A stretch of 62,048 nt of DNA, the filler included, from Vannella sp. (lineage: Eukaryota), in assembly GCA_023345925.1 (NCBI GenBank). It is 5 parts of 5 records of this genome, joined end to end, with 100 filler letters (N's around TTAATTAATTAA, not from the genome) between each part and the next. Parts side by side here need not be neighbours in the genome. Positions count along the whole stretch, not along the records: positions 12,327 to 30,899 come from JAJQQN010000107.1; 4 more parts are not named here. One strand, given 5' to 3'. Positions 1-62,048 of the stretch are shown here, one piece after another. The translations under genes and the position numbers were made by a program. Position 1 is the stretch's first letter, and every line of letters starts with the position of its first letter. The notes under the pieces are model-generated. The model was not told the origin of the DNA. It searched no databases and saw only the letters and a list, made by a program, of their open reading frames with translations.

Positions 1-115
1 GTCTGCCAACATCAAGAACCAGTGAAGGCCCCCATGCAACAGCAAGGTAGCACAAAGTACTATCACCGCACCCGCCACTTTCATTGCTTGCCCAAGAATG
101 GAAGACAGCGTCTTC

Positions 116-160
116 GCATTTCCCCTTGCATTTCCCTTGCATTTCCCTTGCATTTCCCCT
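116..160. repeat. Short tandem repeat GCATTTCCC(C)TT x4 upstream of the bZIP gene
   Basis: Four consecutive 11-12 nt units read directly. Confidence 0.85.
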
Positions 161-221
161 GGACACGTCATTGCTGCTCCTTTTTGGGGACCAATGAGGA
201 CCTTTCTCATTTCTTCTTCGC

Positions 222-1391
222 ATGGACTTTGGAGCTGATGCGTTGGACGCACTTCTACGGGACGTTTCGGAGGTCTCGTGGGACGGGTTCTTGGATCTTC
301 CGTTGAGCTGTTCTTGGGGGGAAGGGTTTCACTCAAACCCTTTGTCGCCTTCTGTGGGTCACTTGGAGTTGGATTTAGGAGGCTCATCCTCTTTACAGCC
401 AGCAGCTCCTTCCTTCATGCTTCCCAACAAAGCGTTGGAGCTGAAGCTCTCATCTGAAGAGTACGACAGACACATTAGCGAGCAGTTGCGCCTTTGTGGG
501 CCTCTCAATCCTTCTCAAACCCTTCGTGTGAAGGAGCAGCGCAAACGGATTAGGAATAGGGAGGCTGCGAGCACCTCTCGGATGAAGAAAAAGTCCACAA
601 CAGGCTCACTTGAGCAGGACAACGCCAGGCTCAAGGACGAGAACTCCACCCTACACGCTCTCGTTGCACAACTTAGCAAGGACGTTGAGATGTGGAGAGA
701 ACGGTGTCAGCAGCAAGAGAAGAACTCTCCAGCCCAACAGAATCCATCCCCTTTGCTTCCGTTGCACCCTCGATATCCAACACCCTCTTCACAGTCCCTT
801 GTCCACCCACCCAAAAGAGAAGAGGAACCTCGCCCAAGTCCTCTACAGGAGCCACTGGAAGGTCCCGTGCGACTGTGGCGAATCAACAACCGCCCAATGT
901 CGCACACTGTCCCTGTTCTCTTCACTTCCTTTGTGATTCTCTTCACGGTAGCCTTCTTCCTGCCTTTCTTTGGAACTCCTGAGTCCCGCATAGCCCTTCT
1001 ACCCCCTTCCAACGGGGTCTCTTACAATCCCCACGCCGGGGGACCAAAGGCGGCGGCCCCTCGCTTCCATCCTCCACCTGTAAGAAGAGGGATTCTAACG
1101 ATTCAAGACCAAGCCAACGACAGCCTCGCTCTTGTGATAGAGGACGAGGAGGACACCCCGACTGTCGAACCCGTCTGGACGGAAGCGGCCTTCCACCTCG
1201 ACGACCTCACCAGCGTGCTCCTCATCCAATCTCTTGGCGACCTCCATCACACTCTCGACGCCTCTTCCTTTGGAGTCATCGATCTGATCCTCCCTTCCGA
1301 TGAGCCCGAAAGCTTCGTTTTGGTATCCTCTCAAATCCTCTCCGCCCGGCCCATTTCTTTTCCTTTTCCTGGAGGAATAGAAGTTTTGTAA
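222..1391 (+). CDS. Membrane-tethered bZIP transcription factor (ATF6/CREB3/bZIP28-like)
   Basis: Basic region KRIRNREAASTSRMKKK plus leucine zipper; hydrophobic segment VLFTSFVILFTVAFFLPFF; RRGIL (RxxL) after the TM. Confidence 0.85.
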   Translation: MDFGADALDALLRDVSEVSWDGFLDLPLSCSWGEGFHSNPLSPSVGHLELDLGGSSSLQPAAPSFMLPNKALELKLSSEEYDRHISEQLRLCGPLNPSQTLRVKEQRKRIRNREAASTSRMKKKSTTGSLEQDNARLKDENSTLHALVAQLSKDVEMWRERCQQQEKNSPAQQNPSPLLPLHPRYPTPSSQSLVHPPKREEEPRPSPLQEPLEGPVRLWRINNRPMSHTVPVLFTSFVILFTVAFFLPFFGTPESRIALLPPSNGVSYNPHAGGPKAAAPRFHPPPVRRGILTIQDQANDSLALVIEDEEDTPTVEPVWTEAAFHLDDLTSVLLIQSLGDLHHTLDASSFGVIDLILPSDEPESFVLVSSQILSARPISFPFPGGIEVL

Positions 1392-1422
1392 TTTTGGGCG
1401 AGTTGGCGGGTTTTCATTTTGG

Positions 1423-4400
1423 ATGGAGGACGGAGGCGATGGCGGGTTGGGGAAACGTCCGAGCCTCGACAGTCTTGAGGAGGAGGAGCAGCAAAGGAAG
1501 AAAGCTCGAGGGGGAGAGTCACTGGGCTTGGACTCGGGTGCTTTGAATGGATCTCCTGATGGGTCTTTGGGGATCGGCTTCTTTGTCCAGCTGAAGCTTG
1601 TGGCGAGCCAGGATGGACCTGAATACACGTACAGTGGAATGTGCTCTTCTACAAAGGAGGATGGGGCCACTCTCATCTCTCTGCGATCACTCCCAGGGCA
1701 ACCTCTTCCTGCATTTCACTACGAGGACGCTGGCATCCTTCTGGTGTCTTTCCCTGCCTGGCCAAAGAAGGGGAATCTCTCACTCACGATCAATAAGAGC
1801 GACGTCAACTTTTGCGAGTGCGAGGAGGCGTACGAGTTGAGCATGGAGGGAGAAAACGTCCAAGAAACCTTCACAGTCCCTTGCTCCCGCACTCACTACG
1901 TCCGCCTTCTATTCACAGGGAGAGTACTCGGTTCTGTTGAGTGCCTTCTTGAGGAGAAACCAACAGATTCTTCCCAACCAACGGGAGACCATTTATCGAA
2001 TTTATCTTCCTCAAAAGTTGACACTTTGGAGTCTGCCTACTCGCCTGGCGACTGGGCTGACTTCTTGTCTGTCCCACCTACGGATGAGCTCTTGCCCAGT
2101 GATCTGATGGCGGTTGACCCTCGATTGGACTTTCTCTCTGGAGATGCAGCTGAAGAGGAGAATCCTTCAGAAGAGTTGACAGCACTTCCTGGAGACGCTG
2201 ATGGCATCTCATTCAGTATTAGAGCTCCCATCCAAGATAGAGTAACACGGCCGCCACCAAATGTGATATGCTTAGATGACTCTGGAGATCTTACAGAGAT
2301 AGTAAGCCAAATTCATTCGAGTACTTCGTTCGGCTATCCCAGTCACCCGACTCTGAAGTTTTCTGATCCTTTAAGGGGACTTTCTGCTGAGGATTTGAAT
2401 CGACCTTGGGATTTTGATCTAAAACAGGCCAAAAAAGAGGAAAATGAGGAGGAAATAGTGGCGATTCTTTCTTCTGATGAGCAACAGGAGCTCTCAGTGG
2501 CTCGGGCCCTTGAGGAACAGAAGGAAAATCAGCTTGTTTTCACTCCCTACATCCCTCAGAGAGTTCCGATGCACTGCGAACACCCCGCAAAAATTGTAGA
2601 GTCCACTACATTGGCTGGAGCCAAGCTACCAGAGCTTGACTACGAAGAAAACTTACCCGATTGCTGCACAAAGATGCAAAACGACTCTGTGCTCTCTGCA
2701 GTGCAACTGGAGACCGTCAAGTTTGTTGGATTGAGACATTTAACCATTCTGAACGGAAGTGGAGAGAGGGCTGGTTACTTCATTGGCGATGGCACTGGCG
2801 TGGGCAAAGGGCGTCAAATTGCAGCAATCATTGCTGACAACTATCTCAAGGGTCGAAAGAGAGCTATTTGGGTGTCTGCAAGCTCATCCCTCCTCCGAGA
2901 CAGTCGCAGAGACCTTGACGATGTGGGAATGCAGAAATTATCCATCTTTCCTCTACCACCTAATGACAGAGCTCACGAATTGAACAGTGAAGGAGTTCTC
3001 TTCGTGACATACAGCATGCTCGTGGGCAAAGGAAGCAAAAAGAACAAGCTCACTCGATACCAGCAAATCTTAGAGTGGGTTACTGGAGGAGAGGACGGCT
3101 CACTCTTCCAAGGCGCCCTTATCTTCGATGAAGCTCATTTTGCCAAAAGTTTACAGCTTACTGGCGACACTGCGACGGCAAAGGCTTCAATGACAGCTCG
3201 ATTAGTGAATCAGATCCAAATAGACTTACCCTCCGCACGAGTTGTCTACGTCAGCGCAACAGGAGCCTCTGACCCAAAGCACATGGCCTACATGCGGCGG
3301 TTGGGACTTTGGGGACCAGGCACAAGTTTTGTAGATTTCAACAAGTTCCGTTCTGCTATTGGAGACTCTGTTGCTGCCATGGAGATGGTGGCGATGGAGA
3401 TGAAGAGTCTCGGCATGTACTGTACCCGCCATCTCTCCTTTGAAGGGACTACGTTCGACCTCGAGAATCTGACTCTCAATGGGGCTCATCGTGCAATGTA
3501 TGATGCTTCAGCAAGGTGGTGGCAGCGGCTTATTCAAGAATATGAGAACGGCTACGAGCGAATGGAATGCGTTGGGTCCGGTTGTCGTGGCTTTGACTCG
3601 GCCAAAGTCCGCAAAGTGTCAACAGCAGTGTTGTGGGGAGCACACCAGCGCTTCTTTTTGCAGCTTTGCATCGCCACAAAAGTAAATGAGTGCGTCCGCA
3701 TCACTAAAGAGGCGCTGGAAACAGATCACAGCGTTGTGATAGGCCTTTTTACAACTGGGGAGTCATCTCTTGAAGAGACCCTTTCAAAGTGCTCAGACCA
3801 CGAAGAACTTCTCTCAGCGCCTCTCTTACTAGCCAAGTCATTTATGGAAAAGTGGTTTCCAGCGTATCACCAAGTTTCTGGGATCGTCTTGGACGATGAC
3901 GAAGTGCCAGACGGTGAGAAAGTTGATCTTTTCCCTAATGCTCGTCAATTGGACCTTTATGAAAGTCTGATGAAGGAGCTTGAGCGCATCCAGTTGCCTG
4001 ATAACCCATTGGATGAGCTCATCCACCGGCTTGGTGGTCCCAAGATAGTAGCTGAGATTACAGGGCGCTCACAGCGTCTGATTTTGAATCCAAAGACCTG
4101 CAGCTTTACAGCTTCTGCCCGTCGCCCAAAGATCGATAACAACACGGAATGCAGCGCTTTTATGGATGGAAAGAAGCGAGTGGCAATCATTAGTGAGGCT
4201 GCTTCGACTGGAATCTCACTGCACGCTTCCATCTCGTGCAAGAACACTCAACGCCGCATGCATATTATCTTGCAGCTTCCCTGGTCTGCAGAGAAAGCAG
4301 TCCAGCAGTTAGGAAGGACGCATCGCTCATACCAAAGCTGCCCGCCTCATTATAAGCTTCTTATTACTGAGTTAGGTGGCGAACGGCGGCTAGCCTCCGT

Positions 4401-5880
4401 TGTGGCTATGAGGCTTGGAGCTTTGGGAGCTCTGACATCAGGGGACAGGCGCGCCACCTCTGCATGCGAAGCAATGTCCGAGTTTGTTATTTCCTCTCGT
4501 TATGGGTGTGAAGCCATCAACTTCCTTGGGGAGATCGTAGAGCGGAAGCTCAATCCACTCAACGATTTAGAGGATGCACCGCTAGCTTTAGAAGAAGTGG
4601 CCCTCAGCAAGGCAAAGGAGTTAGGTGCAATCGAAAGGTCATCCGCAACTCGCTCGATGGAGCGAGTTAAACGCTTCCTCAACCGGCTTTTGGGTCTGGA
4701 AGTGGAGGATCAACGCATCGTTTTTGCCATGTTCATCGAGCAGTATGACCAAGCTGTCCTCCAAGCCCAGATGAAAGGAACATACGATGATGGAATCTAC
4801 GATGTCATGGGGGAGATGTTGAATGATAAGAAAGTGATTTACACGCATCCCAGTAATCCTTCTCAGCAAACCTTTAGCAACGAGATCTCACTGCTTCGTG
4901 GTGTCCCTTGGGTAGAAGCTCAGAGATTACTTCAAACAGCTGATGCTGCTCGTGGTAAACGAACAACTATTAGTGTGGATACGGATTCAGAGAATTCTGA
5001 CCACGAGACTGCTGCAAATCCAAATGAGCCTCATTGCCAACAGTATTTGGCGAACGGATATTATGAAAACACTCGCTCGCACCAGCTTGTTCTCGCACTT
5101 CAACAGCAGGACGACCTTCGCAAGTACCACGTGGTCCGGCCGCACTTAGGTCATCAAACGATGCCACGATTCCACTCTGAACTCAAACGGTGTTATCGTC
5201 CTATCCCACTGATGATAGCCAAGGAAAGATGGGGTCAGAACTACCAGCAAGAGGTGAAAGGTTCTGTTGATCGCCGCAAAGACATCACCGCAATTATCAG
5301 CGGATCCATCTTACCCACTTGTCAGATTCTCCGAGAGCACATTGGCAAAGTCTCAGACGAAGATCGAAAGCCAAAGTTGACAATTGTCCGGGCCCTTTGC
5401 TCTTCCAAAGGAAAGTTTGAGCGATTGGTGGGGCTAATGGTACCGATAGACAATATGACTCACTTACTTCGTACATTGAACGAGCATGAGCAGAAGGGCT
5501 ACCTTGATCTCCAGTTCCAAAGGCTTATGGACAAATTGGAACCTGCTTACAAGGAGCGTGGGGTCAAATTTATCAAAGAGATACCAGTGAAGATTCTCAA
5601 GTCTTACTTGAACATTTATTCATCCACAGTAACCCTCGAAGAGGCTCTTGCAGCTGTGAAAGGATACATCGAGAGAGAGCAAAGTCTTTTCAGACACTTA
5701 CAGCATAACTCAAGTTCAAATATGTTCCAGCGCAATTGGGGGAAGCTTCAGCAGTATCCTTCTGCGAAAAGCTATCTCGAAGGAGTCGTCAAGATGGAGC
5801 CTGGTCGAGTTGTTTCAGATTTCTTTCGAGACCTTTCTGCAGCGGAGTCTGCTGCATTTGCCCGATTCCAACCAACATAA
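1423..5880 (+). CDS. SBNO: Strawberry notch-family SF2 helicase-like protein
   Basis: GDGTGVGKGRQIA, FDEAH, YVSATGAS, LGLWGPGTSF, LPWSAEKAVQQLGRTHRS, FLNRLLGL; single 1485-aa ORF. Confidence 0.93.
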   Translation: MEDGGDGGLGKRPSLDSLEEEEQQRKKARGGESLGLDSGALNGSPDGSLGIGFFVQLKLVASQDGPEYTYSGMCSSTKEDGATLISLRSLPGQPLPAFHYEDAGILLVSFPAWPKKGNLSLTINKSDVNFCECEEAYELSMEGENVQETFTVPCSRTHYVRLLFTGRVLGSVECLLEEKPTDSSQPTGDHLSNLSSSKVDTLESAYSPGDWADFLSVPPTDELLPSDLMAVDPRLDFLSGDAAEEENPSEELTALPGDADGISFSIRAPIQDRVTRPPPNVICLDDSGDLTEIVSQIHSSTSFGYPSHPTLKFSDPLRGLSAEDLNRPWDFDLKQAKKEENEEEIVAILSSDEQQELSVARALEEQKENQLVFTPYIPQRVPMHCEHPAKIVESTTLAGAKLPELDYEENLPDCCTKMQNDSVLSAVQLETVKFVGLRHLTILNGSGERAGYFIGDGTGVGKGRQIAAIIADNYLKGRKRAIWVSASSSLLRDSRRDLDDVGMQKLSIFPLPPNDRAHELNSEGVLFVTYSMLVGKGSKKNKLTRYQQILEWVTGGEDGSLFQGALIFDEAHFAKSLQLTGDTATAKASMTARLVNQIQIDLPSARVVYVSATGASDPKHMAYMRRLGLWGPGTSFVDFNKFRSAIGDSVAAMEMVAMEMKSLGMYCTRHLSFEGTTFDLENLTLNGAHRAMYDASARWWQRLIQEYENGYERMECVGSGCRGFDSAKVRKVSTAVLWGAHQRFFLQLCIATKVNECVRITKEALETDHSVVIGLFTTGESSLEETLSKCSDHEELLSAPLLLAKSFMEKWFPAYHQVSGIVLDDDEVPDGEKVDLFPNARQLDLYESLMKELERIQLPDNPLDELIHRLGGPKIVAEITGRSQRLILNPKTCSFTASARRPKIDNNTECSAFMDGKKRVAIISEAASTGISLHASISCKNTQRRMHIILQLPWSAEKAVQQLGRTHRSYQSCPPHYKLLITELGGERRLASVVAMRLGALGALTSGDRRATSACEAMSEFVISSRYGCEAINFLGEIVERKLNPLNDLEDAPLALEEVALSKAKELGAIERSSATRSMERVKRFLNRLLGLEVEDQRIVFAMFIEQYDQAVLQAQMKGTYDDGIYDVMGEMLNDKKVIYTHPSNPSQQTFSNEISLLRGVPWVEAQRLLQTADAARGKRTTISVDTDSENSDHETAANPNEPHCQQYLANGYYENTRSHQLVLALQQQDDLRKYHVVRPHLGHQTMPRFHSELKRCYRPIPLMIAKERWGQNYQQEVKGSVDRRKDITAIISGSILPTCQILREHIGKVSDEDRKPKLTIVRALCSSKGKFERLVGLMVPIDNMTHLLRTLNEHEQKGYLDLQFQRLMDKLEPAYKERGVKFIKEIPVKILKSYLNIYSSTVTLEEALAAVKGYIEREQSLFRHLQHNSSSNMFQRNWGKLQQYPSAKSYLEGVVKMEPGRVVSDFFRDLSAAESAAFARFQPT

Positions 5881-6037
5881 CAACACGTGAAGATACTATA
5901 AACATTAAGTGGTTCTTTTACTAGCCAACATTGAGTTTCAGCAATGGCCAAGCCTGTCTCCCCTCCACCGATTGGAGACTCTCCGAGTTAGTGTGAGCAA
6001 TAATCAACCACATAATGCAAATGGCCAGAGGGTTCCG

Positions 6038-8310
6038 TTATCCCTGAAGAGCTTGGATCTCTTGAGAGTAGGAGAAGATCTTCTGTTGAAGATTGGCGTT
6101 TTGGGAGGAGAGAGATCCGACAACGCCACAAAGGGACCCGATTCTGCCTTGCAGCCCACTTGCCCTTTGTTGCTTTGATTCTTTGTTCCCTGCAAGTTGA
6201 AGCTCGTGCTTAAGTCTTTCTGAGGTTGCTTCAGCCTCTTCGCGACCCTTTCTAGCTTCTGCAATGAGCTGTCGCAATTCTTGCACTTCAGGGTTGTTCT
6301 GGACAGTTTCACTTCCTCGGATAGTGGCCGAGGATGGTCCCACTCTCTTCTTTTTCCTTCGCTCAGGCCTGGGAGGGACTGTCACGTTCTGGACTGCTTT
6401 CATTTGAGCAACAGATTCCCTTTTACTCTCCTCAGGAGCGCTGGCATTTTCTTCAATGAAGGTAGTGAGCGGTCTCAGCCACTTGCGCTTATTCAACTGG
6501 GTGGGGAAGGTGAGAATGATTCGGTCCTTCCCAATCTCCACCAAATCGAGTTGATGCTTGAATTCTGCTCAAGTTGTGAGTGTTTTGAAGCGGAAAGTGA
6601 GTCGAACTCACGTTCTGAAGGCGGGAGATCCGTAACAACAGCCAAACTTAAAGGGATCATTCGATAGGCAGTAAGCTTTCGGTCATTTGCCTTGGTGGAG
6701 CCAGTTATCTCACACAATAGGAGAGCGTCATTGAAGAGATAGGCCATTTTCTTCTCTCCAGCAACAGCAAGCTCCCCTTCCATATGATAAGTGCGAGTAG
6801 GATCTATAATTGGCCAAATCTTGCCGTCCCAATGAGTGAAGGACACCAATACGAGAGGGGACTACTTACTCGGCCATTATCGATAGCGTTGGAGATGGAC
6901 ATCAGTTTGACAAGGTTTTCCACTTCCCTCACACGGTTATTCACCTCGTTGACCACAGTACGGATCTCTTCTAGTGCCTGTTGCATGGCCTCTTGCTCGG
7001 CGGGGGCAATCTGCCCCTTTTGGATCTCCTTCAGCAAAAGGGGATATTTGCATAGGCGCTGAAGAGGTACAATAAGGAAGCTCTCCAAGTTGAGCTTACG
7101 ACACTCCGGGCGCTTGAATGCAGCTTTGACGAACTTGTCGAGTGCCGGATTGTTCGCTTGATACTCCATCAAAGTAGTTCGCACGTTGGGCTGATTGGAG
7201 CAATAAATGGCATAAGGCCGCTTCATATCCTTGGCAAACCGAAGGAAGATCTCACCCACATTGGCATTCTCCCCTTCCAGTTCGCTAAGAAGCCTCTGGT
7301 TGGTCTTGAGAATCGTTTCGATATTGGAGAAGATTGAGACAATCTCAAACTTGTTCAGGAGCTTCTCATTCCTAATGGGGTGAAGGTAGATCTTGGTAAT
7401 CGGTTAGAAAAAGGGAAGTCGGAATGGACATTCTGTCTGAGAGACTCACTTGGATAACAACCTCGCTTATGTCTCGGGTGAACTCTCGCTCAGTGTTAAT
7501 GAGCTCTTCTAGAGGGTTAGTACTGATAGAAGAGAAAGATTTAGCTGCTGCAGAAGCTAGGATTGGCGCTGTTGCCCCGGAAGTCGAAGGAATCTCGGAA
7601 GCTGTTGGAGGAGGTTGAATGCGGCTCTGCTGTCCTTGGACTGGAGTTGATGGCTGTCTTGAGATAGCATCCTGACTGAAGCTAGAAGGTGAAACTCCCC
7701 GGCGGGAGCCCCGCTGAGATCCTCGTCGCGGCACACCTGGAGGAGTGTCAAGTTTATCGGTCGAGGCCCGCGGCAATGGGACTGAGCCTGTGTTCTGTTC
7801 TTGAAGACAGCTAGCTGATTGGGGTATAGCGGGACTACCTCGTCCGCGAGGGGGTGTCGCCGAGTGGGAGGTTGGAGTGAGGGGAGCCATCGACATAGGC
7901 CTTTGGAGGCTTGGGGAGGGTCCACGCACTGATCCTGCACGGATAGGAGGGGATCCTCTACCAGATTCACCGCGAGTAGCGCCTCTGCCAATGCCTGGAG
8001 TGGGAGATTGCCCCCTTCCACGTACGATGTTGGGACCATTTGATAGTCGACCTGGCTGGAGTCCCGCTGAGGTAGCAGAGTCCCTTTCTTCCTCCTGCTT
8101 TAGGAGTTCCAGAAACTGGTTGTGGTCCAGGCAGATGAAGGACTGAAGGCGGCTATTCTGAAGCTCCTCCGCTCTCACGCTCGGTGACCTCATCTGCGAG
8201 AGCTCTTCCGAAGAGAATATCTTCACAGCACTCGGTTGTGGCGCTGGTGCTTCAGACTGAGGGCGATTCACCCTCGTTGCTCTCGTGGGACCGCCCGCCC
8301 TCGTCGCCAT
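6038..8310 (-). CDS. RhoGEF (DH-PH) with Pro/Ser-rich N-terminus and C-terminal coiled coil; spliced
   Basis: ELINTEREF, IFSNIE, YCSNQP, LESFLIVPLQRLCKYPLLLKEI (DH); YLFNDALLLC (PH); first intron 7449-7392. Confidence 0.88.
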
Positions 8311-8769
8311 CCCAAAAATGGTTGGATTTGACCCTCACTTGTGGATTCGCTTCATAAATCATAAATCATGCTAGCACGATTTATGGTTGGCGAACAGATC
8401 TTTATCCCGTTTTCCTCATTTGTTTGACCAATCAGGAGGGCTGAAATGGTGTTTTCTGTGTTCTGATTGGCTAACGAACCTTGATCGCTCTGTTGCTGTT
8501 AACTCTTTGGGAGAGGTTAAAACTTTCATTCCCAGACAGGTGAGGGGTTTCTATTGCAGATTCCTCTCAGGGTGCACAAGGGGACTGGTCTGGATACTCT
8601 GCACCCCAATCAGCCAATCTATGAGAGGAGGAGAAGGAGGAGAGTAAGATGAGCAGGAAAGTGTAAACTAGTTTAGAATGAACAGCTGGCACACAGCACA
8701 GACTACGTTCATCTGCCCGATTCAGAGGAGAGAAGCAGTTCTTCTTCCCCTCGTCATCAGGCGCTTCTT

Positions 8770-9252
8770 CTAAGATTCGAAGAGGTAAATGTGAAACCTC
8801 TGGCCATCCATCGCTCTCACGTCAAAGAGGACACATCTCTGTGAGTGGTGAGGGACATGGCGCAAACCCCAAGGAGGGTTGGGCGGGGGCAATGGGAGGG
8901 AAAACTGGGTGTCCCAGTGTTCTTGCATAAAGGGATTGTCTTGTTGGACACTGGCCCCGATGTAAGGGACGTCAGCCTCTCTTGAGGCGAAGTTGAGGTG
9001 GCGGACAAACTCGGAGCTTGGGAAGCGCGCCACGATCTCGACCAATGCTTCCATCATTTCAAGAGCACTTGCAAAGTGCGCCTGCGGGAACCAAAGGGCA
9101 ACAAGTGCAAAAGCGTAAGCACGGTCAATGAACAACACCTGTCCAGGAGGGGCAGTATCAGGTTCAAACTTTGCAATGGCTGAATGTCCAGAAGAGTCAT
9201 TATCTTGAATAGAGAGAAGGCCGATGAGGCGTGTGTCCTCGTCCTCGCTCAT
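8770..9252 (-). CDS. Hypothetical protein (~160 aa)
   Basis: ORF with globular-looking composition; no motif recognised. Confidence 0.45.
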   Translation of the reverse strand: MSEDEDTRLIGLLSIQDNDSSGHSAIAKFEPDTAPPGQVLFIDRAYAFALVALWFPQAHFASALEMMEALVEIVARFPSSEFVRHLNFASREADVPYIGASVQQDNPFMQEHWDTQFSLPLPPPNPPWGLRHVPHHSQRCVLFDVRAMDGQRFHIYLFES

Positions 9253-9367
9253 CAAACCGAATGAAAAAAGAAGTCGCGAAACTTTCGTACAAAGACCTAT
9301 TAATAGGAGCCAATCATTTGGTACTCAATCGAAGGCGAGGTAGAAGCTCGACAATTGTAGTATTTAT

Positions 9368-12226
9368 TTAGAGGAGGAGTGTGTGAGTGTTTGGGATGGT
9401 TTGGTACACTGGAGAGGATTGCTCCAGCCGAGAGTCTCGCGGAAAGGCGTGTGGCTTGGTCATTTGGCGGGTCCAGGAATGCAATGTGACGTTCTGAAGC
9501 GTTCGTAGAGTTGCCTCTTGCCATAGGAGAGGAGAAAGTCCTGTTTCATCTATGATGAAAAGGGAAAGGTCGCTGGTGGATAAATCAAGTGGTCCTTCAA
9601 TCTGGATCTCACAAAAAGTCTCTTCACTTGCTCGAGTACACTCGCAGTTCAGAAGAACAGGCGTGGCTCCCCACCGAGTTGTCAAAGGCGCATTTTTGAG
9701 CTGGATATACTCCCAACCGACAGGTAATTGCGGTTTCAAAACAACAACTGGGCGCCCTGCATCTCTTGACACCTGGATTCCGAATAGACCTTCGACAATG
9801 GGCACTGCTATGCTGTAAATACTCCAAGCTTGAACAAAACATCCCCCTTGTGGGGACATCTCATGAAGAGATCCAGGAGTCTCATAGGAGAAAGAGTCGC
9901 CCAGCTTTTGGAGATATTCGAGCATTCCGCTCATGTTCCCGTATCTTGCCTCAGCGACAGCTTGGACTCCAGTTGGCAATGTCATCACTGCATTCGTATA
10001 AAGCCCATGTGACTCTCCAGCACCATCTCTTTCGCCACTGTCGGGCCTGTCAATACCTGTAACGTACATTCCATATTTGTTGGAGTACTGGCGAGCTGTG
10101 TTGAGTGCTCTTCGGGCAATATCTGGCGGGAACAAAGATTGTTCTAAGAGAATTGAAGTGATCCAACTCTGGTAGATGTTCCAGCCACGCTTGACTGTAC
10201 GGAACCTGACATCTCTCATAAGTTCTCTGGCCTCTTCAAGCTGAGACTCCAACTTGGCGAGAGTTCCACTTCGATTAGGTAAAGCCTTCACTCTTTGGAT
10301 AGCTTCCTTGATGATTGTTACAGCTTCAAGAGGTGTTGTAAAAAGTTCAGCAAAGCAATCTTGCTCTTCAAGCCAAGCAAAATCTGTCAGGAACTTGCGA
10401 ATCTCTCTGATAGATTCCGAAAGATCTTCAGCTTGTTTTTGAAGGATTTTCTCTTCTAAGTTCCCAAAGCAGGGCAGTTTGTAGTGACACCAAGGTGTCT
10501 TGGTTGAGAGATTGAATGATTGGTACTCTTCTCTTGAAACAGGGCTCCACTGGCACTTGTGACTCTCACATTCTTCAAGAGAATGCTTCTTACAATCGAT
10601 GCGTTCTAAGTACGACACAGCTGGGCAGGGCGGGTGCTCAGATTCAGAAATAAAGTGAGCAAGCTCTTGATAAAGCTTCGATGCTGCTACGTAAGCTTGA
10701 AGCGTGTAAGCAGCGACATCAACCATCTCTATAGAAGGCCTGTAGAATCCACCAATCTCCATAATACCAGTTCCCTCAGGAATGTGATTGCCGTCTTTGT
10801 CGAGACTCTTCAGGAAGTGAACTCCTCGTTCCACCCCTTCTAAATGAGAGAGAAGCCAAGTGGCATTGCCTGATGCGACATAAATCTTCTCTACTTGGAT
10901 GATATAATGGGCCGTCTCTTGAATGTTCCCTGGGTGGTATACTGATCCAAGAGGAGTCATTTCGTGAATAATCTGTCCAGATCGGCCATTGAAAGTTCTT
11001 GAGGCGTGCAGAAGAGTATCCAGAGTTTCCAAGGACTCTGTGAGAGAGTCTCATCGTTTAGCATCGGGACTGGAGGATAACAAAGGCATCCAACTGACCT
11101 TCAATCATCCCAATGGCAAGCATTCCTTCAATTGAATAGGTTGTGTCACATCCGTAAAGCATTGGATACTCGGGAAGTCCTCCCATTACAGCTGAATAGG
11201 TGGAATGAGATGAACATGATTTCAGAAAGAGATATTCCTTCTTACCTCGCCCGTACGTTCCTATTGGTTGGTAAAGCCATCCGACATTGTATTTGGCCCA
11301 CTCGTACATCTCTTGAAGGGAGGAATCGCTCATTCGAACATCAACCCGAGACCTTTGCCGTTTGGCATTCTCTATTTTGGCTCTCTTCGTCGTCTGGAAG
11401 TCTTCTTTCATCAGCTCTTCGAGATTTTGAACGGCTTCTTGATGAGAAGCACCGCTACTGAAGTGTAGGGAGGTCGAGGAAGTGAATTCCACACAAAGTC
11501 GGATGATAACATTGCCCAGTTGTCCTTGCTGTGAAGGCTGCTGCGCCTTCAGATATGCAGAGAGTTGTTGATGATATTCACTTTCTTCTTCAAGCCATTC
11601 AACTTGCGAAGAAGAAGACCCAGAATCGAGTTCTATCGCAAGAAGGCTGCCTCCGTTGGTGCCAATGGCAAGATAGCCCGTTGGGGAGACGCCATCAGGT
11701 GTTACTTGAGTGCAAACAACAACTCCGTGCTTCTCGTACCAGCAACGGTCTGGCCAATCACTCTGCCCGGCTTGTTCCATCAACCAAGGTCCTCGAAGAT
11801 GGGGAAACAGCTGCCACACCAACAGAGTACTATCAGGAGAGTCTTGCTGAGAAGAAAGACCAACAGATACACCAAGGCGATCTACTACCATGTCTGAACG
11901 CACCAGAGTGCGCTGACCAGAGACAGGATAGGCAAACTCGTTTCCCCAAGGGTACTGCGTGAACTGAGGGCGGCTGAGAGATGAGTAGAGGGTAGCTCCA
12001 TAAGTATCAGCTACACGAAAGTCAAATCCACTCAGCAAACGCATCGTAGGAGTCCAGAGACCGCCCATCGCTCCACCAATATGCCATCCATGGGCAGGGA
12101 AGCTTCCGTCCTGCTTCCCTGTCATAAAGAAGCCTTCACCAGCACACACAAAGCCTCCTCCACTCTCTCTCCCATCAATCCCCGCCAAATCCTCGGCCCA
12201 AACCGTCGCCACCAGCAAGAGCACCG
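9368..12226 (-). CDS. Secreted glycogen-debranching/amylo-alpha-1,6-glucosidase-like (alpha/alpha)6 glycosidase with inserted trefoil domain; spliced, 5' end cut by gap
   Basis: Signal-peptide remnant LLLVATVWA; GWHIGGAMGGLW, GLPEYPMLYGCD, GQIIHE, PGNIQET, MTLPTGVQAVAE, PGSLHEMSP..QAWS. Confidence 0.75.
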
Positions 12227-12326
12227 NNNNNNNNNNNNNNNNNNNNNNNNNNNNNNNNNNNNNNNNNNNNTTAATTAATTAANNNNNNNNNNNNNNNNNN
12301 NNNNNNNNNNNNNNNNNNNNNNNNNN
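12227..12326. other. Artificial contig spacer (N44-TTAATTAATTAA-N44)
   Basis: N runs around an all-frame stop linker. Confidence 0.98.
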
Positions 12327-13408
12327 CCCTCGATTCGGAGAAAGTCAGGCATAAACTGGTGTGGGACAAAGTAGTGGCGAAGATTGAATCCTTCATCCCT
12401 GGCTCTCTTCGAGAGAACGAGATCAATCGGTTGGAACAAGGTTTCTGAGGGGAACATGATATCGCTCTGTTTCGAGTAGAAGATGAGCTCCTGTGCTTGA
12501 TGGTCTTCGTTGAAAAGAACGTTAATGACAGTTTTCACAGGAATCTCTCGACCTTTCACCCTCCACACCTGATTCGTCTCGATAGAGTCCACCCAGCCGT
12601 TGGAAAGTAAGTAGAAAATGACATCGCATTCAAGAAGGCGTGTTTGGTAGAACAACTGACCAATGGGAAAGTGGTTGATTTGGAGTTCAAACGGGAGAAG
12701 CGTTGTTAGGCCGAGGAAACCTCTGTTATAGTCCAAAAGGGTTTTACTCGCGCAATTCCAACGAGAGAATGCCACATCTCCGAAAGTGGACAGTCGTCCA
12801 AACGCATATTGGGCGCGCTGCGCAGCGTTGGTTTGAGTTGGACTCTCATTCGATTAACGGTAAAGAAAAACCTACTGTTTGCTCTTTTCTGTGCTCCAGT
12901 TGTTGCATGAGTTCCATGACCTGCCCAGAGAGCATTTGAACCTGCTGCGTGAGGAGGTGAATGCTCGCAGTCGATTGGGGACAAGTTGGATTGGAGGCCG
13001 GAGGTTGGGGAGGAGCGAGGAGGGCCTGCCCAGAGTTGGAGACCCGGCAGGCATACTGAGTTATCATCTCCCTGAGTATGTCATCCTCCGGTTTCCTAAC
13101 AACCTCCCCGCGAGATAGGTAAGTCAGGGTTTGTTGCCAAAGGCGCTTCTCTGAAGGATTGTGAGTGGTTGCTGGAAGTAGACTCGGTAGCAGGGCACAC
13201 TACCTTCTTCTTGGATGCCAGAAGGGGGAGTATCAATGCAAGATTCTTCCAATCCCAAACGAAGGCAACGAGGGCAAGGCCGCTGATCTGTGCAGGAAGA
13301 TTTGGCTTTCTTGCAATGAAAGCAAGCTCTCTTGCTTCGCCTCCGAGTCTTCTGCGACCCCAAAGATTTGGGTTTGCCAATCGACACGGGGACGCCCTTT
13401 CCTTCCAT
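12327..13408 (-). CDS. Zn(II)2Cys6 transcription factor with C-terminal PAS-like region, copy A; 3' end cut by gap
   Basis: RACFHCKKAKSSCTDQRPCPRCLRLGLEESC; introns 13203-13151 and 12875-12818 join exons in frame. Confidence 0.85.
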
Positions 13409-13648
13409 CCAGCAGACAAAGAATGAAGGAGACAACGCCATAGTGGGCAATGACCAATCACAATCCGGGACCGGTAACTTGCCGTTCCCAATTTGGTGCG
13501 TTCTTCGTTCCACCAAAGGAGAAGCTAGTTTGGGGGCATTCCCCTCATTCGGTCCCTCACTGCTGGATATTCTCTGCGGACCCGTCGAGAAAGAGCTCTG
13601 CTCCAGATCTATTGCTGGGAGCGAAGTCTAGAAGGAAGATTTGGTCAT

Positions 13649-15130
13649 TTAGACGTTTTGCGATGGTCTGGTTGGACTTCCTTCGGGGATCCAGGAAAGG
13701 TCGAATTCGGATAGGGGCGAGCAGAGAGAGCTTCTGGGGTTGGGAGACGTGCTAAGAGGTATACCGTCTAGCAGACTTTCTAAAAAGGCATCTTCAGAGT
13801 CTGGAGGGTCCAAAAAGAGAAAGGAGCCACGCGAGACATCTTCGGAGGAACTTGTGAAGGGAGGACTTTGGTTATCGTCACCAAAGAGGAAATCTTCAAA
13901 AGAAGGCGATCCTGAAGATGCTGTAGAAACAAAAGAGCAGGAAGGCGATGGAATGGGAGAGGGGGTCGATTCAAAGTCGAATTCGCAGACTTTTCCAGAC
14001 CCTTGAAGCTCTTCACAGACGCTTTTGGGGTCCCCAGGTAGCCGAAGAAAGTCAGGCATGTACTGATTCTTCACAAAGTACTGGCGAAGGTTGAACCCTT
14101 GGTTCTTGGCTTTCTGTGAGAGAGCGAGGTCAACAGGCTTGAACAAGGTGTCCCGTGGGAAAGAGAACGCGCTTCGCTTCGAAAAGAGAATGTACTCTTG
14201 GGGTTGATGGCTCTCATCAAAAATAACGTTAATGAAGGTTTTGACGGGAACCTGGCGACCCTGAATGGTCCACTCCTGATTCGTCTCAATGTACTCCGCC
14301 AGCCCATTGGCCAGCAGGTTCAGTATCAGGCTACAATTGATGAGATACTTTTCTTCGAACAGCTGGTGCGAAACAAAGCGGTGGATGGGGAGTTCAACGG
14401 AGGAAAGCATCGTCAACTCGAGAAAGCCGCGGTTGTAATCAAGGAGAGTGTAGTTGAAGTGATTCCAGCGAGAATAGGCCACATCTCCAATAGTAGAGAG
14501 TCGAGAAAAGACGTAATGGGACCTCTAAACGCTCTATCTTAGCCTGTGATCGGGACAAGGCGGGAGGTAAGCTTACTGTGAGCTCCTTTTTCTGTTCCAG
14601 TTGCTGCAACAGCGCCTGAACTTGATCTGAAAGCGATTGATTCTGCTGTGTGAGGAACTGGATGCGCGCAGCTGCCTGCTGGCTGCTCTGTTGTTCTGAC
14701 CGATGAAGAGAAGAGTCGTTCGAGAGGAGCGCTTGTCCAGAGGAAGTGGGAGAAGTCGACACACGACTAGCATAGTGAGCTATCATTTGTCGCAGCTTCT
14801 CATCTTCCGAACTCGTCGGGCTCTCGCTTCGAGAGGACAAGTAGGTCAGGGTTTGCTCCCAAAGCCGCTTCTCTGCATATTTGTCAGCGATATCCTCCAA
14901 ACAGACAAACGCATACCATCCTCTTGGATGTCGGAGCGAGGAGCATCGATACAAGAGTCTGAAAGTCCCAACCGAACACAACGAACGCAGGGGCGCTGGT
15001 CCGTGCATGAAGTCTTCGACTTCTTGCAATGAAAGCACGCTCTCTTAGCTCTCTTAGCCCTCTTCTTCGCATCTTCCTTCTGTTTTACAGGGGCTTTGGA
15101 GATGGCAGTAGCAGGACCCTCCACTTCCAT
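13649..15130 (-). CDS. Zn(II)2Cys6 transcription factor with C-terminal PAS-like region, copy B
   Basis: RACFHCKKSKTSCTDQRPCVRCVRLGLSDSC; introns 14916-14873 and 14576-14525; acidic Ser-rich tail. Confidence 0.87.
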
Positions 15131-15292
15131 CCTCCCAACAAATAATGAATAAATCACCACAAATCAGATTTAACCGCATTTCCACCCAATTCCTGTTTTC
15201 TTTCATTTCGTGATCTTAAACATCTCGGTGGGGCATTTCCCCTGTATCTTCACACCTTTTTGTCCAATCAGAGCAGGGCCGGTTGGATATTC

Positions 15293-17764
15293 TTATCTGT
15301 TGCCCAAGCCAGGGCCACGTCGGAAGAGTAACTCTGCTCCGATGAGCAATAAGACCACTCCAATGATGATGAGGTCGGAGTCGTATCCGTCATCAGGGGG
15401 AGGAGTGGGAGAGTCAAAGTCGTCCAGAGGTTGAAATGGAAGGGGCGTCTCTTGAGGGGATGTATCTAGCTCCTCTTTAGTGAAGAATCCACGTTCATAA
15501 TCTGAATGAAATAAGTCGAAACGCGCAGGTGAGTTCGGAACAGACGAACCAGAAAGAAATTTCGAATAGAAGTGTGTAAACACACTTGGCTGGAGAGAGT
15601 AGAGTGCTAGATCGATAGGAAGCTCATGAATAAGGTTATTTTCATACTTTTGAATGGAATAGTCCCATGCTAGAGAAAGAAGGCTGACTACATTAGCCAA
15701 GGTACTCTCTTTCGAGAGATGCATAGAAGCATGGAAATACTCTTTCGCGAGCTCTAAGTCTTGTGCAAGTCCCAAGCCATAATGATGCATGTGTCCGAGA
15801 TTGAAGAGAGCGTGGGCGCTATGGAGAGAAGTGGCACGATAATGTGAGGCAGCCAATTGGTAGTATTGCCATTTCAAAAGCTCTCCACCTGGGGAGCGAG
15901 AGTTTGGACTTGCTTGGGAAAAGAAAAAGTCACCCAATCTCATGTGAGCATCCTCATTGCCCTTTTTAGCTGCCAGCTCATAGTAGAGAAGTGCAGAAGG
16001 GGAGGTTGAATCACTGGGGGTGTTGCCTGCAAATCCTTGGTCGTACATCCACGCCACGTTGTCTTGGGCCACTTCATACCCCTGAATAGCTAACTTTTCG
16101 TATAGCAGTAGGGCAACTTGATACCTTTGCTCCTGGTAAGCTTCAAAGGCTGTTTCAAAATCGTAGACCCAAGTGCCTCTTTCCACAACCTGGCGGTACC
16201 AATTGAGAGAGGACGCACATTTGCCATCGTAGAATTGAAGGATTTTGGCGAGATGGTACTGGCCTTCAAGATACCCTTTGACTGCTGCAAGATGGAAGAG
16301 TTCGTTTGCTTGATTCATGTCCGCTGGAACAAATTTTCCCGCTGCAAAGTGGTTAGTAGAAGAATTGGTGGGCCGGATTAGAACGCACCAGCGAGGAGTT
16401 TGCCCAATTCCACTAACGCCTCCGCGTGTTGGAGTTTCGCAGATTGGCGAAACAGTGAGATGGCCTTTTCAATGTCAATGGGCGTGCCGATTCCAAGACG
16501 ATAAGATTGTCCGAGGAGAAATGTGCCATCAGGATCACCCTTTGGTCCAGATGTCAGAGGAACTCAAATCTCAGAGATTGATTCACTCACCAGATCATGA
16601 GAAGACTGGAAATAGCTGAAGGCAGTCGCATTGTCTACTTCGACGCCAAAGCCGTGGCGGTACATATTTCCCAAAAGGGCGGTGGCACGAGAGAATTGGA
16701 GTTTGTGGGCTTGTTCAAGCAGAATCACCGCTTTTGAGTGGTCTATCTGGTAGCCATAAACACCATAAGTATAAATCAAAGCCATCTGAGTCATGTGCAG
16801 AGGATCCCCGCTTTCTGCCTCCATTTCCATATACTCTAAGATTTCTCGTTCCTCCTCATCTGCATGCCGCCCTGTCGTTGCGAAATCTCTCAAACTAACA
16901 AGATTGACGTAGGCCTGGCGGTCAAATCGCCCGGGAGCCCTTCCCAGCTCTTTCATCACTTCCGCCCCAACGAGTTGGTAGAGTCCCGATGCCTTCCGGC
17001 AAGACTGTGGCACACCAGAACCCTCTGCATACTTGGCTCCCAGCGAGAGAGAGGCCATCACATCTCCTCCTTTCGCTGCGAAAGTGAAAAGGAGAAGCGC
17101 CTTGGAAGTGTCTCGAGAGACTCCCTTCCCAGTTTCGTACATGAAAGCGAGCTCTCGTTGTGCTGGTGCGTATCCAAGATCAGCTGATCGTTGAAAGTAC
17201 TCATTGGCCTTGGTAAAGTTCTGTTCTCCCACCTCTGGGACCGTGCCAAACTGATGTCAAGGTGAGGTGAGAACTTGCTCTCTCTTCCTGAGGATCTCGC
17301 ACCTGATGGAGAATGCCAAGCTCGAATAAGGCCTCTGGATGTTCTTTCTCGGCCTGGTCGACAAGGAATAGAAGAGAAGAAGCTCTGTTGCTACCTCCCG
17401 CAAACTCCCCTTCACTTTTGCGGTTGGTAAGCACGAGAACGGCCTGTTGCAGTGTGCTGTCTTCCTCTTCTGAGCTTTTGGAGTGTTTGGTGGCGGTCTC
17501 TGCTTCTTGGGCCCTCCGCAATGCCTGTTTTGCTTCCAAGGTGGACCGAAGTTGTCCCAGCTCGGCCTTGAAGACCTCTCGGTGCTGGGGAGGATCACTC
17601 TCAGATGATGTCATATACGGACGTTGAGTCGTTGGATCAACAAAGGTCATTCCGCTCTCCTTCTCTTCCAGGATCAACTTCATCAAAGCTGCTGGTCGTT
17701 CTCCATTTTCGCCTGCTCTCCCGTCCTGGTTGGCTGCAACCAACACCAACACCAATCCTAGCAT
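15293..17764 (-). CDS. SEL1L: SEL1L/Hrd3-like Sel1-repeat ERAD protein; spliced
   Basis: Signal peptide; Sel1 repeats (AQRELAFMYETGKGV, LGNMYRHGFGV, ALFNLGHMHHYGLGL); VVERG.W; GYEVAQDNVAW; C-terminal TM. Confidence 0.85.
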
Positions 17765-17844
17765 TGTTCAGTCAGGCTCTTCTTCTTCCCTGCAACGAGA
17801 ACCCACCCACCACGAGGAACACCCCGTTCATGAGAAATGAAACT

Positions 17845-17887
17845 TTTAGGGTTTAGGGTTTGCGGTTTAGGGTTAATCCTTAGGGTT
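17845..17887. repeat. Interstitial TTTAGGG-like telomeric/telo-box repeats
   Basis: TTTAGGG TTTAGGG TTTGCGG TTTAGGG TTAATCC TTAGGG. Confidence 0.75.
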
Positions 17888-17888
17888 G

Positions 17889-19335
17889 CTATTCCTTCGT
17901 GGGGTGGAGCTCGTGGAGGGCTGCTTTGATGTTTTCGCCCCACTGAATAGCGGTTTGGTTCACGCGATCCTCGTCGAGTACTGTGATAACGCCCTCCCGA
18001 AGAAGTGGCTTTCCAGCCACCCAAACATTGGTGACCTCGTTGTTTCCACTCATCAGCACCGTATTGCGCACGCTGTACACTGGAAGGGCATTGATCTTGA
18101 TGGAGATGAAGTCAGCCTCCTTACCCTTCTCCAGAGAGCCCACAAGATGGTCGATCTTCAATGCCTTGGCGCCATTGATCGTTCCAGCGCGCAGCCAGTC
18201 CACCATACTCAGGGATCGATTGAGATGTCCTAACACAGTGACACTGCGGTAGTTGTCAACCAAGCTGGCGGTCCGCAACTCCCCAATCATGTCGAGATCG
18301 TCGTTGCTGGAGGCGCCATCGGTTCCTACGCACACGTTTACCTTCCCCAGAGAGCTGACGGGGCAGATTCCTGATCCTAACTTCAGGTTGGACTCAGGAC
18401 AGTGTACTAAGCCGGCAATGTTGGTCTCTTCCATCCTCTCAACCTCTTTAGGATCCACTTGGGTCATGTGGACGCAGATTAAACGGTCATTCACGAGTCC
18501 CAGCCTTCCCAGATCAGTTAGTCATGTGTCAGAACCATTCATCCTCTTATCATACTTGTCAAGTCGCTCGAAAGGACGCTCTGGGACATCTGAGATCTCC
18601 TTTTGAGTCTCATGAAGATGAGTGTGGATGAGGACGCCCTTCTCTGAGGTCTGGTTAGCAAGAGTATGAGAGGAGGAGGTTCTTCTTACCGTCAGAGATC
18701 TCCTTGCACCTCTTGAACAGCTCATCAGTGACTGTGTAGGGAGCATGAGGGGAGAGTGTGACTTGGATGGTTGGATGGCCTTCGTACGCCTTGTGGAGCT
18801 CAAGGAACTTCTCCAATGCAATCTCAGGAGTGGCAGCCCAGTTAGTTCCCACGTTAATGATGGGAACACCGACGGCAGCGCGCATGCCGCACTCCTCTGC
18901 CACCTGCGCTGTGACTTCAGGGAAGAAGTACATGTCATTGAAGGTGGTTGTTCCTGATCGTATCATCTCTGCACACGCTTTCTCCACACCAGCTCGACAG
19001 AACTCAGGAGAGACGAATTTGCGCTCCACAGGCCAGATGTACTCGCTTAGCCATGTCATGAGGTCCACATCATCGACAATAGAGCGCACCAAGGTCATAG
19101 CACTATGGGCATGCATGTTGATGAAGCCAGGAAGCAGCACGTGTTGAGGTAAGTCCACACGCCCGCCCTGTATTGCTTCATACTTGGCGTCCGCCTCCTC
19201 CGTTGGCAGGAGGTCCACGATCTTCCCATCCTGAACTACCAACGAGTGGTTCTCAAACTCTCCCTCTGGTTCAATGGGAACAATCCACCGAGCCGAAACG
19301 ACCCACTGAGCGGCTTGCTTGGTAGATACGGACAT
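17889..19335 (-). CDS. Amidohydrolase, MTA/SAH deaminase (TRZ/ATZ) family; spliced
   Basis: PGFINMHAHS, EMIRSGTTTFNDMYF, SPHAPYTV, HTHLHET, HCPESNLKL, GTDGASSN, GSLEKGKEAD. Confidence 0.92.
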
Positions 19336-19427
19336 GCGCTGGACCAGCCTCGTGCGCATTAATGACAACCAATCGAGTCGAGAACCTTCGATTCAACTCT
19401 GTATCAGTGAGAGGTAGTCCTTTATGA

Positions 19428-20027
19428 TCAGATTTGGCTGTAGGACCTCCTCTTGGACACCACCACAGCGGCGATTACGCCGATGATCACCACGACGACG
19501 AGGACAGCCGCGAGAACGCCAATGACAATGCCGAACCACTTCCAACCGTCATGATCGGAGGGAAGGGGAACCTTGCATTCGGGATCATCGCCGAAGAGGA
19601 AACCGATGTAAACCTGGGAGGTGATGTTGGTCTTGAATTGAACGTACAAGTCGTTGTATGGACCGTAGGTATAGACAGTGCAATTAAACACGGGCTTCGT
19701 CTTAGTGCCTTTGTAGTTGCTGACTTCCAAGCTGGAGACAGGGAAAAGCGAGGTCTCGTTTTGAGTCGAGTAGACCTGCACTGAAGTCGCAGTGCTGAGT
19801 TCTTTGTCACTCTCTGGGTAAATCCCGATGATGAAGGTGGGTGGAGAACTAGCCTCATAAGAGCCAGAAACTCGATAGCAGTACGACTGCACAGGGGTAA
19901 GGGTTGTCCAAGTGTCGGCATAAAGGGGTCCGTAAGAGGTTCCGAGGGGGCAGCCATTGATGAAATCACAACGGACGGATCCCAAAGTGAGAAGGAGGAC
20001 AGCGCAGACGAGAAGGCAGGAGTGCAT
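19428..20027 (-). CDS. Small type I membrane glycoprotein with C-terminal YxxI motif
   Basis: Signal peptide MHSCLLVCAVLLLTLG; TM WFGIVIGVLAAVLVVVVIIGVIAAVVV; tail KRRSYSQI. Confidence 0.75.
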   Translation of the reverse strand: MHSCLLVCAVLLLTLGSVRCDFINGCPLGTSYGPLYADTWTTLTPVQSYCYRVSGSYEASSPPTFIIGIYPESDKELSTATSVQVYSTQNETSLFPVSSLEVSNYKGTKTKPVFNCTVYTYGPYNDLYVQFKTNITSQVYIGFLFGDDPECKVPLPSDHDGWKWFGIVIGVLAAVLVVVVIIGVIAAVVVSKRRSYSQI

Positions 20028-20177
20028 GGTGAAAAATAAACCAAGCTCCGGCTCCATGGCTCTTTCCCAAAAGCGAAGTCAAGTCGGGTCGGGAACATTC
20101 GGAAAGAGTCTTCACGGCTCTTTCTTGTTCACACATGCAGAGAGTACTTGGAAGCCTGGAAGGATGGTGATTTATCA
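20011..20177. repeat. Upstream/first-codon segment of the 19428-20027 gene, copied at 21261-21451
   Basis: Shared blocks AGAAGGCAGGAGTGCAT, AAGTCAAGTCGGGTC, TCTTTCTTGTTCAC, TTGGAAGCCTGGAAGGATGGTGATTTATCA. Confidence 0.85.
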
Positions 20178-20213
20178 AGGCAAACACACACTTTCCATCC
20201 ATCCAATGGACGT

Positions 20214-20996
20214 TTAGAAGGTGCAAGCCGAACAGCTCGTCACGGCGGAGGAGCCAACCAGGGTGCTGTCGGGAACAAATGGACAAGGGAATGCTCCAAC
20301 TTGGCAGAAGCCATAGATCTCACTGGTTGTGTCCTTGCTGTACAGGCAGCAGAGGTTTGTTGATCCCCAGTAGACGCGATTCACCGTGACAGAAGTAAAA
20401 GAGACAATGGAAGTGGTAAGAGAAAGAGATCTGACCGCAGTCAAGTTGCAGTCTCCCTTGAACAGTTCGTAAGGAACCACGTAAGTCGAAAGGCCTGCAT
20501 CATTCCCATCTGAGTTCAATTTGAACGAGAAGGTGCTCACTTTCCCTTTCATGTCAGTGACGGTCGCCAGCATCTTGGTGGAACCCAACGCATAAGCTTC
20601 AATGAGAATCTGAGAAGTGTTTCCCTGAGTAAAGTCAGTGTTCAATCCAGCATTCTCAAGTCCAGCAAAGGTGAGCACTGCTTCTGAAACCATTCTAGCT
20701 TTGATCTTTGGTCCCTCAACGAAATAGAAGCCATCCTTCACTCCTGAAGAGACGTAAGTCTCTTTAGGTCCTGAGGTGAAAGACACAGAGATGTCGCGTT
20801 GTCCTCCAAGTATGGTTGAGCTCTTGGTAGAACTGTTGCTGGTTTGAGGTTCAGACGATAACCTTTGGGTGTAGATGTAGATTTCGGGTTCAGTAGCATT
20901 GAAGTCGTCCACAACATAGAAAGCAGCAATCGAACCAACATTGGGAATAGCAGAGCAAAAGGCAATCAGGCTCACGAGAAGGAGGTGGGAAAGCAT
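20214..20996 (-). CDS. Secreted Ser/Thr-rich protein with Cys-rich C-terminus, unknown function
   Basis: Signal peptide MLSHLLLVSLIAFCSA; N-glycosylation sequons; LCCLY...CQVG.FPCP...CSAC. Confidence 0.7.
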   Translation of the reverse strand: MLSHLLLVSLIAFCSAIPNVGSIAAFYVVDDFNATEPEIYIYTQRLSSEPQTSNSSTKSSTILGGQRDISVSFTSGPKETYVSSGVKDGFYFVEGPKIKARMVSEAVLTFAGLENAGLNTDFTQGNTSQILIEAYALGSTKMLATVTDMKGKVSTFSFKLNSDGNDAGLSTYVVPYELFKGDCNLTAVRSLSLTTSIVSFTSVTVNRVYWGSTNLCCLYSKDTTSEIYGFCQVGAFPCPFVPDSTLVGSSAVTSCSACTF

Positions 20997-21260
20997 GGTG
21001 TACTAGCAAGGCGAGAAGAGGAGACAAAGAAATCCAAATCGGCCGCTTTGACAGGAGTTGACTCGGACTCCGGTCCCGATGTTTCACACCTCCTAAACTA
21101 AACGGATATTTTTGGAAGTCTCTCGGATGCACAGAATTGCCCAAATCCTGATTGGCTAGTTTCTTGCCCTCAGGCAGCTCATGGCGAGCTACTCCAGGAC
21201 GAAAATCAAGTGCAATCCCTGCTTCTCAGGGGCCCACTCACCTGTGCAGTCGTGCAGATG

Positions 21261-21451
21261 AGAAGGCAGGAGTGCATCAAAGATTAAACCAACCGCCGGC
21301 TCCATAGACGTAATTCTGTTCCCAAACGTAAAGTCAAGTCGGGTCAAGTCGCGCCGGGAACATTCCAAAAGAGTGACCAACTAAGTTGCTACGGTTCTTT
21401 CTTGTTCACCTGCAGAGTGCTTTGGAAGCCTGGAAGGATGGTGATTTATCA
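21261..21451. repeat. Diverged copy of 20011-20177
   Basis: Same blocks in the same order with small indels. Confidence 0.85.
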
Positions 21452-21455
21452 TGAG

Positions 21456-24400
21456 TTAGCCAAACATTCGAAAAGAGAGCGAGTTTTGGTTTGGGCCAAT
21501 TGCAAGGCGCGACGCATTCGGTCCTTTTCGTCTGGTTTGATGAGATTTTCTAGTTTGTATGAGAAAGAGGAGTGGGGAGAGTGGAGGAATAGTACCGGGA
21601 CGGATGTAGCCTTTGGCTTGTTCCAGGGATTCGTGCGAAGTTTCTGTTTCGTATCCTCCAAGAATGTCGCCTATAAAGAGGAGATCCACATACACTTGAT
21701 GAGCAGTTTGGCTATTCTTAGCCACTCGGTCACCAAAACGAGAGCAAAGGGAATGGAGATACTCAAAGCCTTGATCCACGATTTCTCGGAGAATGCTCTC
21801 TTGGGCTTTGGGGTCGCTTATCCAGCGACCAATCTGACCATGATTAGCAACCACACTTAGAACAAAACTCATTGCAAGGTTGTCAATATCGTGGCATTCT
21901 TCCACGTCTCTCTTGACACGAGAAAGAATGGCCAGCATCTCTTCCTCCAAAACAACTTTCAAAACTCTTCCTCGCGAACAACAATATTGCTCTACCAAGC
22001 CTCCTTCCGAGCTAGAAGCCAGTTGAAGAAAGCGTTTGACATCTTCTCGGGTTGTATCCGGGCGAACACCCCGACAAAGATCAGTAAACAGTTGTGGAAA
22101 TAAGATATCTCGAACCCCACTGATGCATTCAATCAGAGAGAGACAGAGCTCCTCGTTTGATGCTCCAATGAGAGTTCTGGATTCTCCAGTTACTGGTGTG
22201 AGAGCCGAGATTCGGGATAAGAAGCTCCGCATTGCCACCGTGAGGAGTTGATGGAACCCTTCCTGTTGTAGGACTGGTGTTTGAAGTGCATCGATCCATG
22301 GTGCCAGATGGCGGTAAATAGTCTCTTCCATCTCTGGAAACACAAGAGAGGGGTTGAGCACTTCTTCTCCTGTGTTTCCAGATAACTCTAAAGACTCCAT
22401 TGACTCTACAGCTACCAGCGAATGAGTATCAACGCAATTTGACTTGACTACACCAACCTGACTCCAGTTTGATAGATGCTTGATGTAGCATATCTTGTCT
22501 TAGTTTCTCTACAAAGTCCATTAACGGTACAGAGAAAACTTTAAGTTTTTCGGCAGCAGCAAGAGATTGTTCAGCTCTGTTCAAGGACATCAAACACCTT
22601 GGAGGGTCCTTCAAATCACTGAGTATAAGCTCTTGATCAAGTTCCTCTTTGCCAGAAAGTGCAGATCGACGAGAAGACTTGCGCTTAGATCTTCTCTTAA
22701 GGTCAGATTTTGAGGGTGATTGGTACAATTTCAGAGTGACAAGGGAGATAAAGTGTTGAACAGTCTCATTCACCAGAGCAAAAGGGTCAGGCAAAGGTGT
22801 CTGGGAAGGATTCTCCTTCAGATCGTTGACGTATCGCTCCACCAAGAAGTGGAATTCAAGAAGCTTTCGAGAGAATATACAAGAAGCACTATCAAGTTGC
22901 TCATGCACGTTATTAGACCTCACTGTAGGTGCTTCGAGCTCAATTGAAGGAGCTCCTTCAGACTGTTTGATGGGTAATAGAAGCTCTTGTGATACCAAGT
23001 TCAGTAAGAGCTCCTTTCGGTGCATCAAAAGATGGTGAAATGGTTCGCTTGCCATTGGAAAGGGTAGCTGACGGAGCAAGCGAATGGAGGTGTAATGATC
23101 CCTCCACGGCAAGTTCACATCATCCAAGGACACTAAGAGAGTGCGGTGCATGTCCTTCGCAACTGCTTCGACTTGCCTCATAATTGGAGTGTACATAGCT
23201 TGTGACTCGTCTTTTCCTATTTCCTTTGCTTTCTTGTAAGTCCTCATGGCTTTCTCAAAATCCCTTTGGTCCTTTGCCTGCTTGATGGAGAAGGGCAAAT
23301 TAAGGATAAAGCTGTTGCGTTCAAGAGTTTGAAGCATTTGGCGAAGTCGATCCGCTTCCTGACGACGCTGATATAACGGTCCGTACATCTGCTCTGCCAT
23401 ATTGCAGATAACTGAGTGAGAGGCAATCAGCTTTCCCGTTCCTCGGTCAGAAGAGAGCTCGTTATGCTCAATCTCCTCTCCAATAACATCAATTGTATCT
23501 TTGCAAGTGACATAGCGTTGGATGTTCTTTTGCACAAATTGCTTGAGCTGGACTGTGTTCTGCTGGAGGTTTCCCTTTAAGAAAAGAGTTCCTCTTTTCA
23601 GGTCATCAAAGCTGGCATCCCCATGGATAGACCCGATGTACTCCTGCCAATCAAACTACTCTTGGAAGTGAATAAGAGTTCAAAGCACCTTCTGGGGATA
23701 GTCTGACCTTGTCTCCTGCCGGGCAGAAGATGTTTTCGATCAAGCTTTCAATCTCTTTCTCCTTTTCGGCAATGTTCAACCCTGCGACAGGTTGGGGAGC
23801 CTCTCCTTCTTCTGTTGGCTTTGGAGTTGCTGCTTGGAAGTCGTCTTTCATCTGCTGCAGACGCCTTCTTTTGTAGACGTTCAAGCGATCGACGATTTGC
23901 CTCGGTCTAGTCATCGTGTAAGAGCAGGAAGCTTCTCCCTCGGCTGGCTGTCTTACTTGAGGATGTTAAATGGGTCAATGAGGATGGCCTTGCGGTTTTC
24001 AATGACTTTTGCCTCCTGTTGAGACAGTGAGACATCGCCAGAGGGAGGAATCGGGGGAGAACCGTCGCACCATCATCTCCTTGAGCATGGCAACGTGGTC
24101 TGCCTCATCCTCAGAGTCGCTTTCACCGTAGGCTCTTCGTGCTTCGTCCCAGGTGCGAGGATCTGCTGGATCGTCCTCCTTAAAGAGATCTGTGGACATG
24201 TCAGCAGGCAGACGGTCTGGTTTGGGCTACCTTACCCACTCTGGTGGGCGCTTGGGCCTTTTTTGGGGCAGCAGGAGGGAATGATTCCGTGGGGATGTCA
24301 GGAAACTCCTCGTATTCGACCTCTTCGTCCCAAACACTGACAGGAGCGGCTTCTGGCTCGGGATAGTCTTCTTCCTCCTCCTCACCGTAGTCTATCTCCT

Positions 24401-24536
24401 CGTCCCACTCTCCGTCTCCTTCCTCATAATATTCCCCCTCCTCTTCCTCGTCCCATTCACCCTCCTCCTCATCCCACTCCCCTTCCTCCTCATAATACTC
24501 GCCCTCCTCTTCATCATAGTACTCCGCCTCGCTCAT
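21456..24536 (-). CDS. EXOC2: Exocyst component Sec5/EXOC2 with acidic N-terminus; spliced
   Basis: IH.DASFDDLKRG...LKQFVQKNIQRYVTCKDTID; FILNLP...DFEKAMRTYKKAK; 5' exons join in frame via GT-AG introns. Confidence 0.85.
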
Positions 24537-24757
24537 AAAGGCAACAAAGGAATAATCTCCTTCCCTGTCAGTGAAATCAAATAATACAACCCAAACATGT
24601 CCAAATAATCCATATCCGATCCAAATTGAACATATGGACGATAAAACGCATTAGTGGATGATGATTGGCGGGTCTGCTGGGTAACCTTTGGTACACATCC
24701 TATTTCAATGAGAGAATAAAGTCTATGAGCTGTTATGTATGAGGAAATTGGTGGAGT

Positions 24758-27444
24758 TCAAGGATGGAGATCTTCCGCGCCTCCAATAAATAAGTGATTA
24801 TTCTCGCAATGCCTTTTGCACTGCCGCATTCTGTGCCCTTTTGGTGAGAAGGATAGAAAAAGAAAAGAAAAACGAACCTCAATGAAACGAGGGAGCATGT
24901 CTGCAGTGATGCTTAATCCACAACTAAGAAGAGACAGCGATAAACCTGCTTGGGAGAGCCGAAGCTCCACCTCTTCCTCCGACTCCACCTGTTTGAAGAC
25001 GGTATCCAAGGCACTGCCATAGAACTTGATTGGAACCAAACATTTGGGATTGCTGAACTTAACCTTTTGCAAAAAGAGAAGGTCCTTCAATTCCAGAACG
25101 CCATCTCGAATGATGAACCCAACCAACTGCCCAGTAAACTTTGGGAGATTGGGAAACTCGGAGCTCTCCTCTTCGATGGTATCGCAGAAGCTTAGCAGAC
25201 CACTGAGCAAATTTGCTGAAGAGAGAATATCGTCTTTCTGGATCTTCACCAGTAAACTGGCGGCAAGCTCAATCAATGTGAGTTTGCGTGTTCCTGCAGA
25301 GACAATAGAGTGGACCAATATTGGGTGATAGATCTCTGTAGGGGCGCTTAGTTCCTCGATATACTGTTTGGCGTCATTCAAGTCGCGGATCTCAAAGTAT
25401 TCTGCCAGTAAATTCTCCACCGAGCGATCCGCTTGCTTTCTATCGAAGGTTCCATCTTCATCCTTTGCCTTTGTCACCTGCGGAGTATTCGGCAAGGGAG
25501 ATGAAGTAGAAATTGATCTACCAGCAATATCAGACCAAGTGATTAATGAAACATAGGAACATACCCCACTGAGGTGCTCTTCCGCTCTGAGAAGCCCTTT
25601 GATCCTCCCACGGAAAATGAGGCGCTGTTTTTCTTCCACTTTGAAGCACGAGGTTCTGTTGAAGTAGCTTTTGGTTTCATAGATGAACCTTTGTTTGGCA
25701 AGATTCGCCAACTTGACTTGCGAAGGTCGAAGAGGTCCATAATCATGAATCTAATCCTTGTCGAACAAGTTTCCATCCTTGAGTTCAATGTTTGGAAGAT
25801 AAAGTCAAGAGTCTCCTTGGATTTACCCTCCAGAATGTGGCCCAGTGAATTCAACATGTTGCACAGAGCCTCCAACGAGTCTTCTTCGGAGATAAAGCTG
25901 TTAGAACGGCTTAACAAGCCTTTTGCGCAAAACAAAGGCACATTCGCATTCAAAAGGGACCTTTCGTAGAGCTGGCAGATGAACCTGATATCTTCCAAAA
26001 GAGTCAGTTTTGACCTTCTCATTCGAGAGGCACTTACTCCCGAGATATCTTAGCTTCACCAAATTGTTACGCTCCTCTTCCGTGTAGTTTGCGTGAGAGC
26101 CAACGTTTGCATCCGCAATGGTCTTGAAGACTTGTTGAGCACGAGAAGCCAAACGGTCCATAAAGTTGATACCAGTCAAAGCTGGATCGCGTTTAATGCG
26201 ACTGCATAGCTCCGCATAAATGTGAGAGAATTTGCTTTCTTCCAGCGCTTTGTCGTAGAGAATATCCAAAAAGCCAGATAAGACTTCCATCTCTCCATCT
26301 TCTGATTTTGAGTATTTGGACAACTCTCCTATCAACTGAACGGCAATCTTTTCCAGGTTGTTTTTTGCTAACTTGTTCAAGCTGAGCTGCAATGGTTTGA
26401 GAGCAAGCACGATTGGATCTTCTGCTCCACTTCCACCCAATGCGCTGGGTTTCCACCTCGTGTCACTCTTGGGCAATGGCTTGACCTGTAAGTTTGTGAT
26501 GAGATTCGGAAAGCTCTGTCAGAGCGAAAGTACCTCTGATAGGGTCACCTGAGTGCCACGGGTACGTTGTGCGCGTCCTCCACCTGCTCCTCCTCCTCCT
26601 GCTCCTCCTCCTGCCTTATTTGCACCCCCTCCTCTTTTTGCCCCACGTTTCTTCCCTCCTTCTGCGCGTGTCTAAAGAGGGAGAAGTAAGTTGTGAGGAA
26701 GGAGGGGAAATGGAGTTTTCGCACGGTTTTCTGGGCATTCTTCTTGAGAATGGGGATGGATGAGTGTCTGAGATCCTCAGGCTCTTCCTGACATTCAGCA
26801 CGGGACTGGTATCGAATCAATTCTTCGATTGTGTAGGAACGAGATTCTTCTTCGCCTTCCTCTTCACCTTCCTCTTCCTCCTCTTCCTCTTCCTCTTCGC
26901 CTTCCTCTTCACTCTCTTCCAACATCTCTCCTTTCTTCACATTAAAAGAGAAGGCCCCTACGCCAGTCCAGCCAAGTAGTTTGGGACGTTCTCTTGTGCT
27001 ACACGAAAGGAGCTCTCCAGAGCTACTCTCTACGTGAAGACCAGAGAGAGATACGTTCACGGACATCTCTGTATCTTCATGGGTACCAGAGAAGTTGAAG
27101 GAAAGATCACCAGCCTCTGAACATCGGGAGAACGATAGGGAGAGGGAGACTCCTTTCCTGCCCTTTGGTACCATCACATTGAGTGCACCATTCTTCTTGA
27201 AAGGAACCTTTGCACCGATAGCTGATAACAAACTGTTCTGGCAGTCGTCAGTGACCACCAATCGCTCAATCTCCTCTCGAGAGAACTCCAAATGCTGCAC
27301 AATCAGCGTCCAAGCCTGCTGCATCTCTGGCACAGTAGCAGCACGAATCAGCAAACTCCCTGTTATCCTTTGCGAATCAAACGCGCAGTCCACGGCCACC
27401 TCCGTCACAGCCAGGCCCGCACCAGCTCCAGCCAGAAGCCGCAT
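24758..27444 (-). CDS. eIF4G-like initiation factor (4E-binding motif, MIF4G, MA3); spliced; alternative ATG at 27507
   Basis: YTIEELI (YxxxxLphi) at 26815-26835; LPKSDTRWKP; LNKL...KALEESKFSHIYAELC; RIRFMIMDLFDLRKSSW; LLAEYFEIRDLNDA (MA3). Confidence 0.88.
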
Positions 27445-27518
27445 CCGGCCAGACCTCCAAAAAATGATGAACGAAAGAAGGAACTCAAAGTAGACTGAAT
27501 TTAACATTTTATGAGGAG

Positions 27519-28443
27519 ATGAAGAGCTCGGCTCTCTTGAACCGGCTCCCGAACGTCTTTCTCGGTGTTCGGCCGCCTGTTGAGGTGGAGAATGCTCTGG
27601 TAGGTGAGTGGAGAGTGGTTCTGTTGGTGGTTGGCTCTAATGGTGTTGGATAGAGATCCAGCGCGAGTTGGGAGCTTACTTTGATTCAAAGATCATCAAT
27701 TGGCTGCCTCCCTCGGCATTCTACGTTCCTCTGAAGAGGCTTGGTGCGCTGAATCCAGCAGAGATCGAGAAACAGCGAGACTTGATCTCTGAGGTACTCT
27801 CTCGACCAGCCTTGTGCCAGCCTTTCCTCCTCAAAATGGAATCGCTTGAAGTAGCCCCTTCCTGGAACAAGCCCCGCACAGTAGGGACGCCCAAAGATGA
27901 TCCCTCTTGAAGCTGACACCCCGCAGCTCAACTCTACCATTCGAGCGACCCCAAAGGGCGCTGTCAAGAAGCTGATCAGCGCCCTGGACGAGCTGTCTAC
28001 CTCTCATTTGCTCTGGGAGCAGAACGATCTCTCTCTTAGCGAGGATAGTAAAGCTCAAGGATCCATCGCCCTGCGATGTTGCATAGGTAAGCGAACAGGC
28101 CTCGCCCGATCCACTCGATCTCATCGTCTGGGAAGGTGAATGGAAGAAGATCTACTCTCCTTCTCTCAAAGGAACGGCTTTCCGGTAGGTCTACCTCGCA
28201 CCAACCGTGGCATTAGCGTGTGGTTGACAGAAACAGTCAGGGCTGCTTGGGATATGCCCATTTTGCATCATTCGAAGGTGAGTGAGACTCATCGTTTCAA
28301 AGAAGTGGTTTGACAGGGGTTCAGTTCAAGAACTAGTTATGATGAGCGAGTTCCCCGCTCTCGACTATGAGGAACACCCCTCAGTGACCACCCTCCACTC
28401 CTTCTCTCTACTCCCTAGCACCACCAAACAACCACCAACATGA
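27519..28443 (+). CDS. 2H phosphoesterase (LigT/ThpR)-fold protein lacking HxT motifs; 6 exons, 228 aa
   Basis: Exons 27519-27603, 27654-27880, 27927-28086, 28136-28184, 28231-28277, 28325-28443 give one open frame: VFLGVRPPVEVENALVEIQREL...WLPPSAFYVPLKRLG...PFLLKMESL..AP...PRTL...FEVQELVMMS...LHSFSL. Confidence 0.72.
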
Positions 28444-28630
28444 TCCAATCATCAGACCAGAAGCGACAAACCCAAACAGACTGGAAGAGTCCCAAACCTC
28501 AAAGGTGTCACCACCAGCCAAACAAAAGGGTGAAATGCGACTTTCTATGCTAAAATACTATCAATGCGAAAGAGGCGCTGCATTAATTTTATGGTTTCTT
28601 TTATCTGAGGAGCACTTTTTCCGGTTCACC

Positions 28631-28978
28631 ATGAAGTGTTTGTTTGTCCTTGTCCTTCTGAGCTTTTGCTTGGGCACGTTTGCACAACAGAACGCTACTT
28701 GTGTAGGAGTGCGCTGTGCTGGTACAGCAAACTGTCCCAACCGCCAGTGCGTTGCGTACGACACCGACGAGCCTTTGTCGTGCTGTCCCCAATGTTGCAA
28801 CACAGCTTGTGTGCAATGCTTCATCAGCCCTTGCCAATCCCGCATCTGTAAATCGGACCCCTCTCTTGTGTGTGAATCGAACTATTGCGGTGGCTGCAAC
28901 CGCCTCTGGTACTCTGCCAAACTGCAAGGCTACGTCACTTGTCCTTCAGAAGGGCTGCAACCTCCCACCCGCAAATAA
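28631..28978 (+). CDS. Small secreted Cys-rich protein
   Basis: Signal peptide MKCLFVLVLLSFCLG; dense Cys including C..CFISPC...C.SNYCGGC. Confidence 0.75.
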   Translation: MKCLFVLVLLSFCLGTFAQQNATCVGVRCAGTANCPNRQCVAYDTDEPLSCCPQCCNTACVQCFISPCQSRICKSDPSLVCESNYCGGCNRLWYSAKLQGYVTCPSEGLQPPTRK

Positions 28979-29168
28979 AGGACCCTTATCGACCACCCCC
29001 TCATCAAGAGAAAGGGCACAACCTGCCACTTGCGAGGAGGAGGTAATGAGCAAAAGGGATCCCTTAGTGATCTAAAGCAGGGCAAGCTGATTCATCTTTC
29101 TTGAGAATACGTAAGAAGCTCGTTATTTCTTGCTTTTTTTCCCTCTCCTCCTCGGCCGGTCCGTCTTC

Positions 29169-30899
29169 ATGAACAAAGTGAATGTGATTATCATCGGCAA
29201 GCCTGGCGCAGGCAAGTCTTCTGTATCTCAACGTCTGAGTGAGAGCCAGGGCCTGGCAAACGTGGACTTTGGCATGTATCTCCGCTCCGTTGCTGCGGAC
29301 TCGTCCTCGCTTCTTGGTCGCTACGTGGCCACCTTTTGGTCTCGTAACAATCTAAAGGAGATTGGGTTCGAGTACTTTGACAAGGGTAAGAGCAAACACC
29401 TGCCCTCCTGCCCAATCTCTGATCGGCCGTTGACGTGTATTGCATGCAGAGTTCCAGAAGTGTGTGGGGGACCAGCTGAACTTCATTCTAAGCTCTCCCA
29501 AGGTACTGAGTGATGCTCGTGAGATCGATGAGCAGCTCATGGCCCACAAATTACAAGTGGACGTTATTGTCGAACTCGACGTTCCTTCTGCCATCTGTGT
29601 GGAGCGTGTGGGACAGAAGAAGGCCATTGGGTTCTCTATCCACACATCAGGTGATGATCAAGAGGACAGTGAGGCCTCCTACCCTGTGGAACTGCGGATT
29701 GAGAACTTTGAGAACCACGTTGAGGACCTCCGAACGTACTACCAGGCCCAACCTCACCTCACATACTTGAAGATTGACGCCTCCAAGGGCTTGGACGATG
29801 TCGTTGCCGATATCGGAGAGCGTATCAAGCAGGCCAAGCGAACAGAAGCCACCTGGGCCCACTTGAAGGTAGAGAAGGTAGAGGAGCCTGTTGAAGAGGA
29901 GGAAGCTGCAAACGAGAACTTCATTCGAGTCAACGGCACACGCCGCGCAGAGCTTGTCCAACTGATGCTGGATCTCGCGAACAACCCCAAACCAAAGATT
30001 CCCCTCACCCATCCCGTCCCCCTCTTTGGTGGTAACCTGTCGGAGCTCAAGAACCGCGAGTATGCCATCATCCGTAAGCTGAATGGCTTCCGTAGACTTC
30101 TTATCATTGATGCGGGGATCATCTACGCCGTCTCTCCTCAGTACAATGTCTTCCAATGTGTCGGCCTTCCCATGGCTGAGTCTCCTTCCCGTGACTGGAA
30201 CCGGAGTCTATTTGATGCCGAGATTGTCACTTCAAATGGAGAAGCAGGTTCCAAACAGTCTGTGTTCGTGCTGGACTGCCTGTGCGCCAGTGGGGACAAT
30301 GTCCGCAGCGAGAAGTTGTCTGTTCGCCTGGGACATGCCAAAACCTTCACAGATGACCTAAAGGAGTCTCCCAAAGAAGTTCAGCTCTTCTGCCAGACCT
30401 ACTACTCAATGAACCAGCTGCCTCAGGTCACCAAGCTTGGGCGCAATGGCGACCCTACCAGCTCTGTCCCTGCGGCACGGTTTACAGCTGACGGTCTTAT
30501 CTTTGTTCCAACAACACTACGCTACAACATCGGTTGCTCTCGCTTCCTGCTGGCATGGAAGCCCGTGTTCCTCAACACTATTGACTTGGCAATCTTCAAA
30601 GAGGCCAACGAAGACGGAATTCCGTGCCTTGCGCTCAAGTCGTATAACCATAAGGATGGTTCCTATCAGACCTGTGGAATGATAGAGCCTATTCCCGAGG
30701 GATTGGAGAAGCTGGAAGACACCACTGTGGTAGAATGCAACTGGCAAGGCAAATGGGTCATTCAAAAGGTCCGAAAGGAACGGGCCCATCCGAATGCGGA
30801 TTGGGTCATCAAAGAGGCAGTCGAACAAGCTAAGCAGCCTGTGAGTCCCCAAATGCTATTGGAAAAGGTACAATCCATCCTTCTTGCTGCCCGAAAGCC
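29169..30899 (+). CDS. Adenylate-kinase-like P-loop domain fused to mRNA guanylyltransferase (capping enzyme); intron 29386-29449; 3' end cut by gap
   Basis: IIIGKPGAGKS...VDFGMYLR...VIVELDVP...ERV...KIDASKGLDDV; GTase motifs KLNG, FDAEIV, VLDCL, DGLIFVP, AWKP, VVEC, RKERAHPN. Confidence 0.85.
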
Positions 30900-30999
30900 N
30901 NNNNNNNNNNNNNNNNNNNNNNNNNNNNNNNNNNNNNNNNNNNTTAATTAATTAANNNNNNNNNNNNNNNNNNNNNNNNNNNNNNNNNNNNNNNNNNNN
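30900..30999. other. Artificial contig spacer
   Basis: N44-TTAATTAATTAA-N44. Confidence 0.98.
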
Positions 31000-32908
31000 A
31001 CTTTCATCACTTTCGGCCACAAACCAATAGCTACGATTGGGAGTGACTAATTCAATGGCGTGTGGCCGAATTGCCGATGTCTTGGCATGAAGAGAGATAA
31101 GAGAAATGGAACCGGCCGGTTCGTCATCGAGTCTGTCCCTATAGTATTCAATCTGGTCGCTCTTCATGAGGACCCAGCGGTCCTTCCAGTCCTTAATCAT
31201 GTTATTTCCCATCTTCGAGAGCCACCCTTGCTTGGTCTCCTGTACAAGTGTGAACAACAGTCTTTCTTCTCTTCCAAGAGGACTTACAAATTCGCGCTTT
31301 GGGGCGCTCAACGGTTTAGATGAAGATGTGTCAACGGCAAGCCCTCTCGGTGATTCTTGTGGGAGGGCAGGTAGAGTAGATGGAGGACCAGGGAGGATTT
31401 GAATAGGCCGGGAAGGTGAAGCTCCCGCAGGAAGGGGGGGAGGACCCCTTGTAGACGGTGGTGGAGGAGGACCTCTGGTGGCGGGAGCAGGTGGTCCGGG
31501 AGAGGGAGGGGTGGGTTGTGCCGATGGGGGTAGGTTGGGCCGAGGGCCTCTAGCAAAGGGAGCAGGCGGCTCAGGAAAAGAAGGAGGTTGTTCAAATGTT
31601 GGGGCAGAGGGCTCCCTAATGGGTGCTTCCATTTGCTCCAGACAGTTTTGGCTAGCTTGGCGGATTGTTCGGATCCAAAAGTGCATTTCATCGGGACTCT
31701 CAGCAGCTACCCAGTAGCTTCGACTGGGAGTGGCTATCTCAATGCAATATCGTTTGTTCTTCCCTTCAGCCACTTTCGCGTTGCACGCTTCAAGGGGAAT
31801 ACATCCTAGTAACGTATCGATGGGGTCTCCGCCCTTCTTCTTATAGTAGGAGAGTACTGTTCCCTCAAGGATGAACCAGCGTCGCTTCCAGTCCTTCACG
31901 AGGTTGTTCCCCTCCTTGAGGAGATTCCCTTCGTGGTAGATTTGGTGTTGGACGGGGGAGGCAGGTTCACTCTCCATCCTTTGGGAAATGGCTTCTGATG
32001 CCATCTGTAGAGCAGCCATCCAGTTGCTCACCTCTGGATCCGTGTCTGCGCAGAAGAGGTAGGTCCTGGCGGGGGTGATCAGACCAAAGACGTGGTCCTT
32101 CTCCTCATTGGTCATTAACTTGACGTTAGAGTATAGTAGCTGGATGACTCCAATCGGTTGAGCGTCGCCTGGTGACTTGTAGTAGGACAGAAGGTTCTCT
32201 GAGAGGATAAAGTATCGCCGCTTCCAGTTCTTGTAGTTCCCTCCCTGCTTGTGGAGGAATCCCTTCTTCAAGGACGTGATATCTCCGCCCGCATTGATTT
32301 CTTGTCGTACTGTCAGAGGGGTGAGAGGAGGTAGACCCTCGAAGGAAGAGTCCTACCCTTTGAATGAACGGTTCCTTCGAGAGACTTGAACTCGGACTTG
32401 GAGAATGCTTTGTAAACATACTTTTCTACGATCCACTTCTCTCGGTCGCCACTGCCCCCCGTTAGAAAGACCAGCGCTTCAGTTGGCGCGGGGGTTCATA
32501 CTACGGGGACCGTGCATCTGGCTTGAATCGTCCACGAGTGTCTTCTTCCAATTGAGCGTTAGCTTTCTCATTGCCAAGCTGCATGAGCATCTTCATGGAG
32601 GGTAAGGAACGAAGGCTCAACGCAACCGGAGGAGGCTTTCTTCCTTACGGCAATCTCTGATGTGGTGAAGATTCCATCAATCGATTTGATAAGGGAGAGT
32701 TGTCCTCCCTTAAGTCCTTTATGAACGCCAGAGCAGTCTGTGCAGACTAAGACACCAAAGGTGGTGGACACCCATTTCGGGTCTGGGCCCTTTCGTCAGT
32801 GGCCTGTTACTATCTCCCCAACCATGCCTTACTCTTTGCTCCACAGTCAGCGCAAATGGGATTGCACCGTATCAACTTGGGCATCAACCCCTTGTCGCGG
32901 TTGCTCAT
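31000..32908 (-). CDS. ArfGAP plus at least three PH domains (ADAP/centaurin-alpha-like); spliced, 3' end cut
   Basis: NPICADCGAK|NPKWVSTTFGVLVCTDCSGVH; three K.G.L.K.G...K.WK.R.F-type PH domains; Pro-rich linker. Confidence 0.88.
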
Positions 32909-33008
32909 GTGACCCAGCCGATGCTCCAACACAAATGAAAATCTTCAATCCTCGCAATCCAGTTTTTGCGAGTTTATTGGCCACCAATTACGCTTTATGC
33001 ACACTAAA

Positions 33009-34197
33009 ATGGCATTTGCTGGAGCGCCCGCGATGAGCGGCTCCTGGAGCACCAACTGGGGGGACGGGAAACTTATTGTTTGGGGCTCCACTAACTTCAT
33101 CTTAGCGGTGGTGTTCTTGTTAATGGCAGTGGTATGCTGGTTTCAGATCCTCCGCTTCCTTTGGAACCGACACCGCAAGTTCTCCTACCAAATGGGCTTC
33201 CTTCTCTTTGTGTTCGTTTGGACAAGCTGCCGCTTCTTATTCTTCTTACTTGTAGAGGACTGGTCAGCTTTGACAGCGGTTGTGTTGCAGTGGATCCCCA
33301 TTCTCATCCAGTTCTCCACGTTTTCTCTTCTCGTGGTCTATTACATCCAACAACTCCACCGAGACGCATGGCCGCGCGTGATGAAGATCACTGTCTTCAT
33401 CTATGTCACGGTCAATCTTCTCTTCTTGACCTCGCTGCTCACGTACTGGATTTTGGTGTTCCAATACAACAACATCGGCGAGGAACAACCAAAGTGGCTG
33501 GGTACATGTGCTCTCGTGCTCTCTGGGACTGTATTCCTCGTTCTCGTGCTCGTCCTTGGCTATTATGCCTTCCAAGTCTTCCGCCAAGTCCAAAAGGGAG
33601 AAATTGCGGTTCGTCTCGCTGCCCCCTTTCCCTGGAGGCATGTTCCTCACATCAGGGTGGGTTTAGGTCCCCTTCCAACTTAAAGGTGCATCCAACAATC
33701 TCATCCTGGCTGCCAGCTTCTTCATTGTGATCATCTACTCCACTAGATCCGTGTACGACTACGTGGCAGCCTTTGGGATGTTCAGCTTATCCATCGAAAG
33801 TGGATTCGCTTCGCCTGACATCATCGTGTTGTGTCTTTACACCTGGTGGGAAGTCATCCCAGCCACCATCTTGCTTGTGCTCTTCTGGAGTGTTGGTAAG
33901 ACGCACAAGACGATAACAATCGGCAGTGTGGCTGCCCCCAAGCATGATGACGACTTTGTGATGGAAGGTGAGGGAAAGAGCATCCAAGAGGAACCTGAGA
34001 GAACTTTCTGACCGGCTGGGTTAGGAGAGGGGACTGGCTTCTTCAGTAATGACTTCCGTTATGATTCAGATGAGGAAAAATCCAGCCTTTTGGGGAGGGG
34101 CTCTTTTCTGAGTTCCTCCGCGTCGTTCCATACCCCTTACGCCACCTCTCCCTCCACCGGCGCTGGTTTGGTCAACTCTTCCTTAGTAGGAGACTGA
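33009..34197 (+). CDS. GPR137/TM7SF1 (THH1/TOM1-like) 7TM protein; spliced
   Basis: About seven hydrophobic helices; IPILIQFSTFSLLVVYY, WEVIPATILLVLF, tail FSNDFRYDSDEEKSSLL. Confidence 0.8.
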
Positions 34198-34364
34198 TAG
34201 TCTTCTTCTGGCACCCCCAGACCATCCATCCTCGGCCTCCTTGATGTACTATAAAGAGAACTCTCCAAATGGTTGCAGAGCCCTCCTTCTTTATGGGGGT
34301 GACGCGGCGCGTATGTTACAGGATGATACAAAGGGGTACCCAAAGGGGCAGTAGCAGAGGACGC

Positions 34365-34678
34365 TTAGTCCCGATACAGATCCTTGAGACGCCCTTCGTG
34401 ATCGACTCCGTTCCCAGTGAAGTCTCGGATGAACTTCACGATCACGAAGAGAACAGCGAGGACAATGGGAAGCACCAACTAAAGGCAGAAGTTAGCGCTA
34501 TTCTGAGTGTGTGGGGATGAGAGAAGGGGAAGCCTACAATGGAGGGGAGGCCAGAGTAACTTTGAGTGAGGCGGAATAGAAGGAAGATCAAGCCAAACAC
34601 GATGAAGAACGGCGAGAAGGCTAATACAATGTTGATAGCCAATCCCAAGGCATTCTTTACCGACTGGACAGTACTCAT
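34365..34678 (-). CDS. Small two-TM hypothetical protein (one intron)
   Basis: MSTVQ...PFFIVFGLIFLLF...PSI|LVLPIVLAVLFVIVKFIRDF...LYRD*; intron GTAGGC...GCTAAC...TTTAG. Confidence 0.55.
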
Positions 34679-34843
34679 CGTCCTCGCTCACTTCAACGAA
34701 TGCCTCCGCCCGCCAATCAGAAGAGCGCATTCTGCTTTGGCTTTTCAAGTCCAGTTTCATAATTGCGCCCGTTATCCTTCTGATTATTAGATGAATGCTC
34801 CAAATTCAACACTTCTTGGTGGTCTCGGGCCGGAAGGCTCAGC

Positions 34844-37347
34844 ATGGAGATGATCACCACCGACTTTCCGGACGATTTGGATCAGCAGGAGCTCTCTACT
34901 GTTCGGTCTGGCGTGTCAGATGGCAACCGGTTGAATCCTGAGTTGCTTGTTCGCTTGGCGGACCAGCTGGCCCACCAAAAGAACTACCTTCAAGCCAGCT
35001 CGGCCTTGGTCTCACGTCGCGATTGGCACACACTCAGGGCGTGGAAGTCTCTTATCACCAGAGAGCAGCTCCCTCTCATTACACAGTGAGTTCACTGCCC
35101 TTCTGCTCTTGTGTCTCACCCTTTCGGTCAGACTGCTCAAGTATCCTTTATTCTTTGACTACGCGTCCTTCCTCCTGGGACTGTAAGAGTCTAGTGGAAC
35201 CCTCCCCGCGCCTAACTTGCCACACAGGAACACCAAAAGGTTTGTTGATTACTTGCAGATTCGCGCTCCCACTCGAGGAGAGGTGGACGAAGTGGCTCGT
35301 TGGCAAGTTCTGCAACTCTCTGTGGCCTCCTCTCGATCAATTGATGATGCCACAGGTGGGAGTTTCGTGGTAAGGGACCATCACGCCCGCAGAGCCTTTC
35401 TGATGGGCGCAAAAGGGGTACAATGTCATCTGCGAACTTAAAGCTGATGCCACTGAGGTTGAGAACGATGCAGCGGAGACTCGATCACGTACCTGGGTTG
35501 CCTGTAAGCGATTCAGTGAGTTCAAGAGGCTCCACAACTTGGTCAAGGGCATCAACAAAAGCCTATCGCGGATCAAGTTTCCTGGGCGCACCTTGGCCAA
35601 GAGTGACACCAGCGGCAGGGTTGTTGCTCAACGCCAAAACGCCCTCAACGGCTATCTACAGGGGGTCATGGCATGGGTTAGACAGGAAAGCCCTTGGATT
35701 AACTCTGGCACCGTTTCTCGGGAATGGATTCGCTGTACTGAAGCTTTAGAGGAGTTTCTCAGCCTTTCTGATATGGCTCCTTCATATCCCAAGGTCGGGG
35801 GTGCGCCGATAGTGGACATTGACAACAGTCTTCACCCATCTCTTCGGTCAGAGGATTGGCTTTCCGATTTGCAGACAGGAAATCAGACCGAGTTGTTCCT
35901 GTCCCACACTCGGACATCCTTGCAAGCCTTTGCATTCCTCTTCGATGTGGGGTGTCCCCTCTCTGTAGTAGATCTTGTTGGTGTCCAGTCTAACAGCGAA
36001 GAGCTGGAGTCTTTCCTTGACTCTTTGGGCACTTCGCTATCATTGCGCCAAATCTTTCTTAGCAAGATCTCAACAGGGGATGGTCCTGGAGCTTTGGCTG
36101 TCCAACAACTGATCAACTTGGTCGGGAGGAGCGGGAATAGGATTCAATTACTTCATCTATCTGGGTGGGAGATGGGAGAGAAACTTCTACCCTTTGCTAC
36201 TGCCTTGACGAGGTCTTCTTATCTCCAAGTACTGGATCTCAGTCATTGCAACATCAAGGACATCCAAACAGGAATGGTGGAGCTCTGCTACTTTCTTCGT
36301 AGTGCAGACCTACGAGAACTTTATCTCGACGAAAATCCTTTTGGAGATGACGGTGCCAAATTACTGTCTGTTGCTTTGCGACATAACCCAGTGTTAGAGA
36401 CTCTTTCTGTCAAGTTCTGTAAGATCACCCCCTTTGGAATGACGAAGTTGTTGCAATCGCTCGATCCCTCTTCAGCAAGAGATGGTGCTTCTGATGCTTC
36501 CTCTTCTTGCAATAGTAATTTGCTGCGCTTGTACTTAACAGACATGAGTATGGAGACGGAAGATTTTGAGGTGGTTCGCGATTTGGCTATTCAGTGTTCT
36601 TCAACATTAGAGAACAACTCTTCCCTTCAAGTTCTTGATCTTTCAGGACATTACTTTGACACGGAGGCAGGTTTGGCTATCATGCGCTCTTTGCAAAGCA
36701 ACTTGACACTGAAGAAACTGATTCTGTCCTACTCGAAGAGAAACTGGAATTCAGACGACATCTTCTTGGAGTTCTTCCAGTCCAACCAAGGTGTTAGTTC
36801 GCTTCATCTGCGCAATCCAATGGCAACCAAGAGCACATCAGCAGAAATGAGTGAAGCCTTGGGACATCTTAAATACTCCATACCCAACGATGAAATCTTG
36901 AAGGAGCTTTTTACTTGGAACATGGCCCCTGAAATGTTTGCTTTACTCTGCAAAAGCCTCACCACCAATTCCTCTCTTGCGGTTTTGGACCTCCAGTCCA
37001 ACATTTTAGTTCCTGAAGCCGCAAATTATCTGAATGGACTTCTTATGAGTCATGGCTCAGGGCTCCAGGAGCTCCTTGTACGGGTGAATCCGGATGCTGA
37101 GTTGGACGATTTCTTCTTAGCACTGGCGGGGAGCTCTCTGAAGGCTTTATCTTTGTCCAATCTTTCTCGTGTTCAAGGTGAACTTTTTGTTCATACCCTG
37201 AGTACCTCACGTCGCCCAACGTGTTCCTTCGAAAGGATTTCTTTGAGCTTTGGGAATGGAGCTGTCCATTGTGATTTGTGGGAGCAATTAGATCTGATCC
37301 TCCACCCCATCGCCCCACCATCCACCAGAGGACATCTTTTTTCTTAA
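34844..37347 (+). CDS. PX-domain plus RI-like leucine-rich-repeat protein, possible N-terminal F-box; spliced
   Basis: KRFSEFKRLH...FPGR...QRQNALNGYLQ (PX); LQVLDLSHCNI, LRELYLDENPFGDDGAKLL, LQVLDLSG (LRR). Confidence 0.78.
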
Positions 37348-37376
37348 TAAACAGATTGCACAAAGCACTGAAACGT

Positions 37377-39712
37377 TTACTCTTGTTTTGAAGCGTCTGT
37401 GGGTGCTTCCTCTTCAGAGTCAGAGTCGCCAGTCCAAAGTCCTTTGGCGTCGTTTGACTTTGGGGCGAGCATCTCTTCCACTTCCGCTGAAAACTCGCGA
37501 AGTGCAATGGCAAAGTGCTCATCTTCAAGAGGATTACCTGACTGTGATTCTGCATGCTCTGCCAATCGGAGGAGAGTAACACAGTGCGCTCTTTCATTTG
37601 CAACAGCCACTTGCAGAGGCGTTTTGGCCTGGTTGTCCAGGAGGGAGAGTTTGGCACCTCTTCGGATTAAAAGAATCACACAATTGACTTTGTCAAGATA
37701 GGCGCTGTGGTGCAGAGGTGTCCAGCCACTACCATCAGCAAGATCAGGTTGTGCACCGTTTTGCAACAAAAGGTCACAGATTGTGGTTTGACCTTCAGTT
37801 ACTGCGAGATGGAGAGCGGCTAGGTCTAGATTATCCGAGTTTTTCCAGTTGATGTTCACTCCACGGGCAATAAGATCAAGAGTAGCGACAATATCACCCT
37901 CAAGGATTGCTATGGGAAGCATCTTTTCGAGTGTAACTCCGTCTGGTCTTTCAAGAACAGACAGAAATTCTTTTTCAATGTACTTTCGCTTGATCCAAGA
38001 AAGCCGTTCTTCTTGTGTGGATTCTGGTCCCAAATGAGTTTGAGTTTCAGTCATTTGAGCCTCATAAACAGTCTTAGCCACAGCATTTCCAGTTGCTAGG
38101 AGTAGTCTCTGTGACTCACGGTCCCAGGCGTCCAGAGTAGTTGATCTCACTCTAGATATATGTGTTCCCAACTGACGATGAATACCAGAGCAAGAAATGC
38201 AAATGATCACTCCCAGATTGATACTGGACCATGTGGGATCTTGAAATGGTTCAGATCAATGAAATCCGTAAGTTGGAAGGAACTTACTCTCATCACCACA
38301 GTCGGCACACTTACAGTTGGCTGGCTCCAGACGAAGTTCTTGGAGGAAGCTATTTGGAGCAGTTCCGTCTGTTGCAAAGTTGGACGAGCTTTCGTTGGAG
38401 TTTGGTAAATTGTGGTCTAACGCGAAGGCAATCGCATTTTGGATGATTTGGATCCAATTGAAGAGGATCTCTTCGTTCTCAGCTTGGAAAACAAACTTCT
38501 CGTTTGGTGAAACCACTTCAAAGCAAAATCGGCGGTGCACTTCACGCGCTGGGCGAACTGTCGAGACTAAAAGATTGGCTAAAGGACACACAAATCCTTT
38601 GGGTGTCCTTTTCCCAAGAAGTAGTCCATCGCGCACTTCGTAGTAGTCACGGTTCCAACGAGATCCAGTGTAAAAAAACAGATAACCTGCCGTCTCCAAA
38701 CTGACATCCACCTTTCTCCCTTTGTTTTCTGAAGGATCGTGGATCTGATTGGTGGCTGCTAGTTCTACTTTTTTGGTCTCAATTGCTTGACTCTGCAAAG
38801 TTACGAGATTTTGGGTCTGGAGAGCTTGAGAGTGAGACTTCTCTCCCCTGAGAGGAGGTTCAACTAACCTCCATGATTTGTTGAGAGAGTAGTGAGAGAT
38901 TCGCATCCATCCCTTGATGTAAATGGATACCTAATGTGAATAGTAAGGGTAAAATGATCAGGTTAGGAGTAATCTCCCTCACCTTGCGAAAAAAAGGCTT
39001 TCTCAGAGTAAAGGAAAGCTGCTGCGCGCTCTATCACCTGAAGTTTCGATTCTGCTTCAAGTCTTGCCATCATTGATACCATCTCCAGACTCTTCTCTTG
39101 ATAGGCTCTTCGAGAAAGCATCAATTCTGCTTCTGCCTCCGGGATGCGGTCGAAATCGTTCTTCCTCGTTTGACCAAACTTGATGACGGAAGAGTCATAG
39201 CGTTGGCGAGAGCGGTGGTACTTTTTGGCCAGTTCTTTACTCTCCAGCAAGTCCCCGCTGGCAAATTGTTGGAGCGGTTGGATGAAGACGTTTCCCATCT
39301 GCACCATGAGCATGCTCTGGTAATCGTTGATGTCTAGAATCGTTTGCCCCAGGGATTTGGCCAAGGAGGGCAGGGCTGCGTCGCCAGGTAGCCCTTCGTA
39401 ATCAAAGGCGCTGAGATGGCGCCCAAACGTATGAGCAGCTTCTTTGAAAGCTTCTCCCGCCTTCTGGTAAGCCTGGGAGACCTTGATCAGATCTTGTAAG
39501 CTTTGTGCTGAGTGTTGGAGGCGTTTCTCGAGATCAGCAACGCGCTCTCTCGAAGATGGGCTGTCCTCCAGCACCTCTTCCAGGGAAACCCCCAGTTTCG
39601 TCTCCTCCGAGACCCCTTTCACACTCGCTTGTATCGTATTCACCAAAGTAGGGCTGGTGGGAGCATCCACACGCCTGGAAGGAGACGCCCTTCCACCAAA
39701 CAGCCAACTCAT
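37377..39712 (-). CDS. ACAP/centaurin-beta (BAR-PH-ArfGAP-ankyrin); spliced
   Basis: EDSPSSR BAR start; RRFCFEVVSP..FVFQAENE (PH); CADCG...CISCSGIHRQLGTHISRVRSTTLDAW; ankyrin GWTPLH. Confidence 0.92.
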
Positions 39713-39957
39713 TAGCGAGAGGTGGAGGGAAATGCCCTTTTTGTGTGACGTTTCTGCACCATCTCCCGTTCATTGGATCCCGGTGTTTCGCACCAGGAGC
39801 TTTTCTGTTTCCTTTTCAAGATGGAGACAAGTCACGAGCAGCGAGGGCATTTATTTCCCCTCGGACCCCGATGATCTGTTCTGTTGGATGATGGGATTTC
39901 AAATCGTTGAAATTCTAGGCAGTTTTCCCCCTCATTTTCCCCCATTCATTGTCAGGG

Positions 39958-41034
39958 ATGCCTTTGGGCCACCACACGCTCCTCCTCTCCCTTGAAGGGG
40001 GCCTTTTGGCTTTTGGGTGGAATAGCGAGGGCCAACTCGGTCTCGGTCACAAGAACGAGCAATTGCAGCCTGCAATAGTCCCCTGGAATAGCCAGAAGCC
40101 GGTTCAGGTGGACTGGGGATGGCAACACTCCCTCGTTCTTGATGCGGAGGGTGGTGTGTGGGAGGCTGGTCTCTCCCGATCCTCTCCTTCCTCTTCCACA
40201 TTTCAGCGAGTGACTGAACTACCCTGTATCGCTTTGGTAGCTGCTGGTGAATCTCACAGTGCCGCTATCGACGACAAAGGCGGCCTTTGGGTGTGGACGA
40301 ACGAGACCGATCTGTCTTGGGCGCATTCTCTTCCCCAACGAGTAGAAGGCATCCCGCCACTCATCACGGTGGCTTGTGGCTGTAATTTCCTCGTGGCAGA
40401 GACTGAAGAGGGCCTCTGGGTATTGGGCAACAACTCCAAAGGGCAACTGGGCCTCGGCCACACCAACAGCGCTCTCCAACCGACCCTTGCTAAGGTGGAA
40501 GACCGTTCTGGGGGACCTTTTCGATGCCTGGCTGCCTTCAGTGAAGGATTGATTCTCATCGACTCGCAAGGAGGCGTCTTCTCTGCTGGAAACAACTCCG
40601 ATGGCCAATTGGGGCGCTCTTCTGGGGATGATTCAAAGCTTCAGCGAATCAGAAACGTCCCTCCCATGCTTGTAGTCTCCTGTGGATGGTATCACTCTCT
40701 CTCTCAAGATGAGAATGGTAGCGTTTGGATCTGGGGAAACGGGGGATGTGGGCAATTGGGGACGGGCAACACTTCTCATCATTCCCACCCCACTCAAGTA
40801 CATTCATTACAAGGTATGAGCGCCCTAGTTGCAGGTTGCTGCCATTCTTTGGCGTTCCCACAGGAAGGTGGCCTGCTGGTTTTCGGACACAACGGATTCA
40901 AACAACTTGGACTCAACTACACGAACTATCAAACGAATCCAACCCTATCTGATGTTAAGCCCGCTCTCCCTTTTGTGGCCACCCGCAGAAGAAAGAAGAG
41001 TGCCGCTTCCTTTGGCGCACTCCCGCATCTTTAG
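39958..41034 (+). CDS. RCC1-repeat beta-propeller protein
   Basis: Repeated G.N..GQLGLG and VA(A/C)G..HS; basic tail RRRKKS. Confidence 0.88.
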   Translation: MPLGHHTLLLSLEGGLLAFGWNSEGQLGLGHKNEQLQPAIVPWNSQKPVQVDWGWQHSLVLDAEGGVWEAGLSRSSPSSSTFQRVTELPCIALVAAGESHSAAIDDKGGLWVWTNETDLSWAHSLPQRVEGIPPLITVACGCNFLVAETEEGLWVLGNNSKGQLGLGHTNSALQPTLAKVEDRSGGPFRCLAAFSEGLILIDSQGGVFSAGNNSDGQLGRSSGDDSKLQRIRNVPPMLVVSCGWYHSLSQDENGSVWIWGNGGCGQLGTGNTSHHSHPTQVHSLQGMSALVAGCCHSLAFPQEGGLLVFGHNGFKQLGLNYTNYQTNPTLSDVKPALPFVATRRRKKSAASFGALPHL

Positions 41035-41294
41035 AGCGCTTGCCATATCGAAGGGATGCCTCGAACACTAAATAAACTCCGCAAGAACCATCCTGGTGAA
41101 TTCTCTCTTCGCTCTCATCCGCCTCTCTGGAGACTTGCAAGCGACTTGACGCACTAGGGTAAAAAACGTCGTTAGGGCAAGCGTACAGGTTTTAGAGGTT
41201 TTAATGTACTCAGGAGAGGTTAAGAGAGGTTAAGAGCTTTCGAGATAACTATTAGGCTATTGCTTCGATGAAATTCATTTTTTCACCATTATAT

Positions 41295-41394
41295 NNNNNN
41301 NNNNNNNNNNNNNNNNNNNNNNNNNNNNNNNNNNNNNNTTAATTAATTAANNNNNNNNNNNNNNNNNNNNNNNNNNNNNNNNNNNNNNNNNNNN
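41295..41394. other. Artificial contig spacer
   Basis: N44-TTAATTAATTAA-N44. Confidence 0.98.
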
Positions 41395-42022
41395 TTGAAG
41401 AAGAAGTCACTTTTGAGCTGATATCTGGAGATAGCAGGCAAGCCCTTTCCATTTGTCATTAAGGTTGTAAAGCTGTCTCACTTCCTCTTACAGTCAGGTT
41501 GAGGGATCTTTTGTCTTGTCGAGAAGGGAAACTTGAGGATGATGGATCTTTGCTCAACATGGAGAAGAGAGGTTGACATCACAATCTTTCAGAACGAACG
41601 CACCCTTTGCAAGAAGGTTTTCGCTTTCTTTCTGCAAGAGAAAACGGTGACAAGTTTGGCCAAGGTCAGTTCTTCTCAAGCTGGGTCTAAGAGCATGGTG
41701 AAGCTGGAACGGACTTTCAATGCACTTCTTTATTGTCCAGCCTTGGAAGGGGATTCAAAAGGGATTCTTTGGAGGCTTTGTTCATCGGAGATCTTGAGAT
41801 GTTCTTTTTTCAACTTTTTCAGCTGCTGGTGGATCAGAATGGCAGAGACTCTGCTGATTCCGAATGTCTGGCAGAGAGTCGCAGGACCCATGAGCATCAA
41901 ATGGCCCACAAGGGCTCGCAGTTCAAGAACTCGATCTGTAGGGCATGTATCTATGGATGAAAGAGTGTATTATGCAAATGGGAAGTGGTGAAGGACGAGT
42001 GTTCCAAGGCAAGGCTTTCAGA

Positions 42023-45000
42023 TCAAAGGGAAGTTCCCGTTTTCATTCTTGCGTCGATGGCGGAGTTCAGACGACGGACTTGCCAGCGAGCGCGGAATTC
42101 GACGACAACCACGGAAAGCGCAACGATCAAGACCGCTCCTGCCACCATTCCCAAAGAAATCCAGGCAAGAGTGTTGTCATGACTCACAGAGTGGCAGGGA
42201 TCACTTCCGCTTCCTCCCGCAGCGCCAGACAGAAGAAGAGCAAAGTTGGTGAGATGGTCCGTTTGACCGCAAAGAAGAGAATCCTTTCCAGGGTTGGTCA
42301 GACACTCGTCAACGCACCTCCACTTGGCCTTGCGCTCGTCGAAATAGCTCAGACAGGGAGGGTTTGCTTTGTCGATCTTCGTGTTATTGGGCAGCTCAAG
42401 GCAGATGACCAAGGGAGTGTCCAGCTGGGTGATGGGCTCTCCCTCCGAGTCTGTCAAAGTGATATCCAGAATGGTTCCGCCCAGCTCCTGATTGGAAAAG
42501 GTCTCAGGCACGTTGGTGGAGAATGTGATGACCAAAGTGGTGTTCTCTTCAGTGCTCAATTGAGGGGGGACGAACAAGCTGCCAGCAGACTCCCCATTGG
42601 ATGTGTTGAGCTCCAACAGCACTGGCTTTGGCTTGTCATTATTGCCATCTCCGCCTCCGTTGTTGTTTTCTCCTCCCCCGTTATTGTTATTACCGCCTCC
42701 GTTGTTGTTATCTCCACCTCCGTTGTTGTTTTCTCCGCCTCCGTTGTTGTTGTCGCCTCCGCCGTTGTTATTGTTGTTAACATTATTGATGTTGCCCACA
42801 ACAACCTGGAAGAACTGGCAATCGGTACATTCTGTGGCCAGCTGGCCCAGAACAGACACCAAGGTGACGGTTGGACTGGGAACAATCAGCGGCGTTGGGC
42901 TGCTGCTTGTGACACTGGATTCCATTGGGATAGAATCAGTGCTTGTTGGAGATTCAGAGGCCAAATCCGTGGTCGAGGCACTTAATGACTCCTCTGCGCT
43001 TGGGCTGGAAGATGGCGAAGGTTCCTCACTGGGAGATGGCAAATTGGACTCTGATATGGAAGCAGCAGCACTGGCCGAGAGTGATGGCTGCGTTGAAGCA
43101 CTGCTTGAAAGAGAAACTCTAAGTGAGAGAGATGGCGTATCACTGGGAGAAGGAGTGTTGGAGTCTGAACTGCTGGAAGAAGGAGTATTGGAGTCCGAGC
43201 TGCTTGGGGAAGGAGTGTTGGAGTCCGAATTGGTGGCAGAAGGTGACACTCCGATAGTCAAGCTGGCAGTGACTGAAGGCGAGACAGACTCCGTGGCCGA
43301 CGAGGAAGGAGAGGGCGTTACGCTGGGAGAAGGGGTGCTTGAGTCCGAATTGGTGGAAGAAGGAGACGCTCCGATGGTCAAGCTGGGAGTGACTGAAAGC
43401 GACACAGACTCAGAAGCTGACGAGGAAGGGGTGTTAGAGACCGAGGTGGACTCTGATGGAGTTTGAGAAGGACTGACACTCGGACTTTGGCTCGAAGTGG
43501 GCGTGATAGAAGAGGTCAGTGTGATACTTGGAGAGGGACTGCTTGAGACAGATGGGAGGGACTGCAGAAGCACAGAGAAGTCGCCCTCGCCCACATCGTA
43601 CCCGAAGACGGCCAGAGTCAGAACAGTGTCGCTCTGGAAGTTGCTGGAATACGTCAGACTCGATCCTCTTTGCGGGAGGACATCGTCTTGGGCGACCAGG
43701 CAGCTCAAGTTGCCACAGCTTCCTTCGAATAGCCAAAGGATAGTGTCAAAGGAAGGCGGTGAGGAGGGCAAATCGGTGGTGACCACCAGCGGTCCGTCTC
43801 TGCCTCCTGGGATGGTGATGTTGTAGAACACCACTGGCGAGTTGTGGTTGAGCTGATCGCACTGCGGAAGGGACCTGGAGTTGGTGGTGGAGCTGGTGGT
43901 CCGGCCAGGAGTGACTTGGCCAACAGTCAAAGGTTGAGCAGAGCTGCATTGCGCATTGGCAGCTGGTGGGGCGCTCTCTTTCGCTCGCAAGTGGACTCTT
44001 CCTGACTTTGCATTTGCGCTTCGCACAGCCACCATGAACTCGGTGCCAAATGGCTGCCTGGTGGGTGTGGTCAAGAAGCTGCATCCCTCTGTCTCTTGGA
44101 CCAAATGGCATTCCCAGTTGCCGCCTGTCTTCTTCCAGACAGCCATGAACGTGTCCAAGTCGGTGTCTTGCTCACAAGTGCTGAAGAGAGGCTGGGAGTC
44201 GGTGATGTTGGTGACGAAGTATCCGTACTCCGCGGGCAGGTCCAGCCCCTGCGATCCGCATGGAGGCAGGCCGAAGGTGGAGCTGGTGTTGGTGGATGCC
44301 AGTGGGTTGATGAACAGGGGAAGGACTTTGCCGTTCACCATTCTTTGGGAGAATGGGTTCCTTTGAGCAGGGTCGAACTCTTCCACAGAAAGGGAGAACC
44401 ACTCTGCGAAGGTATCACTGTTGTCGTAAACAAAAGCAAATGCGCTGTAGTAATTGCTCGCTGGAACGGTTAAGAGTGAGTTGACTGCTTGAACAGCAAC
44501 GTAAAGGGTTGTGATGGCCGGGTCCAGCTCAGAGGGGAAGAGCTGCACCTCGCCTCGTCCTAAACACGCGGCATTGTCCGATGCCAAACATGTGATTTGA
44601 TTGTTCTTGACCCCATACACGGCCAACACAGTCTGTCCAGTGGTTTTGGTGTTGCTGCAAGTGCTGAAGAGGAGAGTGCTGTTGAGGTTCTCTCGTGTGA
44701 ATGTGAAGAGCTGAACAGGCTGCAACTCAAACTGCAGACGGCAAATCGGAAGACCAGAGTTCATCAGAAGCTTCTTTCCCATCGCAGAGCCGACGAAAGT
44801 GTCTCCGTTGGCAATGGGAATGGAAGTGGTCAAAGTAGGCAGCTTTGGTGCGATATTACCTTCATAGTAATAGTCGCTAACCAGCTCTTGGACCAAGATA
44901 TAATAAGGAGATGTTGGTGGTGGTGATGAGCCGACGACCACCAAAAGCTCCATTCCCTTCAACAGCTTCTGGGTTGGATTGCCCCTGAAATCTCTTTCGC

Positions 45001-48000
45001 GCAGAATAGTCATGGCCACAGCGAAAACGCGCGAAAACGAGAATCTGGTGTTATCACTCCGAATGGCTTTGAGTTGGCCGTTGCTGTCCAAACTGTAAAG
45101 ATTCATTACCATCCTTGTTGCGCCTTCCAAAGTAATGCGAAGTTCCGGATAAGACTCTTCCAGCACATATCGGAAGAAGGTTGGGTCAGGGTTAAAAGTA
45201 ACACTCGAAAAGCCCAGATCCGCAGCAGTGAAGAAGGATTGGCTGTAATCGTAAAAGCGTCCGATTTGTCTGTTTTTGAGGAGCGGTGCAGTGTCCGACC
45301 GGACTGAAAGCTCAGTGAATGGCCCTTCGTGAATTTGAATCTCGAAAGTACCCTCGCCTTGAACGGCAATGAAGATCTCTTGCCCTGCAATGAGTCCTTC
45401 GATTCTCGCGATCACGTACGACCAGGATTGGCACACCAAAGCTCCGCAAGTTCCGTTGAAGACTGAGACAGGAAGAAGATTGCTATAATCGTTCACCGCC
45501 GAAATGGCCAAAGGAAGAGAGCTGTTTGCCTTGTATCGGAACATCACTGCGGCTCCGTTCGGGACAAGACCATTAATTGGACAAACGCTGATGTTGCTCA
45601 TCTCCAGACTGCGAGTGAATCCAGACACAGATGCCAAGTGCTCTTGGTACGGAATGCCCAATGACAAGGACTTTGCGAGAGTGCACAAGTCTGGCACTTC
45701 TTGCTCCAAATACTCGTCAATCTCGATCTCAAACGTGGCCATTCCTTGAGTTTTGGTGCCCATGTCGTAGACGCCAATGAGAAGCTCAGTGCCTGCAGAA
45801 AGCGACTTGTTAAAGTATGGGGCAGTGTTGATCACAGGAGCCTGAATGCAAGTGGCTTTGCACCCATTTCTGAAATGGAGGCTGACAGGGAAGCTTCTCA
45901 CATTATCCGCGTTCGAAGAACTGATGACTGAAATGTACAAGGTGCTGTTGGTTATCGTTGTGTTATACGAGAACAGTAGCGCTCTGAAAGAAGCCGTACA
46001 ATTGATCAGCATGTCGATTCCCAGACGCTGGGACAAGCGGAAGTCACCGAGAGCAGGTTGATTTGCCTGAAGAACAACAGCATTCTCGCATCGATCATTT
46101 GTGTCCACAACTCTGCTTACTAATAAGCTGAAAGCGCCTCTTTCTTCAATGGTCAGGCCAGAGACGGCCACAAAAAGTTCCGTCTCCACTTCTGTTGGTA
46201 AACTCACAAACCCTCGCAAGCCAAACTTACAAGACCCTAAAAAGGGGTCCAACTGGAGCGAAAGACACTTTCGATTAAGACAGGACCCAGTGAAGGCAGA
46301 CACTTGCGTTGCAAACTCAGTCACGGGAGAGCAGGTGCTGATCTCTGTTCGGCCTTCTCCAAGATAGCGGAAGAACATCACAGAACCGAATCCGTCCGCC
46401 ACACAAGGCTGGTCCTTGATAACTCCAAAGAACTGCCGACTGCTGTTGCCACCGATGGGAAGCGCGTGGTGAACTAACTCCGCTCGAGAGCAAATGTCAT
46501 TGTCTTCCGGAATTGGGACTTCTTCGATGAAGAGCGATCCTCCACTGACGTAGATATCCCGGTTGGCAATCAAGCGATCATGCACGATGATGATAAGCAG
46601 TCGGTCAAACCGAGTGAGTCCTTCCAACACGGTGTGGCCGCCGGCCACATTCCCGGCGCATTCAAATCCGTTCTCTCTTTCAAAGAATAGAGCAGCAACG
46701 GCCTGATTATCAGTGAGCGTGATCTTGACTTGTTGATAATCAAGTTGGGGCGAGAAACCAAACATTTGCTGAATGTGAGGGAAGCCCAAAACGCAGTCCC
46801 CTGGGAGACCAACATCTGCCAGAGTCTGGGTAGGATACCTCTGCAAAAGGTCCAATTGCTGTCCTGAGAGCACAGGAGTTGAGACTTCGAAGAGGGTCTT
46901 CTTATCCACTCTGACAGAAAAGGATCCAATGCTTTCAGGTTCGTCGTCTGAAGAGACCACAAGCACGAAATCTTTTGTTGACGCCGTTATAGTGGAGCAA
47001 CCAGAAACGGGAGAAGAGGGATTTGTGAGGCAAGTCTGGCAATTTGAAGACGTCAACCAGATGGTTCTCTTGACCAAGCCACACACCTCCACTTGTACAT
47101 TAGAAATCAGTGAGCCACTGTAATTGAATGTCTGCGTGTATCTCTGGCTATTGAAGCAAGTAAACGCCCGAGTCCAAGCTTCACCTGTGTCTCCGAAAGT
47201 GACTTTTCGGTTGATCAGGGGCAAGGCATTGGAGCAATCTGTGTTCTTTCCACGAGGTTTTGTTGTAGTATTGAGTGCAAATGTTCCTTTAGCGTTCTCA
47301 AACCCATACACAGCCAACGTCAGGACAGTGCCTGGGAGATACTTGCTTAAACGGAGTTCCAAAGATGTGGCAGTACCACAGTTAGGCGAGTCATCTTTCT
47401 CCCTAAGGCATGTAAGGCCATCGCATCCTCCCTTAAACAGAGCAAGATAAGTATCAAAGCTGGCTGCCCCACAGGTGCTGAAAGATACTGATGCTGTGTC
47501 GTTGGGGACTGTAAACTTGAAGAACACAACCGGGGATTCGAAAGGAAATCCACAGATAGGCAGTCTAGAGGCCAGAACACTAGAGGAGCGGGTATCACCA
47601 TTAATCACTGAACCTGGAAAGACCTCATTTGCAAGAGAACATGATTCGTTGAGACCAATCGGTGCAGGCTTCACTAGGATTTGGAAATCAACATACGACA
47701 GCAACACAGTGTTTGGCATAGCCACGGCTATCGTAAACTGGGCAGTCACCGGGGAGGTTGAGATCAAGAGCGGTTGTGAGCAATCTGTGAACCCAGATTG
47801 CATGCAGACAGAAGAGTTGTACACAAGTACAGACACATTTGCACTGTTGTGAAGGCCGCATGTGTCAACGAGATAAGACCCCACTTGAGGAGGAAGAGTT
47901 ATTTGATAGAATTCAGCTCGCCAGGTGGAATTGCTTTGCTCACATCCATTACCCAACTCATTCGACCATGTTCTGGAGATTGTCCCATCTGCAACCGTTC

Positions 48001-50899
48001 CCAAAAGCAGGGGCTTTGGACTCAATAAGGAGGATCCGAAGGGGGAACTCTCCTTGATGGTGAGAATGAATTGTGTGGAAGTTTCAGTCGTTTGCGCTCC
48101 AATAAACAGTGTTGAACCTATCGGATGGGTGCTGTTCACGATATAGACCAATCGCCCTTGAAAACCACACCCATCAAGATTAGATCCTAGTCGAACGAGT
48201 GCACTGCAGGGTCCAGAGAACAGAGCGACAGAAGTTCTTCTTGTAGAGCGATCGCACGTACTAATGTCCAGCAAGTAGTTCTGACCAGTCACTACATAGG
48301 AGAAGAACTGGATTGGTGAATTCTGGAGCATAGTGGCAGCATCATAGGGAATAGGTAGGTTAACCAAAAGATTGGTACCAACGGACAATACTCTACGAGG
48401 CTGGCCTGCGACGATAGCTGTTGAGTTTTGGCACGGGAACAGGTCCTTTTCTACTCCTTCGACCTGATAGCTGCTCGCATACTCTGACACTTGCAGCAGG
48501 AACGGTCCATTTTGTGAGACTGGACTGACCACAAGATAAAGGGTTGTTCCTTTGGGGAATTCAATGCGCGAGCTTTCAATGTGGATTTCTTTCTGTGACT
48601 GGCAATTGGTGGAAAAGGTTGTTTGGAATCTGCTAGTCAGTTGCCCGCATGTTCCAGTGAAGATGAACACTTCCACAAGAGTTGGGGACCCACATGCCGT
48701 GACATGAAAGCCGGGCAATCCCTCGGCTTGATATTGGTACACAGCAACTCTTCCTGGGAGAGAGAATTCTGCCCCAGAATTGAGCGGGGATGCCAAAGTA
48801 TCACCCGTCACTGGGGCGCCATTGAAGATAGGAAAGGCACTACTGCAGTTGTACCTCGTCTCTTGAACCGGAGAGTTTTGAACTATTAGGTCAGCAACAC
48901 CTTTTGTCAAGACAGCAATATGAATGGGGGTATTGGGGACAAGTCCCTCCAATAGGGCCATGCATGAGATGATCTTGGAGTAACAAGTCAGCATACTGCA
49001 GTTTCCCTCATACACTGCTATCCGTGCAGTCACTGAGCGAAATGCGGTAGAATCACAAGCACTAACAATCACTCGATCAGACTGAGGAACGAACTTGAAA
49101 AGAGTGGCAACAGTGCTGGTCTGGCCAGTAGCAGAGGTGCTGATATTGCACACAGGAAGGTTGAAAGATTGAAGAGTTCTAGTGCCAACAGGGCGTAAGA
49201 TTCGCGTATTGGGAGCTATAACAGGTACGTTGTCGCAAGGTGAGGCACCCAAAGGGCGCTCTTCCAATTGGACTTCAATAAGTGTGCTACCGAATGTACC
49301 TATAACAAAAACCAGATATTCACTTCCAGCGGAAGATGATGTCACTTCAATCGAGGAGCCAGTCCAGCAACCTACTAGTTCTGATCCTCGAGGTTGTGAA
49401 GTGCATCCTTTCCTGATTCCTAGTACTGGCTGGCCTGCAACGCTACTTCGACAAAGCGAGCCCACAATTGAGCTTGAGGAGAGAGTCGTTACAAACCGAT
49501 ACCAAAGCACTTTTTGCACAGAATCGGTCGGGAACAGCCGCATGTCCCCACGCACAGGAATTCCACTCAGGATAGGGAGCGCCTGAGAGCATTGACTATT
49601 TACTGGTGTCTGAGGGATTGGGGATACAAAGAGAGTACCATACCCTCTAAAGTTGGTGGGACTGAACGTTGCGATGATCAGTTCCGTCCCAGGAGCCAGG
49701 GAGGTGACGTCCACGTATTGGCCAGAAGAAGGGCATTTCTTCGGACTCGCAAGAGCAAAGCATTCCAACGCCTTGCAACTTCCGTTGAACACGACCAAAG
49801 AGGAGCCAAAACTACTTCCTGAGTCGAGGATGAGCCTGTCGCAAGCAGAGAACCGAGTTGGGCCGTTGACGGTGTATCGAAAGTAATAGGCTCCACCGCC
49901 TCCGAAACTAGCGCATGGTAGAGCTTTGGAGAAGTTACCTTGGAATGGTGGTGACGGTGCAAAGAGATAAACAGCTCCTAGAGTCATGGTAACGGCGCTT
50001 TCACAGTCCAAATTGGTCATGGGGACGACTTCCAGGAAGGAAACTGTACCGCTGTAAACCGCAGGACCAAGAGGCCTTTTGATGAGAAGCACCACCAAGA
50101 GTTCCTCCCCTTGCGGAAAGGTATACTGAGGTAGTCTGACGATCGATTGAGAGCTCTCCATCCTGAAGAACAGTTTGGTACAAATGAATTGATTACATCC
50201 ATTGGTCTGGTAGAAGGCAATTGCTGCAGGATACTCGCTTGAGGAGAAAGGTTGAATGTAGATCTCTTTGTGGTTCTCTCTGACGAAGTAACGTCCAACA
50301 GCAATAACGTGGTCAAACTCAGGGTCACAGCTTGGCAATGCATAAGCATTAACCGGGAGCACAGTACCATAGAACTGGCTGGCGGAAGCACCCTTCATGC
50401 TGGGAGGATAAAAGGAGGACTCACAAATCGAAGACTCATCCGCTCTGATGGTGAGGGTCCGGTCCCCAACTCCTGAGGACGTCACTATGAACACGAAGAC
50501 ATCGTTTGCAGACTTGAGACTGATCCTTGCCATGGATGCGCTAGGATAACCAAAGGAGACGCTAGAAAGGCCAAGACATCCGCGCTGGTTGCAACTGCTT
50601 CCAACTGCAAAAACTGACACAGTGATAGGTCCAGAAGCATTGATGGACACACGTAGAGGTAGACCTGGATGGGGGCTAATGGTACCATCATAGAGGAAGA
50701 ATGCAGCAGGAAGGCTCGGAGGCCCCATGTTGAACATGCAAGAGGACGTGAAGAAGAGCAAAGAAGCAGGGAGTGGGCTCGATTGACCAATTGAGCCATT
50801 TCGTTCGTTGCCCAATCCGAAGGGAATAAACTGCGGGTCTTGACAGCTCTGCGAGTGTGCTCCTAGGAAAAGGAGCGACAGAACAACGAGGACGCGCAT
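42023..50899 (-). CDS. Giant single-pass surface protein: tandem Cys-containing domains, S/T/P stalk, N/G repeat, GAIN/GPS, one TM
   Basis: Signal MRVLVVLSLLFLGAHS; repeats N..C..A..I..G / STC...FDT.LA.F.G.C..L.C; GPS CLSYFD...W.C...CGQTDHLTNFALLL; TM; ~22-aa tail; uninterrupted ORF. Confidence 0.88.
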   Translation of the reverse strand: MRVLVVLSLLFLGAHSQSCQDPQFIPFGLGNERNGSIGQSSPLPASLLFFTSSCMFNMGPPSLPAAFFLYDGTISPHPGLPLRVSINASGPITVSVFAVGSSCNQRGCLGLSSVSFGYPSASMARISLKSANDVFVFIVTSSGVGDRTLTIRADESSICESSFYPPSMKGASASQFYGTVLPVNAYALPSCDPEFDHVIAVGRYFVRENHKEIYIQPFSSSEYPAAIAFYQTNGCNQFICTKLFFRMESSQSIVRLPQYTFPQGEELLVVLLIKRPLGPAVYSGTVSFLEVVPMTNLDCESAVTMTLGAVYLFAPSPPFQGNFSKALPCASFGGGGAYYFRYTVNGPTRFSACDRLILDSGSSFGSSLVVFNGSCKALECFALASPKKCPSSGQYVDVTSLAPGTELIIATFSPTNFRGYGTLFVSPIPQTPVNSQCSQALPILSGIPVRGDMRLFPTDSVQKVLWYRFVTTLSSSSIVGSLCRSSVAGQPVLGIRKGCTSQPRGSELVGCWTGSSIEVTSSSAGSEYLVFVIGTFGSTLIEVQLEERPLGASPCDNVPVIAPNTRILRPVGTRTLQSFNLPVCNISTSATGQTSTVATLFKFVPQSDRVIVSACDSTAFRSVTARIAVYEGNCSMLTCYSKIISCMALLEGLVPNTPIHIAVLTKGVADLIVQNSPVQETRYNCSSAFPIFNGAPVTGDTLASPLNSGAEFSLPGRVAVYQYQAEGLPGFHVTACGSPTLVEVFIFTGTCGQLTSRFQTTFSTNCQSQKEIHIESSRIEFPKGTTLYLVVSPVSQNGPFLLQVSEYASSYQVEGVEKDLFPCQNSTAIVAGQPRRVLSVGTNLLVNLPIPYDAATMLQNSPIQFFSYVVTGQNYLLDISTCDRSTRRTSVALFSGPCSALVRLGSNLDGCGFQGRLVYIVNSTHPIGSTLFIGAQTTETSTQFILTIKESSPFGSSLLSPKPLLLGTVADGTISRTWSNELGNGCEQSNSTWRAEFYQITLPPQVGSYLVDTCGLHNSANVSVLVYNSSVCMQSGFTDCSQPLLISTSPVTAQFTIAVAMPNTVLLSYVDFQILVKPAPIGLNESCSLANEVFPGSVINGDTRSSSVLASRLPICGFPFESPVVFFKFTVPNDTASVSFSTCGAASFDTYLALFKGGCDGLTCLREKDDSPNCGTATSLELRLSKYLPGTVLTLAVYGFENAKGTFALNTTTKPRGKNTDCSNALPLINRKVTFGDTGEAWTRAFTCFNSQRYTQTFNYSGSLISNVQVEVCGLVKRTIWLTSSNCQTCLTNPSSPVSGCSTITASTKDFVLVVSSDDEPESIGSFSVRVDKKTLFEVSTPVLSGQQLDLLQRYPTQTLADVGLPGDCVLGFPHIQQMFGFSPQLDYQQVKITLTDNQAVAALFFERENGFECAGNVAGGHTVLEGLTRFDRLLIIIVHDRLIANRDIYVSGGSLFIEEVPIPEDNDICSRAELVHHALPIGGNSSRQFFGVIKDQPCVADGFGSVMFFRYLGEGRTEISTCSPVTEFATQVSAFTGSCLNRKCLSLQLDPFLGSCKFGLRGFVSLPTEVETELFVAVSGLTIEERGAFSLLVSRVVDTNDRCENAVVLQANQPALGDFRLSQRLGIDMLINCTASFRALLFSYNTTITNSTLYISVISSSNADNVRSFPVSLHFRNGCKATCIQAPVINTAPYFNKSLSAGTELLIGVYDMGTKTQGMATFEIEIDEYLEQEVPDLCTLAKSLSLGIPYQEHLASVSGFTRSLEMSNISVCPINGLVPNGAAVMFRYKANSSLPLAISAVNDYSNLLPVSVFNGTCGALVCQSWSYVIARIEGLIAGQEIFIAVQGEGTFEIQIHEGPFTELSVRSDTAPLLKNRQIGRFYDYSQSFFTAADLGFSSVTFNPDPTFFRYVLEESYPELRITLEGATRMVMNLYSLDSNGQLKAIRSDNTRFSFSRVFAVAMTILRERDFRGNPTQKLLKGMELLVVVGSSPPPTSPYYILVQELVSDYYYEGNIAPKLPTLTTSIPIANGDTFVGSAMGKKLLMNSGLPICRLQFELQPVQLFTFTRENLNSTLLFSTCSNTKTTGQTVLAVYGVKNNQITCLASDNAACLGRGEVQLFPSELDPAITTLYVAVQAVNSLLTVPASNYYSAFAFVYDNSDTFAEWFSLSVEEFDPAQRNPFSQRMVNGKVLPLFINPLASTNTSSTFGLPPCGSQGLDLPAEYGYFVTNITDSQPLFSTCEQDTDLDTFMAVWKKTGGNWECHLVQETEGCSFLTTPTRQPFGTEFMVAVRSANAKSGRVHLRAKESAPPAANAQCSSAQPLTVGQVTPGRTTSSTTNSRSLPQCDQLNHNSPVVFYNITIPGGRDGPLVVTTDLPSSPPSFDTILWLFEGSCGNLSCLVAQDDVLPQRGSSLTYSSNFQSDTVLTLAVFGYDVGEGDFSVLLQSLPSVSSSPSPSITLTSSITPTSSQSPSVSPSQTPSESTSVSNTPSSSASESVSLSVTPSLTIGASPSSTNSDSSTPSPSVTPSPSSSATESVSPSVTASLTIGVSPSATNSDSNTPSPSSSDSNTPSSSSSDSNTPSPSDTPSLSLRVSLSSSASTQPSLSASAAASISESNLPSPSEEPSPSSSPSAEESLSASTTDLASESPTSTDSIPMESSVTSSSPTPLIVPSPTVTLVSVLGQLATECTDCQFFQVVVGNINNVNNNNNGGGDNNNGGGENNNGGGDNNNGGGNNNNGGGENNNGGGDGNNDKPKPVLLELNTSNGESAGSLFVPPQLSTEENTTLVITFSTNVPETFSNQELGGTILDITLTDSEGEPITQLDTPLVICLELPNNTKIDKANPPCLSYFDERKAKWRCVDECLTNPGKDSLLCGQTDHLTNFALLLSGAAGGSGSDPCHSVSHDNTLAWISLGMVAGAVLIVALSVVVVEFRARWQVRRLNSAIDARMKTGTSL
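42645..42790 (-). repeat. Coding 21-nt tandem repeat encoding NNNGGG(D/E/N)
   Basis: Repeated CCGCCTCCGTTGTTGTT units on the + strand. Confidence 0.9.
43140..43450 (-). repeat. Coding Ser/Thr/Pro repeats (SDSNTPSPSS; SVTPSLTIGASPSSTNSDS duplicated)
   Basis: Recurring GAAGGAGTGTTGGAGTC(C/T)GA units and a larger duplicated block. Confidence 0.8.
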
Positions 50900-51357
50900 G
50901 AACCGAGCGGCCGCTTGGAGAAAGAATGAATACAGAGGTGATCGTAATGAAGCAATTCCCACAGATCGAAATCGATTCAATGAACAATGAAAGCGAAATC
51001 GAAGAGCCAATCATTGATCACCTTTTTGTCCAATCAGAGCCAGGGATGTTTTGTTTTCCCTGTATTGGTCTCAACCCTTGTAATAATTATAAAAAGATTC
51101 CATTTATTAATGTCGCAATTGAATGGCAAGGAAAGAGGAGCCCCCAACAACGAGTCCGTTTGTGGTGAAAGAGGGATGGTTGACGAAGCAAGGGGGACAG
51201 GACAAGACGTGGAGGAAACGCTGGTTCGTGTTGAGGTAACAATCACATCGCTCACCACAAGCACCCAAGAAAGAGCCGTTGGCACGCATTTCTCTCTCCT
51301 TGTCAGCTCTGCTTCTCCTGCACCCAACTGGGGCAACAAGGAAAGAAGAGGAGTCAT

Positions 51358-51480
51358 CTACGCGTCAACATAGCGGATGGGAGGACTGGTGGTGCCTTCC
51401 TTATCGTTGAGAGGGACGGTGAGTGAACTTTCCCTCTTCCTTTGCCCGTTCTCACCCCTTTTGAAGACGAAAAGATACAC
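51358..51480 (-). CDS. Probable 3' end of a membrane protein (TM end and cytosolic tail), cut by gap
   Basis: VYLFVFKRGENGQRKRESSLTVPLNDKEG...YVDA*. Confidence 0.35.
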   Translation of the reverse strand: MYLFVFKRGENGQRKRESSLTVPLNDKEGTTSPPIRYVDA

Positions 51481-51580
51481 NNNNNNNNNNNNNNNNNNNN
51501 NNNNNNNNNNNNNNNNNNNNNNNNTTAATTAATTAANNNNNNNNNNNNNNNNNNNNNNNNNNNNNNNNNNNNNNNNNNNN
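51481..51580. other. Artificial contig spacer
   Basis: N44-TTAATTAATTAA-N44. Confidence 0.98.
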
Positions 51581-53412
51581 GGTATTTGCTGGTGTCATGG
51601 CTACGACGGCAGTTGCTGAGAAAGAGGACTTCGGAGAGCACTCGGGTAATGCTTGTGAAGCGCAACAGCTGCTGGCTGTTGGTGACTTCCAAGGGGATGA
51701 CGTGAACGATTTGTGCTTCCGAAAAGGCGATGTAATCACCATGACCCGTAAGGATGGTGCTGGCTTTGGCTTTGGAACGATGGAGGATGGTGCTACCGGT
51801 TGGTTCCCTCTGCAGCATGTGGAGCTCATCCACGATAATGCTGTTGCGGAGATTGGTACCAACACCGGTGAGGTGAGGGTCTCTTTTGTCCTTCTGACTA
51901 CCTCTAAACCCATTTAGAGCGCTTTGGACGCTTTCATTAAGGAGGCGAAAGGAAGGCAGAGGGCTTCTTCCGCCTTGCCAGCAATGAAGAAGCTTCAGCA
52001 CCAAGAATCTCTTGCTCTCTTCCTGGAGACGAGGCCAATGGTCGACCAACTGGTCACCAAGAACATCCTCCCTTGTACGTTCATTCAACAGCCCTTTGCG
52101 TGTCTGACAATGTGAACTAGCCGCTGAGAGAGAAGAACAGGTCACCAATGCGCAGAAGCGCCTCTTGAAGAACCAGAAGAAGCCGAGGAGAGACCCAACC
52201 TCCCTCTGCGAGACAAACATTGCCAAAGGCTGGGCTGCCACCAACCCTTGCGATCTTACTGAGGACCAAGTCGATCGTGTACGAATCCGTCCCCTTATCG
52301 AGTAGAGAGCTAACATGGCCCAGATTGCTGTGGAGATCATTTACAAGATCCCTTTGACACGCCAGAAGAAGGGCTTCACTGGATATGACGACGTCTTCAC
52401 GGGAATGCAGTTGATTCAACATTTGCAAGCTCAAGCCGGCTCTATTGTCAGCAAGTGGGAGAGCGGGCTCTCTGGTGACGACGCCAACATTCTGGCTCTG
52501 AATCTGGTTGAGCGCCGTGTGATTGTCAACGCTCACAATCCTGAGAAGGTCTCTTTCAAGTTTAAGAACCTTTATCAGCCCACGCACCTACAGACGGAGT
52601 ACACCGTTCTCAACTTTAACAAGGTAAGTTTGCCCCTTCCCTCCTAATCTCCCACTCACACGACGTACCAGATCTGTCACAAGCCTGAGAAGCCACTGAG
52701 CGCGTATGAGGAGTCTGTCACGTACATTGGAGAGATCGTCAATGGCATGAAGAGGTATCTTCCTGATCTCGATTCTCTTCGCCAGTCACCCGAATTTCAC
52801 TGCTTTGCACTGCGCCTTTCAACACTTCAAGTGGCTGACCTTAAAGGTGCTTCTCATGATGAGCAAGCTGTCTTCTTCATCAACCTCTTCAATGCGTTGA
52901 TCCTTTACGCGCATTGTAAGTTCAAACCCCCAACCAACGCCACAGAGCGCCGCTATATGTACGAGCACTGCTTTGTGTACTTCAACGGACGTCGTTGGTC
53001 TATTCAGGAGATCGAAACAGAGGCCCTGAAGTCTGCCACAAAGGCGGATCCTCTTGTCTATCTGTGTCTTAGTGACGCCACCATGTCCACTCCAGCCACT
53101 TTCATCTTCAGTGAAGCAAACCTTTCTGACACGAAGCTCTTTGCTACTCGCCACTTCTTCCGCCGTGCGGTCAAGTTTGACGCCAACAACTACGAAGTCG
53201 AGTTCCCTCGTCTCTTCCAGCGCATCTGGAAGGACCTGAAGATGGAGAAAGAGGATCTCATTGCCCTCTTCAAGCCCTACATGGCCGGCGCCAACCGAGA
53301 AGAGATCACCAAGATGCAAGAGCTCAACCAAAAGATTGAAGTCAAATTCGCCGCTTATTCCTTCCAGCCCTCTTACATCTTTGAAGAGACTTCTCCTCTC
53401 TCCCCTCGTTAA
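51581..53412 (+). CDS. SH3-RPEL-DEP-DUF547 multidomain protein; spliced, 5' end possibly cut
   Basis: SH3 AVGDF..DLCFRKGDVI..GWFPLQHV; RPEL LALFLETRPMVDQLVTKNIL; DEP YDDVFTGMQLIQHL; DUF547 VFFINLFNALILYA. Confidence 0.75.
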
Positions 53413-53503
53413 ATTAACTTCCTTTTGAATTGTTGTTTGGAGGGACTGGACATCCAATCAGATTGTGCCAAATCTTTCTTTTTTTGCGTAACCGCGAACA
53501 GGG

Positions 53504-55091
53504 ATGGGTCGGAAGAAGGAAACTCCTCCCCCTCCTCCTAAGGAGCCCTTTTGGTCATTGCCGAAGGTGGCTGGTGTACTCGTCCTGTTTGTAGCTCTGC
53601 TGGTCGCAGGCTTTCAACTTGGTCAAAGTTCCCACGATCTCGTGGAAGTGAAAGTGGACGCTGAGGCTGCAGCGGTGGGGGCTACGGACCAGGGTGATGA
53701 TCCTGCAGCAGCTTTTCTGAAGTGGAGCGAAGAGATAGGAATCTATACTCCTCTGACTCTCCAGCAGTTTGGAGATATGGAGTACGGTGGAGTGGCCCAG
53801 AGTGACATCGAAGTAGGTTCACCTCTTGTCACCGTTCCATGTCCTGTTCTGATCCCACAACTAGGTTGGGGACATCCTCGTTCAGATTCCTCTCAATGCA
53901 TTGATCTATAATCAGAAGGTGTGGGATGAGCACTTCCCTGACATAGAGGTACTTTCTCCTTTCCTACGTCTTCCGTGACTCAACTTGGACCAGGATTGGG
54001 CTGGTAACCCTGCCAATGGACCCCTTTTGGTGTATCTCATCAGAGAGAGGTACAACTCCAGTTCTCCCATCAAGCCGTACCTGGATATTCTCCCAAAAGC
54101 TTACCCCACTCATCCTTTGAGCTGGAGTGAAGAGCAACTGGCGAAGAGCAAGGGCCTCACAATCGATACCAATGTCAACCGAACCAAGCATGCTCTTATT
54201 GCCGCACACGAGTACATCTATGAGAATCTCATCAAGGTAAACCATTCAGGAAGACACCATTGCAGAACCTAACAGCACCACTCCAGCCAAGAGGAGAGGA
54301 ATTTCCCAGCTTTACTTTCGAGGACTTTATGTGGGCTCACCAAGCCATTCAGACTCGGTCGTGGCATCTGCGCAAAAACTCATCCGACCCAGATTCTGAT
54401 CTTGACATAGCAATGGTGCCCTGGGCTGATATGTTGAATCATAAGCCCACCGCTCATCAGGGTCATATCGCGAAAAACAGTTTCTACTTCCAAATCCGTG
54501 CAGCAGAGAACTACTCACCAGGACAGCAAGCTTACGATTCGTATGGAGACAAGGGCAATTTGCGTCTTTTGTTGGGTTATGGCTTTGTGCTTGAAAACAA
54601 CACGCACGACTACGCTGAGATCAAGATGAGTCTCAACGATCATACCGGGTGAGTCCCCCGGTTCCCTTCAAAAGGAAAAAGGACTAATCATCGAATGAAG
54701 AACCCCAATGGAAGACATGTTCACTCTGGACCGAGATACCTATCCTGACGATCTAATGAAGTTCTTGCGACGGGCATTCTGCGAAGCGGAAGACTTGGAA
54801 GATCCTGCAAAGGTTGCAGCATTAGAAGATAACGAATCAATCTCTATCCAGAACGAGCTTTCTTCTGTCCAAATGGCCTTGGAAGCTATTAGGCAAGCAG
54901 CATACAGCATCCGTACGGATGAAAACCTGGAGGAAGTCATCCAAGACCCAGCCACCACCACCAACGACCGAAACATTGCCATTCTCCGCAAAGGACAACA
55001 AGATGTCTTCATCAGTGTCGCCAGGGCCATCAAGCTCGACTGGGAGAAGATCCAAACTTCTCGCCAACTCCGCGGCGGAAAAGAATTCTAA
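53504..55091 (+). CDS. Membrane-anchored SET/Rubisco-LSMT (SETD3-like) methyltransferase, copy 1; spliced
   Basis: N-terminal TM; AFLKW; SPIKPYLDILP; MVPWADMLNH; SYGDKGNLRLLLGYGF; LSMT substrate-binding helices. Confidence 0.87.
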
Positions 55092-55171
55092 TAACCCCTG
55101 CGAATCAGCATAAACAGAAACTTTGCTGGGAAGGGACTTTGATGCGATGGTTACGAAAATCTTTCTTTTCC

Positions 55172-56766
55172 ATGCCAAAGGGCGGTACGGCCTCGAAGTC
55201 CCTTCCGAAGGGGAAGAAGGGCGAAGAGAAGCCCTCTTCGGGGCTTGGGATGATGATTTGGATTCCTTTGTTGGGTTTGATTGCGGCGTTGGTTGCGGCT
55301 GGTAAGCTCTCTTTTGGGGACAACACGGTGCTGACGCCCGCCAGGTCTCAACAGCGACAAGTTGAGTTCGAGTTTGTTGAATCTTAGTGCCCCTGTAGAG
55401 GAGGAGTATGACCCTGTACCTGCCTTTCTTGCCTGGGCAGAGGAAAGGAACATCACCACCCACATGACCTTGAAGAAGTATGGACACGCCAACTACGGAG
55501 GTGTTGCGAAGCACTTTATTCCGGTTTGTCTCTCCGTTTTCTCTTTCAGTCGATGAAGCTGACTAAGGGACGTCAGGCGGGCGAACCATTGCTGAAGGTT
55601 CCTCGTGAAGCGCTCATCAGTAACGAGAGGGCGAGGAATGAAACATTCCTGAAGGAAGTTGAGGTGTGTTAGACCTTAATTAACCATTTGGAGCTCACCT
55701 GACACGTTGGTTAAGGATTGGAGCGGAAACGAAAGGAATGGACCTCTTCTCGTCTATCTGATGCACGAAATGCACAATCCCGAGTCACCTATCAAGCCTT
55801 ACTTGGATATGCTTCCCAGAGACTTCTCTAACCACCCTCTTATGTGGAGTAACGAGCTCCTGGAACTCACCAAAGGCACTGGAGTCGACATTCGAGTGAA
55901 TCAGTCACGCCAGAGCTTGATTGCTGTCCACAAATACTTCACAGATACGATCGTTTCAAAGTTCCCTGATCGCTTCCCGTCCTTCACCTTGGATGACTTC
56001 ACTTGGGTCCATTTGGTGATCCAAACGCGCACTTGGTCGATCCGGACTGAGGGAGGTATCCAAGACATCATCTTGGTCCCTTGGGCTGACATGCTTAACC
56101 ACCAACCCGGTGGTTCTCTTGGAAGCCTGGTCGAGTTCTCTTACTTCCAGATTCCTGCCAAAGACAACTACACCACTGGGGAACAGGTTTTCGATTGCTA
56201 CGGACCCAAGTCAAACTTGGAACTGCTTATGGGCTATGGCTTCACTCTTGAGACGAATCCAGATGACTTTACTGAGCTGAGTATCAGTCTAACTCCTGCC
56301 AGCGGCACGTGAGTATTCCCTTCTTAACGGAATCCTGTTCTGAGTGCGAATGGGTCTGATGTACTGTTACAGAGAGCCAATCACTGGAAGATATGCGTTG
56401 AAGTTGAACACTGTTGCTGAAGCCTTCATGAAAAGTATTCGCACAGCTTACTTGACCGCAGAGCAGTTGGCTGACGAAGAGGTGATGAAGAAGATCGAGC
56501 TGGGAGAGGCCATTTCCTTCCAGAATGAGCGTCAGGCAGTCCACACGGCGATTAAAGCGGTAACTCGCGCCTACGAAAGCTCTGGAAGCACAATTGCTTC
56601 TGATTTGAAGCACCTTGCGAAGGAGGGGATTTCCTTCAACGAGCGCAATATCTTCAACCTCCGAAAGTCTCAAAAGGATGTTCTTCGCAACGCTCAGCGA
56701 GTGATCAAACAGCAATGGGAGCGCCAACTGCTTGCTCGCGAGCTTCCTGGTGGCTTGAAGTTCTAA
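55172..56766 (+). CDS. Membrane-anchored SET/LSMT methyltransferase, copy 2; spliced
   Basis: MPKGG..KGKK..WIPLLGLIAALVAA; LVPWADMLNH; CYGPKSNLELLMGYGF; ends RELPGGLKF. Confidence 0.87.
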
Positions 56767-57279
56767 GCCCAACGCGATGCGGATAAACCCATCTTCGTAG
56801 CTTCCTCCATGATCACGACTTGGTCTGGCGTTGAAGGAGAGTCAAGGAAAGATGTTTGGAAGGACCAGAAGAGATCGCCCAGTGAGCGTTCTTCGGGGTC
56901 TCTCCTTGTCGCTTTCGCGGCATTAATCTACTCGGACTTAGGATCTTCATGGAACCGTCGTTCAGACGTCCGTGAAGGGCTTTTATCCGTGATTCAGGTG
57001 CAGAAGGTCGCCTTGTTTCACTCGAGACTCCTTCGCACGACCATCCTCATTGTGGGATTCTCTGCAGGCTGTTGAAATGTCCCCCCAGATTGCACACAAC
57101 ACGCAACCAACGATGCAGAGTCTTATTTGGGGAGGACCTCCATCAATGGCCACCCAAAACGGGACTATTCGTAAGGTTGGAAGAAGAAATGGAATCCTTC
57201 CGCCAATGTCTGTGAAAAGCAATATTTTAGACTAGAGTTGCAAAGTAATGATCTGTGAGAGGGTCATTCGCTCTTTGTC

Positions 57280-58805
57280 ATGGCGAAGGAGAAGAAGGCG
57301 AAGCCGTCGCGCACTGCGGCACCTTCCAGTCTCAACCTTGGTGCTTTATTTAAGACGGCATTGGTGGTAGCGTTGGTAGCAGGAAGCGTGGCTGCTGCTT
57401 GTAAGTGAACCCCGCTCGAAGATGAAGGGTGTCCCTTACTCGAAAAAGACAACTTTTGGCCTCAGGGAGACCCTTTACCCATCTTCCTTCGCTGGGTAGA
57501 GGCCAACAAGATCAAGACTCAGTGTGACATCACTGACTTTGGTGGTAGAATGGGCCGCGGCTTGGTTTCTCGTCGTGTCCTTGTGGTACGCCCACCGCCT
57601 CTTCCTGATTTCTTGCTCACCTCCTTCCCAGACCGGCGAGGTGGCTGCATCTGTTCCAGTCTCTCTTTGTATGACAGAAGCAAAGTTGCAGGCGGAGCGA
57701 TCTATCTCTCGCATCAAGACCTGGCCCAAACAACTTACACTGGAACAGTTCGCGGTCTGGGCGCTTCATGAGAAGGGCCGATCTGGTTCTCCTTACAAGG
57801 CGTATCTTAACATCCTCCCAACTGACTTCTCTTGGCACACTCTCCTGTGGAACGCGACGGACTTGGACGAAGTTATCGGAACGGGCGTTGATTCTCACAG
57901 CCGCAACACGAACCTCCTCTTGGAACGTACGTACGAGTACCTCAAGGGATTTCTGAACCGTGTAAGTCCCACTCCTCCGCGTTGTCTCAGTCTCTCACGC
58001 CATGCAGCGATCCTACGACGAGTACGTTTGGGCCTTCATCGCAATGGAGACACACGCTCTCCCTTGGCCTGGTGGCAAGAAAGATGAAAAGGCAGTCATC
58101 CCTTACCTGGACCTCTTCAACCACGATGCCACCAGCCCGAACTTCCTCCGATTGAGCTCTGATGGATCTCGGGTGGAGGTTGTCCTTGGTCGGGACCACG
58201 TGAAGGGAGAGCAGATCTTCTTAAACTATGGCTGCCTCTCCAACTATGAGTTGGCAACGACTATGGGCTTCATTGCGGAGACCAATCCTTGCGATAACGT
58301 CAACTTGAAGGTGAATTTGCCTCCCAATCCCGTCCTTCAAGGTGTCGTCGAGGAGTTGCCCGCTGGGGAAGAGTGAGTCTGACTATTTGGTCTCCAGGAG
58401 TACTAACGAAGGGGATTCAGTCCTTCAAACCGCCTCTTCAAGTTGCAGAAAGACGTTTATCCTCTTGGGTTGATCAGCGCTTTCCGCTTGAACATGGCCG
58501 TCGCTTCCGAAGCGAGCAATGCACACCGAGCTCTTGAGGGCATGGCCATCTCTCCCGACAACGAAAGGAAAGTGTACCGATCCGCCATTCAAGGAATCGA
58601 AACGGTTCAGGATGGGTACATCTCCACCCTCACTCAGGACACTGAACTGCTGGCCAAGTCCGATGAATTGAGCTCTAACATGCAGCTGTCCGTCTCCCTT
58701 CGCAAGAAATCAAAGGAGATCATCGCCAACGTGTTATTGACCCTCATGAAGCAATGGGAGTCGAATCTCATCAACCGCGAGCTCCCAGGAGAACTGAAAT
58801 TCTAA
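57280..58805 (+). CDS. Membrane-anchored SET/LSMT methyltransferase, copy 3; spliced
   Basis: MAKEKKAK..ALVVALVAGSVAAA; GRGLV; SPYKAYLNILP; IPYLDLFNH; NYGCLSN; ends RELPGELKF. Confidence 0.87.
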
Positions 58806-58926
58806 GTGCCGACCTGTCACACTCATACAAGGATGTCAAACCGTCTCGTCATGGCCCTGATGGATGGCGGGAAAAGCGGGAAAAAGCGAAAAAAGCCGTT
58901 GGAAAGATTTCGCGCCATTTCTTGGG

Positions 58927-61338
58927 ATGAGCGCGAGCGCTTCGACGTTGCCGTCCTTGGACGCTTTGAAAGGATTCAAACGTGCGAGGTTGCAGAAGCT
59001 ATGCAGGCAGTACGACCTTCGAGCGACGGGGAAGAATGCAGAGATTGTTTTGCGGTTGCATCAGCACTTTGAGGACATGCAAGATGACGAGGCTTCGACG
59101 AGCAGTGTCCGTTCACGTCGCTTTAGCGCTCCCTCTCGTGAAGCTTCGCCATTCCCTTCGCCGGCTCTCCCAAAGAGGCGCATCTCGTCATCCCGCCATT
59201 CTGTGGCGTCCTCAGGCTCTCAGTCTGACTTGAACGTCCTCCTTTCCTCTGTAGAGGAGTCGAGTGAGCGTCCTCGGACTCCTTTAGCCCGCTCTGCGCG
59301 TCCTTCCTCTCTCACTCTCTCGAGCAACGATCAGACGCCTCGGCGTCCAGCTCCTTCCCGCGCTACCCCTTCTCGCAGCTCCCCTCTTTCGACTCAGTCG
59401 CTTCGGTCTCCCAAAAGAGCGAGATCCAGCCTTCAGCAAGTCCAACCTCCTTCACCTCGTCGACGTAGCTCGCGTGTGCAGCCGATTGCTGTCTCTCATG
59501 ATCTCCGAGGCTTACTTGATGATGACCATGTGATGGATGAAGAGACAGAGACAGGCTCCTTCTCTCTAAGCCAGTACGACATCACGCCCGTGACCGTTGT
59601 CATCGAAGAGAGCTTCTCGGTCGGTCCCATGGGGCGAGAGCAATCCCATCGCGATGAATCAAGTAGCTCCGTCTCCTCACCTTCTCTCAGCGGCGGGGAG
59701 TCATCCTTGAGCGAGCAACAGATAACGATTACGAGTGAGGCGCAACGGATGCTGCTCGCCATGCAACAGGAGGACAGTGATGAGGACAGTGAGGTGTTTA
59801 GCCCAGTACAAGTCTCTATCGAGCCTCTCCAACCCGTCTCTCACCAGAAACAAAGCTTTACTCTCATGGACGTCTCCATCCGCCCTCCTTCTTCTCCTGC
59901 TGGCCCTCCAGCAACGCCAAACCATCCCCCAAAAGCTTCACAGAGGACTAAGAGAGCACCTGCAACCCCAGCACTGAGCACGTACCCACCTGATGAGCGA
60001 GCGCGAGTCCTGGTGGAGGCGTTGGAGGTCTCATTGTATGGAGCCTCTCATGCATCGATGAGTGAAGACGACAACCACTCTGACCAGCTCAGCCTCGTCG
60101 AATCGGACGAGGAATCGACAGCAATCGTGTCTCCAGCCCCGCGCCTTGCTCTCATTCCACGCCGCTCTGGGAGAGGCTCGACTGTTCAGGCTCTTCTTCA
60201 TACTCCTGTTGTTCGTCGTCGTTCTTCAGCCGGACGGCGGCCACGGATATCGTCCGTTCTTCCCGCACCAGACACTTTCGTTGAAGGTGCTTTGTCCTTG
60301 AGTAATACAACGTCGTCGCGTGATGGTGTTGATGTCAGCACTCCTTTAGCTGCGCCCAGACCTCCTTCAAGGCGCAGTCAAGCGTGCGCTCCAGTGACAG
60401 TCGAGATCGAACAGTTCTCGATGAAGCCGCCAGCCAAAGCCACTCCCACAGTAGATCTCTCCCTCTATCAGCTCACTCCCTTTACAATCCAAGGAGACGT
60501 GGAGTTACTCTCCATTCCTGCACAGAAAAAGCCAACGCGGCAAAGTTCAGTCCGGAAATCTTCCGTTCTTGCCGTTTCAAAAGACAAGTCTCCTGTCCAA
60601 CAGAAACAGGGCAAGTCGCCTATCAAACAGAAGCAGGGCAAGTCGCCTGTCAAAGGGGACAAGTCACCTTTGAAGCAGAAAGGGGACAAGTCACCGGTCA
60701 AAGGGAAGCCTGCAGTTGCATCTGTGCGAACGCTGAGAGCCCCGGTAGCTTCCTTGACGAAGCCTGACTTACCAGTAACTTCAGTTCTTGGCAAACGCAA
60801 AGCTCCGCCTCGTGACGAGTCAGCAAACAAGCGAGCCAAGACAACGAATGGAGTTCAACCTGTTGTATCTAAACCACCTGCACCCCGCAGAGCTGCAGCA
60901 CCATCCCAAGAGATGACGAAAGAGGCCAGGACAAAGAATGATAAACCTGCCCCTGCCCGCCGTGCCGGAATGCCAAACTTCCAGGCCATCCACAAAAAGG
61001 CCTTCGACAAGCTCACTCCCATAAGCGCCCCAAAGGCCAAGGTTGCCCCTCCCCAGGCATCCAGTCGCTCCGCTCCATCAATCCCTGCCAACTTAGCCGG
61101 ACTTGTCCGGCAGAAGGCCAAGCAAACAGAGGAACAGGCCGCTCTCCGTTCCTCTACACTGAATCGATTGAGTACTACCTTCTCGGCTTCTAGACCAGGA
61201 AAGGTCTCCATTCTTCATAGAGCAGCGCCTCGCCAAGACACAAGCAAGAAAGGGTTTAACTTGAAAGAGTCCCTCATCAAACCCCTCGCCTATCAGCCCA
61301 AGAAGGGGCCCCTCCTCTCCCGAAAGGGCCCCGTGTAA
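58927..61338 (+). CDS. NUSAP1: NUSAP1-like spindle/chromatin protein (SAP domain, disordered middle, NuSAP C-terminal motifs); upstream ATG at 58864 possible
   Basis: SAP-like LKGFKRARLQKLCRQYDLRATGKNAEIVLRL; PNFQAIHKKAFDKL; FNLKESLIKPLAYQPKKGPL. Confidence 0.72.
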   Translation: MSASASTLPSLDALKGFKRARLQKLCRQYDLRATGKNAEIVLRLHQHFEDMQDDEASTSSVRSRRFSAPSREASPFPSPALPKRRISSSRHSVASSGSQSDLNVLLSSVEESSERPRTPLARSARPSSLTLSSNDQTPRRPAPSRATPSRSSPLSTQSLRSPKRARSSLQQVQPPSPRRRSSRVQPIAVSHDLRGLLDDDHVMDEETETGSFSLSQYDITPVTVVIEESFSVGPMGREQSHRDESSSSVSSPSLSGGESSLSEQQITITSEAQRMLLAMQQEDSDEDSEVFSPVQVSIEPLQPVSHQKQSFTLMDVSIRPPSSPAGPPATPNHPPKASQRTKRAPATPALSTYPPDERARVLVEALEVSLYGASHASMSEDDNHSDQLSLVESDEESTAIVSPAPRLALIPRRSGRGSTVQALLHTPVVRRRSSAGRRPRISSVLPAPDTFVEGALSLSNTTSSRDGVDVSTPLAAPRPPSRRSQACAPVTVEIEQFSMKPPAKATPTVDLSLYQLTPFTIQGDVELLSIPAQKKPTRQSSVRKSSVLAVSKDKSPVQQKQGKSPIKQKQGKSPVKGDKSPLKQKGDKSPVKGKPAVASVRTLRAPVASLTKPDLPVTSVLGKRKAPPRDESANKRAKTTNGVQPVVSKPPAPRRAAAPSQEMTKEARTKNDKPAPARRAGMPNFQAIHKKAFDKLTPISAPKAKVAPPQASSRSAPSIPANLAGLVRQKAKQTEEQAALRSSTLNRLSTTFSASRPGKVSILHRAAPRQDTSKKGFNLKESLIKPLAYQPKKGPLLSRKGPV

Positions 61339-61494
61339 ACCAATTCAATACAGCGAGAAGATATCTTTGTACTGGTCCATCCTTCCACTCGCCAGTCCCC
61401 ACTCGCACATGTTACTAGACCTTCAAAAAAGGGCCCAAAATCGATGCTGAGTGGGTGGAATCGGATTTTTATTTGTTTTTAGGTTTTCAACTTT

Positions 61495-62048
61495 ATGAGT
61501 CAGGGAGCGATCAGCGCTCATGGGCTCATTTTATTGTCGGACGGGCCTGCGGGGAGGATGGCTGCTTTTGGAGAGGAGAAGCAGATTTGGTTCCTTGATG
61601 TGTCAACGTACAAAGGCCCGAAGCGGGAGAGTGTGGATGGCGATGGGATAGTGATGGATCCGTTCCGTTTGCAGAAGGAGGATTGCTTGCGTCGCGCGCT
61701 GGATACTGTGGCGACTCTGCTCAGTCAATTGGCGTGTCTTTCTATCAGTCCTAGTCACCCCTTTACTCTTCCCGTCTATGCCAGGAAGAAGAATACGGCC
61801 CCACTCACTACTCCAGAGGAGCTCATGGCCCACCACAGTTGCCACGACCTCTCTTCTCTCTTCCACTACTTCCAAAGCCATCCAAACATCCTCCCTTTGG
61901 AGGTACCTACGTGGCAGATGTGGCGCAAGGAGATAGTCGGTTCCATACGCAATGAATTGGCTCACAGAAGGGCGGACGAGCAAGTGTTCTCTTCCCAAGA
62001 GGTTCTGAAGCACCTCAGACAGATCCAGGCGTTCTCCATGTCTGTTCG
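61495..62048 (+). CDS. HEPN (Swt1-like) domain ORF, open at the window end
   Basis: Stop-free frame from ATG 61495 (second ATG 61558): ...HDLSSLFHYF...W..EIVGSIRNELAHRRADEQVFSSQEVLKHLRQI. Confidence 0.65.
   Translation, partial: MSQGAISAHGLILLSDGPAGRMAAFGEEKQIWFLDVSTYKGPKRESVDGDGIVMDPFRLQKEDCLRRALDTVATLLSQLACLSISPSHPFTLPVYARKKNTAPLTTPEELMAHHSCHDLSSLFHYFQSHPNILPLEVPTWQMWRKEIVGSIRNELAHRRADEQVFSSQEVLKHLRQIQAFSMSV

What the first reader, a model, noticed from the sequence alone, without database searches (positions are those of the whole stretch)
29169..30899. Adenylate-kinase-like domain fused to an mRNA guanylyltransferase: candidate RNA re-capping enzyme outside kinetoplastids
Seen: one spliced ORF (64-nt intron 29386-29449) joins an NMP-kinase-fold domain (GKPGAGKS at 29196-29219, ERV, KIDASKGLDDV) to a full set of capping-enzyme GTase motifs and an OB fold. 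The adenylate-kinase AMP-binding DGFPR position reads LSSPK, which suggests a non-AMP acceptor. Known: normal capping pairs GTase with an RNA triphosphatase; Trypanosoma brucei cytoplasmic TbCe1 instead pairs a 5'-monophosphate RNA kinase with GTase to re-cap decapped RNA. Inference: this intron-rich genome is clearly not kinetoplastid-like, so it may have a pRNA->ppRNA->GpppRNA re-capping pathway.
Basis: partly seen in the sequence, partly recalled or inferred. Interest (0 to 1): 0.88.

Follow-up and report, generated by a model that had tools for sequence, protein, structure and literature searches.

The report
Kinase-fused mRNA capping enzyme, eroded branch
One spliced gene from an intron-bearing eukaryote that is likely not a trypanosome joins an adenylate-kinase-like domain to an mRNA cap-adding domain, the layout that re-caps decapped mRNA in trypanosomes, but its branch lacks otherwise near-invariant active-site residues, so it likely grips RNA 5' ends and caps them weakly or not at all.

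Summary
The fusion is real. Exon 1 (29169-29385), a 64-nt GT-AG intron and exon 2 (29450-30899) give 555 residues that run into an assembly gap. Three relatives break at the same codon and also exist as continuous proteins. Pfam and an AlphaFold model of a 66%-identical relative (pTM 0.88) show an adenylate-kinase fold joined to a guanylyltransferase and OB fold. It belongs to a wider kinase-GTase family: 37 further fusions among the top 150 hits, named members are Amoebozoa, and both domain trees separate it from ordinary capping enzymes and adenylate kinases. The closest known systems are trypanosome TbCe1 (re-capping) and TbG5-IP; orthology could not be tested because no TbCe1 sequence was retrievable. 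LSSPK is branch-specific erosion, not an RNA-kinase mark, since 30 of 37 other fusions keep [DE]GxP[RK]. The GTase motifs are not intact: the motif Ia Arg and first motif V Lys are absent in 6 of 6 branch members. Best reading: an eroded re-capping-family protein (0.45); a fully active re-capper 0.33. The scan noted this family earlier on giant-virus DNA.

The parts
29169..29385 (+). Exon 1: N-terminal 72 residues of the adenylate-kinase-like domain (P-loop and NMP-binding segment)
   Evidence: 78% identical to the start of full-length P0008
29386..29449 (+). 64-nt GT-AG intron, phase 1; same position and phase inferred in three relatives
29450..30899 (+). Exon 2: rest of the kinase, acidic linker, GTase nucleotidyltransferase domain and OB fold; cut off by the assembly gap
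29196..29219 (+). P-loop GKPGAGKS (Lys16, Ser17); GK[ST] type rather than the GKG of adenylate kinases
29259..29273 (+). Strand-2 end with Asp33, a branch-specific acid where other fusions mostly have Ser (25 of 37); a possible substitute Mg ligand (inference)
29310..29339 (+). Family signature in the NMP-binding segment (LGx[YF]xx[NF][WY] type), replacing the adenylate-kinase AMP pocket sequence
   Evidence: 31 of 37 fusions, 0 of 26 plain adenylate kinases
29488..29502 (+). LSSPK: eroded DGFPR motif (Asp deleted, Gly to Ser, Arg to Lys); the Asp is also missing in the two close neighbours P0012 and P0014
29596..29709 (+). Short lid: the Arg123 and Arg167 equivalents (E. coli numbering, recalled) are kept, the Arg156 equivalent is lost
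30073..30093 (+). GTase motif I with the predicted nucleophile Lys282 and Arg287 (human Lys294, Arg299); Asn in place of the usual Asp
30127..30141 (+). Motif Ia site: Pro302 where human has Arg315
   Evidence: Arg in 0 of 6 branch members, 37 of 37 other fusions, 45 of 48 canonical
30211..30282 (+). Motifs III and IIIa (acids kept; the IIIa aromatic is Leu, as in 15 of 37 other fusions)
30388..30405 (+). Motif IIIc with Gln388 in place of the guanine-O6-reading Lys; a family-wide marker
   Evidence: Gln in 6 of 6 branch members, 32 of 37 other fusions; Lys in 48 of 48 canonical
30433..30456 (+). Branch-specific insert before motif IV with a 7-residue invariant run
30487..30591 (+). Motifs IV and V; Ala441 where human has Lys458; Lys443 (human Lys460) and the motif V Asp kept
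   Evidence: Lys458 equivalent in 0 of 6 branch members, 34 of 37 other fusions (2 gaps), 48 of 48 canonical
30592..30860 (+). OB fold with motif VI at 30766-30795 (Glu516 for the usual Asp); boundaries approximate
30900..30999 (.). Assembly gap (N runs around a 12-base spacer) hiding the stop codon and an estimated 4-21 residue tail

Best explanation
The gene encodes one protein that joins an adenylate-kinase-derived domain to an mRNA guanylyltransferase, and it likely descends from a TbCe1-type re-capping enzyme but likely now acts mainly as a reader of RNA 5' ends, capping them weakly or not at all. Ancestral route (shown for TbCe1 only, inferred for this family): the kinase takes the 5'-monophosphate nucleotide of a decapped RNA in its remodelled NMP pocket and adds a phosphate from ATP; the GTase forms a Lys-GMP adduct and transfers GMP to the ppRNA. 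In this branch the folds, the P-loop Lys-Ser and the GTase nucleophile Lys282 are kept (shown). Two basic residues of the GTase phosphate site, the kinase Asp-Gly and one lid Arg are gone (shown). Nucleotide or RNA-end binding would survive while turnover falls (inferred), as a cytoplasmic regulator or adaptor comparable in layout to TbG5-IP (inferred).
For: Single protein. Folds: model of P0001 with mean pLDDT 90.7 and pTM 0.88 over both domains; human GTase Z 30.5, rmsd 2.6, 306 aligned; adenylate kinase Z 21.2, rmsd 3.1, 192 aligned. Separate family: canonical GTases versus fusions split 100/99 (47 hand-picked rows of 114); fusion kinases versus plain adenylate kinases SH-aLRT 97. The Atlas's nearest cluster for two different members is the same mRNA_cap_enzyme cluster, AAA_17 on 51% of members, commonest Euglenozoa (0.95 and 0.93). 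Erosion: at 15 near-invariant GTase positions the six branch members carry 2-5 changes each (window 3), while 35 of 37 other fusions and 44 of 48 canonical enzymes carry none; sister P0013 carries none, and the three listed for sister P0012 are a misalignment, as its motif VI is intact. Only 8 of those 15 positions are invariant in the branch, against 141 of 315 columns overall (counted), so the catalytic set is barely more conserved than background. The lost motif V Lys contacts the GMP phosphate and ribose O3' in Pce1 (PMC4066402 section 6). A second trypanosome protein with NTP-hydrolase plus GTase domains, TbG5-IP, binds eIF4G5 and is uncharacterised.
Against: The nucleophile Lys and seven other catalytic positions are invariant in 6 of 6, and most changes within the branch are conservative (Asp/Glu, Lys/Arg). 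The clearly dead-looking family members P0014, P0086 and P0099 lose the nucleophile Lys and carry 6-7 changes. The kinase keeps the P-loop and gains Asp33, which could replace the lost Mg ligand (inference from shikimate-kinase-type kinases, recalled). That the two lost residues are essential in mammalian and yeast enzymes is recalled (Sawaya and Shuman 2003, seen only as a citation); my searches did not retrieve it. No activity, localisation or expression data exist for any non-trypanosome member.
Confidence: 0.45

Rival explanations
1. It is a fully working TbCe1-type re-capping enzyme (pRNA to ppRNA to GpppRNA), with other residues standing in for the lost ones.
For: Same domain order as TbCe1 (PMC11417388); nucleophile Lys, motif I Arg, motif III Asp, motif V Asp, motif VI Arg and Asn kept in 6 of 6; intact P-loop plus Asp33; 52-67% identity across the branch; confident two-domain model.
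Against: Motif Ia Arg and motif V first Lys absent in 6 of 6 against 37 of 37 and 34 of 37 other fusions; further changes at motifs I, III, IV, V and VI in single members; kinase Asp-Gly lost and the Arg156 equivalent absent in 6 of 6 against 27 of 37; TbCe1 orthology untested.
Confidence: 0.33
2. It is active but with changed chemistry: the GTase pocket uses another donor (for example ATP, giving an adenosine cap) or another acceptor than ppRNA.
For: The guanine-O6-reading Lys of motif IIIc, whose Ala mutant abolishes activity in the PBCV-1 enzyme (PMC3783409 passages), is Gln across the family. The two residues lost in this branch were lost together and are recalled to line one phosphate site.
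Against: TbCe1 makes GpppRNA, and if it is a family member the Gln is compatible with GTP; its residue at this position could not be seen. The fold search ranks GTP-using capping enzymes far above ATP-using ligases (E 1e-22 against about 1e-9).
Confidence: 0.11
3. It is the organism's ordinary nuclear capping guanylyltransferase, with an incidental kinase domain.
For: No genome was held, so a separate canonical GTase could not be shown.
Against: It falls outside the canonical GTases at 100/99, lacks residues that 45-48 of 48 canonical enzymes keep, and has no triphosphatase domain.
Confidence: 0.05
4. The kinase domain phosphorylates free nucleotides (an NMP kinase feeding GTP to the GTase) and has nothing to do with RNA ends.
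For: The nearest solved folds are adenylate and UMP-CMP kinases; Pfam ADK is hit.
Against: The NMP-binding segment is replaced in the family by a signature absent from 26 of 26 plain adenylate kinases, and this branch lacks the Asp-Gly and lid Arg that those kinases keep (24, 25 and 26 of 26).
Confidence: 0.04

Closest known systems
TbCe1, Trypanosoma brucei cytoplasmic re-capping enzyme (RNA 5'-monophosphate kinase plus guanylyltransferase)
   Same: A kinase and a guanylyltransferase in one protein with no triphosphatase (PMC11417388; PMC5027499). That its kinase is N-terminal and adenylate-kinase-like is recalled from Silva et al. 1998, seen only as a citation. The Atlas's nearest cluster is mostly euglenozoan with cap-enzyme and AAA_17 families.
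   Different: This gene is cis-spliced and lies in a genome with cis-introns; no cap-4 or spliced-leader context is known; two GTase phosphate-site residues and part of the kinase site are missing; no activity shown; sequence-level orthology untested.
TbG5-IP (Tb927.11.14590), eIF4G5-binding capping-enzyme homologue of trypanosomatids
   Same: NTP-hydrolase plus guanylyltransferase domains, described as similar in structure to TbCe1 (PMC5750579; PMC10810786; PMC8657474).
   Different: G5-IP is defined by binding eIF4G5 in the eIF4E6 complex; no partner is known here. Whether G5-IP is catalytically impaired is not stated in the passages I saw.
Canonical mRNA guanylyltransferases (human RNGTT, fission-yeast Pce1, Ceg1, PBCV-1 GTase)
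   Same: Same nucleotidyltransferase plus OB fold (Z 29-30.5) and motif order I-VI.
   Different: Kinase instead of triphosphatase partner; Gln for the motif IIIc Lys; Trp after motif VI (28 of 37 fusions, not among the five commonest residues of the canonical set); separate side of the tree.
Adenylate kinases (ADK family)
   Same: Same fold (Z about 21); P-loop Lys and the Arg36, Arg123 and Arg167 equivalents kept; several family members keep a full ADK lid (Pfam ADK_lid).
   Different: GK[ST] instead of GKG, replaced NMP-binding segment, eroded DGFPR, short lid without the Arg156 equivalent.

Membership tests
TbCe1-type re-capping enzyme | P-loop kinase and guanylyltransferase in one polypeptide, no triphosphatase | tested here: met
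TbCe1-type re-capping enzyme | Orthology with TbCe1 by sequence and tree | tested here: inconclusive
   No named kinetoplastid sequence came back (150 of 2651 hits listed; 20 distant hits looked up by name), 34 or 75; only the cluster-level Atlas match
TbCe1-type re-capping enzyme | ATP-dependent pRNA kinase activity and GpppRNA formation | not testable with these tools
   needs recombinant assay
TbCe1-type re-capping enzyme | Cytoplasmic localisation | not testable with these tools
   no data; the C-terminal tail is hidden by the gap
mRNA guanylyltransferase (covalent nucleotidyltransferase) | NTase plus OB fold, motif I lysine nucleophile | tested here: met
mRNA guanylyltransferase (covalent nucleotidyltransferase) | Complete set of near-invariant active-site residues (motif Ia Arg, both motif V Lys, motif IIIc Lys, motif VI Asp) | tested here: not met
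   Pro302, Ala441, Gln388, Glu516
Canonical nuclear capping GTase (RNGTT/Ceg1 type) | Groups with canonical GTases; triphosphatase fused or as partner | tested here: not met
   tree split 100/99 (no AU test run); no DSP domain
Adenylate kinase | NMP-kinase fold with P-loop | tested here: met
Adenylate kinase | GKGT loop, DGxPR motif, lid RxDD and AMP-binding segment | tested here: not met
TbG5-IP-like eIF4G adaptor | NTP-hydrolase-type domain plus GTase domain | tested here: met
TbG5-IP-like eIF4G adaptor | Direct binding to an eIF4G | not tested
   no complex prediction was run; only adjacency of an eIF4G gene was seen

The most novel reading that the evidence does not exclude
Amoebozoans and other microbial eukaryotes carry an ancient, undescribed family of adenylate-kinase-derived RNA 5'-kinase/nucleotidyltransferases that includes TbCe1 and reads its cap donor with a Gln instead of the universal Lys. 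This branch has rebuilt the phosphate site to install a non-standard 5' cap, or to act as a dedicated 5'-end reader docked on eIF4G.
Probability: 0.15. Interest if true: 0.9.

Novelty: new variant of a known kind. Interest (0 to 1): 0.6.

Why it matters
Bifunctional re-capping is described only for trypanosomes in the papers I saw, and the mammalian re-capping RNA kinase is still called unidentified (PMC11417388 discussion). An intron-bearing nuclear family in Amoebozoa and unnamed eukaryotes would move the pathway out of one odd lineage and show how an adenylate kinase can be turned into an RNA 5'-end kinase. It also gives testable proteins: intact members (P0013, P0016, P0018) against an eroded branch, plus sequence markers (NMP-segment signature, motif IIIc Gln) that can be checked against TbCe1 and G5-IP in minutes. 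If this copy is merely decayed, the family still matters but this window is not the best member to study.

Tried and rejected
Two separate genes or a chance open frame: rejected by the three exon-1/full-length pairs. LSSPK as a marker of RNA-kinase specificity: rejected. Canonical nuclear GTase: disfavoured. First AlphaFold job on a 10-row alignment failed (pLDDT 49); the 109-row job worked. Genomic neighbourhoods of relatives: two metagenome scans found nothing and a viral scan with the close alignment found nothing, so synteny with eIF4G is untested. A viral scan with a distant sub-family alignment gave 74 loci, all with a GTase ORF and 0 of 74 with a kinase hit; this neither confirms nor refutes the viral fusions reported by earlier notes. 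Retrieving TbCe1 or G5-IP failed in two profile searches, a PDB profile search and two supplement searches (one file was a scanned picture that could not be read). Literature: ten searches listed no paper describing a kinase-GTase fusion outside kinetoplastids; only the listed titles and abstract starts were seen for most hits, and the two primary TbCe1 papers (Ignatochkina 2015, not held; Silva 1998, not requested) may discuss homologues. No complex prediction was run, because gene adjacency alone did not justify it and the eIF4G domain is split by introns.

Full report
OBSERVATION. Joining 29169-29385 to 29450-30899 gives 555 codons without a stop; the intron is 64 nt, GTAAG...TGCAG. The frame ends in an N gap at 30900, so the stop codon is not seen; six relatives carry 4-21 more residues. 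Pfam finds ADK-type families on exon 1 (ADK E 0.0011, AAA_18 3.2e-06) and on the start of exon 2 (ADK 5.4e-06), then mRNA_cap_enzyme (8.4e-16) and mRNA_cap_C (1.8e-04). Solved capping enzymes match at E 3e-10 to 2e-05. An open frame alone does not prove the splice, since 27 GT-AG pairs keep it open. Relatives decide it. Five proteins at 52-67% identity were found. Three short entries (P0020, P0022, P0024) are identical to full-length P0008, P0005/P0011 and P0003 over 71 of 71, 86 of 86 and 75 of 75 residues, then leave the alignment at a Gly right after the junction, as the window's unspliced read-through does; other entries begin just after it. I infer that the short ones are gene calls on unspliced DNA and the long ones come from spliced transcripts. 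The intron is thus conserved in position and the two domains are one protein. No reads from this organism were seen.

STRUCTURE. AlphaFold on P0001 (66% identical over exon 2; not the window's own protein) with a 109-row alignment gave mean pLDDT 90.7 and pTM 0.88 for both domains together, which suggests a defined arrangement of the two. Foldseek ranks capping enzymes first (1.3e-22) and adenylate kinases at 7e-10. The second aligner gives human GTase Z 30.5 (rmsd 2.6, 306 aligned) and adenylate kinase Z 21.2 (rmsd 3.1, 192 aligned).

FAMILY. A profile search over 1.84 billion representatives returned 2651 hits at E 0.001, of which only the best 150 were listed. From the stored proteins I kept 113 with a GTase score of 25 bits or more, leaving out six near-duplicates and two fragments, and added window exon 2. 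I sorted them, partly by looking at the tree, into the window's branch (6), three close neighbours, 37 other kinase fusions, 20 set-aside rows without a detected kinase, and 48 canonical-type GTases (unnamed; judged by a DSP domain, by motifs or by tree position). Of 20 distant hits looked up by name, four carry species names, all amoebae: Cavostelium, Dracoamoeba (the header of that record says Stereomyxa), Soliformovum and Planopodium (Planopodium is Amoebozoa; the same for the others is recalled; the Planopodium entry shows only the GTase part). In a 47-row mixture-model tree the 20 canonical GTases lie on one side of a 100/99 branch and all 27 fusion-family rows on the other. The window's branch (100/97) joins P0012 and P0013 (100/100) and, less firmly, the Dracoamoeba group (94/93) (degenerate long rows such as P0014, P0086, P0099 left out; no AU test; root not inferred). 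A quick tree of 39 fusion kinases and 26 plain adenylate kinases also splits them (SH-aLRT 97; those kinases were simply the best scorers, not a broad sample). Family markers: a replaced NMP-binding segment (31 of 37 fusions, 0 of 26 adenylate kinases) and Gln in place of the guanine-O6-reading Lys of motif IIIc (6 of 6, 3 of 3, 32 of 37, and 17 of the 20 set-aside rows; Lys in 48 of 48 canonical). The Atlas gives the same top cluster for P0003 and P0018: 51 members, mRNA_cap_enzyme 96%, AAA_17 51%, commonest Euglenozoa (scores 0.95 and 0.93). That is a lead to TbCe1 or G5-IP, not an alignment. The window's own lineage was not determined; cis-introns in this and a neighbouring gene argue against a kinetoplastid (established knowledge, recalled).

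Using human numbering from the alignment, the motif Ia Arg315 position is Pro/Gln/Ala/Ser in 6 of 6 branch members but Arg in 37 of 37 other fusions and 45 of 48 canonical enzymes. The motif V Lys458 position is Ala/Ser/Thr in 6 of 6 but Lys in 34 of 37 (2 gaps) and 48 of 48. Over 15 near-invariant positions the branch members carry 2-5 changes each; 35 of 37 other fusions and 44 of 48 canonical enzymes carry none, and the sisters P0012 and P0013 are intact once one misalignment is corrected. Eight of the 15 are invariant in the branch, close to the background of 141 of 315 columns. In Pce1 the equivalent motif V Lys contacts the GMP phosphate and ribose O3' (PMC4066402 section 6). That both residues are essential in other GTases and share a phosphate site is recalled, not retrieved. 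The kinase is eroded too: the D84 column is a gap in 6 of 6 (Asp or Glu in 34 of 37 other fusions) and the lid Arg156 equivalent is absent in 6 of 6 (Arg in 27 of 37) (E. coli numbering recalled). So LSSPK is local erosion, not the family's acceptor signature. Against a dead enzyme: the nucleophile Lys282 and seven other positions are invariant, most changes are conservative, the P-loop is intact, an Asp appears at the end of strand 2 that could hold Mg (inference), and the family's obvious pseudo-enzymes (P0014, P0086, P0099) lose the Lys outright.

MECHANISM. Shown for TbCe1: RNA kinase plus GTase convert pRNA via ppRNA to GpppRNA in the cytoplasm (PMC11417388: abstract, introduction, part of the methods and the discussion read). 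Inferred for the family: the same route, because an NMP-kinase fold with a remodelled acceptor pocket fused to a GTase without a triphosphatase makes exactly the ppRNA the GTase needs. I put this at about 0.6-0.65 for intact members. For the window's copy I rank an eroded 5'-end-binding or weakly active form first (0.45), a fully active re-capper second (0.33), changed chemistry third (0.11), and the main nuclear GTase (0.05) or a free-nucleotide kinase (0.04) last. The gap between the first two is small and only an assay settles it. A precedent for the same layout in a regulatory complex is TbG5-IP, which binds eIF4G5 and is uncharacterised (passages of PMC5750579, PMC10810786, PMC8657474). 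An eIF4G-like gene with an eIF4E-binding motif lies about 1.7 kb upstream on the other strand, but adjacency in a eukaryote is weak and synteny could not be tested.

NOVELTY. Ten literature searches listed no description of this fusion outside kinetoplastids; a Toxoplasma paper states that no TbCe1 homologue was identified there (passage). The two primary TbCe1 papers were not read, and they or unreadable supplements may mention homologues. Other papers seen as passages only: PMC5027499, PMC8311971, PMC3783409, PMC8034621, PMC2904801, PMC12215270; PMC3547949 gave no hits. Earlier notes of this scan describe the same layout on giant-virus DNA, one naming amoebae; these are unchecked leads, one is marked as partly fallen, and my viral scan found no fusion in 74 loci. 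What this window adds is an intron-bearing nuclear copy with a conserved splice, family markers, and an eroded branch. Verdict: new variant of a known kind, interest 0.6.

Noticed in passing
window 24800-27510 (- strand): eIF4G-like gene (MIF4G and MA3 by Pfam, eIF4G hits in PDB) with a YxxxxL-phi eIF4E-binding motif at 26835-26815, starting about 1.7 kb from the fusion gene's ATG. Curious because TbG5-IP binds an eIF4G; synteny and binding untested.
   Followed up: partly
window 30388-30405 and family alignment: The whole kinase-fused family has Gln where canonical GTases have the guanine-reading Lys of motif IIIc, whose Ala mutant is inactive in the PBCV-1 enzyme; donor specificity of the family deserves a test.
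   Followed up: partly
proteins P0014, P0086, P0099: Family members that lack the catalytic lysine and carry 6-7 active-site changes: likely pseudo-enzymes, so the family has decayed more than once.
   Followed up: partly
proteins P0181 (Chlamydomonas CHLRE_12g524850), P0165, P0167: A second fusion type: N-terminal P-loop region, capping-enzyme-like domain, and a further C-terminal region that by eye resembles an RNA ligase (recalled resemblance; Pfam showed only mRNA_cap_enzyme and AAA_16 in the two scanned).
   Followed up: partly
window 28632-28978 (+): Small cysteine-rich protein with a signal-peptide-like start between eIF4G and the fusion gene; no Pfam hit.
   Followed up: partly
window 30955-32352 (-): Protein with three PH-domain matches and a proline-rich stretch, converging on the fusion gene and also cut by the gap.
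   Followed up: partly
window 12227-12326, 30900-30999, 41295-41394, 51481-51580: Four assembly gaps of the same form (44 N, 12-base spacer, 44 N); joins across them are scaffolding, not sequence.
   Followed up: no
window 42026-51010 (-): A 2995-codon uninterrupted frame with a signal-peptide-like start; not examined.
   Followed up: no
window 1381-5877 (+): Strawberry notch homologue in one 1499-codon frame (Pfam AAA_34, Helicase_C_4).
   Followed up: no
proteins P0025, P0080 and about 30 relatives: A large sub-family of short-lid kinase-GTase fusions called as unbroken ORFs on metagenome contigs (one of 56 kb); may be the viral group of the earlier notes, not confirmed here.
   Followed up: partly
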